Part shown: one piece after another, positions 1-58,770 of the stretch
Numbering within the stretch: position 1 is the first letter of the stretch
Layout of the letters: every line of letters begins with the position of its first letter
Virus record (IMG/VR): IMGVR_UViG_3300045996_001447
Coordinates: 1 to 58,770 of that record
Direction: 5' to 3' (one strand)
From: a virus
Lineage: Duplodnaviria > Caudoviricetes
DNA: 58,770 nt
Position numbers and translations under genes: made by a program
Notes under the pieces: model-generated
The model's input: the letters and a program-made list of their open reading frames with translations, nothing else
Told to the model about the DNA's origin: nothing
Databases searched by the model: none

Positions 1-392
1 ACGCCGATGCCCTCGGGCAGCGCGCCGGGCGCGCGCAGCGCGTCCAGCTCGTCCTCGGTGAACGTGATACCGACCCCGGCCTGGGCCGCAGCGGCCGCGG
101 CGTAGCTGTCCGAGCGGGTCCACGGGCCCTCGGTGATGGAGGACTGGGTGAGCCCGGCCGGGTTGCGCATGTACCGGATGACCGCCTGGGCCACCACGTC
201 GCGCACGTCGGCCAGATCGACCGCTCCACTGTCGACCCGCTCACGCAGGTCTCGGACCAGCTTGACCAGCCGACGCTCGGCCACGTTGATCAGTGCCTGG
301 ACGTGCGCCTCCCGCCCGGTGACCGACCCCTCGTAGAGGTCGTCCACGTAGGACACCGGGGTCCAGGGTTCCGGTGTCTCGGGCGTGGTCAT
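1..392 (-). CDS. head-to-tail adaptor (3' partial)
   Basis: ATG at 392 overlaps upstream TGA; reads MTTPETPEPW...VRDVVAQAVIRYMRNPAGLTQSSITEGPWTRS, typical actinophage adaptor motif; synteny after capsid. Confidence 0.8.
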   Translation of the reverse strand, partial: MTTPETPEPWTPVSYVDDLYEGSVTGREAHVQALINVAERRLVKLVRDLRERVDSGAVDLADVRDVVAQAVIRYMRNPAGLTQSSITEGPWTRSDSYAAAAAAQAGVGITFTEDELDALRAPGALPEGIG

Positions 393-769
393 CAGACTCG
401 GACCCCCGCGGCCTTCAGGGCCGCGATGATGTCGCCACGGTCGGCGTCGTCGGCCACGCTCACGTTCTTGCGCTGGGCGTAGGCGCGCCACGCCGCAGTG
501 CCCGAGCCCGGCCCGCGCTGGGGCGGAGGCTCGTCGGCTCCCGCGGCCGCCTGGGCCTCGGGGGTCGTCTGCACCTCGGTGCGGGTCGGACGCTGCTGCT
601 CCCGAGCCGGGGCGGACGGTGCGCTGGGGAGCCCCGCACCGTCCGCCCAGGCGGCCGGGTTGCTGATCTTGGCCACAGCCCAGTCCGGGACGTCGTCGTG
701 CGGGCCGAACACGTGCGGAACACCTCGTCCGTCCCGCACGTGAACGTCCCGCGCCAGGCGCTTGGCCAT
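392..769 (-). CDS. hypothetical protein after capsid (short C-terminal helical motif)
   Basis: coupled to capsid stop; C-terminus WRAYA...RGDIIAAL. Confidence 0.7.
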   Translation of the reverse strand: MAKRLARDVHVRDGRGVPHVFGPHDDVPDWAVAKISNPAAWADGAGLPSAPSAPAREQQRPTRTEVQTTPEAQAAAGADEPPPQRGPGSGTAAWRAYAQRKNVSVADDADRGDIIAALKAAGVRV

Positions 770-1830
770 CAGGCGGCCGGGGCCAGGACGTCGGCCACGA
801 GCGACAGGTTCGCGTCCACCGCGACCGGCAGGGCGATGCCCGCACCGATCGTGTCGACCCGGACCGGCGTCTTGCGCTCAACGAAGCTGGCCACGACGAT
901 CCCGGCCTCCTCACCGGCCTCCACGCCGTAGTCCGGAAGCTGGGCCTCGATCGTGGTTCCCCACAACGTGGCGCCGAGCTGGCCGCCCTCGGTGGTGGAG
1001 CTACCGCCCGGAGCGGGCAGCAGGGCCACCTTGTGGTCCGGCACGATCCGGCGCGTGGCCCGGGTGCCCGAGGCGTCCGCGAACGTGGCGTTGCCCGAGT
1101 AGGTGTAGATCGGGGGCAGCGTCTCGTCGGACAGCAGGTCGTCCAGGTCCGACCGGCGGACCCGGGCGGTGGAGTCGTCCCCGCGGATGGCGCCGAGGAT
1201 CTGCGGGTTACGCAGCCACACGCGCACCACGCGCTCCGAGGTGAGGATCGCACCCGGGCGGGTGCCGTTGAGCGCCTCGTACGCGTCGCACCACGAGATC
1301 AGCTCGTCCAGGACCTCGGCGGCCTCGTCGTCGTGCAGCGCGGCCGGGGTCGGCTCCATGGACGCGTCCCGGTCGAAGTCGACCGTCAGGGACAGGCCGT
1401 TCTCGGCCAGGTCCACCTTGGCCTCGAAGATGGCCTGGGCGCGCGCCACCTCCATCCGCCGACCCATCGTGTTCGCGATGCGCGCGGCGTCGCGCAGCAG
1501 CAGGTTGCGCACCTCCTCCTCCGCGTTGCGGAGGATGAGCTGGTCGTACTCGTTGAGCGTCATCTGCCGGCCGAGCGGGGGCAGCGAGCCCTCGATCGCC
1601 CGGATGCCCTCACGCCGGCCGAACGTCGGCTCAGAGTTGTACGCCCGGTAATCGGCCACGTCCAGCAGGCCCACGGGCCCGGACTCCAGCCGGTAACGCA
1701 GATCGTTGATCTGCTGGTTCGGCAGCCACCGCGAGAGGGTGAACTGGTTCTCGTTCAGCGTGTCCAGCTCGGCTCGCCCGTACCCGGTCAGCTCGGCCGG
1801 GGTGACGAACTCGTCGTAGAGATCAGCCAT
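769..1830 (-). CDS. major capsid protein
   Basis: 353 aa, GAGGAGGA RBS, LSRWLP/YRAYNSE/GATLWG motifs of the lambda E-like actinophage capsid family; synteny. Confidence 0.9.
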   Translation of the reverse strand: MADLYDEFVTPAELTGYGRAELDTLNENQFTLSRWLPNQQINDLRYRLESGPVGLLDVADYRAYNSEPTFGRREGIRAIEGSLPPLGRQMTLNEYDQLILRNAEEEVRNLLLRDAARIANTMGRRMEVARAQAIFEAKVDLAENGLSLTVDFDRDASMEPTPAALHDDEAAEVLDELISWCDAYEALNGTRPGAILTSERVVRVWLRNPQILGAIRGDDSTARVRRSDLDDLLSDETLPPIYTYSGNATFADASGTRATRRIVPDHKVALLPAPGGSSTTEGGQLGATLWGTTIEAQLPDYGVEAGEEAGIVVASFVERKTPVRVDTIGAGIALPVAVDANLSLVADVLAPAA

Positions 1831-1845
1831 GGTTCAGTCCTCCTC

Positions 1846-2229
1846 TCAGGCCGTCGGGGCGTTCTCGTAACGGATGTGCGTGGCCGCTGCGGCCTGGGCC
1901 GCGGTGAGGTCCACCGGCAGGAACCGGCAGTCCACGACGCCCTCCCACTGGAGGGCCGCGCCGGCCTTGGCCGGGGCCGGGTCCGGCACGTGCACGACAC
2001 CGCGCAGGTGTCCCTCCACGACGGACCCGGTGGCCAGGCCGTAGAGCCCGTCCGTACCGACCGGGGCCAGTGGCAGCCCGGAGGGGAGGAACCCGTCCGG
2101 GTAGTGGGTGGCCTTGGTGAACGTGGACATGTCCAGCGTGACCGAGCGGCAGGTGTCGAGACCCTTGCGGCTGGCCAGCCATGACGTGTCGTCCACGCCC
2201 CAGGACCGGGAAGTGGTCCCGAGATCCAT
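1846..2229 (-). CDS. capsid decoration protein
   Basis: SWLAS..G...SVTLD.S.F....HYPDGFLPSG.PL motif; lies between scaffold and capsid. Confidence 0.8.
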   Translation of the reverse strand: MDLGTTSRSWGVDDTSWLASRKGLDTCRSVTLDMSTFTKATHYPDGFLPSGLPLAPVGTDGLYGLATGSVVEGHLRGVVHVPDPAPAKAGAALQWEGVVDCRFLPVDLTAAQAAAATHIRYENAPTA

Positions 2230-2253
2230 GGTGTGTGTCCTCTCTCGTCAGAA

Positions 2254-3078
2254 TCAGGTGGTGGAGGTGGCGTTCTGGCGGGTGCCCTTGCGCTCCTGGT
2301 GCAAGGCGCGGCCCGCGGCCACCCCGACGGGGCCGGACTGCTGTCCGCGTCCCCCCTGGCCGATGCCGCCTCCCGGGCGACCACCGGATCCGTTCGTTCC
2401 CCCACCGGCCGAGAGCCGGGGGTTGTTCTTGACCGCCTCGGTGACCTTGTCCCCGAGGCGGGTCGTGAAGTCCTGGGCGGTCGGGTCCAGATCGGACACC
2501 GAGTCCAGGAACGTGCGCGAGTCCAGCAGCGCGGCCGGATCGGCGCCGGACTCGGGAGCCGTGCGGTAGACCGCCAGCTCGACCGAGCGCATCCGCGCCG
2601 TGTCCTGGGCCTTGGCCAGGTCCGCGGCCAGCTTGTCCGGGTCCGGCTTGCCGTCACCGTCCACATCGATCCCGAACGCCGCGGCCACCTTGCGCTGCAG
2701 GTCGGTCAGGGTCTGCTCGACCTCGCGCTTGCCGGTGCGGTGCTCGGCGGCCTCCCCGCGGTAACCCCGAGCAATCTCGATCAGCTCGTCGCGGTCCAAG
2801 TCCTCCAGCTTGCGGCGCCGGTCGGTGTTCTGCTGGCCTCCGCCGCTCTGGCCGCCCGAGCCGGAGCCGGTGCCGGTCCCACCACCGGCTCCCCCGCGGT
2901 CCCCGGCGCGTGCGCCGTCACCCGACCCACCGGTCTGGCCGCCGTTCTGCTGGCCACCGGTGGAACCGTTCTGCTGGCCGCCGGTCCCGGACCCGCCGGA
3001 ACCGCCAGATCCCCCGCCCGAGCCGCCCTCGTCATTGAACAACGACAGCAGCAGGTCCGAGGTGCGCGTGATGTGCAT
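2254..3078 (-). CDS. scaffolding protein
   Basis: Gly-rich N-terminus, helical middle (RGEAAEHR; LLDSRTF), synteny. Confidence 0.8.
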   Translation of the reverse strand: MHITRTSDLLLSLFNDEGGSGGGSGGSGGSGTGGQQNGSTGGQQNGGQTGGSGDGARAGDRGGAGGGTGTGSGSGGQSGGGQQNTDRRRKLEDLDRDELIEIARGYRGEAAEHRTGKREVEQTLTDLQRKVAAAFGIDVDGDGKPDPDKLAADLAKAQDTARMRSVELAVYRTAPESGADPAALLDSRTFLDSVSDLDPTAQDFTTRLGDKVTEAVKNNPRLSAGGGTNGSGGRPGGGIGQGGRGQQSGPVGVAAGRALHQERKGTRQNATSTT

Positions 3079-3133
3079 GGGTTACTGGCCTCCTGGGCCG
3101 ATCGGTCCGGCACCCGGCCGGACGGTGGTGGGT

Positions 3134-3997
3134 CTACGCAGCCCGCAGGACCGGGCCCAGTTCTCCGTGGTCGGTGACCCGCACCCGGACCTTGGCCAGG
3201 TCCGTGGCGCGGTTGGATCCGGCCACCTCGTAGATCCGGAACAGGTCGTCGGTGTTCAGCTCGCGGCCGGGATCGTGCTCGCGGGTCACCGGCATCACGT
3301 CGCACGCGCAGTGCGTGTGCAGCGGCATCAGTTCGGAGGTGCGGTAGAGCCGGTCCGCGGCCACCAGGCAGAGCCCGCACGGCCCGCCGGAGGTCATCTC
3401 GGGGCGGACCAGGCGCCGGTAGCCGATCGCCTCGTCGGTGCCGTCCAGCACCTCGTACGCGGCCGAGCGCATCGCCATGCCCAGGTCGTTGGACACCTGG
3501 CGCTCCAACCGGTCCAGCCCGGCGGCCTTGGCCTCGGGCTCCGGCGCGCCGATCGACCGGGCATAGCGCCACTGCTCGAACGCCCGGTAGTAGACGCTCT
3601 CCGGGTCGGTGACCTTGCGCAGCGTGGCGCCCAGCGCGATCGTGCCGGCCACCGCGGCGGTGACCGCGATGTGGCGCGAGGTGATCTGGGACAGCACCGC
3701 GCGCAGGTAGGCCGCGGTGGAGTTGGCCGTGGCCGACTGTCCACCCTGGATCAGCCGGAACGTGGCCCGGGCGGCCGCGGCGATGGCCTCGGGGTCACGC
3801 GGGTCGGCCACCGCGGCGTACTCACCGGTAACCAGGCGCAACGTGGTGGACGCGATCCGGAGCCGCGCCTGGGCCTGGCGCTCGGCCAGACTCAGCGCGG
3901 CCCCGGCCGCACCGCCGGGGAGCAGGGTCAGCGCGGGAGCGGCCTGGTAGGCCGCCTGGGCGGCCAGGGCCTCGGCCAGCGGGGCCGGGCTGGTCAC
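3134..3997 (-). CDS. MuF-like minor capsid / maturation protein
   Basis: GYRR...CGLC.VAADRLY...LMPLH.HCAC motif directly after portal. Confidence 0.75.
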   Translation of the reverse strand: MTSPAPLAEALAAQAAYQAAPALTLLPGGAAGAALSLAERQAQARLRIASTTLRLVTGEYAAVADPRDPEAIAAAARATFRLIQGGQSATANSTAAYLRAVLSQITSRHIAVTAAVAGTIALGATLRKVTDPESVYYRAFEQWRYARSIGAPEPEAKAAGLDRLERQVSNDLGMAMRSAAYEVLDGTDEAIGYRRLVRPEMTSGGPCGLCLVAADRLYRTSELMPLHTHCACDVMPVTREHDPGRELNTDDLFRIYEVAGSNRATDLAKVRVRVTDHGELGPVLRAA

Positions 3998-5637
3998 GAG
4001 CCCGACGAGCCCGACGAACTACCGGAACCGCCCGAACTGTCCGAGCCCCCGGACGAACCGGAGCCCGACGAGGTCGACGACCCGCCGGACGAGGTCCCCG
4101 GAGACCCCGCCGAGGCAGCGGAGCCCCCAGCGGCCCCCGTGCCGGTCGTGGCCGGGGTCTCCGGGGCGAATATCAGGTCGTCCGCGCGCTGCGCGCGCAG
4201 CCGCGGCAGGTCGTCCGGCTCGTACTGCAGCACGTCCACCATCCGGGACTCCCACGGCAGGCCCGCGGTGACCGCCTGGGCGGCCGCGGCGTAGCGCTCG
4301 GAGAGGCTGAACCGCTCGATGGGCGACCACAGGGTGGTGATCGTGAGCGGGTCGTCCCCCTCGGTGCCGGGTAGGTAGCCGAACGCCAGCGAGAACGCCT
4401 CGGCGAACCCGGACGAGCACCGGTTTCGCCGGTCCTTGGCCCGAAAGATCAGCCCTTCCTTGGCCGAGCTGGCGCCCTCGGCGGAGGCGTTGGCCGCGTC
4501 CGGCATGAAGTGCTGGACCGGCATCCGCAGCACCGCGGCCAGGTCCCGGACGTCGTCGCGCACGCTGGTGAGTAGCGGCCCGAGGTCCACCTGGCCGGAC
4601 TCCCACAGTTCCGCGGTAGCCGGCAGCAGCCACAGCGCCGAGGGGTCGTTGGTGAAGATGTCGGAGTAGTCGATCGGGTTGCCGTCCTTGTCCTTGGTCG
4701 GCACACCCTTGATCGCCCGCTGGCGGAACGCCTGCAGCGTGGCGATCACGATCCGCTGTAGCAGCATGTGGTTGACCCGGTCCAGGTGGTCGGTGTGGTT
4801 CTCGAACTCACCTTCCGAGTCGTGGTTGGCGAACCGGGCCACCGCGCAGCGGTCACCGATGGAGCCGGACAGGTCCCGGTCCACGGTGATCTCCCACTGG
4901 CGCGGGTCGAACCGGAACCGGCGCCGGGTCACGTCCAGGGACGAGGTTCCGCGCACGCTGTCCCCGGTGCGCTCGAACTTCACCGCGCGCCCGGGCGGGT
5001 AGAGCCACCCGACATCGCGCTGGGCAATCGGGTCGTAGTACAGCTTGAGCCCCATGATCACTCGCTGGGGCATCTCCGGGTCCTGCTCGGTGATCACCCA
5101 GCGCGGGTCCTCGGCGGTGATGATCGGCAGGGCGCCGCGGACCGGGACGCCGGCCGCGTCGGTGCGCGGCGGTCCGGTGATGGTGTAGCTCTCCCCCATC
5201 ACCAGCATTTTCTCGATCACCTCGGACGCCTGGACGTCCATGGAGTTGGCCGCCCAGATCCGGCGGGCCAGCGCGTTGGTGGTGTCGTTCGGGACCGGCG
5301 CCAGCGCCGAGCCGACCTGGCGCGCGGAGCCGGTGGCCACGGCCACCGAGTCGATCGTGGCCTGGTCGGTCTCCACCCGGCACCCGATCGGCTCCAGCCG
5401 CTCGGCCACGGTGCGGGTGACCAGCTCGGCCAGGTTCATCCGGGCCTTCTGCTGGAACGCTTTCCAGACCCGTTCCCGGTTGCGCGACGCGGCCGGCGAG
5501 CCCAGCTCGGGCAAAGGCGGGTTGCCCTTGTGCCGGTCCCAGAGCGGCTGGATGCGCTTGCGGCGCTCCATGAGCGCGTCGGCCAGGCGCTGGATCCACC
5601 AGCCGTCCGACTCGGGGACGTCCACGTCGTTGATCAC
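3994..5637 (-). CDS. portal protein
   Basis: 547 aa, SPP1 gp6-like actinophage portal motifs (QAFRQRAIKG, LWES, ANASAEG); G/S-rich tail. Confidence 0.9.
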   Translation of the reverse strand: MINDVDVPESDGWWIQRLADALMERRKRIQPLWDRHKGNPPLPELGSPAASRNRERVWKAFQQKARMNLAELVTRTVAERLEPIGCRVETDQATIDSVAVATGSARQVGSALAPVPNDTTNALARRIWAANSMDVQASEVIEKMLVMGESYTITGPPRTDAAGVPVRGALPIITAEDPRWVITEQDPEMPQRVIMGLKLYYDPIAQRDVGWLYPPGRAVKFERTGDSVRGTSSLDVTRRRFRFDPRQWEITVDRDLSGSIGDRCAVARFANHDSEGEFENHTDHLDRVNHMLLQRIVIATLQAFRQRAIKGVPTKDKDGNPIDYSDIFTNDPSALWLLPATAELWESGQVDLGPLLTSVRDDVRDLAAVLRMPVQHFMPDAANASAEGASSAKEGLIFRAKDRRNRCSSGFAEAFSLAFGYLPGTEGDDPLTITTLWSPIERFSLSERYAAAAQAVTAGLPWESRMVDVLQYEPDDLPRLRAQRADDLIFAPETPATTGTGAAGGSAASAGSPGTSSGGSSTSSGSGSSGGSDSSGGSGSSSGSSGS

Positions 5638-5676
5638 GCGCTACCGGACTCCTCTCCGAGTCGTCGTATCTGGGGG

Positions 5677-5705
5677 TTGCACTACTGTCGGGCAGGGTTT
5701 ACAGT
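5677..5705 (+). promoter_or_regulatory. SigA-like leaderless promoter with TGTCGGG spacer box
   Basis: TTGCAC-17-TACAGT-6 nt-ATG(5712). Confidence 0.75.
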
Positions 5706-5711
5706 CGTCCT

Positions 5712-5924
5712 ATGACCGCCACCGAGAACACCGCCCGCACCGCCCGACAGGACATCGATGACAACTTGCGCGCCACGATCGGCTCCGGCCGCGCCGTACA
5801 CCGCGCGTTCGTGGTCCGCCGACAGGCGTTCGTGTCCTGTGGTGCGGCCAGCCGCTCCGGCGCCTCGCGAATCCGGCTGACGAGCAACCCCGAGATCACG
5901 TGCCGGAAGTGCCTCGCCGAGTAG
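5712..5924 (+). CDS. small hypothetical protein (moron, antisense within packaging operon)
   Basis: own promoter and downstream hairpin; H..C...CxxC residues. Confidence 0.7.
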   Translation: MTATENTARTARQDIDDNLRATIGSGRAVHRAFVVRRQAFVSCGAASRSGASRIRLTSNPEITCRKCLAE

Positions 5925-5937
5925 CCCACCGGCCACC

Positions 5938-5968
5938 GAGCCCCGATCCGCACCGCGGGTCGGGGCTC
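5938..5968. terminator. intrinsic terminator hairpin between convergent genes
   Basis: GAGCCCCGATCCGC-acc-GCGGGTCGGGGCTC. Confidence 0.7.
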
Positions 5969-5976
5969 TCGTTCGT

Positions 5977-6588
5977 TCAGTAGACCCGGATCCGCCACTC
6001 CATGACCGTCAGCGCGCCCTTGCGGGTGTTGCACGTCGGGCAAGCGGGGGCCAGGTTTCCGATCGCGTGTCGTCCACCCCGAATGATCGGGATGATGTGG
6101 TCCCAGTGCAACGACGTGCCCGGGACGACCGGCACGGCGCAGTACGCGCACCGGCCGCGGTGACGATCTAGTAGCCGGGCCAGGTCCCGCGCGGTGACGC
6201 GTCGTCGCTCCGCACCACGCCGGACAGCTTTCTGGACGCGCAGCAACTCGGCCACGATGTCCCGGTTCGACCGGCGCCAGTCCGCCACGGCGCGACGGCG
6301 GCGCTCGGGGTCCTGGGCGTACCGGGCTCGTCGAAGCGCGTTCCGCCGGACCTTGTCCCGCTCGTGCCGAACGCGGTCGTAGGCGCGATGCCGCTCCGGG
6401 TCGGTCGCTCGGGCCGTCCGACGACGAGCGTTGACATCATCCCGACGACGGGCGTGCGACCGGCGATCCTGCTCCGGGTCCCGGCGTCGGTAGTTCTGGT
6501 TCCAGCACCGATGAGAGCAGAACCGAGCGTCCGACCGGCGGCCGGTAAACGAGGCATCGCACTCCGCACAGCGGAGATCGTGTTCCAC
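5977..6588 (-). CDS. HNH endonuclease (freestanding, homing-type)
   Basis: CAYC...HWDHIIP..RGG.H...NL.PAC..CN.RKG; N-terminal CxxC...FCS..C; GTG start just after terL stop. Confidence 0.85.
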   Translation of the reverse strand: MEHDLRCAECDASFTGRRSDARFCSHRCWNQNYRRRDPEQDRRSHARRRDDVNARRRTARATDPERHRAYDRVRHERDKVRRNALRRARYAQDPERRRRAVADWRRSNRDIVAELLRVQKAVRRGAERRRVTARDLARLLDRHRGRCAYCAVPVVPGTSLHWDHIIPIIRGGRHAIGNLAPACPTCNTRKGALTVMEWRIRVY

Positions 6589-6592
6589 CTCA

Positions 6593-8275
6593 TTAGTATA
6601 CCCGGATTGGTACGAAAACTTGATCCTCGGTGATCCCCGCGGCCACCGCGTCACAGCGGGCCTCGTAGGCCAGGACCGCGGCCATGCACGCGTCGATCTT
6701 GTCCGGGCTCTGCGGGAACGGCTTGCCGATCAGGTCCCCCGAGCGGGTGGGCCGGACTCGGGCGTTGCCGATGTGACGGGTGAGCGTCGGCTGGTCGGCG
6801 TGGCTCAGCGCAACGTCCTGGGCGGCCTCGTGGAACCGCTCCAGCGCGGTCACCATGCGCCGGGAGTGCCCACCACCGGTCCACCACTCCATCGGGCGTG
6901 AGCCGCTGGCCTTGAGCCGCATCGCGTCGCCCCACTCGGCCTGCCAGCGGTCAAGGTAGTCCTGCCAGTGGGCCGGGTCGGCGTAGACCGCGGCCACGTC
7001 GTAGGTCTCCATCGCGCGGGTGAACGCCGCGTCCACCGCGACCCGGTCCACCTGCCAGTCCTTGGCGTACGGCGGGCGCTCCCAGCAGCCGATCAGCTCC
7101 AGGTACCCGTCGGAGATGCGGGCGGCCACCAGGGCCGTGGCGTCGTCGCGGATCGACCCGTCGAACCCGAGGGTGACCAGGTCCCCGTCGGCCAGCGGCG
7201 CCGGCTCGTCCTCACCCCGGTCGCGGCGGGCCTTGCGTCCGCACGCGTGCCAGGTCTGCAGGTCCATCCAGGCGTCCTCGCCAGAGATGATGTGGTTCAG
7301 GTAGAACCGGGCGGCCATCTCCGGCGGGGTGCCGGGGTCCAGGTACTCGACGACGATCCGTTCGATGTCCACCCAGGGCGCGCCCGAGTAGGCCCGGCGC
7401 AAGCCACGACGCAGCGACTCGGGGTCCCGGGGATCGGTGTCGGCCGGGGCTTCCAGGGAGTCGTAGAGCAGGCTCCGGCGCACCGTGCGGCCCTCGGTCT
7501 GGGCGACGTAAGCGCCGTGCGTGGCCTCGGCGACCGAGTCCTGGCCGGGGACGAACGCGTTGCACGTCTCGATCGACCGGCCGCCGATCTTGCCGAGGTT
7601 ACGGCGGATGACCTTGGCAAGATCGTGGCCGCCGTTGGACGCCAGCCACCACTCGGTCTCGTCCAGCACACAGAACGTCGGCCGGGCGCCCTCCGCCGCG
7701 TGCGGGGACGCCGTGATGATCTCCAGGCGGCCCCCGCCGGGGGTGTAGACCCGCGTCTTGCCGGTGTCCAGGCCGTACCGCTCCCGCACCCGCGACCCGG
7801 GCGGCACGAGCGCGGTCACCATGGACATGGTGTTGGTGGTCTGGGCCTCGGCGGTGGCCGCGATCTGCACCCAGGGCATCGGCACCGACTTGCCCACCAG
7901 GAACTCGAACCCGGCGGAGTCGTCGGTGGAGTCGAATCCGGCGAACCGGACCGGCCCCACCAACTCGCACAGTGACAACGCGGCTACATAGGGTGACTTG
8001 CCAGTCCCTTTCGAGCGGCGGATCGCCGCGCGGTTGTGCAGGAACCGGCCGTCGTCGTCGATCGCGTAGTACCAGAGCAGGAAGTGGATCTGGGCGTCGG
8101 TGAACCGCCAGGGCTCCCCGGCGTGGTCCCCGTCGGGCTGGACCAGCCAGGTGTGTGCCCACAGGATCACGCCCCAGCCCAGCGTCCGCATCGGGTCGGG
8201 CTCGTGCTCGGGCAGCGTGTCCGAGAGCGGGAACACCTCGGCCGGCGCCTCGGGAGCGTCCGGGGTGAGCGTCAC
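6593..8275 (-). CDS. terL: terminase large subunit (packaging operon)
   Basis: Walker A RSKGTGKS, Walker B VLDETE, nuclease LGFDGS..DDATA and KIDA motifs; upstream of portal. Confidence 0.95.
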   Translation of the reverse strand: MTLTPDAPEAPAEVFPLSDTLPEHEPDPMRTLGWGVILWAHTWLVQPDGDHAGEPWRFTDAQIHFLLWYYAIDDDGRFLHNRAAIRRSKGTGKSPYVAALSLCELVGPVRFAGFDSTDDSAGFEFLVGKSVPMPWVQIAATAEAQTTNTMSMVTALVPPGSRVRERYGLDTGKTRVYTPGGGRLEIITASPHAAEGARPTFCVLDETEWWLASNGGHDLAKVIRRNLGKIGGRSIETCNAFVPGQDSVAEATHGAYVAQTEGRTVRRSLLYDSLEAPADTDPRDPESLRRGLRRAYSGAPWVDIERIVVEYLDPGTPPEMAARFYLNHIISGEDAWMDLQTWHACGRKARRDRGEDEPAPLADGDLVTLGFDGSIRDDATALVAARISDGYLELIGCWERPPYAKDWQVDRVAVDAAFTRAMETYDVAAVYADPAHWQDYLDRWQAEWGDAMRLKASGSRPMEWWTGGGHSRRMVTALERFHEAAQDVALSHADQPTLTRHIGNARVRPTRSGDLIGKPFPQSPDKIDACMAAVLAYEARCDAVAAGITEDQVFVPIRVY

Positions 8276-8481
8276 GGCGTCGCTCGGGGCACCTTGGGGG
8301 CCGAGGCCAGCGGGTCACCCGCGCCGCGGTTCTCGGCGGCCTCCACGCAGTCACACGCGGGGCAGGCTACCGCCAGGTAACCGCCGCTGGTCCGCACGCC
8401 GACGCGCACCCGGCCCTTGCGACAGCAGGTGCACGCCGGCCCGCGCCGGGCCTCGGGCTCGACCGGGCGCGGGTCCTTCAC
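8272..8481 (-). CDS. small Cys-rich hypothetical protein
   Basis: coupled overlaps at both ends; CxCC and CxxC. Confidence 0.5.
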   Translation of the reverse strand: MKDPRPVEPEARRGPACTCCRKGRVRVGVRTSGGYLAVACPACDCVEAAENRGAGDPLASAPKVPRATP

Positions 8482-8675
8482 GACCGGTCCGCGTGCTGCG
8501 GGCACCGATCCGGGGCGCCCTCGTCGTCACCGGCCTGCCAGCCGCGCTCTCGGGCGATCAGGCGCACCTCGGCGTCGTCCATGCCTGGGGCTCCGTGGAG
8601 CCGGGCCGGGCAGAACTCGCCCTGGTCGTCCATCCGGTCACACCCGATCCGGGGTGAGCGCACCTGTTCGATCAC
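8478..8675 (-). CDS. small hypothetical protein
   Basis: coupled overlaps; ARERGW...DRCP.H motif common in actinophage ORFs. Confidence 0.6.
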   Translation of the reverse strand: MIEQVRSPRIGCDRMDDQGEFCPARLHGAPGMDDAEVRLIARERGWQAGDDEGAPDRCPQHADRS

Positions 8676-8896
8676 GTGACGCCCTCCGGCAGGGCGATCC
8701 AGGCCACCTGGTGGGCGTTGATCACGTCACGGCGGGAGCCGAACAACTGGACCGCCGGGTCCCCGCCGTGGCCACGCCAGGCGCTGCGGATGGCGTCCAC
8801 GATGGCCTGGGCATTGGAGACTAGACAGGCCTGGAGCCGGTGCTGGTGTCCGCCGGCCATGTGGATCACTAGGGTGACCCGGCGCTCGTCGGTCAT
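8672..8896 (-). CDS. hypothetical protein
   Basis: ATG overlaps TerS stop (TGATG). Confidence 0.55.
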   Translation of the reverse strand: MTDERRVTLVIHMAGGHQHRLQACLVSNAQAIVDAIRSAWRGHGGDPAVQLFGSRRDVINAHQVAWIALPEGVT

Positions 8897-9324
8897 CAGG
8901 CACCCCGCGACTTGCGTCGTTGCGCGGACAGGCTGGCCACCGCGCCGTCCCGGGCGCTGTCGCCCGCGGCGTCCGGGCGGGCCAGCTCCATCTTGGCCCG
9001 GCGCCGATCCCCGGCCGTGGCCAGCAGGGACGAGCATCCGGACAGGAACGCCGACAGGGCGTTACCGCCCATCGGGCCCTTCCACGCCAGGTGGCGGGAC
9101 AGGTCCTCGGCCAGAACCCAGGCCGTCTCGGCGTCGCTCTGCTGGTAGTCGATCGCCTGGGCGCTCTGCTGGAGGCTCAGGTACCACGCCTCGGCGGCCT
9201 CGTGCCAGTCCCCGGGCTCACGCCAGGTGACCGCCATCGGGGTCACCTCGTCGAACGGGTCGTTCTGGGCGCCGTGCCCGTGTCGCATGTCCGGCCGCTT
9301 GCCGACCGGCCCGCGTTCTCCCAT
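8896..9324 (-). CDS. terS: terminase small subunit
   Basis: GGAGG RBS; MG.RGP.GKR, WH..A..WY.SL..S.Q, LL.T.GDRRR motifs of actinophage TerS. Confidence 0.85.
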   Translation of the reverse strand: MGERGPVGKRPDMRHGHGAQNDPFDEVTPMAVTWREPGDWHEAAEAWYLSLQQSAQAIDYQQSDAETAWVLAEDLSRHLAWKGPMGGNALSAFLSGCSSLLATAGDRRRAKMELARPDAAGDSARDGAVASLSAQRRKSRGA

Positions 9325-9399
9325 GATCGCCTCCTGGGTGACCAACTAGCCCGTAACGCCTGGTCACGGGGTGAAACTGTCGCCTGGACCCGCCAGGGA

Positions 9400-9475
9400 A
9401 ACCCCGGCGCACTGTCAGCGCGTGAACCCGCCGGGAGGCGTGCGTACCGGGGGAGGGGGTCCCCCGTCCCCCGTC
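9400..9475. other. candidate cos / packaging site region
   Basis: non-coding gap between HNH and TerS with G/C runs, the usual cos position in HNH-TerS-TerL phages; exact site not determinable. Confidence 0.35.
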
Positions 9476-9800
9476 ACGGGTCGATCAGCCCTGGGTGCTC
9501 GCGCACGTGACGCGGTCGGCGACGGTAGCGCTCAGCATTGGCTCGGCCACCCTCGGATGCTGTCTTGGCCGTGTGGTGCGAGGTGCACAGCGCCCATAGC
9601 TCGTCGTCCGGCACGGATCCTGTTGTGCCGCAGCGCTTGTGGTCGACATGTGTCGCATGTGCAGCACATATGCGATTCGCATATGGCCATTGGCACGTAT
9701 GCCCATCACGCTCAAGGATCCGATTGCGTGTTCCATCTTTCAGATACCAATCGTTTGGCAATCGAGCCTTACGATCAGATACTGAATCATATGACCACAC
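9474..9800 (-). CDS. HNH endonuclease (terminase-associated, HK97 gp74-like position)
   Basis: RLP.DW...R..IL.RD...CQ...C...AT.VDH...LC..HH..KT..E; ends EHPGL. Confidence 0.85.
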   Translation of the reverse strand: MWSYDSVSDRKARLPNDWYLKDGTRNRILERDGHTCQWPYANRICAAHATHVDHKRCGTTGSVPDDELWALCTSHHTAKTASEGGRANAERYRRRPRHVREHPGLIDP

Positions 9801-9814
9801 AATACTAATATCCT

Positions 9815-9964
9815 CACACTAATTAGTATCAGCACACTAATTAGTATCAACAGTAATTAGTACCAGCACACTAATTAGTATCAACAGTAATTAGTATCAG
9901 CACACTAATTAGTATCAACAGTAATTAGTATCAGCACACTAATTAGTATCAGCACACTAATTAC
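9815..9964. repeat. AT-rich tandem array, 9 copies of TAATTA(GTA) in 18/16-bp units
   Basis: cores at 9820, 9838, 9854, 9872, 9888, 9906, 9922, 9940, 9958. Confidence 0.95.
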
Positions 9965-10007
9965 CTGCTATGGAATCACTATTATTGTGCTACACAGATA
10001 TGTGTTA

Positions 10008-10058
10008 TAGGGCTGATGTGTTGGACCGCCACCACAGCCTCACAACACATCAGCCCTA
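10008..10058. repeat. 16-bp perfect inverted repeat
   Basis: TAGGGCTGATGTGTTG / CAACACATCAGCCCTA. Confidence 0.9.
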
Positions 10059-10075
10059 CACCACACATATGCCCT

Positions 10076-10112
10076 GATACTAATTCCTCTACGGGGGAGA
10101 GGAATTAGTATC
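10076..10112. repeat. 15-bp perfect inverted repeat carrying the array motif
   Basis: GATACTAATTCCTCT / AGAGGAATTAGTATC. Confidence 0.9.
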
Positions 10113-10127
10113 GGCCTGAGTGTGTGC

Positions 10128-10319
10128 CTATCGGCCTCGGCGCCTACGGGTACGTGCTGCCTTGCGTGCCATCCGAGACCTGGCCGCACGAGTCTTGCCC
10201 GCATTGGCGATGCGTGCTGCTGTGGACTTGGACAGTTTGCCCTTGCGCCGCATGCCTCGGTACGCCTTGTGACGGGAACGGACCACATATCCGTACTTCC
10301 CGCCCCTGCTGGAGACCAT
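10128..10319 (-). CDS. very basic small protein
   Basis: 63 aa R/K-rich, Y..MRR.G..SKS.AARIAN. Confidence 0.7.
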   Translation of the reverse strand: MVSSRGGKYGYVVRSRHKAYRGMRRKGKLSKSTAARIANAGKTRAARSRMARKAARTRRRRGR

Positions 10320-10389
10320 GGGCTACACACCCCCGAATTACTACCGGCCTCGGGGCCCTGGGAATTAGTACCCGGGCCACACCGGGGCC

Positions 10390-10545
10390 TTAGAACCAAT
10401 ACTGGCGTCCACCCACCGGGCGACCGATCCCGCCGAGCACGAGCAACACCAGCCCGATGATGAGCAGGATGCCGCCGGCCACGTACAGGATCTTGATACC
10501 GATGAAGTAGCCGACCAGCAGCAGGATGAGCCCGAGGATGATCAC
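10390..10545 (-). CDS. small two-TM membrane protein (DUF6131-like)
   Basis: MIILGLILLLVG...GRPVGGRQYWF; GTG start overlaps upstream stop. Confidence 0.75.
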   Translation of the reverse strand: MIILGLILLLVGYFIGIKILYVAGGILLIIGLVLLVLGGIGRPVGGRQYWF

Positions 10546-10676
10546 TTTCGGTTCCTGCTCCCCCGCTTGGGCCCAGGGCGCTTGCCACGGCCCTTGAACC
10601 GCTGGTCCCCGCCCTTGGACTTGGTGCGCGAACGACCCGGCTTGGGTGTTCCGCGCTTGCGCTTGCCCCTGGCCAT
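10542..10676 (-). CDS. 44-aa protamine-like basic peptide
   Basis: GGAGG RBS; MARGKRKRGTPKPGRSRTKSKGG...RNRK; below ORF track cutoff. Confidence 0.65.
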   Translation of the reverse strand: MARGKRKRGTPKPGRSRTKSKGGDQRFKGRGKRPGPKRGSRNRK

Positions 10677-10696
10677 GCGATCCACCTCCGAGCATG

Positions 10697-10732
10697 GAAC
10701 AGCCCCGCGGGGAGTGGTCCGCGGGGCTGTTC
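10697..10732. terminator. 14-bp hairpin at start of late region
   Basis: GAACAGCCCCGCGG / CCGCGGGGCTGTTC. Confidence 0.6.
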
Positions 10733-10806
10733 GTCGTGCGCAGCAACCATCTTGGTGAGAACACCGACACTACGGCCAGGTTCACATGGAGGATCTTCGG
10801 TCCTGG

Positions 10807-11007
10807 TCAGCTTGTCAAGCCGTGGGATCGTCTCCGATCGTAGCTGGCCTGGATCTGCTCCATCGGCCAATGCCGATCACACCGACGACCGTGACGTTTC
10901 CACTCGTCCTCGTGAGCCCACCGATGCACGGTCCCTCGGGGAATCCGGAACAGGGACACCACCTCCGAGCTGGACAACAGGATTGTCCCGTCGTCCAGCC
11001 TCCTCAC
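10807..11007 (-). CDS. HTH DNA-binding protein
   Basis: GTGA-coupled to upstream gene; EVVSLFRIPRGTVHRWA helix-turn-helix. Confidence 0.65.
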   Translation of the reverse strand: MRRLDDGTILLSSSEVVSLFRIPRGTVHRWAHEDEWKRHGRRCDRHWPMEQIQASYDRRRSHGLTS

Positions 11008-11678
11008 GCGATGGCCCGGGCCGGTCGGTCGGTCATCCGGCGCAGGATCCGCCGACCCGCGCGCAGCCACTCCGAGGTGCCCCAGCTCGTCCGGCAGGCC
11101 CGGCACGTCATCACCGAGGGCGTGTCCCCGCGTCCGATGTAGGCCATCACGGTGCCGTCGCAGTGGGTGAGCCGGTTCGGGTCGTCGTCGGTCGGTGTCC
11201 ACTCCGGGCACGGGCCCACCTCGAACCGGCTGGACTCGGCCGGGATGTCCACGGCCACCCGGGCCTCGTACACCGCGGTGATGATCTCGGTGTAGATCCG
11301 GTCCGACTGGGCCGAGGCACGCAGAGCCGGGAGCGCGCGCCGGATCGCCCGTGCCCGCTCGGCCAGCCCGATCGGTACCGGGTCCGGGTCCAGGGCGCCG
11401 CTCCAGGTGGCCAGGACGACGTCCAGGTGGCGCAGGGCGGCCGAGCCGTGCTCGGACCAGGGCAGGGGCCTGTCGTGGCCCGCACGGCGCGCCTGGGGCC
11501 CCATCCGGTCGGCTCGGACGAACGTCGTCATCAGGTCCTCGGCCAGGTCCCGGTCGGCGACCCAGGCCAGCTCGTCGGCCAGATAGGCCGCATCGATCCG
11601 GCACAGGGTCAGCCCGTTGGGGCTCAAGGACCCGCAGACCGAGCACGCGGTACGGGTCGGGGACGTGGATCCAGGCAT
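11004..11678 (-). CDS. Cys-rich putative late transcription regulator
   Basis: CxxC...LC N-terminus, GPCP...C.G...CxxC...W C-terminus; position before packaging genes; GGAGG RBS. Confidence 0.6.
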   Translation of the reverse strand: MPGSTSPTRTACSVCGSLSPNGLTLCRIDAAYLADELAWVADRDLAEDLMTTFVRADRMGPQARRAGHDRPLPWSEHGSAALRHLDVVLATWSGALDPDPVPIGLAERARAIRRALPALRASAQSDRIYTEIITAVYEARVAVDIPAESSRFEVGPCPEWTPTDDDPNRLTHCDGTVMAYIGRGDTPSVMTCRACRTSWGTSEWLRAGRRILRRMTDRPARAIA

Positions 11679-11739
11679 CGGGTGCCTCCACAGGGGAGCG
11701 TGTGGGTGGACTACGCGGGGTTGAGCCTATCGGCGCACG

Positions 11740-14700
11740 TCACACCTCCGCCCGGTCGTGCTCGGCGCCGTAGCAACCGGACCAGCGCTGGGCCAGCCGG
11801 CCGGCCTCGGCCTCGATCCGCACGGTGCGGTCCTTGCCGGGCAGCGCCAGCTCCCAGTTGAAAGCCTCGGTGATGACCCGGACCAGCTCGGGCGCGTCGG
11901 CCCGGGGCACCTCGAACACGGCCTCGTCGTGCACCTGGGCGCGCAGCATCCGGGCCACGTCGTCCGGCAGGCGCAACAGGCACTCGGCCATGGCGTCCCG
12001 GGCGCAGCCCTGCCCGATCAGGGCCACGGCCTGGGTGTAGGCCCGGTTCTGGTCCACCCGCATCAGGCGGCCGAACCCGTTGTCCAGCCAGCCGGTGGAC
12101 TCCCCGATGGCTCGGGTCTCGTCCTTCCACTGCTGCAGGCGCGGGAACCGCTCGTTCATCGTGTTGATCACCCGCTGGGCCTCGGCCTCGGGCACTCCGG
12201 TGGTGGCCACCAGCTTGTCCAGACCCATCCCGTAGGGCAGCCCGTGGGTGATCGCCTTGACCCGGTCGCGCAGCGTCTTGGGCTCGGCGTCGTAGGCCCG
12301 GTCACCCCAGACCATCCGGGCCACGATCTCGTGCGCGTCCAAGCCGGGCTCGAACAGTGCCAGGTACGCCGGGTCCTGGGAGTGCACCGCGATCGACCGA
12401 GAGTCGATCTGGGACAGGTCGATCGCGAACAGCGCGTGCTCCGGGTCGGTGGCGGTGAACACCGCGCGCTCGATCACCTTGCCCCCGCGCTTGCCGAACA
12501 CGGTCAACCCCGGCTTGCGCACGCTCCAGCGCCCGGACGCCTGGAACGTGGCCACCTGCGGATGGACCCGGCCGTCGTCGTGGGTGTGGGCCAGCGCGGT
12601 GCCGTAGACGGTCCGCACACCCCCGACGTCGGCCACCACGTCGCACAGCGCCGTGATGGACTCCCCGTTGGGGTGCTCGGCATAGGTCTCGGCCATCGCC
12701 CGGATGCCGTCCCCGGAGAACGACGCCCGCCCGCCCTTGGTGCGCGGGATGTCGGCGGGGTCCACCCCGAGCTGCAGCAGTGCGCGCAGGATGGCCTCCC
12801 GGCCGCCCTTGGTGGCCGCTGGCGAGTCGGCGGGCTTCCCGTCGGCCTTGGTGGTGGGGATGCCGTACTCGCGCACCAGGCGCCGGGTGAGGTCGTTCTT
12901 GCGCCCGTAGCCGCTCCAGAACCGGCGCTGGAGCAGGTGCTGGTCCACCGCGAACCCGGTCATCCCCATCTCCGCGGCGATGGCGTGCACCCGGTGTTCC
13001 CGGAGCAGGTAGGCGCGGCGCTCGGCGGGCAAGGTGACGATCTCGGCGAGCTGGGCGCGGGCCACCGCGGCGGTGGTGTCGACATCCCCGGCGCAGTACG
13101 CCCGGTACTCGGGGTCCTCGGTGGGGATGGCGTCGTAGCCGCCGTGCACCTTGGCCAGCCGGTCGATCTCGTCGATCTTGCCGGGGATCTGCCGGCGCTC
13201 GGCCACCGCGTCCAGCTTGAACCACTTCATGGCCCGATCGATCTCGCCCGGGCGGCCGCCCTCGTTGAGCACCGGGTGCAACACCGACTCGGTGATCATC
13301 GTGTCGTGCAGCCGTCCGGCCCGGGCCAGCGCGAGCACATCCACCCGCGGGTCGACGCGGGACAGGACCGGCAGATCGAACGCCACCCCGTTGTGCGTGA
13401 TCACGCGCTGTGACTGGGCCACCGCGTCGGTGACGGCGTCCGGACCGGTGTGCACGACGGTGCTCCCGGACTCGCGCAGGCCGGCGATCCGGACGAACCC
13501 GCGGGGGTCGGCGGTGGTGTAGCCCGAGGCCGCGTCCCCGGTCTCCAGATCGACCACGACGGGCCCTCGGACGGCCTCCGGGAGGGCCTCGGTGTTGCCG
13601 TGTTGCCGATATGGAGCATCTTCCTCCCACGGTCCGGAAACACACACCTCCGTCCTCGGCGTGTCGTCGGCGTGTCGGATCTGAGTGTGTGTGTTCTCCG
13701 TGAGAGGGGTTCCCCTGTCTATATCGGCAACATCGGCAACATCGGCAACCGAATCGCTCTGAACAGGGGTTTCGATGATCGACTGTGTTGCCGATATGGG
13801 TTCGATGTCGGCAACATCCGAGGTCGATATCGGCAACACTTCCGAGGTACCCGGCACCGTGGGTACCGGGTGCTCCGGCGGTGTTGCCGATATCGGGGAG
13901 GGCAGCGGGGCGATATCGGCAACACCGTCCGGGGACCCTCCGTTGAGCCACCGCAGACCGGTCCAGGTGAGCCGGATCGACGAGCCGTCGCGGATCTTGC
14001 GCGGGTTCTCCAGGCGGGGGTCGATCCCGAGCACGCGCTGAAGCTGGGAGGTGAAGTTGTTGCGTCCGCGGTCGGCCGGCATCCGCTCGGTGGTCACGTT
14101 CTGTGCCCACCACTTCCGGCACGTCTCGTGTACCTCGGAGGCCAACAGCCGGTCGTCCTCGTCGTGGGTGACCACCAGGTGGGTCTCGGCGAACACGGCC
14201 AGGTGGTCGGACTCGGCCTGGGCCTCGTGCGTGGCGGCCAGCACGGCGTCCGGCTCGGCCAGCCCGCGGGTGAGGTAGTCGGCCAGCCCGGTCAGGCACC
14301 GGTTGAGCACCCCGGACAGCTCGTGGGCGGCGATGTGGCGCTCCAGGGTGGGATCCTCGTGACCCTCCACCGACACGGTGAACGGGATCTCCCGGTAGCG
14401 CATCCAGAACGCCGAGTCCGAGCGGGCCACCGGCGGGCGGTCGTTGGCCGTGACGATCAGCGTGTGGCTCGGGTCGAACGTGACGTCGTTCTCGCGCATC
14501 AGGCGCCCAGTCAGCCGGTCCCCACCGGTCCAGGACTTGATCCGCCCGGTGTTCCAGCCCTTGCCGGCCTCGGGCTCCTGGGCGGTGGCCAGCCGGCGCC
14601 CGTTCAGCTTGGCGATCTCCTGGGTGTGCGCCTCGAACTTGGCCTCCTGCAGGGCCCGGGGATCGATCGTCACGGCCATCTCGCCGAACAGCCGTTCCAT

Positions 14701-16152
14701 GGTCCGGATCAGCGCGCCCTTGCCGTTGCGCCCGGAGCCGACGAACACCGCGAACACCTGGGCGTCCGCGCGGACCTCCCCGAGCATCGCCACCCCGAAC
14801 AGGCGCAGCACGTAGGCGCGGACCTCGGGGTCGGGCAGGATCTCGTCCAGGAACGCGTCGAACCGCGGACAGGTGGCCTCGGGGTCGTAGATCACGTCCG
14901 AGCCGACGGTCAGCAGTAGCTCCGGGTCGTGTTCGCGGAACTCGCGGGTGAACAGGTCCACCGTGCCGTTGCCGGCCACCCAGAGCGTCGGGTGCGAGTC
15001 CAGCTCGTCCCGGCCGACGTGCAGGTCCGAGTGCCCGCCCGCTCGGGCCAGCACCGTGGTGATCTTGTTGTGGCCCAGCAGCATCCGCGCGGTGTCGTCC
15101 AGCTCGCGGGCCTGGTCCCCGTCGGAGCCCTGGGCCGCGGCCCGGTAGGTCTGGGCGACGTCCACCAGGAACCGGGCCACGTCGTCGTACGGCGCCCGGG
15201 AGCTGACCGGCTCCCAGCGCCCGATCCGGTAGCGCAGCCACCGCTCGGTGTCGAGCAGGAACCGCCACCGGGTCCGCGCGGTGTCGGCCCAGGTGGTGGC
15301 CAGCGCGGTGTCGTTGGGGTCCAGCAGCCCGGCCCCGTCGGTGCCCAGTGCGGAGCGCTCGCGGGCCCGGGGCTTGGGCATCCGGTCGGCCGGCTTGGCC
15401 CGGGCCATCTCGGTGATCCGGGAGACCAGCGTGCGCCGGGCCTCGTCGGTGACCGTGCGCCCGATCAGGTCGTCCACGCCGTTGGACCCGCGCACCGGCA
15501 ACCGGGAGAACGTGACCGACTCGGCCCCGTAGCCCTCGCACGCCAGCCCGAGCGCCACCCCGGCGTCGTAGACGTTGCGGTTGGTGCCGGCGTCGGCGTC
15601 GAGCACCACGGTGACGTCGCGTCCGTCCACGATGGCCAGGCCGGCGTCGGCCAGCCCGTCGCGGCTCCAGGCGTCACAGCCGGCGATGGCCAGGACGGTC
15701 ACGTCGTCCTCGGCGTAGTGGGCCACCGCGCGGGACTGGAACGAGCCCTCCACGATGAGCACCGGCCCGTCGCGCCGGGTACCGCGCCGGACCAGCCCGA
15801 GCGCCACGTGACCCTCGGTGGGCCAGACGTACTTGCGGACCTCGGGCTCTCCGCCGGGGGTGGTCGTCTCGATCGGCACGTGCGGCCGGTACTGCCAGCC
15901 GGGCTCGGGCTCCGGGTCCCCGCCGGGCACCGGGACCGGGTCCCAGCGCAGCAGCAGCCCGGGCACCGTGACGTACGGGTGGGCGCGTAGCTCGTCGGGT
16001 AGCTCGGTGTGTTCGTGTACCTCGGTGATGCCCAGCCCGGTCGCGGCGTCCCACGTGAGCCCGCGCCGGGTCAGGATCTCGGTGGCGGCCGCGGTGAACG
16101 TGCTGGTGACGGCCGACTCACGCGGTTCTCTGTCGGCCTCGGGGTGTGTCAT
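11740..16152 (-). CDS. fused TOPRIM primase / D5-like SF3 helicase / family A DNA polymerase with 3'-5' exonuclease
   Basis: IVEG and LDAD (TOPRIM); GSGRNGKG, AQEPE, VTAN (SF3); DLET, HN..FD, YC.GD (exo); DLSQID.R, R...K...HG..YG, VHDE (PolA A/B/C); GAGGT RBS before ATG 16152. Confidence 0.9.
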   Translation of the reverse strand: MTHPEADREPRESAVTSTFTAAATEILTRRGLTWDAATGLGITEVHEHTELPDELRAHPYVTVPGLLLRWDPVPVPGGDPEPEPGWQYRPHVPIETTTPGGEPEVRKYVWPTEGHVALGLVRRGTRRDGPVLIVEGSFQSRAVAHYAEDDVTVLAIAGCDAWSRDGLADAGLAIVDGRDVTVVLDADAGTNRNVYDAGVALGLACEGYGAESVTFSRLPVRGSNGVDDLIGRTVTDEARRTLVSRITEMARAKPADRMPKPRARERSALGTDGAGLLDPNDTALATTWADTARTRWRFLLDTERWLRYRIGRWEPVSSRAPYDDVARFLVDVAQTYRAAAQGSDGDQARELDDTARMLLGHNKITTVLARAGGHSDLHVGRDELDSHPTLWVAGNGTVDLFTREFREHDPELLLTVGSDVIYDPEATCPRFDAFLDEILPDPEVRAYVLRLFGVAMLGEVRADAQVFAVFVGSGRNGKGALIRTMERLFGEMAVTIDPRALQEAKFEAHTQEIAKLNGRRLATAQEPEAGKGWNTGRIKSWTGGDRLTGRLMRENDVTFDPSHTLIVTANDRPPVARSDSAFWMRYREIPFTVSVEGHEDPTLERHIAAHELSGVLNRCLTGLADYLTRGLAEPDAVLAATHEAQAESDHLAVFAETHLVVTHDEDDRLLASEVHETCRKWWAQNVTTERMPADRGRNNFTSQLQRVLGIDPRLENPRKIRDGSSIRLTWTGLRWLNGGSPDGVADIAPLPSPISATPPEHPVPTVPGTSEVLPISTSDVADIEPISATQSIIETPVQSDSVADVADVADIDRGTPLTENTHTQIRHADDTPRTEVCVSGPWEEDAPYRQHGNTEALPEAVRGPVVVDLETGDAASGYTTADPRGFVRIAGLRESGSTVVHTGPDAVTDAVAQSQRVITHNGVAFDLPVLSRVDPRVDVLALARAGRLHDTMITESVLHPVLNEGGRPGEIDRAMKWFKLDAVAERRQIPGKIDEIDRLAKVHGGYDAIPTEDPEYRAYCAGDVDTTAAVARAQLAEIVTLPAERRAYLLREHRVHAIAAEMGMTGFAVDQHLLQRRFWSGYGRKNDLTRRLVREYGIPTTKADGKPADSPAATKGGREAILRALLQLGVDPADIPRTKGGRASFSGDGIRAMAETYAEHPNGESITALCDVVADVGGVRTVYGTALAHTHDDGRVHPQVATFQASGRWSVRKPGLTVFGKRGGKVIERAVFTATDPEHALFAIDLSQIDSRSIAVHSQDPAYLALFEPGLDAHEIVARMVWGDRAYDAEPKTLRDRVKAITHGLPYGMGLDKLVATTGVPEAEAQRVINTMNERFPRLQQWKDETRAIGESTGWLDNGFGRLMRVDQNRAYTQAVALIGQGCARDAMAECLLRLPDDVARMLRAQVHDEAVFEVPRADAPELVRVITEAFNWELALPGKDRTVRIEAEAGRLAQRWSGCYGAEHDRAEV
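13593..13924. repeat. iteron-like ATATCGGCAACA repeats, direct and inverted, inside helicase-polymerase linker (candidate ori)
   Basis: forward copies 13721, 13732, 13741, 13805, 13827, 13913; inverted 13593 (partial), 13601, 13786, 13882. Confidence 0.85.
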
Positions 16153-16192
16153 ACTGACCTCGCATGGCGTCATTGCTCGGTGTCGTGTACGG

Positions 16193-16240
16193 AAGCGCCC
16201 GACCCCTTCCCGAGAGGGACCGTCGGGCGCTTTCGTGTTT
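16193..16240. terminator. hairpin with plus-strand T tract
   Basis: AAGCGCCCGAC / GTCGGGCGCTT followed by TCGTGTTT. Confidence 0.6.
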
Positions 16241-16314
16241 CCGGCTCTCCGTGGCGGAACGAGGGGGAGCGTCGCCCGGTACGGAGTGCGGACCAGGTTA
16301 GACCACGTGGCCCC

Positions 16315-16548
16315 CTACCCGGAGTTATCGGAGCGGGTGTTCCCCTGCTCCACCTGCTGAGCGGGTCGTACCAGCTCGTTTAGCTCGGTGCGGTTGTAGA
16401 GCGGCTTACGGAGCCCGGCCGCGTGGTACTTGCGGATCTTCCCCTGGCGTACCAGCCGGTCGAACGTCGCCACGGCCATGTTCAGATGCGCGGCCGCCGC
16501 CTCCCGGCCTAGCCACTCTCCCGATGAGTCGTTCACTGTCTGCGGCAT
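16315..16548 (-). CDS. excisionase/MerR-like HTH DNA-binding protein
   Basis: WL...AAAAHL.MA..T..RLV..GKI; leaderless ATG 7 nt after TGnTACTGT. Confidence 0.8.
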   Translation of the reverse strand: MPQTVNDSSGEWLGREAAAAHLNMAVATFDRLVRQGKIRKYHAAGLRKPLYNRTELNELVRPAQQVEQGNTRSDNSG

Positions 16549-16555
16549 GTCGGCC

Positions 16556-16612
16556 ACAGTAGCACTGGGGTCGGCTCGGGTGGTACTGCACTCGTCTGGA
16601 GTGTGCTAGAAT
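16556..16612. promoter_or_regulatory. divergent extended -10 promoters at the arm junction
   Basis: minus TGcTACTGT (-10 at 16561-16556); plus TGcTAGAAT (-10 at 16607-16612). Confidence 0.6.
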
Positions 16613-16670
16613 CGTCATCACCTCGGCCGCTGGGCCGAGAGACCGCACGGACACGAGAGTGAGACGAGCC

Positions 16671-16901
16671 ATGCGTGAGTTGCACCAGGTGCACCGCCCT
16701 GGATGGGAGCACGAGACCCGGACCGGCCGGACCTACATGGTGTGGGCGCCGCGAGCCGACCGGCCCCACTGGACCGCGTCCTGGCAGAACGCCGAGAGCA
16801 CCGATGGCGACTTCCGCCGCGGGGACAGCCTGGACGGAGTCTTGTCGATCTTCCCGCCCGCCATGCGCCCGCTGTTCCGTCATATGGCAGGGACGTCGTG
16901 A
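16671..16901 (+). CDS. hypothetical protein
   Basis: first ORF of right arm, GTGA-coupled to next gene. Confidence 0.6.
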   Translation: MRELHQVHRPGWEHETRTGRTYMVWAPRADRPHWTASWQNAESTDGDFRRGDSLDGVLSIFPPAMRPLFRHMAGTS

Positions 16902-17215
16902 GCACGCGGATCATCGCGTGCACTCAGTCGGACGTTCTCGGGGACGGTTGCCCCGGGTGTGGCGGTTGGCTGCACCGGGTCCAGCGGGATGGGTTCGTGG
17001 GTCCCGGTGGGATGCGGTTCTGCGACGAGGAGTGCATCGCCGACGACTACGAGCACCGCCGTCGGGAGCACATGCGCGCTCACTACGGAACGCGAGACCT
17101 GCTCTGCAACTGCGCCGAGTTCTGCGCTCCGGCCGGCCTGCCGACCGTGGAGATGGTCCGGGAGTACGAGGACTATCTGGCGACCCTCGTCGACGGACGG
17201 GAGCCGACGCCGTGA
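16898..17215 (+). CDS. Cys-rich hypothetical protein
   Basis: GTGA overlaps at both ends; CxxC, FC..EC. Confidence 0.6.
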   Translation: MSTRIIACTQSDVLGDGCPGCGGWLHRVQRDGFVGPGGMRFCDEECIADDYEHRRREHMRAHYGTRDLLCNCAEFCAPAGLPTVEMVREYEDYLATLVDGREPTP

Positions 17216-19608
17216 GCCCGATCGACATGGAGGCGCTGGCCGAGACGATCGCCGAGGACGCGCGCACCGAACCCGACCGCGACGCCCCGCGGCCGACGCT
17301 GCGCCCGTACCAGGTGCGTCTCCTGGATGCGATCTTCACCGGCTGGGACGCCGGGCTGTCCCGGGTGGCCATCTCGATGGCGACCGGCGGGGGTAAGTCG
17401 GTGGTGTTCGCCGAGGTGGCGCGCCGGCACCTGGCCGCGCATCCGGACGCCGGGCCGGTGGTGCTGCTGACGCACCGCCGCGAGCTGGTGGAGCAGGCCG
17501 CCGGACACTTTCGTCGGGCTGCGCCCGACTTGCGCGTGTTGGAGGTGATCGGCTCCCCGGGCCCCTACGGCTCGGCCAAGCGGACGTCCACGGTGCGCCG
17601 TTGGCGTCGGGCGGACATCCTGGCCACCAGCGTGCAGACCCTGGCCTCGGTGAACACCCGCGACGTGTTCCCCGACCCCAGCCTGGTGATCGTGGACGAG
17701 TCGCACCACGCGATGGCCCAGTCCTGGACGACCGTGCTCACCGCGCTGGGCGCGTTCTCCGGTAACACCCGCGCGCTCGGGGTGACCGCCACCCCGTTCC
17801 GCGAGGACCACCGCAGCTTCTCCGATGTCTGGCAGGCGATCGTGGCCTCGGTGGACATCTCGTGGCTGATCGCCCACGGGCTCGACGCCGAGGGCAACGA
17901 GGTGCCGGTGGCGCCCGGTCACGGTTACCTCGTGCCGCCGGATCTGCGCCACCTCACGATCGATGGGCTGAACCTGGCCGATGTCCCGACGTCGCGCCGC
18001 TCGGGCGCGGTGGACTACCGGGAGACCGAGCTGGCCGATGCGATGGAGGAGGCCGGCGCGTTCGACATCGTGGCCCAGGCCGTGGTCTCCGAGTTGCCCG
18101 GGCGCAAGGGCGCGGTGTTCGCCCCGACCGTGGCGTCCTCCCAGGCGCTGGCCGGCCGGCTGACCGCGCTGGGCCAGCGCGCCGAGCACCTGGACGGCGA
18201 GACCCCCAAGCCCGAGCGCAAGGCGATGCTGGACCGGTTCCGGGCCGGGACGACGCGCTGGCTCTGCAACGTCGGGATCATCTCCGAGGGGTTCGACGTG
18301 CCGGACATGGACGCGGTCGTGCTGGCCCGCCCCACCCGGTCGCGGATCTTCTTTCGACAGTCGGTGGGCCGAGCGCTACGCCCGAGCCCGGGCAAGACGG
18401 GCGCGATCGTGCTGGACGTGGTCGGGGCCAGCGACGGGCACACGCTGGCCGGCGTGGAGTCGTTGACCGATGCCGACGTCCTGGACTCGGTGGCCGGCGA
18501 GGGGCTCACCGAGCTGCTGTCCCGCTCCGAGCGGGCCCGGGCCGGGCGGGCCGACCGGATCGCCGCGCACATCCGTGACGCGCGCGACGTGCAGACCCGC
18601 GCCGAGCACACGGTGGAGCAGATCAGCGTCACCGCCGAGGGGATGCGCGAGGCCCTGCCGGGGCTGGCCACGTTCCCCGAGCGAGCCCGCGCCGCGCTGC
18701 ACCCGGTGCTCGACCACACCACCGCGGTCACCGACCAGGAGAGCCCGGCGGTGCTGGAGCACTCGGGCGCGATGACCCTGGACGAGCTGGGCCGTATCGA
18801 GCGGGTCTGTGCCGACGAGGTGGCCGCGGCCCACAAGCGCCTGGCCGAGCTGGACACGCTCAAGGATCTGATGCGCCAGGCGCTGGCCGAGCTGCGCGAG
18901 GACCCCGAGGGGGAGGTGGCCCGAGCACTGGTGACCGGTCGGGTGGCCACGGTGCGCGGGCAACTGTTCGGCGAGGCCGAGGAATGGATCCGCCCGGCCG
19001 CGCCCGGGCACGCCGGAGCGCTGCAGGTGCGGGGCGGCGGTCGGAACGCCCGTCCGACCCATCCCGCCCGGGTGGGGTGGCTGCTGCGCTCCCCGGCCGG
19101 GCACCTGTTCGCGCCGATCCAGATCCCGGACCCGGCCGACCCGCGGCACGCCACGGCCTACGGCACGACCGAGGTCTACGCGGGCGAGCGTCGCCCGGAC
19201 GGGCTCGTGGTGGCCGCGGCACTGCCGGGCGGTCGGTGGTTCCCGGTGACCTGGTCCTCGGTGGACCAGAACGTCACCGAGATCGGGCGCACGCTGTCCG
19301 ACGAGTCGGACGCCTACCGGCTGGTGGTGGAGTACGCGATGGAGAACACCGCCGCCCCGAACCTGCTCAACCCCGGCTCGGCGTGGCGCCGCAAGCCGTC
19401 CCCGACCGGCAACGGCGCCCGGGCGATGGCTCGTCGCGTTGCTCCGAACGCGGAGATCCCGGACGACGCGACCGCCGGGTACGTCTCGGACGTGATCAGC
19501 ATGGGCAAGTTCGGCCACGTCGTGGACCGCCTCGCCTCGTGGGTGGCCACACAGACGGCCACCATGTCCACCAGCAGCTCCCCCGCACAGAACGGAACCT
19601 CGGCATGA
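17212..19608 (+). CDS. SF2 (ResIII/Irc3-like) DNA helicase
   Basis: LRPYQ, ATGGGKS, VDESHH, TATP, SEGFDVP, QSVGRALR motifs. Confidence 0.92.
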   Translation: MSPIDMEALAETIAEDARTEPDRDAPRPTLRPYQVRLLDAIFTGWDAGLSRVAISMATGGGKSVVFAEVARRHLAAHPDAGPVVLLTHRRELVEQAAGHFRRAAPDLRVLEVIGSPGPYGSAKRTSTVRRWRRADILATSVQTLASVNTRDVFPDPSLVIVDESHHAMAQSWTTVLTALGAFSGNTRALGVTATPFREDHRSFSDVWQAIVASVDISWLIAHGLDAEGNEVPVAPGHGYLVPPDLRHLTIDGLNLADVPTSRRSGAVDYRETELADAMEEAGAFDIVAQAVVSELPGRKGAVFAPTVASSQALAGRLTALGQRAEHLDGETPKPERKAMLDRFRAGTTRWLCNVGIISEGFDVPDMDAVVLARPTRSRIFFRQSVGRALRPSPGKTGAIVLDVVGASDGHTLAGVESLTDADVLDSVAGEGLTELLSRSERARAGRADRIAAHIRDARDVQTRAEHTVEQISVTAEGMREALPGLATFPERARAALHPVLDHTTAVTDQESPAVLEHSGAMTLDELGRIERVCADEVAAAHKRLAELDTLKDLMRQALAELREDPEGEVARALVTGRVATVRGQLFGEAEEWIRPAAPGHAGALQVRGGGRNARPTHPARVGWLLRSPAGHLFAPIQIPDPADPRHATAYGTTEVYAGERRPDGLVVAAALPGGRWFPVTWSSVDQNVTEIGRTLSDESDAYRLVVEYAMENTAAPNLLNPGSAWRRKPSPTGNGARAMARRVAPNAEIPDDATAGYVSDVISMGKFGHVVDRLASWVATQTATMSTSSSPAQNGTSA

Positions 19609-21110
19609 CCGACACCGAGCACGAGAACACCGACGGCACCCCGGAGCCGACGGTCACGTTGCACTACGGGGACTGCCTGGAGGTGCTGCGGACCCTGCCC
19701 GACGACTCCGTCCACTGTGTCATCACGGACCCGCCGTACGGGCTGGCCGAGCACAAGCCCGCCACGATCGTCACCGCGCTGACCGCGTGGGCGAACGGGG
19801 ACCGCGACCACGTCCCCACCGGGCGCGGGTTCATGGGCCGGGACTGGGACGCGTTCGTCCCGCCGCCCGCCGTGTGGGACGAGTGCCTACGGGTGCTCAA
19901 GCCCGGTGGGCACCTGGCCGTGTTCGCCGGGTCGCGCACGGTGGACCTGATGGGGCTGTCGATCCGGTTGGCTGGGTTCGAGATGCGGGACGGGATCGCG
20001 GCGTGGCTGTACGGGTCCGGGTTCCCCAAGTCGCTCGAAGTCGGCAAGGCGATCGAGCGGAGCAAAGTCACAGGAGACGCGTCGCTGATCGTGCGCGACA
20101 TCACCGCTCCCGCCACCGACGCCGCCCGCACCTGGGACGGGTGGGGGACCGCGCTCAAGCCGGCGCACGAGCCGATCCTGATCGCGCGTAAGCCGCTCGG
20201 CGGGACGGTCGCGGCGACCGTGCTCGCACACGGCACCGGCGCGATCAACGTCGACGCGTGCCGGGTTGGTATGTCCGAGCCTGCCCAGGGCGGCCGGTGG
20301 CCGACGAACGTTGTGCTGGCGCATCACCCCGGGTGCGGCCCGGACGAGGCGCCGGGGCCGTGTGTGCCCGGGTGTCAGGTGGCGGAACTGGACCGGCAGA
20401 GCGGGCAACAGCGCGACGGGCTCGCGGTCAAGCGGAACGGTGCATCGACGGGCGGTCTCTATGAGGGCGGTTTCGGGAGGGTCGCGAGCGTTGACCAGGG
20501 CTACGGCGGCCAAGGCGGCGCCTCTCGCTACTTCCCGACGTTCCGCTACCAGGCCAAGGCCCCCAAGCGGGAGCGCCCGACGATCGACGGGAAGGGCTGG
20601 CCCACGGTCAAGCCGCTGGGGCTGATGGAGTGGCTGGTGCGACTGCTCTGCCCGCCGGGCGGCACGGTGCTGGAGCCGTTCACCGGGTCCGGGGCGACGT
20701 TGGAGGCCGCCCGCAACGTCGGGGTGAGCGCCATCGCCGCCGAGCGTGACCGGTTCGCCTACCGGCTGGCTCACGTGCGGCTCGGGTGGGACGACCCGGG
20801 CGACGCGGAGCCGGTCGCCGATCCCGATCCGGTGGTGGTCGAGGTGCCGTCCCCGACGCCGATCTCCGAGGCCGCGTGTGACGTGCACGGCCCGCACCCC
20901 GGGACGGTGGACTGCCTGGACTGCCTGGCCCAGGTGAACACGACGGTGGACCTGGTGGTGGGCACCGCGACTCGGTTCCCGGAGGTGCCGGGGGTGGCCG
21001 AGGCGGCCGAGCGGGCGGAAGCGGCCACGACGGTGGCCGAGGCCCAGGCGGCCCGTGACGACCTCAAGGCGGCCCTGGTCGCGGCTCGGACGAGCCGGGA
21101 GGCGTCGTGA
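19605..21110 (+). CDS. DNA methyltransferase (N4/N6, beta-type), orphan
   Basis: GDC, TDPPY, YGSGFPKS, LKPAHEPI, PTVKP, EPFTGSG. Confidence 0.92.
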   Translation: MTDTEHENTDGTPEPTVTLHYGDCLEVLRTLPDDSVHCVITDPPYGLAEHKPATIVTALTAWANGDRDHVPTGRGFMGRDWDAFVPPPAVWDECLRVLKPGGHLAVFAGSRTVDLMGLSIRLAGFEMRDGIAAWLYGSGFPKSLEVGKAIERSKVTGDASLIVRDITAPATDAARTWDGWGTALKPAHEPILIARKPLGGTVAATVLAHGTGAINVDACRVGMSEPAQGGRWPTNVVLAHHPGCGPDEAPGPCVPGCQVAELDRQSGQQRDGLAVKRNGASTGGLYEGGFGRVASVDQGYGGQGGASRYFPTFRYQAKAPKRERPTIDGKGWPTVKPLGLMEWLVRLLCPPGGTVLEPFTGSGATLEAARNVGVSAIAAERDRFAYRLAHVRLGWDDPGDAEPVADPDPVVVEVPSPTPISEAACDVHGPHPGTVDCLDCLAQVNTTVDLVVGTATRFPEVPGVAEAAERAEAATTVAEAQAARDDLKAALVAARTSREAS

Positions 21111-21320
21111 CACTCTACACCGAACGCCGGGCACGCAAGGCGCACCGCTGCACCCGGTGCCGGACCTGGATCCAGCCGGGCGAGACCTACGTCCGGGCCG
21201 CGCTCCCGCCGCGTTCGGACCCGTTCAATTCGGACCACTGGTGGACCGACGTGGCGCACGGCCGCTACCCGGCGGACTGTCCGGTGGACGCCTGGGGCCA
21301 GCCGCGGGAGGCGTCGTGAC
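21096..21320 (+). repeat. 16-bp direct repeats flanking a small gene
   Basis: CGGGAGGCGTCGTGAC at 21096 and 21305. Confidence 0.85.
21107..21319 (+). CDS. small Zn-ribbon-like hypothetical protein
   Basis: RARK.H.C..C...I.PGE.Y motif; GGAGG RBS. Confidence 0.75.
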   Translation: MTLYTERRARKAHRCTRCRTWIQPGETYVRAALPPRSDPFNSDHWWTDVAHGRYPADCPVDAWGQPREAS

Positions 21321-21594
21321 TCGCGTAACCGTGGCCTGGGCGTTGATCGTGCTCGGGGTGTTCGGATTCTTCACCTACGCGGTGTTCTGGACACCCGATG
21401 ACCGGCAGTCCGGCCAGCCGGTGCCCGGGGACCCGCGGGCCAGCCAGGGCGCCCGGCTGACGTCCTACTGCCTGACCGACGGCTCGGGGATGCGGGTCTA
21501 CGAGCGCCCGTTCCCGTCCGGCGGCACCCAGCCGCTGTTCAGCGTGGTGTGGACCGGCGGGCTCCAGCCGGGCAACCCGGCACGCTGTCCCTGA
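21316..21594 (+). CDS. membrane protein
   Basis: N-terminal TM helix; RBS and coupling. Confidence 0.65.
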   Translation: MTRVTVAWALIVLGVFGFFTYAVFWTPDDRQSGQPVPGDPRASQGARLTSYCLTDGSGMRVYERPFPSGGTQPLFSVVWTGGLQPGNPARCP

Positions 21595-21708
21595 CTGTCG
21601 TTAGGGATGACAAGCAAGGTTGACAGTCTCTGCTAAGCTACCTGGGCAACGCGACACCGAGACGAGACACGGGCAACAGCACGCGTCACGAGACAGGAGA
21701 ATTCGATC

Positions 21709-22302
21709 ATGGCCCTCGGCACCGACCAGGAGACCTGGGCCGACGCGCCCGGGTACGCCGGTCGGTACAGCGTGAGTACCGAGGCCCGGGTGTGGTCGCA
21801 CCTGTCCGGCGATTACCGCGCACTGGTGATCGGCACCCATGGCTACTGGCAGGTCACGCTCACCGGAGCGGACGGTCGCAAGCGCACGCACACGGTTCAC
21901 GAACTGGTGGCCGGTGCGTTCCTCGGCCAGCGCCCGGATGGCCACGAGGTACGCCACCGTGACGGTGACGGGCTGAACTGTTGCCGGGTCAACCTGGAGT
22001 ACGGCACGAGCGCGGACAACACCGCCGACGCCGTCCGGCACGGCACCTACGTGGCGCCGACTCAGGATCACCAACGGGCCAAGGTCCGGTGCCCCGGCGG
22101 GCACTTGCTGGCCGAACCGAACATCCGGGCATCGTTCCGGACGGCGGGCAAGCGCGCGTGCCTCGCGTGCAACCGCGCTACCGCCACCGTGAGCAACGCC
22201 AAGGCCAAGGGCATCGTCCTGGTCAAGGCGCTGGTCTCGGACGAGCACTACCGCAAGATCATGCCGATGACCCTGGACCCGTCCTGGGTTGGCTGGCGCT
22301 GA
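21709..22302 (+). CDS. NUMOD4-HNH homing endonuclease
   Basis: W...PGY.G.Y.VS (NUMOD4); VHELVA.AFLG, VRH.DGD..N...NLE.GT...N (HNH); C-terminal CP.GH...C..C. Confidence 0.9.
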   Translation: MALGTDQETWADAPGYAGRYSVSTEARVWSHLSGDYRALVIGTHGYWQVTLTGADGRKRTHTVHELVAGAFLGQRPDGHEVRHRDGDGLNCCRVNLEYGTSADNTADAVRHGTYVAPTQDHQRAKVRCPGGHLLAEPNIRASFRTAGKRACLACNRATATVSNAKAKGIVLVKALVSDEHYRKIMPMTLDPSWVGWR

Positions 22303-22350
22303 CACGAGACACACGACACGAGCGACGCGCTACGGTCACGACATTAGGAG

Positions 22351-23052
22351 ATGAGTCCGATCGCACTCGGTACGTTCACGCCCCCGGTGGGTGGCAAGGC
22401 CGGTTCGTTCGACCCGCGCAACCACGCGGACAAGCCGCTGATCGTGGTGGTCCGCGAGTTCCGCAAGGACTTCACCACCCGGCGGTTCCCGAACCCCAAG
22501 GATGTGATCATCGTCGACATCGTGGACATCCTGGCCGACGCCGTGCACATCTCGGTGATCTGGGGCTCGGGCGCGATCGTGGACCGGCTCAAGGACCAGG
22601 TCCCGCAGAACGGTGAGGCCCCGCAGCGGCTCCCGGTCAAGATCAGCCACGTGACCTCCGGCGCGGGGAACCCGTACTGCACGGTGGACCCGCTGGAGGG
22701 CAAGGCGCTGGAGCTGGCCGCGGCCTGGGACCAGCGCTACCCGACGCGGATCGACGACGAGCGCGCGGCGCGCGAGGACGAGACCCGCAACGCCGTGGCC
22801 CGGTACGAGGCCGGCGACCAGACCGGCGCCGCGCCGGCCCCGGCGTTCCAGGGTCTCGGCAACGGCCAGCAGCCCGCGCCGCAGCAGCAGGCCCCGGCCG
22901 CCCAGCCGCAGCAGCAGGTGGTGCACTCGACCACGGCCCCGCAGCAGCAGGCCCCGGCCGCCCAGCCGCAGCAGCAGCAGGCGCCCGCGGCCTCGGCGCC
23001 CGGCGGGATGTCCGACGCGGACATCGAGCGTGCCATCGCCGCCCTGGGCTGA
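22351..23052 (+). CDS. putative ssDNA-binding/recombination protein
   Basis: AGGAG RBS; beta-rich N-domain, P/Q/A tail with 60-bp repeat; next to Cas4-like nuclease. Confidence 0.55.
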   Translation: MSPIALGTFTPPVGGKAGSFDPRNHADKPLIVVVREFRKDFTTRRFPNPKDVIIVDIVDILADAVHISVIWGSGAIVDRLKDQVPQNGEAPQRLPVKISHVTSGAGNPYCTVDPLEGKALELAAAWDQRYPTRIDDERAAREDETRNAVARYEAGDQTGAAPAPAFQGLGNGQQPAPQQQAPAAQPQQQVVHSTTAPQQQAPAAQPQQQQAPAASAPGGMSDADIERAIAALG

Positions 23053-23067
23053 TCCGCCCACCGACAA

Positions 23068-23113
23068 CCGCCCGCTGTCCGGAGATCTTCCCCCGACCCC
23101 GGACAGCGGGCGG
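23068..23113 (+). terminator. 15-bp hairpin
   Basis: CCGCCCGCTGTCCGG / CCGGACAGCGGGCGG. Confidence 0.6.
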
Positions 23114-23133
23114 CCCCATCTGAGGAGACGCCC

Positions 23134-23937
23134 ATGGGCCTCGGTGAGTTGCCTGTTCGTCCCTACATGGCGCACGCCGCGGCCGACGAGACCGGGTTGC
23201 GCTCGGAGATCATCCGGGTGATCCGGTTCGCCGCGGACAACGCGCCACGGTCCCTGCAGCGCCGGGTGGGCCCGTCCCAGGTGGGCACGCCGTGCGCGCG
23301 CCAGCTCGCCTACCAGGTGGCCGAGCACCCCCCGGCGCCCGGGCGGGAGTCCATGCACGACCCGTGGCCGTCGATCCTGGGCACCGCCACGCACGCCTGG
23401 TTGGCCGAGGCGTTCGAGGTGGCCAACGTAGATGCCGAGCGCGCCGGGCTGTCCGGGCCGTGGCACCTGGAGCGCAACGTGGACGTCGGGCTGGGGCTGC
23501 GCGGTTCGTGCGACTGTTTCCACGAGCCGACCGGCGTGGTGCTGGACTGGAAAGTCCTGGGGGACACGCAGTACCGCAAGTACACGACCGAGGGCCCGAG
23601 CGAGACCTACCGGACCCAGGCGCACTGCTACGGGCTGGGCTGGATGCGCGCCGGGTTCACCGTCAACCGGGTCGGGATCGGGTTCTTCGGCCGGTCCAAG
23701 AAACTGTCCGACCTCCACATCTGGTCCGAGCCGTTCGACCTGGAGGTGGCGCTGCGCGCGCTCAAGCGCCTGCGCACCGTCCAGCAGCTCGTCCAGGCCG
23801 GCGTCGGTCCGCGCCAGATCCCGGCCAAGCCGGGCGGGGCCTGCTATTTCTGCTCGTGGCGCGGTCGCCCGGAGGACGGGTTCTGCTCGGGCACTTCGGA
23901 GGAGGACAACCTGGCCCCGCGGTTCAGCGGCCAGTAA
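23134..23937 (+). CDS. Cas4/RecB-like PD-(D/E)XK exonuclease
   Basis: GPS..G.PC.R, GT..H, D...DWK, Q...Y, CxxC...C. Confidence 0.85.
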   Translation: MGLGELPVRPYMAHAAADETGLRSEIIRVIRFAADNAPRSLQRRVGPSQVGTPCARQLAYQVAEHPPAPGRESMHDPWPSILGTATHAWLAEAFEVANVDAERAGLSGPWHLERNVDVGLGLRGSCDCFHEPTGVVLDWKVLGDTQYRKYTTEGPSETYRTQAHCYGLGWMRAGFTVNRVGIGFFGRSKKLSDLHIWSEPFDLEVALRALKRLRTVQQLVQAGVGPRQIPAKPGGACYFCSWRGRPEDGFCSGTSEEDNLAPRFSGQ

Positions 23938-23944
23938 CCAGGGG

Positions 23945-23973
23945 TTGTACGACTGACGGATCAGCCTTACAGT
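23945..23973 (+). promoter_or_regulatory. SigA-like promoter
   Basis: GGGG-TTGTAC-17-TACAGT; TGACGG variant of spacer box. Confidence 0.65.
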
Positions 23974-24015
23974 GGACACCGAGGGACCACCCCACCGACC
24001 GAACGGGAGAACGAC

Positions 24016-24348
24016 ATGAGCACCGAGAACACCACCGAGGCCCCCGCGCCCAAGCCGGGCAGCGCCACCGTGGACGCCGGCCCGATCTCGGACTGGATCG
24101 ACACGCTGGCCAAGGCGCGGCACGCCAAGAAGATCGCGACCGAGCGTGAGGCCGAGGCCCGCGACGCGATCCTGAGCTACCTGGACGCGCACGGAGCGCG
24201 GTTCGGGACGATCAACGGGGTGCCGCGGGTGGACGCGAACCCGTCGTCGCAGACCCGGTTCGCTACTGCGAAATTCCGCGACGCCTACCCGGACCTGGCC
24301 GCCGAGTTCTCGGTGTCCACGCCGATCACGAAACTCGAACTGAAGTAG
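24016..24348 (+). CDS. hypothetical protein
   Basis: GGAGA RBS; RF...KF...YPDL..EF motif common in phage recombination regions. Confidence 0.75.
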   Translation: MSTENTTEAPAPKPGSATVDAGPISDWIDTLAKARHAKKIATEREAEARDAILSYLDAHGARFGTINGVPRVDANPSSQTRFATAKFRDAYPDLAAEFSVSTPITKLELK

Positions 24349-24355
24349 CGCGACC

Positions 24356-24422
24356 GCTCCGGTAGCTCAACGGTAGAGCCGCCTGACACGCAGAGATCCG
24401 GGTTCGAGTCCCGGCCGGAGCC
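24356..24422 (+). tRNA. tRNA-like RNA with truncated anticodon stem (GAC/Val-like loop)
   Basis: acceptor GCTCCGG/CCGGAGC; D arm GCTC-AACGGTA-GAGC; T arm CCGGG-TTCGAGT-CCCGG; only 18 nt between D and T arms. Confidence 0.6.
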
Positions 24423-24466
24423 CGACCATCACGACACCGAGCACCGATCACGAGGGGAACGACGTC

Positions 24467-24676
24467 ATGGCGGGCAAGCATCGATCCGGCGAGACCAAGG
24501 GTCAGAGCAAGACAAAGAAACACGGTCAGGAACCGCGCCGGATCCTCCCGGCGCCGCTGTGCTCGTGCGGGTCGGGGATCTCGACGAACCGTTGCAACTG
24601 CCGACGCGTGCGCTCCGGGCGCGACCGCATCCCGACGCTGGGCAGGGGCACGACCAAGAAATGGGGCCAGCGGTAG
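24467..24676 (+). CDS. small basic hypothetical protein
   Basis: GAGGGG RBS; CxC..CxC. Confidence 0.55.
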   Translation: MAGKHRSGETKGQSKTKKHGQEPRRILPAPLCSCGSGISTNRCNCRRVRSGRDRIPTLGRGTTKKWGQR

Positions 24677-24678
24677 CG

Positions 24679-25485
24679 ATGGCCTGGGAGGACCACCCCG
24701 AGCTGCTGCACGCGCCGGGGGACGGATACGACGACACCGAGCACGACGAGGACGGAGACGACATGCACGGGTTCGACGACGACATCGTGGACTGGATGAC
24801 CGACCCGATGCGCGAGGCTCAGATGGCCAAGCGGATCGCGATGGCCCGGCACCCGGCGGGGCGACGCCGGCCGATCCTGCCGCTGGAGGTGGCCATGGCT
24901 GCTGCGGCGCCGGCCGGGGCCGAGCGGTTCGGCTCGGAGCCCCCGATCGGCACGGTGCTGCGCTGGAGCGCACCCGGCCGCTACGGCCAGGGTGTGACGC
25001 TGACGTACCTGGCCGTGCGAGTGGGCAACGGGGACTGGTACTCGACCGGGTCCAGCCGCGGGTCCATGAGCTGGGCCCAGCTCGTGCACGTCATCGGGGA
25101 CAAACCGTGCCACGTGGCCACGGCCTGGACCGAGATCCCGGCGCCCGAGCCGGAGCCGCAGGGCGACGACGTGGTGGCCGCCTGGGCGTCCCAGTTCCGC
25201 CGCGCCGACGTCTCGGCCGATGGCCGTGGACCGATCGGTGAGGCGGCCGCCGAGGCGGTGAACCTGGACGAGGCCGCGGAGGGCTGGCAGGTCCGGTGCC
25301 GGTCGTGTGGGCGCGTGCTGGGGATCTCGGCGGACGCGTCCGTGCTCCCGGACCACATCTCGTCAGGCACTTCTACGGAGTTCTGCACGGGCTCCGGTTC
25401 GCTTGTCCAGGGCGCCTGGCCCTCGGACCAGCACCCGTGGCGGACTTCCGCACGTGAGCGACACAACGACCCGGAGCAGGACTAA
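24679..25485 (+). CDS. hypothetical protein
   Basis: operon packing; GTV.RW...Y.A.R....WY.TG...SW.QL domain. Confidence 0.7.
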   Translation: MAWEDHPELLHAPGDGYDDTEHDEDGDDMHGFDDDIVDWMTDPMREAQMAKRIAMARHPAGRRRPILPLEVAMAAAAPAGAERFGSEPPIGTVLRWSAPGRYGQGVTLTYLAVRVGNGDWYSTGSSRGSMSWAQLVHVIGDKPCHVATAWTEIPAPEPEPQGDDVVAAWASQFRRADVSADGRGPIGEAAAEAVNLDEAAEGWQVRCRSCGRVLGISADASVLPDHISSGTSTEFCTGSGSLVQGAWPSDQHPWRTSARERHNDPEQD

Positions 25486-25967
25486 TGCCCGGCGGGCTGG
25501 TGCTGCTGCTGGGCGTGGTCGCCGCGATCGTGTTCTACCTGCTGGCCGGTGTGCTGGTCGCTCGGGTGTCGGCACACCGGCTCTACGGGGTGAACGTGCG
25601 CTACGTCCGAAACCAGCGCGGTTCCAGGACGTGGAAGGGCAACTGGCTTACCGACCCGTTGACCGAGGCGGAGATGGCCACGGTGTTCCGGGAGATCCGC
25701 AGGGACCAGCGGGACATGATCATTCACTGGCCGGGGGAGATCGGCTATCTGATCAGGTCCCGTCGGGGTCGGCGGGACGTGGCGGCGGGCTGGATGGTGG
25801 CCGGGGCCCGGGCCGCGCACGACGAGGTGGCCGGCGCCCGGGCCGCGTTGGAGGTCTGGGAGGCCGAGCTGGCCGACGACGCGATGACCGACATGCACCG
25901 GGAGGCGGCCCAGCTCCTGGTCGACACCACCCGCGAACGGATCAAGCGGCTGGAGGGCCGGAACTGA
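25485..25967 (+). CDS. membrane-anchored hypothetical protein
   Basis: N-terminal TM; TAATG coupling. Confidence 0.65.
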   Translation: MPGGLVLLLGVVAAIVFYLLAGVLVARVSAHRLYGVNVRYVRNQRGSRTWKGNWLTDPLTEAEMATVFREIRRDQRDMIIHWPGEIGYLIRSRRGRRDVAAGWMVAGARAAHDEVAGARAALEVWEAELADDAMTDMHREAAQLLVDTTRERIKRLEGRN

Positions 25968-26245
25968 TGATCAAGCGATACGAGCCGGTTACCCCGTTCG
26001 ACCAGGACCCGGAGCCGGTGACCTGGCCGCGGTACCTGAGCTGGCGTTGGGGCTCCCTGCCGACGTGGGCCAAGGTGTTCCTGGGTACGTTCGTCACGCT
26101 GCTGGCGGCGGTCACGTTCGGCCTGCTGGCCGCGTGGTTCTTGTCCTACGGCTGGGTGATCCCGGGAGTGATCACGATCTGTGCCGCGGTCGCGGCGTTC
26201 GTGACCGGGTTCGCGGCGCTGGTCACCGAGGGGTTCAGTGGATGA
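25967..26245 (+). CDS. two-TM membrane protein
   Basis: GGAGG RBS, TGATG coupling, hydrophobic helices. Confidence 0.7.
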   Translation: MIKRYEPVTPFDQDPEPVTWPRYLSWRWGSLPTWAKVFLGTFVTLLAAVTFGLLAAWFLSYGWVIPGVITICAAVAAFVTGFAALVTEGFSG

Positions 26246-26640
26246 CCGCGACCGAGACGACCGAGAACTCCGCCGAGCTGGACGCGCTCAGCGCCCGGAT
26301 GGTGGCCCAGCTCGACGCCTACCACCGGGTGGGTCCGCTGGCCGACCAGTTGGGCTGGGCGCTCTGGATGTGCTGCGCGCGCAACGCCGCCTGGTGCCGG
26401 CTGCTGGCCGCCTCGTGGCAGCAGGTGTCCGAGGCGGTCCCGACGGGGCTGCTCGCCCAGGCCGCGCTCAACTCGACGCTGCACTACGACAGCGCCCGGG
26501 CCCAGTGGCGCTCGTTGGCCCTGGCGGTGGCCCGGGAACAGCGCTGCGCCGAGCCGGCGCCGGTCTCGGGTGACGAGTGCACGCTGATCACCGGGCACCC
26601 GGGGCGACACCGGGACCCGAGCCACGGTGTCGACCGATGA
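26242..26640 (+). CDS. hypothetical protein
   Basis: ATGA coupling; C...C.L..GH.G.H motif. Confidence 0.65.
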   Translation: MTATETTENSAELDALSARMVAQLDAYHRVGPLADQLGWALWMCCARNAAWCRLLAASWQQVSEAVPTGLLAQAALNSTLHYDSARAQWRSLALAVAREQRCAEPAPVSGDECTLITGHPGRHRDPSHGVDR

Positions 26641-26894
26641 CCGCGCCGGAGAATCCGGTGTTCGTCCTCGCCGACCACTACCGGATGGCTGTCGAGTACG
26701 CCCGGGCGAACGACCTGGGACCGGAGGGCCGGGGATGGGTGTTCACGACACGGCTACGGCAGGTCCTGGGACGGACGGGTCCCGGCCGGTTCGTGTGGGT
26801 GTCGATCGGCGCGGCGCCTCGGGACCTGGCCGAGGAACAGCGGGTCATCGCCACCCATCTACGCCTGTACGGGTTCACCGAGGCAGACCGGTGA
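26637..26894 (+). CDS. hypothetical protein
   Basis: ATGA/GTGA coupling. Confidence 0.6.
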   Translation: MTAPENPVFVLADHYRMAVEYARANDLGPEGRGWVFTTRLRQVLGRTGPGRFVWVSIGAAPRDLAEEQRVIATHLRLYGFTEADR

Positions 26895-27160
26895 CCGCCC
26901 GGGCCCAGTGGTCCGGGTTCCCCACGGACGTGACGCGGGTGTTCCACGAGGCCGAGGAACCGGACGGGGTGGTGGCCACGATGACGGTCCGCCTGACGTT
27001 CGGGGACTCGGGCACGACCCCGAGCCGGCACTACGGGCGCCTGGTGGCGGTTCCGCTGACCCGACCGATGCTGGAGGTCCTGGCCCGCCTGGCCTGCGAC
27101 GCCAGGGTGGTGGACTACGTCCAGACATGGCCGCGGGACGAACTGGGGAACCCCGAGTGA
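26891..27160 (+). CDS. hypothetical protein
   Basis: GTGA coupling. Confidence 0.6.
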   Translation: MTARAQWSGFPTDVTRVFHEAEEPDGVVATMTVRLTFGDSGTTPSRHYGRLVAVPLTRPMLEVLARLACDARVVDYVQTWPRDELGNPE

Positions 27161-27249
27161 CGGGGCTCGTGCTGGAGTGGCTCGGCCCGATGCTCGGGGC
27201 GCTCGGCGGGCTGGGGCTGGCCGTCCGGCTCCGGCCCCCGCCCCGCTGA
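27157..27249 (+). CDS. 30-aa membrane peptide
   Basis: GTGA coupling; hydrophobic. Confidence 0.45.
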   Translation: MTGLVLEWLGPMLGALGGLGLAVRLRPPPR

Positions 27250-27254
27250 ATCCA

Positions 27255-27315
27255 GGGGTTGTGCCTAGTGTCGGGTGTGCCTTACACTGAGAGCATGACA
27301 ACGCAGACCGCCACC
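27255..27315 (+). promoter_or_regulatory. promoter-leader cassette copy 1
   Basis: TTGTGC-18(TGTCGGG)-TACACT-GAGAGC-ATGACAACGCAGACCGCCA. Confidence 0.85.
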
Positions 27316-27555
27316 ACCGCCCGCGTTCCCGGCTCCGTCCGTTACAGCGTCTGGATGGACTCCGAGACCATCACTCTGATCCGCGACGTGTACGCCGGGG
27401 TCTCCGGCCCGATGCAGTCGATCCCGACCGGTAAGCGTGACCTAGCCAGCGTCACGGCCTGGGTGGAGCGCCAGGGGTTCCGGGTCATCTCGGACTGGGC
27501 CGTGGACCACAACTACAACGGCCTGTTGCTCACCGCCGAGCTGGCCGAGTCCTGA
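27295..27555 (+). CDS. hypothetical protein (MTTQTA cassette 1)
   Basis: leaderless start 6 nt after -10; 86 aa. Confidence 0.8.
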   Translation: MTTQTATTARVPGSVRYSVWMDSETITLIRDVYAGVSGPMQSIPTGKRDLASVTAWVERQGFRVISDWAVDHNYNGLLLTAELAES

Positions 27556-27561
27556 CCGAGT

Positions 27562-27597
27562 AGATGTGGCCCGGGTCTCCGGATCCGGGTCACATCT
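27562..27597 (+). terminator. hairpin before cassette 2
   Basis: AGATGTGGCCCGG / CCGGGTCACATCT. Confidence 0.65.
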
Positions 27598-27598
27598 G

Positions 27599-27659
27599 GG
27601 GGTTGCATCTAGTGTCGGGTATGCCTTACACTGAGAGCATGACAACACAGACCGCCACC
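27599..27659 (+). promoter_or_regulatory. promoter-leader cassette copy 2
   Basis: TTGCAT-18-TACACT-GAGAGC-ATGACAACACAGACCGCCA. Confidence 0.85.
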
Positions 27660-27941
27660 ATCACCTACTTCGGCCAGATCCTGCGGATCGAGATCCCGAC
27701 CGCGAACCGGGACGAGGCCGCGGCCCTGGCCGCCACGTTCCCCAAGGCGTGCAAGTTCCGCGACGCGATGATCCTCACCGCCACCGGTCACGGTGCCGGC
27801 GCCCGGGCGGAGATCAACCTGGCCTCCACCGGCGTCACCGGGGAGATCAACGAGGCCGGGATCCGGCGCCTGCGGACCATCCGCAAGGCTCTGGCCGCCA
27901 AGGCCATCACGGTCACCGCCGACGAGGCGGCCGACATCTGA
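27639..27941 (+). CDS. hypothetical protein (MTTQTA cassette 2)
   Basis: leaderless start; 100 aa. Confidence 0.8.
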   Translation: MTTQTATITYFGQILRIEIPTANRDEAAALAATFPKACKFRDAMILTATGHGAGARAEINLASTGVTGEINEAGIRRLRTIRKALAAKAITVTADEAADI

Positions 27942-27996
27942 CCGACCGTCCTCCCTCCGGAGGCCGGGAGGTCCCGACCACCGGAGGGAGGCTCCG

Positions 27997-28227
27997 ATGA
28001 CCTACAAGACGCCGTGCCAGCTCGGGGACCCCGAGGTGTGGTTTCCGCTGGACGAGGACGGCCGTGCGGCCCGTCCCGCGCGGGAGGGTTGCCGGGCCTG
28101 CCTCGGCCGCACCGCGTGCCTCACCCTGGCCCTGGAGCTGGGTGCCGAGGGGATCTGGGGCGGCACGAGCACGAGCGAGCGCCGGGCGATGCGGCGCGCC
28201 GCGCGCCGGCAGGCTCGCACCGCATGA
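27997..28227 (+). CDS. whiB: WhiB family transcription factor
   Basis: C...DPE.WFP...C..C.....C...AL...GIWGG.S..ERR. Confidence 0.9.
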   Translation: MTYKTPCQLGDPEVWFPLDEDGRAARPAREGCRACLGRTACLTLALELGAEGIWGGTSTSERRAMRRAARRQARTA

Positions 28228-28229
28228 CT

Positions 28230-28273
28230 CGCGGCCGGAGGGATGTTCTTGGCGGTCCGTCCCTCCGGCCGCG
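28230..28273 (+). terminator. hairpin before cassette 3
   Basis: CGCGGCCGGAGGGATG / CGTCCCTCCGGCCGCG. Confidence 0.65.
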
Positions 28274-28284
28274 TTCCATATTTA

Positions 28285-28343
28285 GGGGTTGCACCTATTG
28301 TCGGGTGTGCCTTACACTGAGAGCATGACAACGCAGACCGCCA
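28285..28343 (+). promoter_or_regulatory. promoter-leader cassette copy 3
   Basis: TTGCAC-18-TACACT-GAGAGC-ATGACAACGCAGACCGCCA. Confidence 0.85.
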
Positions 28344-28519
28344 TCCGTTACACCGTGATCATTGTCCTGACCGTCGTGTCCGTCGCCTGTTTCGTCGTGG
28401 TCGTCGTCTCGAACCCGGCCGCGGCCGCGGCCGGGTTCGAGACCGCTGCGACGCCTGTGCGCTCGATCTGGGCGTTCGTCGTCCACACCGTGAGCGCCGG
28501 GTTCGCCCACCTGTCCTGA
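28325..28519 (+). CDS. membrane protein (MTTQTA cassette 3)
   Basis: leaderless start; 64 aa with TM helix. Confidence 0.8.
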   Translation: MTTQTAIRYTVIIVLTVVSVACFVVVVVSNPAAAAAGFETAATPVRSIWAFVVHTVSAGFAHLS

Positions 28520-28548
28520 CACACACACCGAGCACTGGAGTGACCGCC

Positions 28549-28872
28549 ATGACCACCACGAGCACCCTCACCGAGACCGAGGCCCGAGCGCGGGCCACCG
28601 AGTACCGCGAGGCCACGCGCCGCGTGGCGGCCGCCGTCGGACGTGACAGCCACGACGTCGTCCTGGACGAGCTGAGCGAGATTCACCACCGGGTCAACGC
28701 CCTGGACAGCACCCTGGGCACGTGGCTGCTCTGTGAGCGCTGCGACTACTCCGAGCTGGCCCGCCAGCTCCGGACCAGTTCGGGGCCGAACCCGGACGCG
28801 GTCGTCGCCCTGGCCGAGACCTGGCGCGAGTCCTACCAGCGCACCGAGGACCACATCCGGAGCCTCGGGTGA
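28549..28872 (+). CDS. hypothetical protein
   Basis: GGAG RBS after ACACCGAGCAC motif. Confidence 0.7.
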   Translation: MTTTSTLTETEARARATEYREATRRVAAAVGRDSHDVVLDELSEIHHRVNALDSTLGTWLLCERCDYSELARQLRTSSGPNPDAVVALAETWRESYQRTEDHIRSLG

Positions 28873-29297
28873 GCCCCCGCGTGTGGGAGGTCCCCGAGGC
28901 CCCCGAGATGGCGGTCACCGTGGTGCACACCCACGACCAGGACACCGGACGCCCGGTGGTCTGGTACCGGGCGGTGGACGGGGTGAACTGGTCGCGCCAC
29001 GAGAACGCCCGGCCGGGGGACGGCCTGTTCACCTGGCGCGAGCTGCTGGACCTCGGTCCGGTCACCGAGGGCCACCAGGTGCCGGAGTACCGGCGGGGGT
29101 TCTACCGGCTGCGCGGACGCCTGGATCTGGGAGGTGCTGACCGCACGGTGGAGGCCGGAACGCTACTGCTGGTCTCCGAGGTGGTCCGCGCTCCGCTCAC
29201 ACCCATGGCCGTGATCGACACTGTCGGGATCCCCCGGGTCACGGTCACCTGGACCGAGCTGGACCTGGCCGGCGCCGAACGCGTCGACAACCCGTAG
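28869..29297 (+). CDS. hypothetical protein
   Basis: GTGA coupling; W.VPE.PE...TWRELL..GPVTE motif. Confidence 0.7.
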   Translation: MSPRVWEVPEAPEMAVTVVHTHDQDTGRPVVWYRAVDGVNWSRHENARPGDGLFTWRELLDLGPVTEGHQVPEYRRGFYRLRGRLDLGGADRTVEAGTLLLVSEVVRAPLTPMAVIDTVGIPRVTVTWTELDLAGAERVDNP

Positions 29298-29315
29298 CCG
29301 CTCGGCGACACCCCG

Positions 29316-29366
29316 TTGCCTCCGAGTGTCGCGTGGCCCTACAGTGAGCCGTGCGACACTCGGAGG
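29316..29366 (+). promoter_or_regulatory. promoter embedded in long inverted repeat
   Basis: TTGCCT-18-TACAGT; arms CCTCCGAGTGTCGC / GCGACACTCGGAGG. Confidence 0.6.
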
Positions 29367-29371
29367 TGACC

Positions 29372-29563
29372 ATGGGCCGCCACTGCGACGGCACCCCGAT
29401 TCACGCGCTCTGGGGCATCCCCGCCCCGCGACGGGCGCCGCACACCATCACCGGCCGCCACCGCGCGGTCCCGCCACCACGACACCGATTGGATCATCCC
29501 GATGAGCGAGACCACTTCCCCGACGAGTACCGGACCGGAGCCCGCCGGCACGCCGGCGCCTGA
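29372..29563 (+). CDS. small hypothetical protein
   Basis: strong GGAGGTGA RBS; overlaps next ORF by about 60 nt. Confidence 0.45.
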   Translation: MGRHCDGTPIHALWGIPAPRRAPHTITGRHRAVPPPRHRLDHPDERDHFPDEYRTGARRHAGA

Positions 29564-30008
29564 CCGCTGGGAGCTGGCGCCCGAGCCGAATCTCGTGCAG
29601 GCCCGTCGGGCGGACGCCGACTACAAGGCCGGCAGCCTGGAGCAGGCCAAGGACCGGGTGGCCGATCTGCTGCGGGTCAACGATGACCTGCGCTGGAGCC
29701 TGGCCCGTTACCGCGGCACGCCGGAGTTGCGCACCGCGGCCCGGACGGTCGTGGACGCCCCGACTGCCGTGGACCGCACCTCCGCGGTCGATCGCCTGAG
29801 CAGGGCGCTGGAGGCGGTGGAGCGTGACCCCGAGGTCACCGAGCCGGACCTGAACCGCGCGGTCGTGGTGGCCGCGCGCCGGGTGCACGAGCGCTACCGG
29901 AACGGGGCCGCTCGGGACATCCCGCGGGAGCACTGGACCGAGCTGTCCCGGGCGCTGCGCGACTACGACAGGCACGTAATGGCGGCCAACCAGGAGGTGG
30001 AGGCATGA
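29502..30008 (+). CDS. hypothetical helical protein
   Basis: GC3-rich frame, coupled to next gene. Confidence 0.65.
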   Translation: MSETTSPTSTGPEPAGTPAPDRWELAPEPNLVQARRADADYKAGSLEQAKDRVADLLRVNDDLRWSLARYRGTPELRTAARTVVDAPTAVDRTSAVDRLSRALEAVERDPEVTEPDLNRAVVVAARRVHERYRNGAARDIPREHWTELSRALRDYDRHVMAANQEVEA

Positions 30009-30631
30009 GCAACGAGGGTGTCTGGGAAGTCGACGGGATTGCGCCGGAGGTCGTGTTGGCCTGGGCCCGTGGCGTGGCCGGGGACGCCCCGGCCGCCTCG
30101 GTGATCCTGACCCGGGCCGGTGAGGGCGGGCCGGTCACGATGGACGGTCGGGCCACGCTGCTGCACCACGACGTGACCGCGGTCGGCACGTTCACCGTGG
30201 TGCTCTGGGCCGAGCGTCCGCACGACCACGGCGCGGACTACGTCATGCGCCAGCACGTGCTCCGGGATCGGCCTGCGCCGGAGACGTCCGAGCCGGTCTC
30301 GACCCTGCGGCCGCGGGTGCGCGCGTTCCAGCCGGACCCCGACCGGGACCCGATCCTCGTGCTGGACCGCTGGCCTCACGACATGAGCCTGCCGACGTTC
30401 GACCCGCGCCAGCTCGGGTTCTCCGGGGCCGTGGCGTTCCCGATGGCCGTGGACCTGGACGACGACGGCCTGGACGACGAGCCGGACGCGGTCGTGCGGA
30501 CGCGGGACAAGGTGCTGGCGTTGGCCCGGGACCTGGCCGTGTTGCACGACGAGGGCCGCGACACCGCGGCCGCCCGGGAGCACCTGGCCCAGGCCGTGAC
30601 CGAGTACGGAGAGGCGGTGGAGGGCGCCTAG
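30005..30631 (+). CDS. hypothetical protein
   Basis: GGAGG RBS, ATGA coupling. Confidence 0.7.
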   Translation: MSNEGVWEVDGIAPEVVLAWARGVAGDAPAASVILTRAGEGGPVTMDGRATLLHHDVTAVGTFTVVLWAERPHDHGADYVMRQHVLRDRPAPETSEPVSTLRPRVRAFQPDPDRDPILVLDRWPHDMSLPTFDPRQLGFSGAVAFPMAVDLDDDGLDDEPDAVVRTRDKVLALARDLAVLHDEGRDTAAAREHLAQAVTEYGEAVEGA

Positions 30632-30641
30632 AATCTGGGGG

Positions 30642-30671
30642 TTGCAATGACTGTCGGGTTCGTCCTACACT
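30642..30671 (+). promoter_or_regulatory. SigA-like leaderless promoter with TGTCGGG box
   Basis: TTGCAA-18-TACACT-6 nt-ATG(30678). Confidence 0.8.
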
Positions 30672-30677
30672 CTTGGT

Positions 30678-31208
30678 ATGACGAACTCGACCGCCACCCG
30701 CATCGCCGCTCCGGCCACCCCCGCGCAGCGCGCGTTCCTGTCCAAGCTGATCGCCGACGCCGCCGAGCTGGGCGTGACCCTCCACCACGACCTGGACGCG
30801 CTGTCCAAGCACTCCGCCAGCTACGCGATCGACGGCGCCAAGCTGGCCATCTCCGAGGCCCGGCGCCAGCAGCCCGTCCGCCGGCCGGCCCGCGACACGC
30901 AGGGCCCGGCCGAAACCGTCACCGAGGGCATGTACCTGGCCGACGAGGTGATCTACAAGGTGCAGCGCGCGGTGCACGGCTCGGGCAACCTCTACGCCAA
31001 ACGCCTGGTCGTGGACGAGTACGGCTCGGCCCGGTTCGAGTACGCCCCCGGCGCCATCCGCACCCTGACGGCCGAGCACAAGATGACCCTGGAGCAGGCC
31101 AAGGCGTTCGGCGCGCTCTACGGCTCGTGCGTCGTCTGCGGCGCCACGCTGACCAACGAGGACTCGATCGCGGCCGGCATCGGCCCGATCTGCGCCGGCC
31201 GATTCTGA
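30678..31208 (+). CDS. DUF6011-like Zn-finger protein
   Basis: C-terminal CVVCG..LT...SI..GIGPIC; N-terminal AT.AQ..FL..L. Confidence 0.8.
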   Translation: MTNSTATRIAAPATPAQRAFLSKLIADAAELGVTLHHDLDALSKHSASYAIDGAKLAISEARRQQPVRRPARDTQGPAETVTEGMYLADEVIYKVQRAVHGSGNLYAKRLVVDEYGSARFEYAPGAIRTLTAEHKMTLEQAKAFGALYGSCVVCGATLTNEDSIAAGIGPICAGRF

Positions 31209-31216
31209 CTACCTCG

Positions 31217-31249
31217 GCCCGGGGCCCGTCACCACGGCGGGCCCCGGGT
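31217..31249 (+). terminator. hairpin
   Basis: GCCCGGGGCCCGTC...GCGGGCCCCGGGT. Confidence 0.55.
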
Positions 31250-31294
31250 CCCCTTCCCGACACCGAGCACCGAGACGACAGGAGAACGAGCGAC

Positions 31295-31717
31295 ATGCGT
31301 ACCGAGACCTGGACCCCGATTGCCCGTATCCGCGACGACGCCGGGGTGACTCCCGAGCGGATGGCCAAGGCCCCCGCCTGGACCACCAAGGCGATCGACC
31401 GCCTGGAGCGCGAACTGGCCGAGGCCCGTGCTGCGTTCGACGCGCTGGCCGGGAACGTCCCCACGGGACCCGGCGTGATCGAGGTGGCGCCCGACCACGG
31501 CGGCCAGGCCGTCCGGTTCCAGCCCGGCGCGTCGGTCGTCGTGCACCTGGCCGACGGGGAGCGGCACGGGGAGCCGCCGCGCGCCTACCGGATCCGACTC
31601 GACCGGTTCGGGCGCAACCCCGAGGCGCTGGACGTGATGTGGACCGGGTCGTCTCCGCTGGCCGCACTCGGCACCGGCGGACAGAACGTCTTGTCCCTCG
31701 TGGCTCTGGAGCGCTGA
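31295..31717 (+). CDS. hypothetical protein
   Basis: AGGAGA RBS; MAK.P.W....I..LER. Confidence 0.7.
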   Translation: MRTETWTPIARIRDDAGVTPERMAKAPAWTTKAIDRLERELAEARAAFDALAGNVPTGPGVIEVAPDHGGQAVRFQPGASVVVHLADGERHGEPPRAYRIRLDRFGRNPEALDVMWTGSSPLAALGTGGQNVLSLVALER

Positions 31718-31720
31718 GCG

Positions 31721-31858
31721 ATGCGTACCCGCCGACGCCGCTCGTCTGCTCGGATCGGCCCGTTCCGGCTCAACCGGTCCGGCCTGACCCGGGTCACCTC
31801 GGTGACGATGCGCCTGCCGCTCGGCCGCACGCTCGTGCTCTGGGAGCGTCCGCGATGA
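31721..31858 (+). CDS. 45-aa basic peptide (RIGPFRLN motif, DUF4236-like)
   Basis: fills gap, ATGA-coupled to next gene. Confidence 0.5.
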   Translation: MRTRRRRSSARIGPFRLNRSGLTRVTSVTMRLPLGRTLVLWERPR

Positions 31859-32013
31859 CTCGCCGGGATGACAGCCTGCGCCCGTCACGGGCGGAGCTGG
31901 AGGCGCTGCGCGAGCGGCTGGAGTCGCTGAGCCCGGAGCAGGCCGAGCACGAGATCCGAGCGGCCGTGCGCGAGAGCCGTAAGCGCGCCGCGGGACGGGA
32001 GGGGCGGAACTGA
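31855..32013 (+). CDS. small hypothetical protein
   Basis: coupled overlaps. Confidence 0.55.
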   Translation: MTRRDDSLRPSRAELEALRERLESLSPEQAEHEIRAAVRESRKRAAGREGRN

Positions 32014-32165
32014 TGGCCCGCCGAGCACGGGACGCCTGGCGCGATCAGCGCGGTTCCGGCCACGAGGGCACCGACACCCGCACCGGGGCGTCCGGTCCGG
32101 ACATGTGGCCGGATCCGCAGTGCCCGCACAAGGCCGAACGGGACCGCCGGAAGCCTCGCCGATGA
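32013..32165 (+). CDS. small hypothetical protein
   Basis: GGAGG RBS, coupled at both ends. Confidence 0.45.
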   Translation: MARRARDAWRDQRGSGHEGTDTRTGASGPDMWPDPQCPHKAERDRRKPRR

Positions 32166-32302
32166 ACGCCGAGCCCGTACGGGACCGGTGCAGCCGATGT
32201 GGCCGGGAGATTCGCCTGGTGCGCGGTCCCACCGGCCCTTACTGGCGCCACGCGCCCGAGCTGCCCTGGTGCGACGACAAGCGCCCCGAGCCCGCCCGAT
32301 GA
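32162..32302 (+). CDS. small CxxC hypothetical protein
   Basis: C..CG..I......W.H...C. Confidence 0.5.
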   Translation: MNAEPVRDRCSRCGREIRLVRGPTGPYWRHAPELPWCDDKRPEPAR

Positions 32303-32421
32303 CCGTGCGGCGCCGCCGGGTCTGGGTCACCGCCGGGACCACCGGCTGGGCCCGGGCCCCCTACGACCCCGACCGCGACCCGTCCCTCCCACCCGACACC
32401 GAGCACCCGGAGAGTCCTGAC

Positions 32422-33435
32422 ATGCCTACCGATCACACCCTGACCCCTGCCGATATCGCCGCCCGGTGCCGCATCCTCGGATGTGGCGTCACTATCCATG
32501 GCGCGAACTACAGGATCGTCCCTCCGGCGGATGCGACCACCGAGGACGGCTCCCGCCCCAGCGTCGTGCACTTCCCCGCCGACGCCGAGTTCCGCAGCAA
32601 GGCCGATCGAGCGCTGTCGGTGCGCAACCTGCGCAACAACGGCGTGGACGTCATGGAGGATCGGGACTGGACCGAGCGGCCGGCCGCCGAGCCGGAGCCG
32701 GCACCGGAGATCCCCAAGCTGGCGCCGATCCCCGGGCCGCGCCCGACCGCGGCCTGGTCCAAGAGGGCATCCGAGCCGGCACCGCAGCGGATCGACCCGG
32801 TCACCGAGGTGACGCCGGAGGACGTAGACCGCTCGGCCGAGATCGTGGCCGCGCTCGGCCACGAGCTGGCCCGCCTGCTGCTCCCGCTCAACGAGCGCCT
32901 GGACAAGCTGGCCACGCGGCTGGAGGCGGTGGAGTCCCGGCCCTCGGTCGGGGCGATGCGGGTCGGTCAGCTCGACGAGTCGGTGGGCAACCTGGCCCGG
33001 CGCGTCAACGACACCGAACGGGCTGCACTGAGCGCCCGGACCGGGCTGGAGCACGCGAACGACGCGGTCAAGGCGCTGACGGACAAGGTAGGTGGGAACG
33101 CCGCACGGGCGACGAACCTGGGTGCCGAGCTGGTCTCGATCCGCCAGCGATTGGATGCGCTGGAAGCCGGCACCGCGGCCGAGCCGGCACCGGACCCGAA
33201 CGCCTGGATGGACGAGATGCGCCGGGCCGTGCTCACCGCGCTGAGCCCCTACGGGGCCGTGTTCCTGCCCCGGGCCACCATCGCCGAGATCATGGGCATG
33301 GAGGACTCCCACGACTCCCCCGAGATCAAGCGCCTGTCCTACGTGCTCAAGATGATGAAGGAATCCGGGGAGCTGGAGTCCACCGGCGCCAAGTCCCAGA
33401 CCCGCTGGCGCCTGACCCGGAAGGACGAGAGCTGA
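32422..33435 (+). CDS. HicA-like N-domain / coiled coil / winged-HTH protein
   Basis: GGAGAG RBS; heptad middle; C-terminal TIAEIMG...LSYVL..M...G.L...G...TRW.L; alternative start 32299. Confidence 0.65.
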   Translation: MPTDHTLTPADIAARCRILGCGVTIHGANYRIVPPADATTEDGSRPSVVHFPADAEFRSKADRALSVRNLRNNGVDVMEDRDWTERPAAEPEPAPEIPKLAPIPGPRPTAAWSKRASEPAPQRIDPVTEVTPEDVDRSAEIVAALGHELARLLLPLNERLDKLATRLEAVESRPSVGAMRVGQLDESVGNLARRVNDTERAALSARTGLEHANDAVKALTDKVGGNAARATNLGAELVSIRQRLDALEAGTAAEPAPDPNAWMDEMRRAVLTALSPYGAVFLPRATIAEIMGMEDSHDSPEIKRLSYVLKMMKESGELESTGAKSQTRWRLTRKDES

Positions 33436-33581
33436 TGTTCATCACCGGAGCGATGTTCGACGCGCTGGTGGAGCAGGTGGCCCGGCTCGCGGTCCGGGTC
33501 GGCCAGGAATGCAAGGCGCTCCACGAGCGGATCGACGCGCTGGAGCAGCGCCTGGATGAACAGGGGAGGGACCAGCGATGA
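33435..33581 (+). CDS. small coiled-coil protein
   Basis: TGATG/ATGA coupling. Confidence 0.55.
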   Translation: MFITGAMFDALVEQVARLAVRVGQECKALHERIDALEQRLDEQGRDQR

Positions 33582-33994
33582 CCACCGCACGGGAACGACT
33601 GCTGGATCGGCTCACCCGGTGGAGCGGTCCGGGTGGCGAGGGTTGCCACACCGACATCGGGTCGGACGTTCGGATCCTGTTGGCCGAGGTGGACACCCGC
33701 GAGGACATGACGCCCGAGGTAGAGCCGAACCCGGCCGACACCATCGCCGCCGTCCGGTGGGCCGTGACTGGTCGCACCGACGTGGAGGTGCCGAGCTGGG
33801 TAGAGCGTGACCCGGCCGGGGTTCTCGACGCCATCCGGTCGTTCCTCACCCGGCACGAGGTGCCCCGCGCGCCGGTCAAGGCGCTGCTTGCCGCGCTGGA
33901 CGACATCGACGCGTACAGCCCGCAGACCGTCGATCTCGACGCTGTCGTCGCCGAGGTGCGGCGCCACCTGGACGAGTCGGAGAGTGACCGGTGA
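33578..33994 (+). CDS. hypothetical protein
   Basis: GGAGG RBS, coupled. Confidence 0.65.
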   Translation: MTTARERLLDRLTRWSGPGGEGCHTDIGSDVRILLAEVDTREDMTPEVEPNPADTIAAVRWAVTGRTDVEVPSWVERDPAGVLDAIRSFLTRHEVPRAPVKALLAALDDIDAYSPQTVDLDAVVAEVRRHLDESESDR

Positions 33995-34542
33995 TGACCA
34001 CCGCCGAGAAACGCGCCGTGCGGGCCGAGGCCGCCGGCCGCTACCGCAACCTGCTGGACCACTGCACCCCGAGCCTGCCGTGGCACCTGGACGTCTGGGT
34101 GCCCGGCAAGCCGGTGACCAAGGGCTCCACCACGGCGTACGCGATCTCGGCGCCGAACACCAAGCGTGGGATGCGCGCGGTGACCACCGCGGCCAACGAT
34201 CCGGAGCAGAAAGCCTGGGGCGCGCACGTGCGCGAGGCGGTGGTCACGGCCTGGGGTGAGGTGTCCCAGCTCGGCGCGCCGACCGCGGCGCCGGTGGTGG
34301 TCTGGTGTGAGTTCGTGATGCCGCGGCGGGCCAGCGCGCCCAAGGGCTACACCGAGCCGCACACCCGCAAGCCCGACACCGACAAGCTGTTGCGGATGAT
34401 CGGCGACCAGCTCACCCACGTGGTGGTCACCGACGACGCCACCACCGTGCTGATGGGCGGAGTGAAGCGGGAGGCCGAACCAGACGAGGCGCCGGGCGCC
34501 CGGATCCGGGTGTGCGTGCTGGCTTGGGGCGGTGCGTCATGA
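33991..34542 (+). CDS. rusA: RusA-like Holliday junction resolvase
   Basis: VPG.P..KGS; KPD.DKL.R.I.D.LT....DDA. Confidence 0.85.
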   Translation: MMTTAEKRAVRAEAAGRYRNLLDHCTPSLPWHLDVWVPGKPVTKGSTTAYAISAPNTKRGMRAVTTAANDPEQKAWGAHVREAVVTAWGEVSQLGAPTAAPVVVWCEFVMPRRASAPKGYTEPHTRKPDTDKLLRMIGDQLTHVVVTDDATTVLMGGVKREAEPDEAPGARIRVCVLAWGGAS

Positions 34543-34997
34543 GCACGATTCCGGGTTGGGAGGGGTCCATTGGCCCGTCTCCTGCGCAGTACGGCGACCT
34601 GCACGTCTATGCCCGCGACGTGACGTCGGGCGCTGGGAACTGCGTGTGCGGGCGAGACCCGGGTCATCGGCTGCACGTCCAGGTCGGCACGGCGCCCGAG
34701 GTGCAGTGCCCGAGGTGCGGGACCACGATCCGGTCCCGGCTTCCCGATGCCGAGGACGCTGCGCGGGTCGCCGAGCTGGAGATTGAGCTGGCCCGCGCCC
34801 GAGCCCGAATCCGGGAGCTGGGCGCCGACCTGAGCCTGGCCAAGGACGCGCTGCGCGAGCACGAGGCCACCCGCACCCTCGGCGGCCCGATCACCGGACG
34901 CCGGGTCCCGGACGACACCTGGGACAACGCCCCGTCCGCGGGGCCCGTCCAGCACGACTACAGCGGATCCACCGACGAGACAGGGGAACGATCGTGA
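34539..34997 (+). CDS. hypothetical protein (Zn ribbons plus coiled coil)
   Basis: H.Y......G.C.CG; CPRCG. Confidence 0.65.
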   Translation: MSTIPGWEGSIGPSPAQYGDLHVYARDVTSGAGNCVCGRDPGHRLHVQVGTAPEVQCPRCGTTIRSRLPDAEDAARVAELEIELARARARIRELGADLSLAKDALREHEATRTLGGPITGRRVPDDTWDNAPSAGPVQHDYSGSTDETGERS

Positions 34998-35431
34998 GCA
35001 CCGATCCGGCCGTCCAGATCGCGGCCACCGTCCAGCACCGGGTGGACCAGCAGTACCGCTACAAGCACGGCGGCCGGGAACGCCCAGGCCCGCGCTGGAG
35101 TGACCAGGCGTGCGCGGCGTGGCGCGAGGCGCACCGCCGGGCCGGCATGACCGGGGCCTGGACCACTACCCCGGTGGCCTCGGCGGTGGCTCTGCTCGAC
35201 GCCCTGGCCGGGCTGGGCACGTGCAACGGGGCCGAGTTGGCGCGACACGCCGGGGTGCAGCAGGGACAGGCCACCTCGGTGACCCTACCCCGGTTCGAGA
35301 GGCTGAACCTGGTGTCCCGGTCCACCGACGCCGAGGGCGTGGCCGGGCGCACCGGCCGGCCGACCCGCTGGACCATCACCCGCGCGGGTCGCGAGCTGGC
35401 CCGGGTGCTGCGGGACGGGAGGCTCCGATGA
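34994..35431 (+). CDS. winged-HTH (MarR-like) DNA-binding protein
   Basis: ELARHAG......S..L.R.....LV.R...W.IT.AGR. Confidence 0.75.
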   Translation: MSTDPAVQIAATVQHRVDQQYRYKHGGRERPGPRWSDQACAAWREAHRRAGMTGAWTTTPVASAVALLDALAGLGTCNGAELARHAGVQQGQATSVTLPRFERLNLVSRSTDAEGVAGRTGRPTRWTITRAGRELARVLRDGRLR

Positions 35432-35604
35432 TCCCCCGCGACGCCGACGCCTGGATCCTGTTCCTGTACCTGCTCGGCGCCGGCCTGGTCATCGGTGGGG
35501 CCTGGATCGGCACCTGGTGGATCTTCGTTCCCGGGCTGCTGTCGGTGGCCGCGGCGTTCGTCGTGTTGTTCCGGGACGAGGCGCGGGAACGGAGCGGCCG
35601 ATGA
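35428..35604 (+). CDS. small two-TM protein
   Basis: GGAGG RBS; hydrophobic. Confidence 0.65.
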   Translation: MIPRDADAWILFLYLLGAGLVIGGAWIGTWWIFVPGLLSVAAAFVVLFRDEARERSGR

Positions 35605-36398
35605 GCACGCCCGAACGGCTGGAGGCCGCGGACGCGTTCCTGGACCGGTCCGCCGCGGTGTTGGCCGAGCCCGAGCCGCTGACCGCGTGCGCGTGGTGCT
35701 CGCACCCGCTCGACGCGGGGTCCCCGTCCGGGGAGTTCTGCGGGGAACAGTGCGCGGCGTACTGGCGATCCGGGGCCGACTGGAGCCCGGGGGAACGGTG
35801 CGTGTGCCAGACCTGCGACCCCGAGGCGTACGCCGAGCGGGATCGGATCATGTCCCGGTGGCTGGGTGAGATCCGCCAGCGGAGCGCGGCGTCCCCCGCC
35901 CGCGGCCTGTTCCAGGTGATGCCGTCCACGTACCGAGAGCGTGCGCGCACCGGCGCCACCCTGCACGAGGTGGCCGAGTGGTTCGCGGGGGAACAGGCCG
36001 CCCGTCCGTACCAGTGGGGCGGAGTGCCGTCGGTCAGCGTGGAGACCTTCCGAGTCGAACGCGCGCTGGCCGAGGCGGAACGCCGGCTGGAGGAGTTCCG
36101 CCAGCGCCGGTTCCTCGGGATCGACGTCACCGAGCACGGTTCGGCGGTCTCCGTGGCGCACTACGACGACGCCGGCAACCTCGTGCTGGAGAGCCTGACC
36201 GACCTGACCGGCTGGACGGACATGGGCTGGTTGCAGGACCGTTCAGCCGACGTCCCGCCCGCCCCGCACTGGGAGGTGGCCTCGTTCCAGCGGCACTGGT
36301 TGGACCGATGGGTCGGCGGTGTCGAGACCACCGAGGTACCGGTGACGCGCTGGGTCGGGCGCAAGCCGAACCGTCGCAGGCGCAAGCGCCGGGGCTGA
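35601..36398 (+). CDS. hypothetical protein (N-terminal Zn finger, mosaic of short motifs)
   Basis: C..C...L....PS..FC.E.C...W; basic tail. Confidence 0.7.
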   Translation: MSTPERLEAADAFLDRSAAVLAEPEPLTACAWCSHPLDAGSPSGEFCGEQCAAYWRSGADWSPGERCVCQTCDPEAYAERDRIMSRWLGEIRQRSAASPARGLFQVMPSTYRERARTGATLHEVAEWFAGEQAARPYQWGGVPSVSVETFRVERALAEAERRLEEFRQRRFLGIDVTEHGSAVSVAHYDDAGNLVLESLTDLTGWTDMGWLQDRSADVPPAPHWEVASFQRHWLDRWVGGVETTEVPVTRWVGRKPNRRRRKRRG

Positions 36399-36496
36399 TT
36401 GTCGGGGCGTGGACAGCCACGTAAGAACGCCGGTTAGCGCAGCGGGCTGGTTGGCTGCGCATGGAGGCCAATGACCGACGTCGCCCCGACCCCTCG

Positions 36497-36550
36497 GTCG
36501 GACTGTCCACCCCCTGGTGTCGGACTGAAAGTGTGGTTTACACTGCACCC
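36497..36550 (+). promoter_or_regulatory. leaderless promoter with tandem GTCGGACTG sites
   Basis: GTCGGACTG at 36497 and 36519; TACACT 36539-44, ATG 6 nt later. Confidence 0.6.
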
Positions 36551-36904
36551 ATGGCGACCGACGAGACCGCGCTGGCCGAGCTGGCCAAGGTCCGGGACAA
36601 GATCCGCGAGACCGAGGAAGTGGACCTACCGCGCCTGCGGACCGAGCGTGACGAGCTGATCTGTGCCGCGCGCAAGGACGGCGCCATCGGTGACGAGCTG
36701 GCCGAGGCGTCCGGGCTGTCCCGTCAGAGCGTGCACAACGTGCTGCGGGACTACCGGATCCCGGCCCCGAACCGCACCCGCTCGGCCGAGCGACGGGCCA
36801 ACCAGGCCCGCTCGGACCTGCGCCGGGCGCTCGTCTCGGCCGGCCTGGACCCGGAGAACGTCACCGCCGAGGCGGTCCGCAGCGCGCTTGCGGATCCCGA
36901 GTAG
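36551..36904 (+). CDS. HTH DNA-binding protein
   Basis: RDELI..AR..G....ELAEASGLSRQSVHNVL. Confidence 0.8.
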   Translation: MATDETALAELAKVRDKIRETEEVDLPRLRTERDELICAARKDGAIGDELAEASGLSRQSVHNVLRDYRIPAPNRTRSAERRANQARSDLRRALVSAGLDPENVTAEAVRSALADPE

Positions 36905-36941
36905 ACCCGCACCACCGACACCGAGCACCCAGGAGGACACC

Positions 36942-37223
36942 ATGCCCCGACCCACCCAGGACCGGATCGACCGGTCCGAGCTGCCCGAGTTCCTGCGTAG
37001 CAAGGCGATCGGCGCCGTGGTCGCCGAGGCGCTGCTGTCGCCGAGCAACGGTGACGACTGGCCGGACGCCTACCGGACGATGGTCCAGGAGGCCGCGGCC
37101 GAGATCCGCACGTTCCACGGGTTGCCGGAGCCGGCACCGGAGATCGTTCGCAACGGTCACCTGACCGACTACCAGGTGGAGCGCGAGCTGGGCGTGGACA
37201 CGCAGGTGGAGGTCACGGACTGA
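36942..37223 (+). CDS. hypothetical protein
   Basis: AGGAGG RBS. Confidence 0.7.
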   Translation: MPRPTQDRIDRSELPEFLRSKAIGAVVAEALLSPSNGDDWPDAYRTMVQEAAAEIRTFHGLPEPAPEIVRNGHLTDYQVERELGVDTQVEVTD

Positions 37224-37558
37224 TGGCACCGGTCGATCTGCACGCGCTCCCGTTCGGGTCGGTAATCGCGGCGGGACAGACAGTGGCGATCCGGACTGCC
37301 CGGGGCTCGGTCGGCGGAGGTCTGCCGCGGCCCTGGTACCTGACTGACCCGCCTCACGGCCCGTACACCGTCGGGGACCTGCTGGCCATGTCCCAGGACT
37401 GGGTGGTGCTACGGCACGGGCCGTCCACGGTGGTCGGAGACCAGGCCGAGGTGGCCGACGAGTACGACCGGGACCCGGACGACGAGCCGGGCGGGGACGA
37501 CCCCGAGGCGCCCGGTGTCCAGGACCTGGGCCAAGCCTGGACGGAGCGGCACCGGTGA
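37223..37558 (+). CDS. hypothetical protein
   Basis: TGATG coupling; L.ALP.GSV...W.VLR.G. Confidence 0.65.
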   Translation: MAPVDLHALPFGSVIAAGQTVAIRTARGSVGGGLPRPWYLTDPPHGPYTVGDLLAMSQDWVVLRHGPSTVVGDQAEVADEYDRDPDDEPGGDDPEAPGVQDLGQAWTERHR

Positions 37559-37677
37559 CTGAGTGCGGCGGGTCCCTGGCGTGCGAGTTGACCGGCCTCC
37601 CGCCGGGGATCCTCACCGTCGGGGTGGCGGTGCTCGTGCTGCTGGGCCTGGTGTCCCAGGCGGGGAGGCGGAAATGA
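37555..37677 (+). CDS. 40-aa membrane peptide
   Basis: coupled at both ends; TM helix. Confidence 0.45.
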   Translation: MTECGGSLACELTGLPPGILTVGVAVLVLLGLVSQAGRRK

Positions 37678-37859
37678 TCACGACGCCGGAGCCGGGCCGC
37701 TGCGACGCCCCGACCGGCCCCGCCGGCTCGTGGCTCTGCGGGCGCCTGCTGCTGGGGACCGGGCGAGCGCGGCTGTGCACCGAGCACCCGGACCACCCCC
37801 AGGGTGCACCCGAACTGCCCGAGGTACCGCTGGAGCGACGCCGGCACCGGCGCCGCTGA
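37674..37859 (+). CDS. small Cys-containing protein
   Basis: GGAGG RBS, ATGA coupling. Confidence 0.5.
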   Translation: MITTPEPGRCDAPTGPAGSWLCGRLLLGTGRARLCTEHPDHPQGAPELPEVPLERRRHRRR

Positions 37860-37878
37860 GTACGAGACGAGGGTGACC

Positions 37879-38295
37879 ATGTCCGACACCGAGCACCGAT
37901 TCCCGTCGATCTCCGCCGAGCCCGAGCCGCGCCCGGGTACCGACGTGGAGCGTCCGAGCGGCCCCGTGCCGCCGTGGTTCCGGCCGGAGACCTACGTCCG
38001 GTGGGCGCTGACCGCGGGCTACGTGATCGCGCTGGCCGGACTGGTGTCCACGCTCGGTGGCGGAGTGGCCCCCTGGCTGGGCTGGATTGTGCTGCTGCTC
38101 GGTACCGGCGCGCCGGCCCTGGTGTTCTGGATCAAGCACAACGACCACCAGAACGCGATCGACCGGGGCGTGCGCGGGATCGGCACCGGTCCCGGGGCGT
38201 CCCGGTTCCAGGGCGGGACGTCGCTCTCGGCGGGCCCGGGACGCGACGACGACCACCGGGCCGACGATTCCGAGTCGGACGTCAGATACCCCTAA
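37879..38295 (+). CDS. two-TM membrane protein
   Basis: GAGGG RBS; two hydrophobic helices. Confidence 0.7.
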   Translation: MSDTEHRFPSISAEPEPRPGTDVERPSGPVPPWFRPETYVRWALTAGYVIALAGLVSTLGGGVAPWLGWIVLLLGTGAPALVFWIKHNDHQNAIDRGVRGIGTGPGASRFQGGTSLSAGPGRDDDHRADDSESDVRYP

Positions 38296-38317
38296 TGATC
38301 TTCATTAATGCAGATCA
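38296..38317. promoter_or_regulatory. 22-bp AT-rich near-palindrome (operator-like)
   Basis: TGATCTTCATTAATGCAGATCA, one mismatched pair. Confidence 0.5.
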
Positions 38318-38347
38318 GGGGCACGTGCGGGAAGTGTGTGGATCATC

Positions 38348-38893
38348 ATGGACACGGAGGGTGAACAGCCGTCACGCGCTGATCTGATCGCCCGTGCCTG
38401 GGAACTGTCCACCGGCAACGCTCCCGAGTGCCACGACCGGCCGATGAGCACTCGCCGCGTGGCCCGAGAGATGGACATCCCGCACTCCACGGCGCGGGAC
38501 TACATCAAGGAAGCGCACGAGGTCCAGGGATGGATCGACCTGCTGGACCGGGCCGAGGGGCGACAGGCGCTCGCGTTGCGGACCATGCGGGTGCTCGATC
38601 GGCTGGACAAGGTGATGGAGGACGACGAGCGGCTGGTGGAGGTGGCTCCGGTGTGGTTCAAGGGAGCCGGCCAGCTCGCCCAGTTGCTCGGGCTCAACGC
38701 CCCGGTGCGGGTGCAGAACGAGACGGTACGGCCGAACGTGGAGCCGAGCCCCGACGTGGCCGAGGCGGTCCGCGCGGCCCAGCGACGAGCGGCCCGGGAA
38801 CGCGCCGAGATCCGCGGGGAGTCCCCGCTGGTGATCGCGCCGGGGCAGGACGGTACCGAGAACGACGACGACGACGGAGACGGAGAGACGTGA
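38348..38893 (+). CDS. terminase small subunit-like HTH protein (second set)
   Basis: HTH S.R.VA.EM.I..STA..YI; helical RLD; C-terminal LLGLNAP.R motif seen in TerS-like proteins. Confidence 0.55.
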   Translation: MDTEGEQPSRADLIARAWELSTGNAPECHDRPMSTRRVAREMDIPHSTARDYIKEAHEVQGWIDLLDRAEGRQALALRTMRVLDRLDKVMEDDERLVEVAPVWFKGAGQLAQLLGLNAPVRVQNETVRPNVEPSPDVAEAVRAAQRRAARERAEIRGESPLVIAPGQDGTENDDDDGDGET

Positions 38894-39384
38894 TGCCGCA
38901 CTGGAACTACCGAGTTCTGCGCCGGGAGGTGAATGGGGAAACGGAACTGGCCGTGCACGAGGTCTATTGGGACGGAGACCGGATCACCGGGTGGACCGAG
39001 ACCCCGGCAACGGCCACGGCGGAGACCCTTCCGGAGCTACGCGACGTCCTGGCCAAGATGGCGACCGCCCCGGAGTTCGACGTGATCGAGATCAGCACCG
39101 ACGACGAGGAGTGGAACATGAGCTGGGGACACTGGAGCGGAGACTACGACCCGCCGGCCGCGAACCGGCCGCCGAGCGGGCTGCGCCACGCGCTGGCGAT
39201 GGCCTGGCGCGACGCCCGGCCCGAGCTGGCCCAGGCCCTGCAGCGTCTCGCGCTGCGCCTGGACCCGGGGATGCCCTACGTCCGGGACACCGGGTACGGG
39301 ATGGAGGTCTGGGCGAACGGGGTCAAGCTGCTGCGCCTCGGGCGCGGCTCGGTAGCGGGGCGCCAGTACGGGGGCGAGGCATGA
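38893..39384 (+). CDS. hypothetical protein (WNYRV...HEVY motif)
   Basis: TGATG coupling. Confidence 0.7.
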   Translation: MPHWNYRVLRREVNGETELAVHEVYWDGDRITGWTETPATATAETLPELRDVLAKMATAPEFDVIEISTDDEEWNMSWGHWSGDYDPPAANRPPSGLRHALAMAWRDARPELAQALQRLALRLDPGMPYVRDTGYGMEVWANGVKLLRLGRGSVAGRQYGGEA

Positions 39385-39476
39385 ACTGCCCAGGGTGCGG
39401 CCGGACGCTGTCGAATCCGAGGCGCTGCATCGCGTGCGGCTGGGGATTCTTCCGTCGGCTGGTGATGACGCGATGA
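39381..39476 (+). CDS. 31-aa Zn-ribbon peptide
   Basis: CPGCG...CIACG; coupled. Confidence 0.5.
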   Translation: MNCPGCGRTLSNPRRCIACGWGFFRRLVMTR

Positions 39477-39958
39477 CCGGCCCGCGCGCCCGGGACCCGC
39501 AGCCCGGGGACCCGGACTACGGCGAGCACCTCGCCCGGCGGATCGCGGGGGCGATCGCCTGGCAGGGGCGGGTTCCCGCGAACCAGGCCCTGGGCGGGAT
39601 CGACTTGGCCCGCGCGATCGTCGCGTTACCCGAGGTGCAGGCGTTGCTCGCCAGTGAGCTGGATCGGTCCTCCACGGGGCTGCTGTCGTCGGTGGACGAT
39701 GTCGCCCGCGTCTGCCAGGCCGCCGGGCTGCGAGAGGGCGGCGATCAGGAGTGGGGCGCTGGTCCGGTCGCGGTGTATACCGGGCTGCGGCGCGGGCGGA
39801 CGCTCCGCTCGGTCGTTGTCGAGCGACTCGAACACGTCGACACGCATCAGAGCGGCGTCCGGGCCGTGTGGTCGGCACGGTTCTACCCCGGCAGCCCCGC
39901 TCACCTGTTGTGGGCGGCGATCCAGGCCGCGCACGTCGGGCAGCGGGACGGCGCATGA
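39473..39958 (+). CDS. hypothetical protein
   Basis: ATGA coupling. Confidence 0.6.
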   Translation: MTGPRARDPQPGDPDYGEHLARRIAGAIAWQGRVPANQALGGIDLARAIVALPEVQALLASELDRSSTGLLSSVDDVARVCQAAGLREGGDQEWGAGPVAVYTGLRRGRTLRSVVVERLEHVDTHQSGVRAVWSARFYPGSPAHLLWAAIQAAHVGQRDGA

Positions 39959-40110
39959 TCCGCGGGCTGTTCGGCCGGCTCGTGCCGCCTCGGGACCCGG
40001 ACGAGGCGCCGGTCCCGGTGCGGGAGGTGCAGCGGCTGGAGGACGAGGTCCGGGCGCTGCGTGAGCGGGTGCGGGTGCTGGAGGAACGAGTGGACGAGGT
40101 GGGCTGGTGA
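39955..40110 (+). CDS. small coiled-coil protein
   Basis: coupled; heptad pattern. Confidence 0.55.
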   Translation: MIRGLFGRLVPPRDPDEAPVPVREVQRLEDEVRALRERVRVLEERVDEVGW

Positions 40111-40304
40111 TTGACGTGACGATGACGTTCCGGGTGTCGCGCCCGGACGGGACCGCGGACACCGTGACCGTCCAGCGCCGGATCGACCGGCCGGGGGACC
40201 CGGCGGGAACGGTGGTCCCGGGGCGACTCCACGCCGACATCGCGGCCATGGGTGTGCGCCTGGCCCACGACGTGAACCGGATCTACGCCCCGAGGGAGAC
40301 CTGA
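40107..40304 (+). CDS. hypothetical protein
   Basis: coupled. Confidence 0.55.
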   Translation: MIDVTMTFRVSRPDGTADTVTVQRRIDRPGDPAGTVVPGRLHADIAAMGVRLAHDVNRIYAPRET

Positions 40305-40552
40305 TGACCGAGTACGAGCGCGAGGACGGGCCGCGGGCCACCAAGTCGATCGATCTCACCGCACTGCCCCCGCCGGTGGAGTTCATCGTGCGCGCTCGGG
40401 TGCCGGCGTGGCAGGTCACCGGCGGCACGATGTACGCCGACGAGATCCCGCTGTTCGAGTGCTCGCGGTGCCCGGGCGTGGTGATCTGGGGTGACCGGCT
40501 CTACCCGCACCGGGAGTGGCACCTGGTCCAGGATCGGAGGCCGCCGACGTGA
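40304..40552 (+). CDS. hypothetical protein (CxxC...H..WH)
   Basis: GGGAG RBS; coupled. Confidence 0.6.
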   Translation: MTEYEREDGPRATKSIDLTALPPPVEFIVRARVPAWQVTGGTMYADEIPLFECSRCPGVVIWGDRLYPHREWHLVQDRRPPT

Positions 40553-40656
40553 TCGGGTTCATGGAGTACATGACTGTTGCTTTGTCGAGCGGTGGACTCG
40601 CCTACGTCGTGGGGTATCGCTCCGGTCGGCAGGATCGGAGGCCGCCGACGTGATCG
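40529..40656 (+). repeat. 27-bp perfect direct repeats flanking a minigene
   Basis: CAGGATCGGAGGCCGCCGACGTGATCG at 40529 and 40630. Confidence 0.9.
40549..40653 (+). CDS. 34-aa hydrophobic minigene
   Basis: MIGFMEYMTVALSSGGLAYVVGYRSGRQDRRPPT; RBS supplied by the repeat. Confidence 0.5.
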   Translation: MIGFMEYMTVALSSGGLAYVVGYRSGRQDRRPPT

Positions 40657-40985
40657 AGATGGGCCTGTTCGTCCTGCTGAACGCCGGGCTCTCGATGTTC
40701 GCCGGAGGGATCGGGGCCTTGGTGGCGTTCGCGATCGACCGGAGGATGGACGACCGACCGACACAGCCTCCCGCCGAGCCCCAGCCGCTGGAGGCGGTGT
40801 GCTCGTGCGGGCACGGGTACGGCAAGCACCGTCACGACGGGTGCGGCGGGGTCACCGTGGTGCGCCGGGAGTGGACCCAGGACAGTTCGCTGAACACGTG
40901 GTTCGAGGAACAGATCCTGGAGTGCGGGTGCATCACCTACGACGGTCCGGACCTGGAGACGGTCCGGATGCTGCGGGGAGGCTGA
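40650..40985 (+). CDS. membrane-anchored protein with C.CGH....H / CGC..Y.GP domain
   Basis: GGAGG RBS; TM helix. Confidence 0.7.
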   Translation: MIEMGLFVLLNAGLSMFAGGIGALVAFAIDRRMDDRPTQPPAEPQPLEAVCSCGHGYGKHRHDGCGGVTVVRREWTQDSSLNTWFEEQILECGCITYDGPDLETVRMLRGG

Positions 40986-40986
40986 C

Positions 40987-41238
40987 GTGACCGAGCGACT
41001 GCACAACAAGGACTACACGGTGGCCGAGGCGGTCCAGGTGGTTCACACGGTGCGCGACCATCCGGCGCTCTCCGGGTTCCTCACGCGGCGAGACCTGTTG
41101 CGCGCGGCCGGCGTGCTGGCCGACTACGCGGCCGCCACCGGAAACGGGCCGATCAACGTGGCGCCCGGCCGCGCGGTGATCACGATGCCAGACGGCACCT
41201 CGTACGAGATCCCGCTGGTGGGCCGGGTGGCCCGATGA
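40987..41238 (+). CDS. hypothetical protein
   Basis: GGAGG RBS; coupled to next gene. Confidence 0.65.
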   Translation: MTERLHNKDYTVAEAVQVVHTVRDHPALSGFLTRRDLLRAAGVLADYAAATGNGPINVAPGRAVITMPDGTSYEIPLVGRVAR

Positions 41239-42713
41239 CCACGATCGAGTTCCCGCCGGGCGTGGACGCGGCGCGGGTGCTGACGCCGCTCAACTCGGCG
41301 GCCTGGGAGCACTCTCCGGCCTACCGGCGCGCGGTCACGGTGAACGACCCGGTGGCGTTTGCGATCACCTACCTCCCCCACCACCTGGCCAGCACGCTGA
41401 CGGGTGGGGTGATGTCGTTCGCGCCGATGCACATCGCGATGGCCAAGCTGGGCCGGTCGTGGCTGGATGACCGGCCGCACCGGGACGCGGTGATCGCGCC
41501 GCGCTCGATCGGGAAATCCACCTGGGCGTTCCTGGTGCTCCCGCTCTGGGCGATGGCGCACGGGCACCGGTCCTACGTGGTGGCGTTCGCCGACGCCTCG
41601 GGGCAGGCCGAGGGGCACCTGGCGAACTTGCGGAACGAGATCGCACGCAACGAGCTGCTGGCCCAGGACTTCCCCGAGCTGACGCCGGCCGGGCGCAACA
41701 ACGCCAAGGACCTGGTGACCGAGGGCGGGGCCGCGTTCTCGGCGCGCGGGATGGACTCGCGCACGCTGGGGGCCAAGTCCGGGGCCGACCGCCCGGACCT
41801 GCTGATCGGGGACGACCTGGAGCCGATGAGCCGCTACAGCGCCCAGGTGCGTGACGAGCGCCTCCACGTCCTGCTGGACGGGGTGTTGCCGATGGGCGAC
41901 CGGGCCAACGTGCTGCTGGTCGGCACCGTGGTGCGCTACGGGTCGATCATGCACACGCTGGCCCAGTACGCACGCGGCCGGGAGACCGGGGAGGCGTGGC
42001 CGGTGTCCGAGGGGATCGCGGCGCACTACTTCCCGCCGATCCTGGGCACCGGGGCCCGGGAGCGCTCGTGCTGGCCGGCGCGCTGGCCGCTGTCCGAGCT
42101 GCGTGCGCTGCGTGATGCGGGCGGGTCCAAGTGGTGGCTGAACTTCCTCAACGACCCGCCGCGCCCGGGCGAGTCCGGCGCCGGCTGGACGCCGGAGATG
42201 TTCACCTACGGCGGGGCCGACGTGGACCAGTGGGTCGTGGTGGTGGACCTGGCGCCGACGTCCAAGGCCACGAGCGACCAGACCGCGGTGGCGGTGCTCG
42301 GGGTGGACGTGTCGGGCCGGCACCTGGTGGTGGCCGAGTGCCGCGGGGTGCGCGCCCAGCCCGGGGAGATCCGGGACCTGGTGCACCGGCTGGCCAAGCG
42401 CTACCACGCGCGGGAGGTGCACGCCGAGGTGAACCAGGGCCACGACACCTGGCGCCGGGTGTTCCAGCCGATGCCTCAGCTCCCCGGCTCCGGAAAGCCG
42501 GTCCGGCTGGTCCCGTTCCACACCTCGTCCAACAAGCGGGAGCGGATCCTGGACCTGGTGGACCTCTACGGCCGCGGCGGGGTGATCCACCTGGATCGGC
42601 TCGGGGAGCTGGAGCGCCAGGCCCTGGCGTGGCCGGATGTGCGCCACGACGACCTGGTGGACGTGATCGCGCTCGGCGCCGAGCGCCTGGCCGGTCAGCT
42701 CGTGCGGCTGTAA
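41235..42713 (+). CDS. second terminase large subunit-like ATPase/nuclease
   Basis: Walker A IAPRSIGKST, RPDLLIGDDLE Walker B, VGT motif, nuclease VVVDLA...SD.TA, E.NQG, and HDDLVD. Confidence 0.88.
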   Translation: MTTIEFPPGVDAARVLTPLNSAAWEHSPAYRRAVTVNDPVAFAITYLPHHLASTLTGGVMSFAPMHIAMAKLGRSWLDDRPHRDAVIAPRSIGKSTWAFLVLPLWAMAHGHRSYVVAFADASGQAEGHLANLRNEIARNELLAQDFPELTPAGRNNAKDLVTEGGAAFSARGMDSRTLGAKSGADRPDLLIGDDLEPMSRYSAQVRDERLHVLLDGVLPMGDRANVLLVGTVVRYGSIMHTLAQYARGRETGEAWPVSEGIAAHYFPPILGTGARERSCWPARWPLSELRALRDAGGSKWWLNFLNDPPRPGESGAGWTPEMFTYGGADVDQWVVVVDLAPTSKATSDQTAVAVLGVDVSGRHLVVAECRGVRAQPGEIRDLVHRLAKRYHAREVHAEVNQGHDTWRRVFQPMPQLPGSGKPVRLVPFHTSSNKRERILDLVDLYGRGGVIHLDRLGELERQALAWPDVRHDDLVDVIALGAERLAGQLVRL

Positions 42714-42733
42714 CGGGCTAATTCGAGGCAACC

Positions 42734-42874
42734 GTGTTTCGACTGCTGAGTGTGGGGGTTCTCGACCGAGTTATGAGACAGATGCCGGACGGCCTACGGT
42801 CGCGGTGGTTCCGGTGGCGTGCGAAACGGATTATCCGCCAGGTGGACCGACGTCACGGCCCGTTGGGCTACTAG
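42734..42874 (+). CDS. possible 46-aa peptide
   Basis: GAGG RBS + GTG; atypical codon usage. Confidence 0.3.
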   Translation: MFRLLSVGVLDRVMRQMPDGLRSRWFRWRAKRIIRQVDRRHGPLGY

Positions 42875-42968
42875 CCCGGACACGACGAAACGCCCCGGTC
42901 GCCGACCCGCTGTAGCGGTGCCGACGCCGGGGCGTCATCAGTTCTAGGTACGGCCTTGCATTCGTCGG

Positions 42969-42998
42969 TTGCACGTAGTGTCGGGCGTGGTTTACAGT
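42969..42998 (+). promoter_or_regulatory. SigA-like leaderless promoter with TGTCGGG box
   Basis: TTGCAC-18-TACAGT-6 nt-ATG(43005); hairpin at about 42890-42936 upstream. Confidence 0.8.
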
Positions 42999-43004
42999 GG
43001 TCGC

Positions 43005-43385
43005 ATGACGCACACCGAGACCGCCACCCCCACCAGCATCGCGCACCTGATCGTGGATGACCTGGACTACATCAGCAGCAAGCCCGTTCGGGTCCCGCAC
43101 GTCGGCCGGGTCGGCGTTGTCCAGTCCGCCTACCGGATCTCCGGTCAGATCACCGTGGACGTCCGGTTCCCGGATGGCTCGGTCATCGGGGACCTGGGCG
43201 CGTTCGGCGAGTACGCCGATGTAAAGCAGGTGGACGACACCACGGCTTACGAGGCGTACCGCCGCGACATCGCGCTGGACGCGCGCTGGATGGTGTGGCC
43301 CTCGTGCGACGAGTGCGACAACGGGCCGTCCAAGCCGTGCCGCCGGACCTGCTCGTACATCGCCCGGATCTACCACACCCGCTGA
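43005..43385 (+). CDS. hypothetical protein
   Basis: leaderless start MTHTETAT; C-terminal CxxC...C...C. Confidence 0.75.
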   Translation: MTHTETATPTSIAHLIVDDLDYISSKPVRVPHVGRVGVVQSAYRISGQITVDVRFPDGSVIGDLGAFGEYADVKQVDDTTAYEAYRRDIALDARWMVWPSCDECDNGPSKPCRRTCSYIARIYHTR

Positions 43386-43393
43386 CCGCTGGT

Positions 43394-43423
43394 CCCCCGA
43401 GCCCCCAGGGAAGGGCTCGGGGG
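43394..43423 (+). terminator. hairpin
   Basis: CCCCCGAGCCC / GGGCTCGGGGG. Confidence 0.6.
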
Positions 43424-43461
43424 CCTGTCATCTCATCACACCGAGCACGAGAGTAGGAACC

Positions 43462-43845
43462 ATGACACGCCAACCCGGGATCCCCGTCGGTGACGGCGCC
43501 GCGCGCCTGTCCGGCCGCCAGCGCCGCGCCGTGGACGCCCGTATGTCCGAGGTCCTGGGCAACGACGACCGGCCGCCGGCCGTGTCCGGCTGGACCCGGT
43601 TCTCCCACCAGATGAGCGTCCAGGCCCAGGTGATCCACGGCCAGCCGCGGTTCGGCCACCTGCTCCACGCCTGCCTCACGATCCTGACCGGCGGGGCCTG
43701 GGGCCTCGTGTGGTGGGCGTGCTGGATGGGCTCGGCCCGGCGCCGCTACCAGCGCACGCGCCTGCGCCAACTCGACGCGGCCGGCCTGCTGCACCCGGGG
43801 GACCTGTTCCTCCCCGGCGGCTCCGGGCCGCGGCGGGCGCCCTAG
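43462..43845 (+). CDS. membrane protein (H.LH..LT.LT.G.W..VW motif)
   Basis: AGGA RBS; last plus-strand gene. Confidence 0.7.
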   Translation: MTRQPGIPVGDGAARLSGRQRRAVDARMSEVLGNDDRPPAVSGWTRFSHQMSVQAQVIHGQPRFGHLLHACLTILTGGAWGLVWWACWMGSARRRYQRTRLRQLDAAGLLHPGDLFLPGGSGPRRAP

Positions 43846-44528
43846 AACGGCAGGAACAGCGGCCGGGCCACCGGCGCGGCCGCAGCAGCGCCGCGGATCG
43901 CGATCGAGACCGCCACCCACGGGTGCGCGACGGCGGCGACGGCGGTACGGGTGCCGGTCGCGCCGGACGCGGCGAGGGTCTGCCGGTTGTAGCTGGACGT
44001 GCTGTAGGTCGGGTCTAGCTCTACGTCCTCGGTCATCCCGGATGGCGGGGTGAGGTTGGTTGAGGCAAAGTTCCCCGCCGCGGTCATGAACGCGCACAAC
44101 AGCAGGTCGTCGTCGCCGACCGGGGACACCGACGGCGCGACCAGCGACGTACTGTTCGCGCCGGAGGCACCGGCCGCGCCGTCCACCGGCCCGGTCGCGT
44201 GCACGTCGGTGAGCACGTAGAGCCCGGCGTGCTGGGCCGCGTCCTGGTTGCGCGGCACGGTGACCGTCTGCGCGCCTCCGGCGGTCACCGACCGGGTCCA
44301 CACCTTGAAGTGCCCGAAACCCGACCCGCCGTCCGCTTGGGTCTGCTGGGCCCACGTGCCCGCGGTGCCGGTGGGGGTGGTCATCCCGGCCAGCGTGTAG
44401 TAGTCGGTGCCGTGGATGCACACCAGGAAGTCGCCGACGGCGGTGCCGGAGCCGGTGGTGAGGGTGAGGGTGGCGGTGCCGGTGTTGTCGGAGCCGGACA
44501 GGAACTGCCGCACCCCGGGGGTCGCCAC
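43842..44528 (-). CDS. minor tail protein
   Basis: T/G/A-rich beta protein at end of late operon. Confidence 0.7.
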   Translation of the reverse strand: MATPGVRQFLSGSDNTGTATLTLTTGSGTAVGDFLVCIHGTDYYTLAGMTTPTGTAGTWAQQTQADGGSGFGHFKVWTRSVTAGGAQTVTVPRNQDAAQHAGLYVLTDVHATGPVDGAAGASGANSTSLVAPSVSPVGDDDLLLCAFMTAAGNFASTNLTPPSGMTEDVELDPTYSTSSYNRQTLAASGATGTRTAVAAVAHPWVAVSIAIRGAAAAAPVARPLFLPF

Positions 44529-44531
44529 CGG

Positions 44532-45326
44532 TCAGTACCCCTTGACGTAGCCGATGACCCGCCAGCGGCTCGCGGACGACCGGTAGACGGCCTGGATGTA
44601 GTCGGTGAGCCCGGCGCCGGTCGCGCTCAGCGCGGTGATGTCGGTGCCGAACGCGAACCCGCCCGACCCGGACGCCAGCGACAAGGTGCGGGCCGACGTG
44701 ACGGCCGTGTGCTCGAGCACGATCACCTGGCCGTCGGTGGGGTTGGTGGGGGCGGCCACGTTCCGGTTCCCGGAGGCGGCGAGCCGGAAGTGGGTCCCGT
44801 CCGCGGCGTTGAGCGCCACCGTGGCCCCGTCGGTGAGGTCCACCGGCGGGTACGGCTTCACCGACAGCCGCGCGTCGTTGCCCTGCGCGGCGGTGCCGGC
44901 CGTGGTGCCGTAGGAGACGGCCAGAGACCGGTCGGCGGCCAGCGTGCCGCCACCGGACAGGCCGGTGCCCGCGGACACCGAGCGGGTGGTGGGGACGTAG
45001 CCGGACAGGTCGTGGGTGTGCCCCGAGGTGGCCGCGCCGATGTCTCCGGGCACGAGCGCGTCCGACCCGCCGGTGGCATGACTCGTCTTGTGCGCGGTCG
45101 GGGTGCGCGCGTTCGAGTTCCGGCTGTCGTCGTTGCGGACCGGGTGAGACGCGGCGCTCGGGACCGGGATGACCGGCGAGGACCCGAACGTCTTGACCCC
45201 GTTGACGGTCTCGTCGCCGGACTTGTGCACCACGGCCGTATCGTTGGCCTTGTCGGCGGACAGCGCCTTGACCGATGCGCCGATCGCGGCCACGACCGCG
45301 GCCAGCCGGGCCTCCAGTGTGGCCAT
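44532..45326 (-). CDS. tail fiber-like minor tail protein
   Basis: VVH.SGDET..G.KTF, GND.RL, H..SH..GGSD, AGTGL.GGG.L fiber motifs. Confidence 0.75.
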   Translation of the reverse strand: MATLEARLAAVVAAIGASVKALSADKANDTAVVHKSGDETVNGVKTFGSSPVIPVPSAASHPVRNDDSRNSNARTPTAHKTSHATGGSDALVPGDIGAATSGHTHDLSGYVPTTRSVSAGTGLSGGGTLAADRSLAVSYGTTAGTAAQGNDARLSVKPYPPVDLTDGATVALNAADGTHFRLAASGNRNVAAPTNPTDGQVIVLEHTAVTSARTLSLASGSGGFAFGTDITALSATGAGLTDYIQAVYRSSASRWRVIGYVKGY

Positions 45327-45358
45327 AGCTCACCCCCTCCGGGTGCGGAGAGGTGGAC

Positions 45359-46045
45359 TCAGACCAGCGCGGCGTTGTAGTCGGCCACGAGATCCCGGTC
45401 GGTGTTGCCGAGGTCGGCGGCCGCGGCCGCGGCGATGTTCGTCCGCGCCTGGGCCTGCTGGGTGCTGTTGAGCCCCTGCGCGGCGTCCACCCGGACCCGG
45501 TTGGCCAGCGCGGTGGTGATCGCACTGACGTCCGAGTCGGTGTCCTGGATCAGCGCCTGCAGCTCGCCCAAGGTGTCGGCGAGGGTGTCCGCCCCGCCGA
45601 TCAGCTCGGACTTGGCGTTGGCGATGGCCGCGGCGATGGCGCTGGCCGACAGCGTGGAGCCGGTGGCCGCGGGGGCCGCGTCGTCGATCACGTCGGCCAC
45701 CGCCGAGGTGATCTCCGTGTCCGTCTTGGACGACGACCAGGCGGTGGTGGTGGACGGGGCGCCGTCGTCGATCGCGTCGGCCACCGCCCCGGCGCGCGCC
45801 GTGGCGATCTCGGTGGACGTCTTGGACGACGACCACACCGAGGACGTGGACGTGGTGGCGTCGTCGATCCCGGACGCGGTGGCGATGGCTCCGTGGATCT
45901 CGTTGAGCGCGTTCACCAGCGACGTCTTGTCGGTGGTGGCCAGCGCGGTCAGGTCCGCGGCGTTGCCGTTGATCAGTACGCGTAGCGCCTTGTCCCCGGT
46001 ACCGCTGGCCTGGGCCAGCTCCTGCAGGCGGGTCTCCAGCGTCAT
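45359..46045 (-). CDS. minor tail / fiber-associated protein
   Basis: L.TTDKTSLV.A.NE, WSSSK repeats, DTL.EL, Q.QAR.NI. Confidence 0.75.
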   Translation of the reverse strand: MTLETRLQELAQASGTGDKALRVLINGNAADLTALATTDKTSLVNALNEIHGAIATASGIDDATTSTSSVWSSSKTSTEIATARAGAVADAIDDGAPSTTTAWSSSKTDTEITSAVADVIDDAAPAATGSTLSASAIAAAIANAKSELIGGADTLADTLGELQALIQDTDSDVSAITTALANRVRVDAAQGLNSTQQAQARTNIAAAAAADLGNTDRDLVADYNAALV

Positions 46046-46055
46046 CGTTCCTCCA

Positions 46056-46658
46056 TCAGAGCAGGGCGTTCCGGTACCAGAGCGTCAGGTCCGGGATGTC
46101 GTCGTAGGCGGGGTGCGGGTCGGGATCGATCGCATGGGCGGCGATCGATGTGCCGATCTCGGCCGTGACCTCCACCCGGGTCGGTCGGTCGGCGATGGCG
46201 GCCCGGTCGGGGCGGAACCGCCCGTCGGTGCCGCGGCGCAGCGCGACCGGCAGGTCTACCGGCGCGGTGTCGGCGTCCACGATCACCGATCCGCCGGGGG
46301 CCGGGACGTCCGGGCCGTCGGGGTCCTCGGGGTCCCCGCCGCCCGGGTTGACCGTGGCCCCGGCGGTGATGGCCAGCCGGGCGCCGAGCGCCACGGTGTA
46401 GTCGCCGCCCTCGGGCAACCGGACCGCCTCGGGCGCCCAGTGCTCCCCGGGACGCGGCTCGGCGCGGGCCACCAGGGTGCCGTTGACCCGGATCGCCCCG
46501 ACGTCCTGGTCCAGGTACTCCAGCTCCACGGTGCTGGCACCGACCCAGCGGGTGCCGAGGGCCACCGGGTCACCGGTGAGCGGGTCGTCCAGCGTGCGGG
46601 TGTCGGCGTAGAACACCCGGTCTACCGCCAGGATGAGATCACGCACTGTGCCGGGCAC
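46056..46658 (-). CDS. virion-associated hypothetical protein
   Basis: GGAGG RBS; C-terminal H..DP.PHPAYDD.P.L. Confidence 0.65.
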   Translation of the reverse strand: MPGTVRDLILAVDRVFYADTRTLDDPLTGDPVALGTRWVGASTVELEYLDQDVGAIRVNGTLVARAEPRPGEHWAPEAVRLPEGGDYTVALGARLAITAGATVNPGGGDPEDPDGPDVPAPGGSVIVDADTAPVDLPVALRRGTDGRFRPDRAAIADRPTRVEVTAEIGTSIAAHAIDPDPHPAYDDIPDLTLWYRNALL

Positions 46659-46968
46659 GGCTACCCCCTCCGCTGTGTGGGTCCTCGTCACCGCGCATCC
46701 GCCGGACCTCGGCCCAGCCGATCAGCGCCACGCCGATCGCGCCGGCCACAAGTTGCCAGGTGACCGGCTCCCCGATGCGCTCGATCCGCGAGCCGACGAT
46801 GGTTACCAGCACGAGTCCGACGCCGGCCCGGCGCAGCCTCCGCGACAGCGGGGCGCCGGCCCAGCCCCGGCACATCGCGCCGATCAGCAGCAGCGCGACC
46901 ACCGTCGTCAGCAGCCGCGCCACGTCAAGCAGCGCGATGATCGGCGTCCCGAACGCCCCGTGTGGCAT
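46639..46968 (-). CDS. membrane protein (holin-like accessory)
   Basis: three hydrophobic segments in lysis region. Confidence 0.6.
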   Translation of the reverse strand: MPHGAFGTPIIALLDVARLLTTVVALLLIGAMCRGWAGAPLSRRLRRAGVGLVLVTIVGSRIERIGEPVTWQLVAGAIGVALIGWAEVRRMRGDEDPHSGGGSRARHSA

Positions 46969-46971
46969 GGC

Positions 46972-47379
46972 TCAGCTCGTCCAGGTGTCCCCGTGGGCCA
47001 CCACGCCCGAGTCGCCGCAGGTCTCCGCGGCCGTCACGGGGCCGGCGACCGGGACGTCCGGGGTCAGGACGTTGCCGAGGTTGTCCCGGGGGCTGGCCAC
47101 CGGGGTCACGTCGTCCTTGGCCGCGGCCACGGTGCGGAACGAGGCCACCACGCCGGTGATCAGCGGGAGCACGCCGGCCACCACGGTGCCGACCGCGGTG
47201 ACGGTGTTCTGGGCCTCGGCCCCGGCCAGTGTGATCGCCTCGCCCTGTGCGGCCGACAGCACGCCGAACGTCACGAGCGCGGACACCACGCCGGAGGCCG
47301 CGGCCCAGGCGGTGCCCACCTTGCTGGCCGCGTTCTTGAGCGGGTTCGGGCGGTCGACGGGGGAAACCTGGGTCGTCAT
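46972..47379 (-). CDS. putative holin
   Basis: two TM helices, VTPV..PRD..G motif, just after endolysin. Confidence 0.65.
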   Translation of the reverse strand: MTTQVSPVDRPNPLKNAASKVGTAWAAASGVVSALVTFGVLSAAQGEAITLAGAEAQNTVTAVGTVVAGVLPLITGVVASFRTVAAAKDDVTPVASPRDNLGNVLTPDVPVAGPVTAAETCGDSGVVAHGDTWTS

Positions 47380-47492
47380 CTGCTGTTCCTCTCGGTGAAC
47401 CGCCGGGCTCGTACCCGGCGGACGATCTCGAACGCGTGACCGGCCAGCACGAGGGCCGCGCCCAGGGCGCGCTCGGCCGGCGTCGGGGTCAC
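47376..47492 (-). CDS. 38-aa peptide
   Basis: coupled at both ends. Confidence 0.4.
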   Translation of the reverse strand: MTPTPAERALGAALVLAGHAFEIVRRVRARRFTERNSR

Positions 47493-48463
47493 TTGGTCCG
47501 CCACCACTGGATGACCGCGCCGTCCGGGCAGGACAGCACGATCTCGATCATGTCGGCCGCGGGCGGTGCGCCGGTGACCCAGCCGAACCCGACGAACCGT
47601 TCCGAGCCGTTCGGGCCGACCGGGTGGTCCTGGTGGTCGTGCAGCGGGACGTTCGGGTTCCACGCCTTGGCCCGCAGCCACCACCGTCCAAGGTGGATCC
47701 ATCCGCCGCGGCCACAGTGGTCCACCTTGAGCAGGCCGGTACCGGGCTCGAACGCCAGCGGTACCCGGATGGTCGGCCATTCCCGCTTGGGCTGGTCCTT
47801 GGTGGGCTCGGGGGACTTGACGTAGATCATCGGGTCGTCTCCGAACAGGGGCTGGGGAGCGGGCAGGGGTGGCGGGGGCTGGCGCGGGGCGCCGGGTGCG
47901 TTGACGCTGGGGAGGATCCGGTCGCCGAGCCCACGGCAGCGGTCCCAGCGGTTGCGCCGGTCGGCCAGGCCGTTGGTCCCGCCGTTGATCGCCCGGGTGA
48001 CCCCGACCAGGTCTCCGGCGTCACACATGGCGTTGATCCGGGCGCGGGCCACGGTCCAGTACCAGACCGGCCCGAGGAACACGTAGCGGTCCGAGGCCAG
48101 CTCGGCCGGATGGTCCACAAAGTACGTCGGGGTGGGCACGAGGCCGCGGCCGTGCGCCCAGCGCGAGACCGCGGTGTAGTTGGCCCGGCCGGTGATCTGG
48201 ATGGGGCCGCGGCCCTTGAACCGGCGCCCGTCCCCGCGCACCGTGTTGCCGAGGTCGCGCCGGCCTTCGTACGCCGCGCCCGAGGCGATCTCCTCCATGT
48301 AGCGCAGCCCGGCGGACTCGTGGCCGAGCTGGGCGCACCACATCGCGGCACGGTTGCGGGTGGTGCACCCGGCGGTGAGCATCGCCGCGTTGCACGGACC
48401 CACGTAGCGCTCGGCCACCGCGCGGGAACAGCCCATCGCGCTGGCCAGGGTGGCGGTGTCCAT
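47489..48463 (-). CDS. endolysin, GH19 glycoside hydrolase
   Basis: AQ.GHES.GL.Y.EE, Y.GR.DLGN...GDG.RFKGRG.IQITGR.NY, INGG.NGL.DR. Confidence 0.92.
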   Translation of the reverse strand: MDTATLASAMGCSRAVAERYVGPCNAAMLTAGCTTRNRAAMWCAQLGHESAGLRYMEEIASGAAYEGRRDLGNTVRGDGRRFKGRGPIQITGRANYTAVSRWAHGRGLVPTPTYFVDHPAELASDRYVFLGPVWYWTVARARINAMCDAGDLVGVTRAINGGTNGLADRRNRWDRCRGLGDRILPSVNAPGAPRQPPPPLPAPQPLFGDDPMIYVKSPEPTKDQPKREWPTIRVPLAFEPGTGLLKVDHCGRGGWIHLGRWWLRAKAWNPNVPLHDHQDHPVGPNGSERFVGFGWVTGAPPAADMIEIVLSCPDGAVIQWWRTK

Positions 48464-48870
48464 CAGTCCCGCAGGCGGTCCGGGTTCACGCCGGTCCCGC
48501 ACGTCGGGCAGCACACGAGGTCCGGCGTCGGTGCGGCGTAGGACTGGGGCGTCCCGCCTCGGCGCTCGTCGTGCTCCGGGGCCCAGTCCGGCGGAGGCCA
48601 ATCCTGGTCGGTCTGCGGGTCGATCGTGGGCAGCGGCTCGGGGTCGGCGTAGTGGCCGCCACCGTCCGCGCCCAGGCTGGGGTCGTAGATGCTGCGCGGC
48701 ACCCGGGGCTGCTGGCCCTGGTCGCGCTGGTCGTGCTGGTCGCGGTAGTCGGCCATCGGGGAGCCTCCGGCGTAGCTGGGGAGCATGTAGGTAACCGACG
48801 GGTCAGCGGGCGTCGGGTCCCAGTCCCAGGAACCGTCCGACCGCGCCGCCCACTGACCCATCGGGATCAC
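48463..48870 (-). CDS. hypothetical protein
   Basis: TGATG-coupled to lysin; alternative start 48756 with GGAGG RBS. Confidence 0.55.
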   Translation of the reverse strand: MIPMGQWAARSDGSWDWDPTPADPSVTYMLPSYAGGSPMADYRDQHDQRDQGQQPRVPRSIYDPSLGADGGGHYADPEPLPTIDPQTDQDWPPPDWAPEHDERRGGTPQSYAAPTPDLVCCPTCGTGVNPDRLRD

Positions 48871-49257
48871 TCAGCCCTGGGACTCGTCCACGACGACCGG
48901 GCCACCCTCGGCCGGGGGCTCCGGGAGCGGGTCCGGGGTCGGGGCCTCCTCGGTCTGGTCGAACAGGCCGGCCACCTGGTCGAAAGCGGACTTGGTGTTC
49001 GTGGCCGCGTCGGACTCGGCCACGTCCTCGCCCTCCAGCTCGGCGTTGCGCACCCGGAGCCGGGAGTTCTCGGCCAGCAGCTCGGAGATCCGCGGGCCCA
49101 GGTTGTCCCGGAGCCCGGCGGCCACGTCGTTGAGCACCTGCGACACGTCAGCCATGCCATTCCCCAATCCGTTGATCTTGCTTTCCACTCTCCAGACCGT
49201 GGCCTGGATGTCAGACAACACCTTGCGCGACAGGAACATCCGGTCCCACCAGCTCAT
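48871..49257 (-). CDS. coiled-coil hypothetical protein
   Basis: GGAGGGAG RBS, coupled. Confidence 0.65.
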   Translation of the reverse strand: MSWWDRMFLSRKVLSDIQATVWRVESKINGLGNGMADVSQVLNDVAAGLRDNLGPRISELLAENSRLRVRNAELEGEDVAESDAATNTKSAFDQVAGLFDQTEEAPTPDPLPEPPAEGGPVVVDESQG

Positions 49258-49628
49258 CGGCTCCCCTCCCTGTTGTTCCGGGCCCGCGCCGCGGCACGGA
49301 CCCGGCGGGCCTCCAACTCGGCCCGGATCGTGGGGACCTTGCGCTGAGCGGGGACCCGGGCCCGTATCGGCTGGGTGTCAGCGGCGGTCATCCGGTCCCG
49401 GTAGCCGGGGTTGTACTCGGCCAGGTGGGACAGGTTGCGGTAGAAGTGCGCGTCCGACTCGGCCAGCGCGAGGCGCTGGGCCGTGGTCATCAGCCCGGCC
49501 AGCTCGATCCGGTCGGCCAGCGCGATGTACCAGGGGCACCGCCCCGAGCCGCACTGGCCACAGTCCGAGCCGTCCCGGTAGTGGTCGTGGCGGTCGGCGG
49601 GATGCCCGCACACGCAGCGGCTCATCAT
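49254..49628 (-). CDS. hypothetical protein (C.CGH....H.HYR.G.DC..C)
   Basis: GGAGG RBS. Confidence 0.65.
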   Translation of the reverse strand: MMSRCVCGHPADRHDHYRDGSDCGQCGSGRCPWYIALADRIELAGLMTTAQRLALAESDAHFYRNLSHLAEYNPGYRDRMTAADTQPIRARVPAQRKVPTIRAELEARRVRAAARARNNREGSR

Positions 49629-50218
49629 GTCGGTGGCCTCCGGTCCTCGCGCAGCTCGTGCCGGCCGTGGCCGGTGGCCTCCTCCGGATCCACCGCGTCC
49701 ACCGGTTCGGTCGGCTCGGGCGCGCGCCGGGCCGGGCGTCGGGGCTCGTCCAGCACCGGGGTGCCCTCCAGGCGCAGCACGGCGTTGGTGGCCAGCAGCG
49801 CCACGTGGTCGGCCGCTCGCGGGCCGGTGACCCGGCGCCGGTTCATGGCCTCCCGGATCGCGGTCCGGACCTGTTCCTGGCGCTGCGGGTAGGCCCGGGT
49901 CCGCTTCCGCTGGTAGGCGCCGACCTCGATCACGCCGATCAGTAGCAGCAGCATCCCGACCGTCCACATGACCACGCGGGCGGTGGTGGCGGCCTGGGTG
50001 ACGATCTTGTCCAGGCCGTCGTAGAGCGCCCAGGCGGTGGCCGTGGTCTGGCCGAACGTCCCAACCGACACCTCGGCCACGTGCCGGGCGAGGATCCGCC
50101 CCGGACCGGAGCGCCGACGCGCGGCGTACAAGTAGCGGACCAGGACCATCAGCACCGCACCGGAGACGAGCGCGGCCAGCCCGGCCGCGATCAGGCGCAG
50201 CAGATCAGGTGTGCTCAC
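49625..50218 (-). CDS. membrane protein
   Basis: three hydrophobic segments; GTGA coupling. Confidence 0.65.
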   Translation of the reverse strand: MSTPDLLRLIAAGLAALVSGAVLMVLVRYLYAARRRSGPGRILARHVAEVSVGTFGQTTATAWALYDGLDKIVTQAATTARVVMWTVGMLLLLIGVIEVGAYQRKRTRAYPQRQEQVRTAIREAMNRRRVTGPRAADHVALLATNAVLRLEGTPVLDEPRRPARRAPEPTEPVDAVDPEEATGHGRHELREDRRPPT

Positions 50219-50907
50219 TCGGTCCCCGGGTCGGTGGTGGGAGCGGGTTCCTCGGACACGCATCCGAGGCCCTGCTGGCCGGAAGCGAACTGGACCGGCT
50301 GGAGGCTGGTCCCCTCGGGACAGGTCGGCCCCGGCGGGCCCTGGGCCCCGTCACGGCCGGGCTGGCCGTCGACACCGTCGCGGCCGGGCTGTCCGTCGAC
50401 ACCGTCGCGGCCGTCGCGGCCCTGGCACATCGCAGGTTCGGCCAGGCACGGCGGGGAGAGCCCGTCCACGCCGTTGGTGCCGGCCAGGCCGTCCACGCCG
50501 TTGGTGCCGTTCTGGCCCGCCAGGCCGTTGGTGCCGTTGGTGCCGTTGACCCCGGGGGTGCCAGGGGTTCCCGGAGCGCCGAGCCCGCCCGGCTTGCCGG
50601 GGGTACCGGGGGCCCCGGCATCTCCCGGGGCACCGGCGCGGGTGATCACGTACGGGCCGGCGCGGCGCGCGTCGTTGGCCGCGGCGCAGGTGCCCAGGTT
50701 GGCCAGCTCGGCCGACGCAGCCGAGCGCTGGGAACAGATCTCGGCCACCGGGGTGATGACCTTGTCGGCCTTGGACGCGGTCACCCCGGCCAGCCCCCAG
50801 CCGCCGAGCGCGGCCAGGAACATCAGCACGAGCCCCACGAGCACGGCGCGCGGGTCGAACCGGGCATGAGCAACGGCAGAACGCACCTGGGCAACCGGGT
50901 GGATCAT
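50215..50907 (-). CDS. membrane-anchored collagen-like protein
   Basis: TM helix then Gly-X-Y repeats, CP.G C-terminus. Confidence 0.8.
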   Translation of the reverse strand: MIHPVAQVRSAVAHARFDPRAVLVGLVLMFLAALGGWGLAGVTASKADKVITPVAEICSQRSAASAELANLGTCAAANDARRAGPYVITRAGAPGDAGAPGTPGKPGGLGAPGTPGTPGVNGTNGTNGLAGQNGTNGVDGLAGTNGVDGLSPPCLAEPAMCQGRDGRDGVDGQPGRDGVDGQPGRDGAQGPPGPTCPEGTSLQPVQFASGQQGLGCVSEEPAPTTDPGTE

Positions 50908-51209
50908 GGCGGACCCTCGGATCGGGATCGGTGGTGGCGCCCGACGTCAGGACGATCAGCGGCGGGTAACGGAGCAGTGGCCGAGGGGAACTCCGGAACC
51001 GGATCCGGGGCCGGGTCCTCGGGGGACGCGGGGTCGGAGGGCTTGGGGCCCTTGACGCCGGTGACGATGGCGCCGATCAGGGCGATGATGCCGCCGTCGA
51101 TCACCGGGTTGGCCGTGTGGCCAGGGATGACGAACTGGCCGCCGATATCGGCGCCCAGGTAGGTCAGCAGCACCAGAACCACGATGATCACGACAGGCCG
51201 GGGGATCAT
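50904..51209 (-). CDS. two-TM membrane protein (holin-like)
   Basis: GGAGG RBS; two TM helices. Confidence 0.65.
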   Translation of the reverse strand: MIPRPVVIIVVLVLLTYLGADIGGQFVIPGHTANPVIDGGIIALIGAIVTGVKGPKPSDPASPEDPAPDPVPEFPSATAPLPAADRPDVGRHHRSRSEGPP

Positions 51210-51287
51210 GTGTGCCTCCGGATGCCGGAACCTCCCGAGTAGGGGTGCCACCAGTCCAACGACCGGGGGCCAGGTGGCGGTACGCAT

Positions 51288-52580
51288 CTACCGACGTTCG
51301 AGAGCAGCAATGCGTTGCTCGATGGCCGCGGCCCGCCGTGCCGGGTTCGGCTTGGGCGCGTTGACGGTCACCGTGACGGCCTCCCCGCCGTTCGGGTCCG
51401 GGGTGAACTCCATCTCATAGACCCGCATGACCGCGTCCGTAACGTTCAGCCGGCCCGAGATCAGCCGGACCAGAACCCCGTCGCCTACCCAGCAGTGGTC
51501 CGGGCCCTGCCACCAGCCGCGCTTCATCGTGAACGAGTAGGACGGCCGGACCACCTGGGACTCCGCGAGTTGCCAGCCGATCCGGTCGTTGACCGCGGCC
51601 GCGGTGACCATGTCCGAGCCGATCACGGCCTCCCAGCGGCCCTGCGGCGCGGTAGTGATGTCCGCGGCGTAGCGCTCGTGCGGCGGGGGCTCGGAGCCTC
51701 CGCCCTCGGGCGCCTTGCCAGTCATCCGGATGGCGTTGGCGTAGGCGCCGGAGTCGACATCTCGGGTGAACTCGGAGGCGTTGCCCCCGTACTCGATCAG
51801 GACGTTGCGGTCCAGGCCGCGGCGCGGGTACCAGGTCTGGTACTCCAGGACGCGTTCGTTGACCGGCACGATGTCCCAGTCGAACCCGTCCTGGACCTCG
51901 GACAGTTCCTGGATCTTGGCGCCGATCTCGTCGGCCAGCTCGTAGGTGCGGTCCCGGGTGATCCCGGACGGCACCGAGCCGTTGGTGATCCCGAGGTAGC
52001 CGCCTCCGCCGGTGGCGTTCTGGGTCTGGGTGATCAGACCCCAGCCGATCGCGGTCTGGTCCACCCCGGTCCAGGTCTGCTGGGCGCCGGTGAACAGGTA
52101 GCGGCGCTTGAGGACGCCGCGGTAGTCGACCGAGGGCACCGAGAGCCGGTGGCTTTCCTTGGACCCCTTGTCCGACGCCTTGCCGATCCGGCCGCGGTAG
52201 AGCTGCTGGCGCGCGTCGGCCGGGGACCGGCGGTAGAGCACGTGCAGGTCGGTGGCCAGCTCGTCGATCCACCCGGCCACCGGGTCCCGGCCGTCCATCT
52301 CGAACGAGGCGTCCGAGGACTCGGTGAGCTTCACCGAGAGCTTGCGCATGGAGGTCTGGGGGATGTCGTGGGTGATCCCTCCCTCGCGCGCCGGCCCGAT
52401 CCCGAACAGCCAGGTGGACTGGGGCGCGTCCACCACCAGGGCCGGGGGCTCCGGGGCCACCTTGTCCGGTGGGGGCGGTAGCTCGGGCGCGCTCGGGCCG
52501 GGGCCGGTCAGTTCCAGATAGCCGGGATAGGCACCCGCGGCGCCCGGGTAGAAGTCCGGAGCGGAGGGGTAGGTGGCCAC
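51288..52580 (-). CDS. minor tail protein (baseplate hub / Gp37-like)
   Basis: 430 aa; GFDW.I.P, YPRRG, C-terminal RI.ALER. Confidence 0.75.
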   Translation of the reverse strand: MATYPSAPDFYPGAAGAYPGYLELTGPGPSAPELPPPPDKVAPEPPALVVDAPQSTWLFGIGPAREGGITHDIPQTSMRKLSVKLTESSDASFEMDGRDPVAGWIDELATDLHVLYRRSPADARQQLYRGRIGKASDKGSKESHRLSVPSVDYRGVLKRRYLFTGAQQTWTGVDQTAIGWGLITQTQNATGGGGYLGITNGSVPSGITRDRTYELADEIGAKIQELSEVQDGFDWDIVPVNERVLEYQTWYPRRGLDRNVLIEYGGNASEFTRDVDSGAYANAIRMTGKAPEGGGSEPPPHERYAADITTAPQGRWEAVIGSDMVTAAAVNDRIGWQLAESQVVRPSYSFTMKRGWWQGPDHCWVGDGVLVRLISGRLNVTDAVMRVYEMEFTPDPNGGEAVTVTVNAPKPNPARRAAAIEQRIAALERR

Positions 52581-53153
52581 TTACGGCCCCACGTACTCGA
52601 CGGCCAGGAACGTCTCGTATCCGGAGGTACCGTAGACCGAGCCACTGGAGCCCTTGACGTGCAAACGCAGCACGTCCCCGGCGGCCAGCTCCACCACCGC
52701 GGACCGGAACGTGGTCCAGTCGGTGGCGTCCGGCTTGTAGCCGAAGATCGTAGAGATCAGGTTGGTGGTCGGAGGCAGCGCGCTGTCGTTCTTGGTCACC
52801 GCGCACACCGCCTTCCACGGGGCGGTCCCGCCGGTCATGTAGATGCCCGCGCTCACCCGGTAGGGCCCGGTGGTCGGCACCGTGAGGCTGTCGTTGGCCG
52901 CGCTGAACGTGACCCCGCCCCGGGTGATCTGGGAGGCGGTCAGGTTCAGGAACGCCCCGTTGACGTTGTTGAGCCCCTGGGAGCCCGCGGTGTAGCCGGC
53001 GTGCCCGATCGGCTTGGTGGCCCCTCCGCTGGCCAGCGCGGTCTCGTGCTCGTCCAGCGCGTTCTCGATCCCCTCCAGGCTGGCCGCGGTGACCGGCGTG
53101 GTGGTGTTCGGGTAGTCCTGCCAGGTGGCGTTGCCCGAGGCGGGGTGCGTCAT
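52581..53153 (-). CDS. minor tail protein (C1q/TNF-like C-domain)
   Basis: W.DYP..TTP..AA.L..IE; VP.TG.Y.V, L.AGD.L. Confidence 0.75.
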   Translation of the reverse strand: MTHPASGNATWQDYPNTTTPVTAASLEGIENALDEHETALASGGATKPIGHAGYTAGSQGLNNVNGAFLNLTASQITRGGVTFSAANDSLTVPTTGPYRVSAGIYMTGGTAPWKAVCAVTKNDSALPPTTNLISTIFGYKPDATDWTTFRSAVVELAAGDVLRLHVKGSSGSVYGTSGYETFLAVEYVGP

Positions 53154-53166
53154 GGTCGGGAGCCCC

Positions 53167-54051
53167 TCAGATCCGGTAGAAACAGCCGTCGAACGAGAAC
53201 CACGACCCGTTGGTCTGGTAGGTCACGGCCTGTTGGAACCGGTGGTAGATCCGGCCGTCGGGGTACACCGCGTAATGCACCGGTCCGAAGATCGACGCAC
53301 CGACGAAGTCCCGGATGCCGGGGGGCTTGACCGCGGGGTCGGCCAGCGGCGTGCCGCCCATGGTGCGCTGCTCACCGGCCGGCACCGTGGTGGGGATCTC
53401 GACCCAGCGCAGGAACCCGGAGAGCTGGACCCAGCCGTCCGGGTTGACCGACCAGCGGCACGGCCGGGTGGCGTCGTTCGGGGAGTACCCGGAGTAGAAC
53501 GCGCCCATCAGGCCGTCCACGGCGGCCGTGCCGACGCTGGCCCGCTTGCGCGCGTCGGAGATCATGGAGTTGACGATGGACCCGGCCCCGGCCGGCACGG
53601 TGACGGTGGACAGGGTGATCGCCGAGGCCGGCTCGGCCGGGACACCGGTTCCGGTGTCGGGCAGCAGCATCGGCAACCAGTCGTAGGTGTTCGCGGCGTA
53701 GGCCGCGTTGGCCGAGCGGTCCCGGAGCTGGGCGACCACGCGGTGGGTGCGCGAGCCCGAGCCCGGGGGTGCCGGCACGGCCAGGGAGTACGCGGTGGTG
53801 TTGGTGACCGCGTACATCCCCTGGTCCGAGGCGTCGTCGCCCTGGATCGCGGCGCGGCCCGCGGCCACCTCCACGGTCATGTTCGCGCCGAGCGCGCGCT
53901 GGGCCACCTTGAGGTGCCCGCCGCGCAGGTCGTAGACCCCTTCCCGGCTGAACATCGCCGAGAGCAGCGTCGCCCGGAAGTCCTGGGCCGAGTACGGGAT
54001 CGCCGTGTCGCCGGAAACCGGCTGGAGCACCGCGGGCTTGAGCAGAGCCAC
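53167..54051 (-). CDS. minor tail protein
   Basis: YSA.D.R, M.V.VA.G.A.I.G, R...VVA, ISD.R motifs. Confidence 0.75.
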   Translation of the reverse strand: MALLKPAVLQPVSGDTAIPYSAQDFRATLLSAMFSREGVYDLRGGHLKVAQRALGANMTVEVAAGRAAIQGDDASDQGMYAVTNTTAYSLAVPAPPGSGSRTHRVVAQLRDRSANAAYAANTYDWLPMLLPDTGTGVPAEPASAITLSTVTVPAGAGSIVNSMISDARKRASVGTAAVDGLMGAFYSGYSPNDATRPCRWSVNPDGWVQLSGFLRWVEIPTTVPAGEQRTMGGTPLADPAVKPPGIRDFVGASIFGPVHYAVYPDGRIYHRFQQAVTYQTNGSWFSFDGCFYRI

Positions 54052-54061
54052 TAGATCATCC

Positions 54062-54934
54062 TCACTGGTCAACCCAGGCGGGGCGGTAGGTGGTCACGGA
54101 ACCGGAGCCGGCGTCCACCTCGGACGTCGGGTGATAGCGCACGACGCTCTGACCGGGCGGGATCTGCCACCAGGTGGACACCGTGTAGTCCAGGAAGTGA
54201 GCCCGGGTGGCGGCCGGGTCGGACAGGTAGTAGGCCGTGTGGTTGGCCGTGTCGATCTCGACGTACTCACCGAGGCCGATCACCAGGTCCGTGGTGAACG
54301 CCAGCGTTTCGCCGGTGGTGTCGTTGGTGTAGCGCGGCCCGCGGCACGGGCCGTAGAGCCGGGCCACCTGGTCGGCCGGCTCGGTGCCCGGGTTGGTGTG
54401 CAACACCCGGCCGCGCGGCTGGGCCGCGGGGAACGAGATCGGGAACTCGATCGGGAACGTGATCCCGGCCGGGTCCTCGGTCTCGGCGTTCAGCTCGAAC
54501 GTGACCGGGTCGGTGGCCTGCCAGGCGCCGGTCGGGCAGGCCCACTGGAACTGGAGCGGGCGCCGGATGTGCGCCATGTGGTCGATGTCGCCCGGGGTGA
54601 AGTTGTCCCGGCGCAGTAGCAGGAACCGTTCCCCGTCGTAGATGTCGGGGTCGGTGATCCCGAGCATCGGGCGCAGCGCCGGAGACAGGTAGGTGGTGAT
54701 CTCCCGCAGCAGGCTCGGCGACCAGACGGTGGCCACCATCTCGACCACCCGCCCGCTGTAGTACCGGGTGGTGTCGTACTGGCCGTGGGCTCCGGTGCGG
54801 TCCTCGGCCACCGTGCGTACGGTCGGCGACCCCGGGTTGATCTTGTGGACCAGGATGTCGTCGCGGGTGTTGTCCCGTCCACCCAGGACCAGTTCCCGGG
54901 CACCGTCGAACAGCCGGATTTTGGTGACGGTCAC
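54062..54934 (-). CDS. distal tail protein (Dit)
   Basis: first gene after tape measure; N.G...GP...P..N, WW...PG.S. Confidence 0.75.
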   Translation of the reverse strand: MTVTKIRLFDGARELVLGGRDNTRDDILVHKINPGSPTVRTVAEDRTGAHGQYDTTRYYSGRVVEMVATVWSPSLLREITTYLSPALRPMLGITDPDIYDGERFLLLRRDNFTPGDIDHMAHIRRPLQFQWACPTGAWQATDPVTFELNAETEDPAGITFPIEFPISFPAAQPRGRVLHTNPGTEPADQVARLYGPCRGPRYTNDTTGETLAFTTDLVIGLGEYVEIDTANHTAYYLSDPAATRAHFLDYTVSTWWQIPPGQSVVRYHPTSEVDAGSGSVTTYRPAWVDQ

Positions 54935-57900
54935 AGCGTCGTGCTCCGTTCCCGCCAGTCGAGCTGGTTGTAGAGGCTGTCCACGTCCATCGGGTCGTTC
55001 ACGTCGCCGTGCACGTGCAGATGCACCTCACGCCCGCCGGGGACCCCGGCGCCGGCCATGAGCGCCACCTGGCGGGGATCCAGGTTGCGAGTTGGGACCA
55101 GCCGGCCGTCGTCGATCATCTTCCGGTAGGCGGACAGGGTGTCGTAGTCCCCGGTCTGCTCGGGGTCCAGGACGCGCTCGTCCCGGATCACGTCCTTGAA
55201 CATGATTCCCTTGCCCCGCGCCACCCCGCCGTTGTCGAACGGGTCGGCCGGGCGCACGAACCCACCACCGGCGTAGTAGTTGCGCGCGTTGTGGAACGCC
55301 AGAGCCGCGGTCGGCGTGCCGTAGCGGCCGCGGATGTAGTCCAGGCCCCAGGCAGCCTGCCCGGCCGGTGTCGGCTCCACCGGGCCATGTGCAGACGTCA
55401 TCTTCTGGAAGAGGCCTCTGGCATTTGATGTTGGGTTCGCTGCGTTCGGGTTCCAGCTCGACTCTTTTTGGATCAGCCGGACGATGGCGTCCCATTCGGC
55501 GCCCTCGGACCAGCCGAACTGGGCGGCCACCTGGCGGACCTGGTCCACCACCGGTCCGGAGATCCCGGAGACGTCGATCCCCGAGCCCGAGCTGGTGTCC
55601 TTGCTGAACAGGAAGTCCAGGATCTTGTCCCGCCACATCGTGGCCATGTCCACCGGGACCTTGCGCCACAACGGCGGGGGCTCGCCGAGCATCGCCCGCA
55701 GGCCGTCCAGCGCGGGGTTGGTCAGTTCCTCGAAGATGCCGCGGATGAACGAGGCCAGGCCACCGCCGCTCCCGTTGCCACCGGAAACGAACTGGCCGCC
55801 GACGACCGGGAGGTGCCACTGCTGGGTGAAGTACCCGTTATCGGCACCCCACCGGCTCGGGAACGAGAACGGCGTCCCATTAGGACCGTGCTGCTCGACG
55901 TTCTGGCCGGCCAGAGTGCCGGCCATGTGGTCTGCCGGCTTGTTGCCGACCGCCCAGGCGCTGTTGAGCCCCGGCGCGAACCCGCCCCACGGCATGGACG
56001 CCGTGGTGCCGATCCGGCCCGAGTCCGGCGGCCGGCCGGACAGGATGTGGGTGACCGCCGAGACCATGGACGAGCAGTCCATGCCGGCGCGCGGGTTGGT
56101 CCCTCCACCGTAGACATACGGGGCGCCGCGGGCCGGGCCGGACAGCCACCGCTTGGCCTCGTCGATCCGGACTTCCACCGGGCCACCGGCAGCGCGGCGC
56201 GGGATGTTGCGGTCGAAACCGGACTTCCCGTGGAACGCCTTGGGCGCGACCCGGCGCAGCCCCCCGGCGGCCTGCAGCGCCTCACCGTTGCCGGCGTTGA
56301 GCGCCTGCAGGAACGGTGCCGTTCGCTTGGCGATCGACTCCCGAACCACGAACTCCCGGTTCGACACCCAGGAGGTCGGGATCTTGCGCCGGGCGTCGAT
56401 CCCCAGGATGGAGTCCGAGGTGCCGGTCCCCGGGCCGCGCAGCATCCCGCCACCCGCACGCTTGGTGCCGCCGTGCCGGCCGATCGGGCCACCCTCGGCG
56501 TTCTCCGGGATGGGCCGCAGTGGTCCGATCGGGTCGACGCCGGGCAACAGGTCGGCCACCTTGTTCCAGGCCGGGACGATGCCCTCGTTCCACACCGTGT
56601 TGATCATGAAGTTGATTGGTTTCGCGAGGAAACCACGGATGCGGGCCCAGATCTCACCGATCCAGTTGGTGACCTGGTCGAACTTCTCGCCCACCCACTG
56701 CAGGCCGCCGACGATCGCGTCCCAGCAGGGCTTGAGCACGTTCAGCCAGACCCAGTTGATCCCGGCCATCAGCAGCGCCCAGCGCTGCTCGATCCCGGCC
56801 AGGATCGGCAGCCAGACGTTGTTGTAGAGCCAGGTCAGCCCCGCGATGATCGCGTCCCAGCAGGGCTTGAGCACGTTCAGCCAGACCCAGTTCAGCGCCG
56901 CCATCAGCAGCGCCCAGCGCTGCTCGATCCCGGCCAAGATCGGGAGCCAGACGTTCACATAAAGCCAGGTCAGCGCCATGATGATCGCGTCCCAGCAGGG
57001 CTTGAGCACGTTCACCCAGACCCAGTTGATCCCGATCATCAGCAGTGACCAGGCCGCGCCGATGGCCGCAAAGATCGGCTGGAACACGTTGACCCAGAGC
57101 CAGGTCAGCGCCGCGGTGATCAAGTTGAAAGCGACGATGAACGGCGCGACGAGCACGACGAAGATCACCGCGCCGAGGAACTGCAGCGCCTGCCAGATGA
57201 AGTTCAGCACCGGCGAAATCACGGTGTTCCAGGCCCACGAGATCGCCGCGGAGATCGCATTCCAGGCCGGCACGATCGCGGTCTGCCAGAGCCAGATCGC
57301 GGCCGCGCCGATCCACTGGAAGATCGGGACCAGGAAGTTGAGCGCCGGCACCACCACGTTGGTGATCACCCAGGCGATGGCCTGGCTCAGCACGCCGGCC
57401 AGGCCCACCAGGATCGGGATCAGAAACTGGATGGCCGGGATGAGCACGTTCGTGATCGCCCAGCTCAGCACCGAGGTGTAGAGGTTAGCCAGGAAAACGA
57501 TCACCGGGATGAGCACGTTCTGGATGATCATCACCAGGGGCGGCAGCACCGCCCCGATGAGCTGACCGAGCGCGCCGATCACTGGCCCGAGCACGGCCAC
57601 CAGGATCTGGCCGAACGCCTGGCCCAGCAGGGCGATCACCGGGACCAGCGCGCCGACCAGTTGCATCAGCGGCGGGAGGATCGCGCCGGCCAGTTGCATC
57701 AGGACGCCGGCCACCAAGTTGATCACCGGGACGAGCGCGGCCGCGAGCTGGCCGACGAGCTGGCCGACGATCCCGCCGAGCATCCCGAGCACCTGGCCCA
57801 GCACGGTGAAGATCGGCATCACCGAGCTGACGATCTGGCCGATCAGCGTCATCAGGACGCCCAGCAAGCCGTTGATCGCGTTCCGGAACGGCTCGGAGGA

Positions 57901-58770
57901 CTGGTACAGGATCCCGAACGCCACGATCAGGATCCCGATCGGGCCCAGCGCCATCAGGATGGCCCGGCCGATGAACATGATCACGTTGCGGAACAGGGCC
58001 ATGTAGCCGCCCGCGGCGCCGGCCGCCAGCCCGAGCGCGGAGAACGGGCGCAGCAGCGCGAACACGATCTGGGCCAGCTTGGACCCCTGCAGCCCGACCG
58101 CAGCGAACACCGCGCCCAGGGCCCCGATGAGCATGGACCGCAGCGCCCAGGTGGCGATCAGGCCGAGCACGAACCCGAGCGGGCGCAGGGCGCCCAGCAG
58201 CGTGATGACCGCGCCGACCACGCCCATCACGAGCGCCGGGTTCTGCGACATCCAGGTGGCCAGCATGACCAAGAACGGGGTGGCCATCTGGATCGCCCCG
58301 ACCAGGCCGGTGGCGATGCTCTGAGCGAACTGGACCAGGAACGGCGTCAGCGCCACCAGGATCGGCGTGAGCGCCTGCAGGGCCGCGCCGAGGACCTGGG
58401 ACAGCGCCACGCCCATCGCGTTGAGAATCGGCGACAGGGCCAGCAGCAACGGCCCGAGGAACCCGAGCGCGCCGATGAACGCCTGGGCGGCCGGCACCAT
58501 CCCGATCAGCGCCTGGGCCAGCGGGCCGGCCAGTCCGGCGATCAGAACGGAGAGCATGTCGAGCACGCCGAGCCCGACGCTGGCGAACGGCAGGAACGCC
58601 CGGATCAGCTCGGCGCCGGCCCAGGCCAGGGTCATCAGGGACTGGAACAGCCGCGGGATCACCGTGCCCGCGGCGTTGCCCAGCATGGCAAAGAACCCGG
58701 CCCAGTACGGGTTGGCCAGCGTGGTGAGCACGAACTGGAGCCCGGCGCCCATGCCGGCCGCGAGCTGACC
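54931..58770 (-). CDS. tape measure protein with C-terminal NlpC/P60 and lytic transglycosylase domains (5' partial)
   Basis: amphipathic repeats incl. 45-aa/135-bp units; GPGTGTSDSI; PYVYGG...DCS; ESSWNP.A...GLFQ...YI..RYG; frame open to window edge. Confidence 0.95.
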   Translation of the reverse strand, partial: GQLAAGMGAGLQFVLTTLANPYWAGFFAMLGNAAGTVIPRLFQSLMTLAWAGAELIRAFLPFASVGLGVLDMLSVLIAGLAGPLAQALIGMVPAAQAFIGALGFLGPLLLALSPILNAMGVALSQVLGAALQALTPILVALTPFLVQFAQSIATGLVGAIQMATPFLVMLATWMSQNPALVMGVVGAVITLLGALRPLGFVLGLIATWALRSMLIGALGAVFAAVGLQGSKLAQIVFALLRPFSALGLAAGAAGGYMALFRNVIMFIGRAILMALGPIGILIVAFGILYQSSEPFRNAINGLLGVLMTLIGQIVSSVMPIFTVLGQVLGMLGGIVGQLVGQLAAALVPVINLVAGVLMQLAGAILPPLMQLVGALVPVIALLGQAFGQILVAVLGPVIGALGQLIGAVLPPLVMIIQNVLIPVIVFLANLYTSVLSWAITNVLIPAIQFLIPILVGLAGVLSQAIAWVITNVVVPALNFLVPIFQWIGAAAIWLWQTAIVPAWNAISAAISWAWNTVISPVLNFIWQALQFLGAVIFVVLVAPFIVAFNLITAALTWLWVNVFQPIFAAIGAAWSLLMIGINWVWVNVLKPCWDAIIMALTWLYVNVWLPILAGIEQRWALLMAALNWVWLNVLKPCWDAIIAGLTWLYNNVWLPILAGIEQRWALLMAGINWVWLNVLKPCWDAIVGGLQWVGEKFDQVTNWIGEIWARIRGFLAKPINFMINTVWNEGIVPAWNKVADLLPGVDPIGPLRPIPENAEGGPIGRHGGTKRAGGGMLRGPGTGTSDSILGIDARRKIPTSWVSNREFVVRESIAKRTAPFLQALNAGNGEALQAAGGLRRVAPKAFHGKSGFDRNIPRRAAGGPVEVRIDEAKRWLSGPARGAPYVYGGGTNPRAGMDCSSMVSAVTHILSGRPPDSGRIGTTASMPWGGFAPGLNSAWAVGNKPADHMAGTLAGQNVEQHGPNGTPFSFPSRWGADNGYFTQQWHLPVVGGQFVSGGNGSGGGLASFIRGIFEELTNPALDGLRAMLGEPPPLWRKVPVDMATMWRDKILDFLFSKDTSSGSGIDVSGISGPVVDQVRQVAAQFGWSEGAEWDAIVRLIQKESSWNPNAANPTSNARGLFQKMTSAHGPVEPTPAGQAAWGLDYIRGRYGTPTAALAFHNARNYYAGGGFVRPADPFDNGGVARGKGIMFKDVIRDERVLDPEQTGDYDTLSAYRKMIDDGRLVPTRNLDPRQVALMAGAGVPGGREVHLHVHGDVNDPMDVDSLYNQLDWRERSTTL

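Follow-up and report, generated by a model that had tools for sequence, protein, structure and literature searches.

A Fused Primase-Helicase-Polymerase Gene of a Soil Siphovirus and a Putative Replication Origin in Its Linker-Coding DNA

The Replicase Gene and Its Protein Domains

The window analysed here, the whole 58,770-nt stretch of DNA, is the complete 58.8-kb genome of a soil siphovirus with a high GC content. The ORF listing has one uninterrupted minus-strand frame here, 11740..16173, which encodes 1477 aa when counted from its first ATG, and the fused replicase gene occupies 11740..16152 (1470 aa; stop codon 11740-11742). Where does translation begin? The ATG at 16152 is the second in the frame (M8 in the 1477-aa numbering used below), a GAGG is found 6 nt upstream of it, and the N-termini of homologues line up there in the alignment. 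The alternative ATG at 16173 (M1) has no such upstream site, and ATG 16152 is the better-supported start. The stop-free frame of 1470 aa that was described in a sequence-only reading of this DNA is the frame counted from M8. That reading had the domain order right (primase, helicase, linker, exonuclease, PolA), and the motifs that it named (TOPRIM, SF3 helicase, ExoI-III, PolA A/B/C) are all present, with little or no variation across an alignment of 19 homologues. Just upstream, a gene for a small HTH protein (HTH_17) at 16315-16557 abuts the replicase gene.

After 23 disordered residues, aa 24-270 (15364..16104, minus strand) form a DnaG-type primase RNA-polymerase domain with TOPRIM. The Pfam match in this region is weak (DUF3854, aa 137-239, E 0.051), and the assignment comes from the AF2 model of aa 24-270 (pLDDT 95.1), from Foldseek and VIA comparisons and from the acidic residues E142-G, D192-A-D194, and D234-D235, in which E142, D192/D194, and D234/D235 are invariant among 21 aligned sequences. 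In Foldseek the model resembles the primase domains of DnaG, T4 gp61, and T7 gp4, with 2au3, 8dvf_H, and 4e2k as best matches (E 5e-5 to 1e-4, prob 1.00, TMq 0.5-0.59); VIA aligned 208 aa with 5guj (Z 14.0, rmsd 3.5). An N-terminal zinc-binding domain was not found, and the only cysteines within aa 1-280 are at positions 4, 166, and 212.

The primase is followed by D5_N and an SF3 helicase core of the D5/P4-alpha/PriRep-like kind (aa 273-640, 14254..15357, minus strand). Pfam finds D5_N at aa 295-446 (1.1e-18, 68.3 bits, cut-off 22.4) and DUF5906 at aa 477-584 (2.8e-7, 31.6 bits, cut-off 27.6), and the PDB profile search matches ASFV C962R (1.1e-29). VIA comparison of the helicase gives Z 31.2 with 9ivf_B (449 aa), about Z 27 with D5/E5, and Z 30.1 over 399 residues with SaPI5 PriRep5 (7ola_B), where model residues 273-746 align with chain residues 329-765, the C-terminal domain included. 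By profile and fold, the helicase is SF3 rather than SF4. Residues K485, E533, N577, and R592 are conserved; the last three, invariant in 19 sequences, were named Walker B acid, motif C Asn, and Arg finger from their position and the consensus. The Walker A motif, GSGRNGKGA, has an invariant lysine (K485) followed by Gly in place of the usual Ser/Thr, a point against the replicase model proposed below. Among the 19 homologues, GKGA occurs nine times, GKGT seven times, GKST twice, and GKTT once, and ASFV C962R has GKT at the place aligned to Walker A.

Behind the helicase core lies a winged-helix-like domain of the helix-helix-beta-hairpin type (aa 641-746, 13936..14253, minus strand), defined by the secondary structure of the model (H678-692, H707-715, E725-729, E732-738) and by the PriRep5 alignment. 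Beyond the linker, which is considered below, a 3'-5' exonuclease domain spans aa 871-1060 (12994..13563, minus strand; the boundary at 1060 is approximate). It was identified by alignment and by a phrog_17 match at aa 871-1473, and its ExoI (D875xE877), ExoII (N928/D933), and ExoIII (Y1026/D1030) residues are invariant in the aligned homologues. The remainder, aa 1061-1477 (11743..12993, minus strand), is a family A polymerase domain by Pfam (DNA_pol_A, aa 1193-1444, 4e-35, 121.9 bits, cut-off 34.3), PDB profile, and residue-level alignment to Taq, which places motif A at D1252, motif B at K1306/H1310/Y1314, and motif C at H1415-D-E. Unlike canonical bacterial Pol I, the protein has no 5'-3' exonuclease family among its Pfam matches (whole protein, E up to 0.1). 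To call it a single-polypeptide replisome, as had been done, goes too far: in the replicase protein neither a clamp nor an SSB nor a zinc-binding domain was found, and the phage encodes a separate SF2 helicase, nucleases, and RusA.

Reality of the Fusion

Is the long frame real, and is it translated as one protein? In DNA of 72% GC a stop-free frame alone is weak evidence, and the linker region is free of stops in two of its three frames. The fusion is accepted because of conservation and independent contigs, rather than because of the open frame by itself. Repeats can mislead assemblers, and public contigs break near 13800-13914, so that one might suspect the fusion in this record of being an artefact of assembly or of a frameshift. 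Such an artefact is scarcely credible. The sequence-only reading had called for a check of 13550-13950 for a stop or frameshift; this check was made with contigs rather than raw reads, and contigs from two other soil studies (X2, 13134-13898 and 13914-14669; X3, 11600-13806 and 13800-14173) match 11600-14669 with no substitutions and no indels, the whole linker being identical, with no single contig bridging the whole array. The same fused frame is present in dozens of homologues: PolA-bearing proteins of 1277-1706 aa make up 52 of 64 database matches (52 protein clusters), and the frame is fused in 25 of the 41 related loci. The fusion is therefore genuine. It is quite unlikely, in addition, that the main products are two proteins, a primase-helicase and an exonuclease-polymerase that is cleaved off or initiated on its own, with little or none of the fused product. 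An in-frame GTG at aa 843 (13645..13647, minus strand) with GAGGA 5 nt upstream could, judging from the sequence, be an internal start that yields a separate 635-aa exonuclease-polymerase. Related phages have split adjacent genes, as in YDN12 (725-aa primase, 669-aa polymerase) and at loci L026, L029, and L031, and the fused or split state changes at least three times on the PolA tree. Against this, the GTG lacks conservation (in P0004, Thr stands at the aligned position), and at the junction of 10 related loci the coding frame, which runs through low-GC DNA, contains no stops while the other two frames contain 3-13. The Poisson chance of zero stops, computed for seven loci, is 2e-5 to 7e-3. 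The open coding frame in these loci argues for ribosome read-through, and the full-length protein is presumably the active form.

The Repeat Array in the Linker-Coding DNA

The linker between the winged-helix-like domain and the exonuclease (aa 747-870, 13564..13935, minus strand) is P/T/S-rich, as described earlier. P makes up 13.7% of its residues, T 10.5%, and S 8.9%, compared with 5.3%, 7.5%, and 3.5% outside the linker, and residues 747-780 are predicted to be disordered. It is not a plain spacer, however, since its DNA is a dense repeat array in two orientations. This array is the most interesting feature of the locus. It covers codons 750-858 (13593..13924, both strands) and is iteron-like, with ten copies of TGTTGCCGATAT, six of them exact: at 13601, 13786, and 13882 on the plus strand, at 13721, 13730, 13739, 13805, 13827, and 13913 on the minus strand, and a partial copy at 13593-13600. 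There are 15 matches to TGTTGCCGATAT window-wide, against about 1.0 expected and a total reached by none of 100 shuffles, and 10 of these fall inside 324 bp of the linker array.

With F and R as the two orientations, the layout is FRFFRFFF, a 112-nt spacer, and R. The spacer (13611..13722) is free of repeats, has oppositely oriented repeat sets on either side, and is a candidate unwinding region; its GC content of 0.60 is only mildly low, which counts against the origin reading. The 300-nt window 13595-13894 has the second-lowest GC of the genome, and the cumulative GC skew has its minimum at about 12.5-13.5 kb.

The layout and position of the array are kept in relatives, and the repeat sequences differ. 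The junction array of locus L004 reads FRFFFFF, a 100-nt spacer (GC 0.49), and RR. Nine copies and a 110-nt spacer (GC 0.46) are found in L045, six copies and 107 nt in L047, eight copies and 116 nt in L048, and nine copies and 126 nt in L055; L018 has 17 copies, and L102 has six, its contig ending within the junction. L029, a relative with split genes, has its array in the intergenic stretch that separates the helicase gene from the polymerase gene, and there it reads FFFRFF, a 96-nt spacer, and RRR. Only 6 of 14 metagenome loci rise above their own repeat controls, and a linker repeat excess is absent in 18 of the 26 fused ORFs tested, among them Pas55 of phage phiAsp2 and its 15-member clade. 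A fusion can therefore exist with no such array.

Comparison with Known Systems

The closest published architecture is that of Pas55, named as a fusion of SF3 helicase, DnaG primase, and PolA by Kazlauskas, Krupovic and Venclovas 2016 (PMC4889955). Since this architecture has been published, and with the fused counts given above, the fusion was overstated as rare. Pas55 (YP_024841, 1415 aa) is likewise a single polypeptide and a triple fusion with the same domain order, and each of the two proteins is encoded by an actinophage genome of roughly 58 kb. The primases are 34% identical (aa 23-288) and the exonuclease-polymerases 38% (aa 874-1468), whereas the middle 580 residues (aa 289-873) were left unaligned by BLASTP. 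Unlike the replicase described here, Pas55 has no D5_N or DUF5906 found by Pfam, and its helicase did not come out as an ortholog. Its linker zone shows no repeat excess (score 3, equal to the best elsewhere), and it sits in a separate PolA clade. Streptomyces phages YDN12, TP1604, and their relatives share the domain set and order of the replicase (DUF3854, D5_N, and DUF5906, then PolA) at about 30% identity, but in two genes, with no junction repeat array found (score 3).

The apicoplast protein PREX is one polyprotein that unites a proofreading PolA with a TOPRIM primase and a hexameric helicase (PMC10201439). The same three activities work together in T7 gp4 with gp5, as separate proteins. 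The helicases of PREX and T7 are SF4 (DnaB/Twinkle-type), and the contrast with PREX that the sequence-only reading had drawn stands, the helicase here being SF3 by both profile and fold; the PREX PolA falls in an Aquificae-like cluster.

Is there a precedent for an origin within a replication gene? The lambda ori, with its iterons, lies inside the initiator gene O, in the linker-coding part; lambda O is neither a helicase, a primase, nor a polymerase. In phage P4, the C-terminal winged helix of alpha binds the origin, and P4 also has crr; alpha has no polymerase, and the P4 ori lies outside the gene. An attached polymerase and an array in the gene thus distinguish the present replicase from P4 alpha, for which PMC4889955 gives the order DnaG-type primase, SF3 helicase, and C-terminal winged helix.

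The Staphylococcus satellites known as SaPIs offer the nearest match in layout. A preprint (10.64898/2026.10.17.759575) places the SaPI origins downstream of the pri-rep gene, with iterons in opposed arrangement on the two sides of an AT-rich region (of 102 bp in SaPI5), and describes binding of these iterons by the winged-helix C-terminal domain of the helicase. SaPI5 PriRep5 (PDB 7OLA/7OM0), like the protein described here, combines a primase, an SF3 helicase, and a C-terminal winged-helix domain. In both systems the helicase coding sequence is immediately followed by opposed repeat sets with a spacer of some 100 bp between them, and the opposed repeats with a roughly 100-bp AT-richer spacer 3' of the helicase C-terminal domain fit the SaPI-type iteron-origin layout. 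In SaPIs the ori follows the stop codon, and the helicase carries no polymerase, while in this high-GC phage the array is in frame and is followed by exonuclease-PolA. The linker-coding DNA with its origin-like array looks new.

A Putative Origin inside the Reading Frame

What might the array do? Its most likely role, by analogy with SaPI origins, is that of a putative replication origin, and the domain at aa 641-746 is a candidate binder of the linker repeats. The hairpin sequence of this domain varies between repeat classes, an agreement confounded by relatedness, with L045 and L102 being near-copies. The proposed model is as follows. The core replicase of the phage would be made as one polypeptide, in which a DnaG-type primase without zinc finger, a hexameric SF3 helicase of the D5/P4-alpha/PriRep type, and a winged-helix-like domain are followed by a disordered linker and then by a family A polymerase that proofreads but has no 5'-3' exonuclease. 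The linker-coding DNA would also be a cis element, with opposed sets of repeats of about 12 bp around a lower-GC spacer of roughly 110 bp; lying directly 3' of the part encoding the helicase C-terminal domain, it would be the origin at which the helicase loads itself. With the stop codon missing, the origin would be transcribed and translated and would so form the tether that carries the polymerase. As a whole, a fused core replicase with its linker DNA as self-loading origin is judged probable, with considerable room for doubt.

Other readings of the repeats have to be weighed against this. Ordinary low-complexity peptide repeats with no role at the DNA level are very improbable and disfavoured, even though the linker has the composition and predicted disorder of such sequences and VAD-like peptides recur in homologue linkers. 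Three of the ten copies lie on the opposite strand, and the copies, in both orientations and several frames, are read as peptides as unrelated as VADI, VLPIS, ISAT, and YRQH; the repeat is therefore a DNA feature and not a peptide repeat. Codon bias also collapses in the linker, where GC3 is 0.60-0.72 compared with 0.85-1.0 elsewhere in the ORF, and the equivalent array in L029 is untranslated. It is unlikely, but still to be reckoned with, that the fusion is real and the repeats serve another DNA role, as an operator (with the small HTH protein as an example of a regulator), a promoter or other regulatory region within the gene that serves polymerase expression, or an auxiliary site comparable to crr of P4, the origin then being a second array at 9815-9963. 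The HTH_17 gene adjoining the replicase gene and the SD-like GAGGA with GTG inside the spacer are consistent with such a role. Against it, the opposed sets, the spacer of about 100-125 nt, and the position after the helicase C-terminal domain recur in relatives and fit the SaPI ori plan. The second array is non-coding, consists of direct repeats (about 8.6 x 18 nt, GC 0.29-0.41), lies in the lowest-GC region of the genome, and looks more like a classical origin. No comparable AT-rich array was seen in the 3-kb flanks of relatives that show the linker layout. The core TATCRGCA is common to both arrays, where 10 of its 12 matches in the window fall (0.87 expected). The array at 9815-9963 could be the real origin, or it may serve packaging: it lies about 470 nt upstream of terS, a usual location for a packaging site.

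Fusion of the replicase

The replicase gene is a single minus-strand open reading frame (11740..16173, 1477 aa) that joins a DnaG-type primase, an SF3 helicase with a C-terminal domain, a linker (aa 747-870), a 3'-5' exonuclease and a PolA polymerase; residues are numbered in this frame. Translation likely starts at the second ATG, at 16152, which has GAGG 6 nt upstream and to which the N-termini of homologues align. The 1470 aa that result match the stop-free frame described in a sequence-only reading of this DNA, which is confirmed.

Is the fusion real? The window DNA is GC-rich, so a stop-free frame is weak evidence and the fusion was tested by other means; the linker stretch itself is open in two of the three frames. 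Contigs from two other soil studies match positions 11600-14669 identically and without indels; at the level of contigs and not reads, a sequencing or assembly artefact is thereby rejected. These contigs break inside the repeat region described below, and every break is spanned by the other run. The sole RNA run yielded one 151-nt contig (13290-13440), which does not show transcription. At the helicase-polymerase junction of ten related metagenome loci there are no stops in the coding frame versus 3-13 in the other two frames; a coding frame free of stops has a chance probability of 2e-5 to 7e-3 in the seven loci for which it was computed.

A protein search (E <= 1e-10) gave 64 matches, 52 of them proteins of 1277-1706 aa with PolA, and D5_N, DUF5906 and PolA are listed for 28. 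Among 41 phage or viral loci, the frame is fused in 25, five distinct loci are split, and eight have a polymerase ORF with no detectable upstream partner, two of these being cut by contig ends. At least three changes between the fused and split states are required on the PolA-domain tree. The fusion is thus real and maintained. In two split loci, L026 (5098-5100) and L037, which is TP1604 (5062-5064), the primase-helicase and polymerase ORFs lie in the same frame with one stop codon between them; a recent fission or read-through may account for this. In the replicase itself, a GTG in frame at aa 843, with an SD-like site, could give rise to a free polymerase.

Domains and known architecture

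D5_N, DUF5906 and DNA_pol_A score above the Pfam cut-offs and a DUF3854 match is weak; PHROGs assign aa 128-718 to primase and aa 871-1473 to DNA polymerase. As helicase matches filled the Foldseek list for the whole model, the primase domain (aa 24-270) was folded separately. The model (pLDDT 95.1) matches DnaG RNA-polymerase domains, T4 gp61 and T7 gp4, with Z 14.0 (VIA) against 5guj. E142, D192/D194 and D234/D235 are invariant across 21 sequences, and a zinc-binding domain is absent from the primase part. Eight fused homologues (P0025-P0028, P0037, P0043, P0045 and P0050) have an AEP Prim-Pol domain (PF09250), which in a Pfam scan of P0025 is N-terminal, at the place of the DnaG-type primase. 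P0025-P0028 (1688-1706 aa) share 44-46% identity with the replicase across 90% of its length; the fusion is otherwise conserved, with its primase module exchanged.

The helicase (aa 273-746) has the fold of D5-type SF3 primase-helicases, with Z 31.2 to ASFV C962R (profile E 1e-29), Z 30.1 to SaPI5 PriRep5 and about Z 27 to mpox E5 and vaccinia D5. K485, E533, N577 and R592 are invariant among aligned homologues. The Walker A motif (aa 479-487, nt 14713-14739) reads GSGRNGKGA, that is, GKGA and not GK[S/T], with no Ser/Thr after the Lys; among 19 homologues, nine have GKGA and seven GKGT. The C-terminal domain (aa 641-746) is modelled as helix-helix-hairpin and lies inside the range aligned to the C-terminal tier of PriRep5. 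Among the structure matches listed, obtained with this domain as part of a larger model, the origin-binding domain of P4 alpha did not occur, an absence that is uninformative. Beyond the C-terminal domain, aa 747-780 of the linker are predicted to be disordered. The part from aa 871 on has intact motifs throughout: ExoI-III in the exonuclease and A, B and C in the polymerase. His1310 in motif B (nt 12244-12246), invariant in 19 of 19 homologues, aligns to the Phe of Taq KTINFGVLYG, which we take to be F667; Taq F667 governs dideoxynucleotide discrimination. Motifs, profiles and folds therefore bear out the TOPRIM acidic residues, D5-like SF3 helicase, ExoI-III and PolA motifs A, B and C that had been read from the sequence.

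How unusual is this enzyme? Kazlauskas, Krupovic and Venclovas (PMC4889955) describe two triple fusions. In the available sections of the 2023 PolA reclassification (PMC10201439), the actinophage D29-like cluster is listed as having 'no known partners', and helicase fusions are mentioned solely for PREX and hot-spring phages. Pas55 of Actinoplanes phage phiAsp2 (1415 aa) is 34% identical to the replicase in the primase domain and 38% in the exonuclease-polymerase part, whereas the middle 580 residues do not align, and Pas55 lacks the D5_N and DUF5906 Pfam matches that the replicase has. The architecture is therefore a known one that has drawn little notice, and it is widespread in soil data. 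The earlier interpretation of a rare single-polypeptide replisome is supported in part: its domain set stands, but its rarity does not, because the architecture was already published and is not rare in soil viromes. With primase, helicase and polymerase joined, the protein is a compact replication enzyme of natural origin and as such a candidate for primer-free amplification chemistry, but its type is already known.

Repeats in the linker-coding DNA

GC3 is 0.85-1.0 along the ORF except in codons 761-880 (0.60-0.72), and 13595-13894 is the second-lowest-GC 300-nt interval of the genome. The linker-coding DNA carries an array of 12-mers (13593-13924). With up to two mismatches, TGTTGCCGATAT has 15 matches in the window, ten of them, including all six exact ones, within the linker stretch; about 1.0 is expected, and 15 was reached in none of 100 shuffles. 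Three array copies are on the plus strand and seven on the minus strand, and the word is translated as VADI, VLPIS, ISAT or YRQH by strand and frame; copies on both strands and in several frames rule out a peptide repeat. Read along the coding strand, with F and R for the two orientations, the copies run FRFFRFFF, followed by a repeat-free spacer of 112 nt (GC 0.60) and then by R and a partial copy.

This plan recurs at the equivalent junction in relatives, with differing repeat words. In L004 (protein 53% identical) the word is GTCTGCCCCA, arranged FRFFFFF ... RR around a spacer of 100 nt (GC 0.49). A TCTGCCG core is found in L045 (9 copies; spacer 110 nt, GC 0.46), L048 (8 copies; 116 nt, GC 0.44), L055 (9 copies; 126 nt, GC 0.46) and L102 (6 copies; junction cut by the contig end), and an ACTGCCG core in L047 (6 copies; 107 nt, GC 0.46). 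L018 has 17 copies of ACCCTCCACA and a spacer of 75 nt (GC 0.51). In the stronger cases, the junction holds 9/10, 9/10, 8/9, 9/9, 6/6 and 17/17 of the matches in loci of 4-10 kb. Weaker arrays (4-7 copies) occur in L028, L039, L040 and L030. Two split loci are also positive: in L029 the array (FFFRFF, 96 nt, RRR) lies between the helicase and polymerase genes and is the top-scoring window of the locus, and L026 has FF, 110 nt and RR close to the end of the helicase ORF.

The array is not seen in all loci. When 26 fused ORFs were scanned (exact 9-mers and 11-mers with one mismatch), the linker exceeded all other windows of its own ORF only in the replicase studied here, L004, L018, L028, L039 and L040, and tied with the best other window in L030 and L024; the excess is absent in 18 of the 26, including phiAsp2 and its clade of 15. 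Of the split and polymerase-only loci scanned, no excess was seen in split loci L002, L037 and L031 (YDN12 and TP1604 being among the negatives) or in six polymerase-only loci, and the upstream DNA of a seventh, L006, was too short to count. Six of 14 metagenome loci rise above their own controls and eight show no excess; L043 does not exceed its controls with 10-mers, yet a 9-mer occurs there six times and follows the same layout. L044, L046 and L086 duplicate the contigs of L004, L005 and L032. The 122-kb viral contig L040 has, at 844-2360 and upstream of its fused gene, 22 copies of a repeat whose period is about 72 nt; the stretch may encode a repeat protein or be an array of CRISPR type.

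A candidate origin inside the replicase gene

What might the array do? According to a preprint (10.64898/2026.10.17.759575), origins of self-loading SF3 helicases contain iterons bound by a C-terminal winged helix, whose beta-hairpin reads bases. The array has the layout of such origins (SaPI type), and the helicase, C-terminal tier included, has that of PriRep5 among its closest structural matches; from these two likenesses we infer that the linker-coding DNA is probably a translated origin. The hairpin segment differs by repeat class (...RDGSSIRLTWTG with GTTGCCGAT, ...GSGQRTTWVG with TCTGCCCCA and ...DSKLTWTG with TCTGCCG), but this agreement is only suggestive because the loci are each other's relatives. 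Lambda gene O is a precedent for an initiator gene with an origin within it.

The joint reading, to which we give a little less than an even chance, is that a clade of soil actinophages has absorbed its origin into the replicase gene, so that the enzyme loads on its own hinge-coding DNA while repeat and hairpin co-diverge. The winged-helix domain would bind the repeats, which together with the unwinding spacer would be translated as the linker tethering the polymerase. The helicase domain would load at the linker repeats and the spacer would then melt; with primase and polymerase on the same chain, all three activities would reach the origin in one step. Repeats and hairpin would diverge jointly into separate specificity groups.

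Could the origin lie elsewhere? An AT-rich array at 9815-9963 occupies part of a non-coding gap of 700 nt and lies some 470 nt upstream of the small terminase gene; it consists of roughly 8.6 direct repeats of an 18-nt unit with the core TAATTAGTATCA, and its GC is 0.29-0.41 where the genome has 72%. Its motif also occurs as an inverted pair at 10075/10102 (10075-10113), which forms a hairpin-like site, and the core TATCRGCA is common to this array and the linker repeat. It may be the true origin, a packaging site, a partner site or a regulatory array. The cumulative GC skew, with its minimum at about 12.5-13.5 kb, gives weak support to an origin in the linker. An 80-aa HTH_17 protein (excisionase/MerR-like), whose gene at 16315-16557 (-) is the immediate upstream neighbour of the replicase gene, may act as a regulator or bind the linker repeats in place of the winged-helix domain.

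What is new is an origin-like array inside the linker whose plan is conserved and whose sequence is not, and it is testable. A search of largely open-access literature, which does not include the original phiAsp2 papers, turned up no account of repeats or of an origin in the linker of a fusion of this kind. The dual coding, in which origin repeats apparently dictate the protein sequence of the linker, can likewise be tested. If true, the translated-origin reading would locate the origin of an uncultured actinophage group, where origins are rarely known, connect phage replicases with the helicases of SaPI satellites, which load themselves, and supply origin repeats paired with their binding domains, from which the evolution of initiator specificity could be studied.

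Genome setting

The 58,770-bp record is a whole virus, rated 100% complete, with about 72% GC; its closest isolated phages infect Streptomyces and Actinoplanes, at protein identities of merely 30-36% or so. PHROG and Pfam scans identify a siphovirus gene set: portal, protease, decoration and major head proteins (769-5637), large terminase (6593-8275), small terminase (8896-9345), endolysin (47489-48601) and tape measure (54931-58752). The replication/recombination block includes an SF2 helicase (16675-19608), an N6/N4 DNA methylase (18984-21110), HNH, a Cas4-like exonuclease and RusA. An element containing GATC ((T)GATCA/GATCTT) occurs in the left repeat set of seven of seven junctions (the window, L004, L043, L045, L047, L048 and L055), and additionally in the spacer of the window, L045, L047, L048 and L055; the phage encodes the methylase just named. 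Besides the main large terminase, a second large-terminase-like gene at 41235-42713 (+) matches phrog_38 (1.9e-63) and, weakly in Pfam, the T7 terminase RNaseH-like domain.

What the first reader, a model, noticed from the sequence alone, without database searches (positions are those of the whole stretch)
38348..42713. A second, unrelated terminase system (TerS-like + TerL-like) in the early arm, with no portal or capsid of its own
Seen: a canonical TerS/TerL sits next to the portal (6593-9324). The opposite strand also encodes a 492-aa ORF with a full ATPase set (APRSIGKST, LLIGDDLE, VGT) and nuclease acidic motifs (VVVDLA, SD.TA, HDDLVD), preceded about 2.3 kb upstream by an HTH protein ending LLGLNAP. 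Codon usage matches the genome and the genes are translationally coupled, so it does not look like decay. Knowledge: its motif style differs from the first TerL, and tailed phages normally carry one terminase. Inference: an alternative packaging motor (host DNA or headful packaging, i.e. built-in transduction/GTA-like activity), interference with co-infecting phages, or a decoy for terminase-sensing defences such as Avs.
Basis: partly seen in the sequence, partly recalled or inferred. Interest (0 to 1): 0.88.

Follow-up and report, generated by a model that had tools for sequence, protein, structure and literature searches.

The report
Phage with two complete terminases
A soil phage that already has a normal DNA-packaging enzyme beside its head genes also keeps a second, intact and unrelated packaging enzyme (small and large subunit) with no head genes of its own, which is unusual and so far unexplained.

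Summary
The window is one viral contig (58,770 bp, 71% GC). A cos-type set (HNH, TerS1, TerL1, HNH) sits beside the only portal. A second large terminase, TerL2 (41235-42713), ends the opposite-strand arm. TerL2 matches phrog_38 (E 1.9e-63) and folds like solved terminases (pLDDT 92). It keeps all 31 invariant residues of its family and is 33-36% identical to the working terminases of cultured Streptomyces and Microbacterium phages and satellites. The 181-aa HTH protein (38348-38893) is a true small-terminase homologue of the kind found directly upstream of TerL2-type genes (hhalign 98%, E 2e-13). In the wider TerL2 family a portal follows the gene in 46 of 51 loci with enough flank; here none does. 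An assembly chimera is unlikely: composition is even, and Logan contigs from four studies tile 30-50 kb and bridge the junctions. In one relative, the TerS2-like, TerL2-like and endolysin-like proteins all report an 18,332-bp contig. Three relatives (73-79% identical) are full length, with both domains equally conserved, so decay is unlikely. The function is open. My best guess is an active second terminase that cuts or packages DNA from its own site. This is a new variant of a known kind, of moderately high interest.

The parts
38348..38893 (+). TerS2: 181-aa small-terminase homologue with an N-terminal HTH, long helices and a conserved LLGLNAPVRV segment
   Evidence: Family of 9 proteins. 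hhalign against 12 TerS genes that lie upstream of TerL2-type TerLs: 98.0%, E 2.2e-13, 142 columns. AF2 model: HTH plus long helices, pLDDT 73. No Pfam or PHROG TerS hit.
38893..41238 (+). About seven small coupled ORFs of unknown function between TerS2 and TerL2 (38893-39384, 39473-39958, 39955-40110, 40107-40304, 40304-40552, 40659-40985, 40987-41238)
   Evidence: ORF map and start-codon overlaps. No PHROG, Pfam or PADLOC function. The Atlas gave nothing usable.
41235..42713 (+). TerL2: intact large terminase (ATPase plus RNase H-like nuclease) of the T7/Mu/Zukovirus-like lineage
   Evidence: phrog_38 at 1.9e-63. 33-36% identical to annotated terminases of cultured phages. All 31 invariant columns of a 36-sequence family kept. 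AF2 pLDDT 92.1. Foldseek best match 8dgc_E, the PhiV-1 terminase, at 1.3e-22.
42714..42968 (.). 255-bp non-coding gap after TerL2 with a GC-rich inverted repeat (about 42888-42940) that may act as a terminator
   Evidence: Read directly from the sequence. Not called by the T-tract terminator scan. No tRNA or Rfam hit.
42960..43025 (+). Fifth, diverged copy (61%) of a 66-nt promoter-like, leaderless-start repeat that opens a separate small transcription unit
   Evidence: Repeat family D2, copies at 27250, 27594, 28280, 30633 and 42960. Sequence read.
43005..43845 (+). Two small ORFs (43005-43385 and 43462-43845) that close the plus arm; the last overlaps the end of the convergent tail-fibre gene by 4 nt
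   Evidence: No function found. Contigs from two runs of two studies bridge this junction.
8896..9345 (-). TerS1: the canonical small terminase
   Evidence: PF25673 Terminase_7 at 7.5e-28.
6593..8275 (-). TerL1: canonical large terminase, HK97/Terminase_1-like, intact
   Evidence: phrog_9 at 4e-73. 43-44% identical to Arthrobacter and Curtobacterium phage terminases. Walker A K89/G90/K93/S94, D205-E206, D372, D433 and D528 all fall on columns at least 90% conserved in 43 distinct sequences.
5977..6654 (-). HNH endonuclease between TerL1 and the portal
   Evidence: PF01844 at 2.1e-13. Absent from relative L073, where the TerL abuts the portal.
9474..9800 (-). Second small HNH endonuclease just upstream of TerS1, with foreign codon usage
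   Evidence: ORF. Weak HNH-type hit (IscB model, E 6.6e-4). Codon r = 0.35.
3994..5637 (-). The only portal gene, SPP1 gp6-like
   Evidence: PF05133 at 8.6e-10 and phrog_104 at 1.5e-81. Portals cognate to TerL2-type terminases (Dryad, KimJongPhill) hit it weakly at E 3e-6 and 3e-5.

Best explanation
Shown: the phage carries two complete terminases of different lineages. One is a cos-type HNH/TerS1/TerL1 set beside the portal. The other is the TerS2...TerL2 pair at the end of the opposite-strand gene array. TerS2 and TerL2 belong to families that normally sit together directly upstream of a portal, so the pair was captured as a unit from a Zukovirus/Dryad/Wyvern-like actinophage lineage, without that lineage's head genes. 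It has since been kept intact.

Inferred: the pair is an active enzyme. TerS2 binds a recognition site of its own, different from the TerS1 site. TerL2 cuts there and translocates DNA using ATP.

Most likely role (a guess): TerL2 docks on the phage's single SPP1-type portal, the portal class that TerL2-type terminases normally use. That would give a second route of packaging initiation, of the terminal-repeat or headful kind, alongside cos packaging.
For: Identity: TerL2 matches phrog_38 at 1.9e-63 and is 33-36% identical over 91-97% of its length to annotated terminases of cultured phages. Its fold matches solved TerLs. TerS2 is homologous to the TerS family upstream of TerL2-type genes.

Integrity: all 31 invariant family columns are kept, including K94, D193, D194, G230, T231, D338, E398, N400, D473 and D476, plus the near-invariant E196 and D348.

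Selection: three relatives at 73-79% identity are full length (490-491 aa). The ATPase core (76-82%) and the nuclease domain (76-78%) are equally conserved. Root-to-tip length in the tree is 1.6, against a family mean of 1.64 +/- 0.25. In the relative on the 18,332-bp contig, TerL2 (79%) is more conserved than the endolysin (74%) or TerS2 (71%).

Expression context: a tightly coupled gene chain runs from TerS2 to TerL2, and codon usage is native.

Portal class: in 46 of 51 family loci with at least 2 kb downstream, a portal follows the TerL. Those portals are weakly homologous to the window's portal.
Against: No activity, DNA end or recognition site was observed; only assembled contigs were available, so no read termini. 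TerL1, TerS1 and the HNH genes are also intact and sit in the canonical place, so a second packaging route is not needed on present knowledge. TerS2 is separated from TerL2 by 2.3 kb, unlike canonical pairs: a known-type TerS lay within 1.5 kb upstream in 32 of 54 family loci. Whether relatives also carry a TerL1-type gene is unknown. For the 73% relative, on a 33,615-bp contig, neither a TerS2-like nor an endolysin-like hit reports that contig length, so its context may differ. TerS2 has no hit in curated TerS models, and fold searches with its model were inconclusive.
Confidence: 0.38

Rival explanations
1. Conflict weapon or piracy tool. TerS2/TerL2 act not on the phage's own packaging but on other mobile elements in the same host. 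They could cut the packaging site of satellites or competing phages that use this terminase type. Alternatively they could load the phage's own DNA into procapsids made by such elements.
For: The nearest cultured homologues include two Streptomyces satellites, MiniFlayer and Mulchroom, which carry the same TerS/TerL type. The pair arrived without head genes, which fits a tool aimed at someone else's packaging site or capsids. The terminase module next to the portal has also been exchanged in this lineage: L073 has a portal 82% identical but a TerL only 40% identical, which suggests packaging specificity is under pressure.
Against: TerL2 is no closer to the satellites (33.5-33.8%) than to ordinary phages (34-36%). 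Nothing else is shared with the satellites. There was no hit to defence-system models. No target element is known.
Confidence: 0.22
2. Non-packaging DNA processing. The ATPase-nuclease has been recruited for concatemer or branch processing, recombination, or host DNA breakdown, with TerS2 acting as its DNA-binding specificity factor.
For: The pair lies in the arm that holds the helicase, methyltransferase, Cas4-like exonuclease and RusA-like resolvase, not in the virion module. The TerL nuclease has an RNase H/RuvC-like fold.
Against: The ATPase core and the N-terminal region are as conserved as the nuclease, and every motor motif is kept. That is what a translocating terminase needs, and more than a nuclease needs. 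The phage already has a resolvase and an exonuclease.
Confidence: 0.17
3. Functionless relic of a module exchange. A recombination replaced the portal-to-lysis block of a TerL2-type phage with an inverted block that brought its own terminase, and the old terminase has simply not decayed yet.
For: Mosaic exchange of terminase modules is seen in this lineage. The position, at the junction of two convergent arms, is where such a join would lie.
Against: Four lineages that differ by 21-27% in protein sequence all keep a full-length ORF with every invariant residue. Conservation exceeds that of the endolysin in the same relative. Codon usage is native, with GC3 0.97. One relative appears to share the same local arrangement.
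Confidence: 0.08
4. Assembly chimera of two phages, each with one terminase.
For: The record is a metagenome-derived contig without end repeats, and both of its ends cut genes. No single independent contig spans from TerL1 to TerL2.
Against: Tetranucleotide correlation is 0.97-0.99 in every 5-kb window, and 0.98 at 37.5-45 kb. Every other essential module is present only once. Logan contigs of four runs from four studies cover all 30 bins of 30000-49999. Zero-mismatch pieces bridge into TerL2 (40369-41403), and two pieces bridge the convergent junction at 43842 (42760-44035 with no mismatch, 43055-45735 with 6 other letters). All listed joints have sides under 30 nt, which the tool flags as noise. 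TerS2-like, TerL2-like and endolysin-like proteins of a relative all report an 18,332-bp contig.
Confidence: 0.03

Closest known systems
Large terminases of Streptomyces phages Dryad, Gibson, KimJongPhill and Zuko, and Microbacterium phages Wyvern, Isperia and OscarSo (phrog_38, T7/Mu-like TerL lineage)
   Same: 33-36% identity over 91-97% of TerL2, the same motifs and the same two-domain fold. TerS2 is homologous to the TerS type of KimJongPhill.
   Different: In those phages the TerL is the only terminase: 0 of the 4 records checked have a TerL1-type gene. It also sits beside the portal. Here it is a second terminase with no portal beside it, and TerS is 2.3 kb away.
Streptomyces satellites MiniFlayer and Mulchroom
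   Same: They carry TerS and TerL of the same broad family (33.5-33.8% identity). Their records note identical terminal repeats that include terS.
   Different: The satellites also encode a portal, scaffold and capsid, and lack tails and replication genes. The window is the reverse: a full phage that holds only the terminase pair. Nothing but TerL is shared.
HK97-type cos packaging with an HNH accessory nuclease (recalled from the literature, not read here)
   Same: The window's first system fits it: HNH, TerS1, TerL1 (phrog_9, weak sequence hit to HK97 TerL 6z6d) and HNH beside the portal.
   Different: This describes TerL1, not the finding. It matters because it shows the phage already has a complete packaging system.
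SaPI/PICI packaging redirection and capsid-forming PICIs (recalled)
   Same: These are mobile elements that carry their own TerS, or TerS plus TerL, to divert packaging. They are a precedent for terminase genes serving in conflicts between elements.
   Different: Those are chromosomal islands that parasitise a helper. Here the extra terminase is inside a complete phage genome. No island features (integrase, attachment sites) were seen in the ORFs scanned.
Split or duplicated 'two large terminase genes' reported in genome notes
   Same: They are superficially similar: two TerL annotations in one genome.
   Different: The one case read (phage phiPDS1, passage of PMC10773633) is a single terminase split into two CDS. 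Here both genes are full length and belong to different families.

Membership tests
Large terminase subunit (TerL) | Walker A P-loop | tested here: met
   APRSIGKST; K94 is invariant in 36 sequences.
Large terminase subunit (TerL) | Walker B aspartates with the catalytic glutamate | tested here: met
   LLIGDDLE; D193 and D194 invariant, E196 at least 90% conserved.
Large terminase subunit (TerL) | Coupling (C) motif after the Walker B strand | tested here: met
   G230 and T231 invariant. Naming this as the C motif is from recall.
Large terminase subunit (TerL) | C-terminal RNase H-like nuclease with conserved acidic residues | tested here: met
   D338, E398, D473 and D476 invariant; D348 at least 90% conserved. 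PF22530 at E 1.7e-5, but 25.4 bits is under the 27-bit cut-off. Nuclease-domain structures matched (5m1f, 4iox, 3n4p).
Large terminase subunit (TerL) | Two-domain fold like solved terminases | tested here: met
   pLDDT 92.1. Foldseek: 8dgc_E 1.3e-22, T4 gp17 8e-13, HK97 6e-12, D6E, Sf6. Whole-chain TM is only 0.3-0.4, as expected when two domains differ in relative pose.
Large terminase subunit (TerL) | Curated family model above threshold | tested here: inconclusive
   phrog_38 at 1.9e-63 (PHROGs has no curated cut-off). NCBIfam termin_lrg_T7 at 54.9 bits, under its 150-bit cut-off. Pfam hit just under its cut-off.
Large terminase subunit (TerL) | Gene beside the portal gene (the usual context, not a strict definition) | tested here: not met
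   Two small ORFs follow, then convergent tail-fibre genes. In the family, 46 of 51 loci have a portal downstream.
Large terminase subunit (TerL) | ATP-driven DNA packaging and cutting activity | not testable with these tools
   Needs biochemistry or genetics.
Small terminase subunit (TerS), KimJongPhill/Zukovirus type | Sequence homology to TerS genes that sit directly upstream of the cognate TerL | tested here: met
   hhalign A2 against A3: 98.0%, E 2.2e-13, 142 columns. Single-sequence comparisons were weaker: E 7e-5 and 78%.
Small terminase subunit (TerS), KimJongPhill/Zukovirus type | N-terminal HTH followed by long helices (oligomerisation core) | tested here: inconclusive
   The AF2 model shows this layout at pLDDT 73. 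Pfam HTH hits are only E about 0.07. Foldseek against the PDB: best E 0.14, TetR-like. Against BFVD: the KimJongPhill TerS ranks 4th at E 0.025, and nothing reaches 0.001.
Small terminase subunit (TerS), KimJongPhill/Zukovirus type | Immediately upstream of TerL | tested here: not met
   2.3 kb and about seven ORFs lie between them, though all are in one coupled chain.
Small terminase subunit (TerS), KimJongPhill/Zukovirus type | Hit to a curated TerS model | tested here: not met
   No Pfam or NCBIfam TerS family. The only PHROG hit is phrog_645, annotated 'Rnase E', at E 1e-4.
Phage satellite (MiniFlayer type or capsid-forming island) | Own capsid and portal genes but missing tail or replication functions | tested here: not met
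   No second portal, scaffold or capsid. The contig has its own polymerase-primase, helicase, tail and lysis genes.
Gene transfer agent | Chromosomal, non-replicating particle genes that package host DNA at random | tested here: not met
   The record is a virus genome with replication genes. Packaging content is not testable here.
Known anti-phage defence or decoy proteins | Match to a defence-system model | tested here: not met
   0 of 10 proteins of the region hit PADLOC at E <= 0.01.

The most novel reading that the evidence does not exclude
The extra terminase is a weapon or piracy tool in conflicts between mobile elements. A complete phage keeps a foreign TerS/TerL pair for one of two purposes. 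It may cut or mis-package satellites and rival phages that use that packaging signal. Or it may load its own genome into their procapsids, which would be the mirror image of satellite piracy. A related bold reading is a built-in second packaging route that makes transducing particles.
Probability: 0.22. Interest if true: 0.85.

Novelty: new variant of a known kind. Interest (0 to 1): 0.62.

Why it matters
Tailed phages are taken to have one terminase, matched to one portal and one packaging signal. TerL is widely used as the single-copy marker for phage phylogeny, for predicting packaging mode, and for counting viral populations. A lineage that stably keeps two intact terminases of different types breaks that assumption. 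It would mislead TerL-based classification and packaging prediction. It also poses a clean question: what selects for a second motor without a capsid? The phage is found in soil metagenomes from several studies, so material for a test should exist. If the second enzyme packages DNA, it is a new source of transduction. If it acts on other elements, it is a new type of phage-phage or phage-satellite weapon.

Tried and rejected
Complex prediction on TerL2 plus TerS2: no verdict, so it counts neither for nor against binding.

Foldseek with the TerS2 model against the PDB and BFVD: nothing at E <= 0.001.

Single-sequence and profile searches of PDB sequences: no useful hit for TerL2 or TerS2.

Close relatives with DNA context were sought but not found. 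IMG/VR gave 31-40% identity at best. The JGI metagenome loci reached only about 45% on partial matches. GTDB genomes gave one 2.5-kb contig at 40%. The phages collection gave no DNA match.

Pairwise comparisons of TerS2 with the Wyvern and MiniFlayer TerS, and of the 83-aa ORF with Wyvern gp7, were not significant.

The promoter/terminator scan of 35-45 kb found nothing above shuffles. tRNA and Rfam scans found nothing in the TerL2 region. No direct or inverted repeats suggesting attachment sites or a packaging-site array were seen around 38-43.9 kb. The protein Atlas gave nothing usable for two intervening ORFs.

Integrated satellite: rejected. Defence system: no support.

The joints listed by read laying all have a shorter side under 30 nt, so I treated them as noise.

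Three literature searches and the passages read turned up no paper describing one phage with two complete, different terminases. The library lacks most subscription journals, and supplements were closed, so this does not prove absence.

Full report
WHAT THE WINDOW IS

The window is a whole IMG/VR virus record of 58,770 bp. It is classed 'linear', and CheckV estimates it 100% complete. GC content is 71.3%.

Genes picked by third-position GC, with PHROG and Pfam scans, give a siphovirus map.
- Minus strand, 16173 down to 1: a fused primase-polymerase (11740-16173), a small HNH (9474-9800), TerS1 (8896-9345), TerL1 (6593-8275), an HNH (5977-6654), the portal (3994-5637), protease (3134-3997) and major capsid protein (769-1830).
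- Plus strand, 16659-43845: helicase, methyltransferase, HNH, Cas4-like exonuclease, tRNA-Val, RusA-like resolvase and many small ORFs. TerS2...TerL2 come at the far end.
- Minus strand, 58752 down to 43842: tape measure, minor tail proteins, endolysin (47489-48601) and tail-fibre-like genes.

Both contig ends cut open frames. A head-tail-adaptor-like ORF runs off base 1, and the tape-measure frame is open at base 58770. So the two ends belong to one late operon, and a piece is missing. I estimate 3-4 kb, because the adaptor-to-tape-measure interval is 3.7 kb in Gordonia phage Marietta. The record is therefore not quite complete. The missing part should hold connector, major tail and chaperone genes.

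No cultured phage is close: portal identity is at most 34% and polymerase at most 32%.

THE OBSERVATION

The evidence that it is a large terminase:
- phrog_38 at E 1.9e-63;
- PF22530 at E 1.7e-5, just below Pfam's cut-off;
- NCBIfam termin_lrg_T7 at E 6.4e-15, below its cut-off;
- matches in 245 of 50,697 phage records by tblastn.

The best of those matches are 33-36% identical over 91-97% of the protein. They are the annotated terminases of Microbacterium phages Wyvern, Isperia and OscarSo, of Streptomyces phages Dryad, Gibson, Zuko and KimJongPhill, and of the satellites MiniFlayer and Mulchroom. Mu-like phages follow at about 25%.

An AF2 model built from a 36-sequence alignment has pLDDT 92.1. 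Its best Foldseek matches in the PDB are all large terminases: PhiV-1 (8dgc_E, 1.3e-22), T4 gp17, HK97, D6E and Sf6.

All 31 invariant columns of the family are kept. They include K94, D193, D194, G230, T231, D338, E398, N400, D473 and D476.

TerL1 is equally intact and belongs to a different family (phrog_9, 4e-73). Neither TerL detects the other in the record at E <= 0.001.

THE SMALL SUBUNIT

The 181-aa protein at 38348-38893 has no curated TerS hit. It has eight relatives at 52-73% identity, plus an identical copy.

To test it, I collected 12 TerS genes that lie directly upstream of TerL2-type terminases in IMG/VR and metagenome loci. A profile-profile comparison with the TerS2 family gave 98.0% probability and E 2.2e-13 over 142 columns, nearly the whole protein.

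The AF2 model (pLDDT 73) shows an N-terminal HTH and long helices. Fold searches were inconclusive.

So the pair is cognate by family. It differs from canonical pairs in that about seven small ORFs (2.3 kb) lie between the two genes. All are linked by 1- or 4-nt overlaps or very short gaps.

CONTEXT IN THE FAMILY

I examined 88 loci holding TerL2 relatives: 8 from IMG/VR and 80 from metagenomes. A few are duplicates of one contig (for example L005/L082 and L097/L128).
- 51 have at least 2 kb downstream. Of these, 46 have a portal downstream on the same strand, 43 of them within 1.5 kb. Four of the five exceptions are the most distant members (25-30% identity); the fifth, L081, is 37% identical.
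- 32 of 54 with at least 1 kb upstream have a known-type TerS within 1.5 kb.
- 0 of 88 have a TerL1-type gene in the fetched flanks.

The four cultured relatives inspected have the TerL beside the portal, and 0 of 4 have a TerL1-type gene.

In the window, TerL2 is followed by:
- a 255-bp gap with a GC-rich hairpin;
- a diverged copy of a promoter-like repeat;
- two small ORFs;
- the ends of the convergent tail-fibre genes.

No second portal, scaffold or capsid was found. The portals that go with TerL2-type terminases are weakly homologous to the window's single SPP1-like portal (E 3e-6 and 3e-5; reciprocal hits).

IS IT AN ARTEFACT OR A RELIC?

Composition is even. Tetranucleotide correlation is 0.965-0.988 in every 5-kb window and 0.98 across 37.5-45 kb. 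TerL2's codon counts correlate at 0.93 with other genes.

Ten soil-metagenome runs from seven studies hold part of 37000-46000; five of them hold at least half of the sampled words. I laid Logan contigs of four runs from four studies on 30000-49999.
- They cover all 30 bins in each run.
- The listed pieces are short (up to 2.7 kb), and most have no mismatch.
- Zero-mismatch pieces run from the upstream ORFs into TerL2 (40369-41403) and cover TerS2 with its neighbour (38264-39503).
- Two pieces cross from the TerL2 side over the convergent junction at 43842 into the tail-fibre genes: 42760-44035 with no mismatch, and 43055-45735 with 6 other letters.
- All listed joints have a shorter side under 30 nt, which the tool flags as typical noise.

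One of these runs may be the window's own source. No piece spans from TerL1 to TerL2.

Protein searches found TerL2 relatives at 79, 77 and 73% identity, all full length, then a step down to 47%.
- The 79% relative, a 71% TerS2 relative and a 74% endolysin relative each occur on a single contig, and all three report a length of 18,332 bp. In the window these three genes span 10.3 kb. In a canonical layout a terminase and the lysin would be about 20 kb apart. This relative therefore very probably has the window's arrangement. That is an inference from equal contig lengths, not a reading of the DNA.
- The 77% TerL2 relative and a 60% TerS2 relative both report 11,671 bp.
- For the 73% relative (33,615 bp), no TerS2-like or endolysin-like hit reports that length, so its context may differ.

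Within the close clade the ATPase core (76-82%) and the nuclease domain (76-78%) are equally conserved. The clade's root-to-tip length is average for the family. A neutral relic would not stay open and motif-perfect across 21-27% protein divergence.

WHAT IT MOST LIKELY DOES

Shown: there is a second, intact, conserved TerS/TerL pair of a lineage different from the phage's cos-type system, and it was acquired without head genes.

Inferred: it is an active, TerS2-guided, ATP-dependent nuclease-translocase.

Guessed: its role. I rank the possibilities as follows.
- A second packaging route on the phage's own portal: 0.38.
- A role in conflict with satellites or rival phages that use this terminase type, including use of foreign procapsids: 0.22.
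- Non-packaging DNA processing: 0.17.
- A relic: 0.08.
- A chimera: 0.03.

The remainder is for roles not thought of.

The closest members with recorded ends, the two satellites, carry identical terminal repeats that include terS. The best structural match is a T7-like terminase. TerL2 therefore probably belongs to a terminal-repeat or headful type rather than a cos type. This was not tested for the window.

A hint that packaging specificity is labile in this lineage comes from L073, an 8.7-kb IMG/VR fragment. Its portal is 82% identical to the window's, but its adjacent TerL is only 40% identical to TerL1, and it has no HNH gene in between.

COMPARISON WITH WHAT IS KNOWN

Each part is a member of a known kind. 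The combination is what is unusual. Three full-text searches and the passages read found no description of one phage with two complete, different terminases. The one 'two large terminase genes' case read is a single split gene (PMC10773633).

The following points are recalled, not read here:
- HNH-assisted cos cleavage in HK97-like phages;
- the MiniFlayer satellite paper;
- TerS-based redirection by SaPIs and PICIs;
- sensing of terminases by Avs.

For the last, only the title of PDB entry 8dgc was seen. Supplements were closed and the library is incomplete, so prior description elsewhere cannot be excluded.

VERDICT

This is a new variant of a known kind. Interest is 0.62: a specialist would be surprised by a conserved capsid-less second terminase, and the question is directly testable, but no mechanism is yet shown.

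Noticed in passing
window 9816-9969 (wider AT-rich stretch about 9700-10100): About nine tandem copies of a 17/18-nt AT-rich unit (ACACTAATTAGTATCAGC / ACAGTAATTAGTATCA) in a 71% GC genome, just upstream of the small HNH gene and TerS1 on the minus strand. Possibly TerS1 binding sites or part of the cos region, or replication iterons.
   Followed up: partly
window 9474-9800 (-): A 108-aa HNH endonuclease directly upstream of TerS1. Its codon usage is foreign (r = 0.35 against 0.8-0.96 for most other genes) and its GC is lower, so it looks recently acquired.
   Followed up: partly
L073 (IMG/VR fragment) versus window 3994-9345: L073's portal is 82% identical to the window's, but the adjacent TerL is only 40% identical and TerS about 29%, and there is no HNH between TerL and portal. 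The terminase module next to the portal has been swapped within this lineage.
   Followed up: partly
window 27250, 27594, 28280, 30633, 42960: Five copies of a 66-nt element that reads like a promoter (TTGCAx, 17 nt, TACACT) followed a few bases later by an ATG and a shared MTTQTAT-like N-terminus. That suggests leaderless small paralogous genes. The fifth, most diverged copy starts the unit just after TerL2.
   Followed up: no
window 1-392 and 58752-58770: Both contig ends cut open reading frames: a head-tail-adaptor-like ORF at the start and the tape measure at the end. The record therefore lacks roughly 3-4 kb of the late operon, despite the CheckV estimate of 100%.
   Followed up: yes
window 11740-16173 (-): A single 1477-aa ORF fuses a primase/helicase-like region (phrog_1156, phrog_2478) with a family A DNA polymerase (phrog_17). 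In the nearest cultured Streptomyces phages these are two adjacent genes.
   Followed up: no
window 56701-57105 and 54931-58752 (-): The tape measure gene holds three tandem 135-nt repeats and a C-terminal transglycosylase/lysin-like region (phrog_971, phrog_12661).
   Followed up: no
window 50370-50562 (-): Short 9-nt-periodic GC-rich repeats (…GCCGTTGGTGCC…), consistent with a collagen-like Gly-X-Y stretch in a tail-fibre or minor tail gene.
   Followed up: no
window 37000-46000 in public runs: Near-identical sequence occurs in soil metagenome runs from several studies (10 runs from 7 studies listed; 5 runs hold at least half of the sampled words). The phage appears widespread in soils.
   Followed up: partly
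window 8896-9345 (-): TerS1 matches Pfam Terminase_7 strongly (7.5e-28). Its best PHROG family (phrog_226) is annotated 'minor tail protein', which is probably a mislabel in that library.
   Followed up: no
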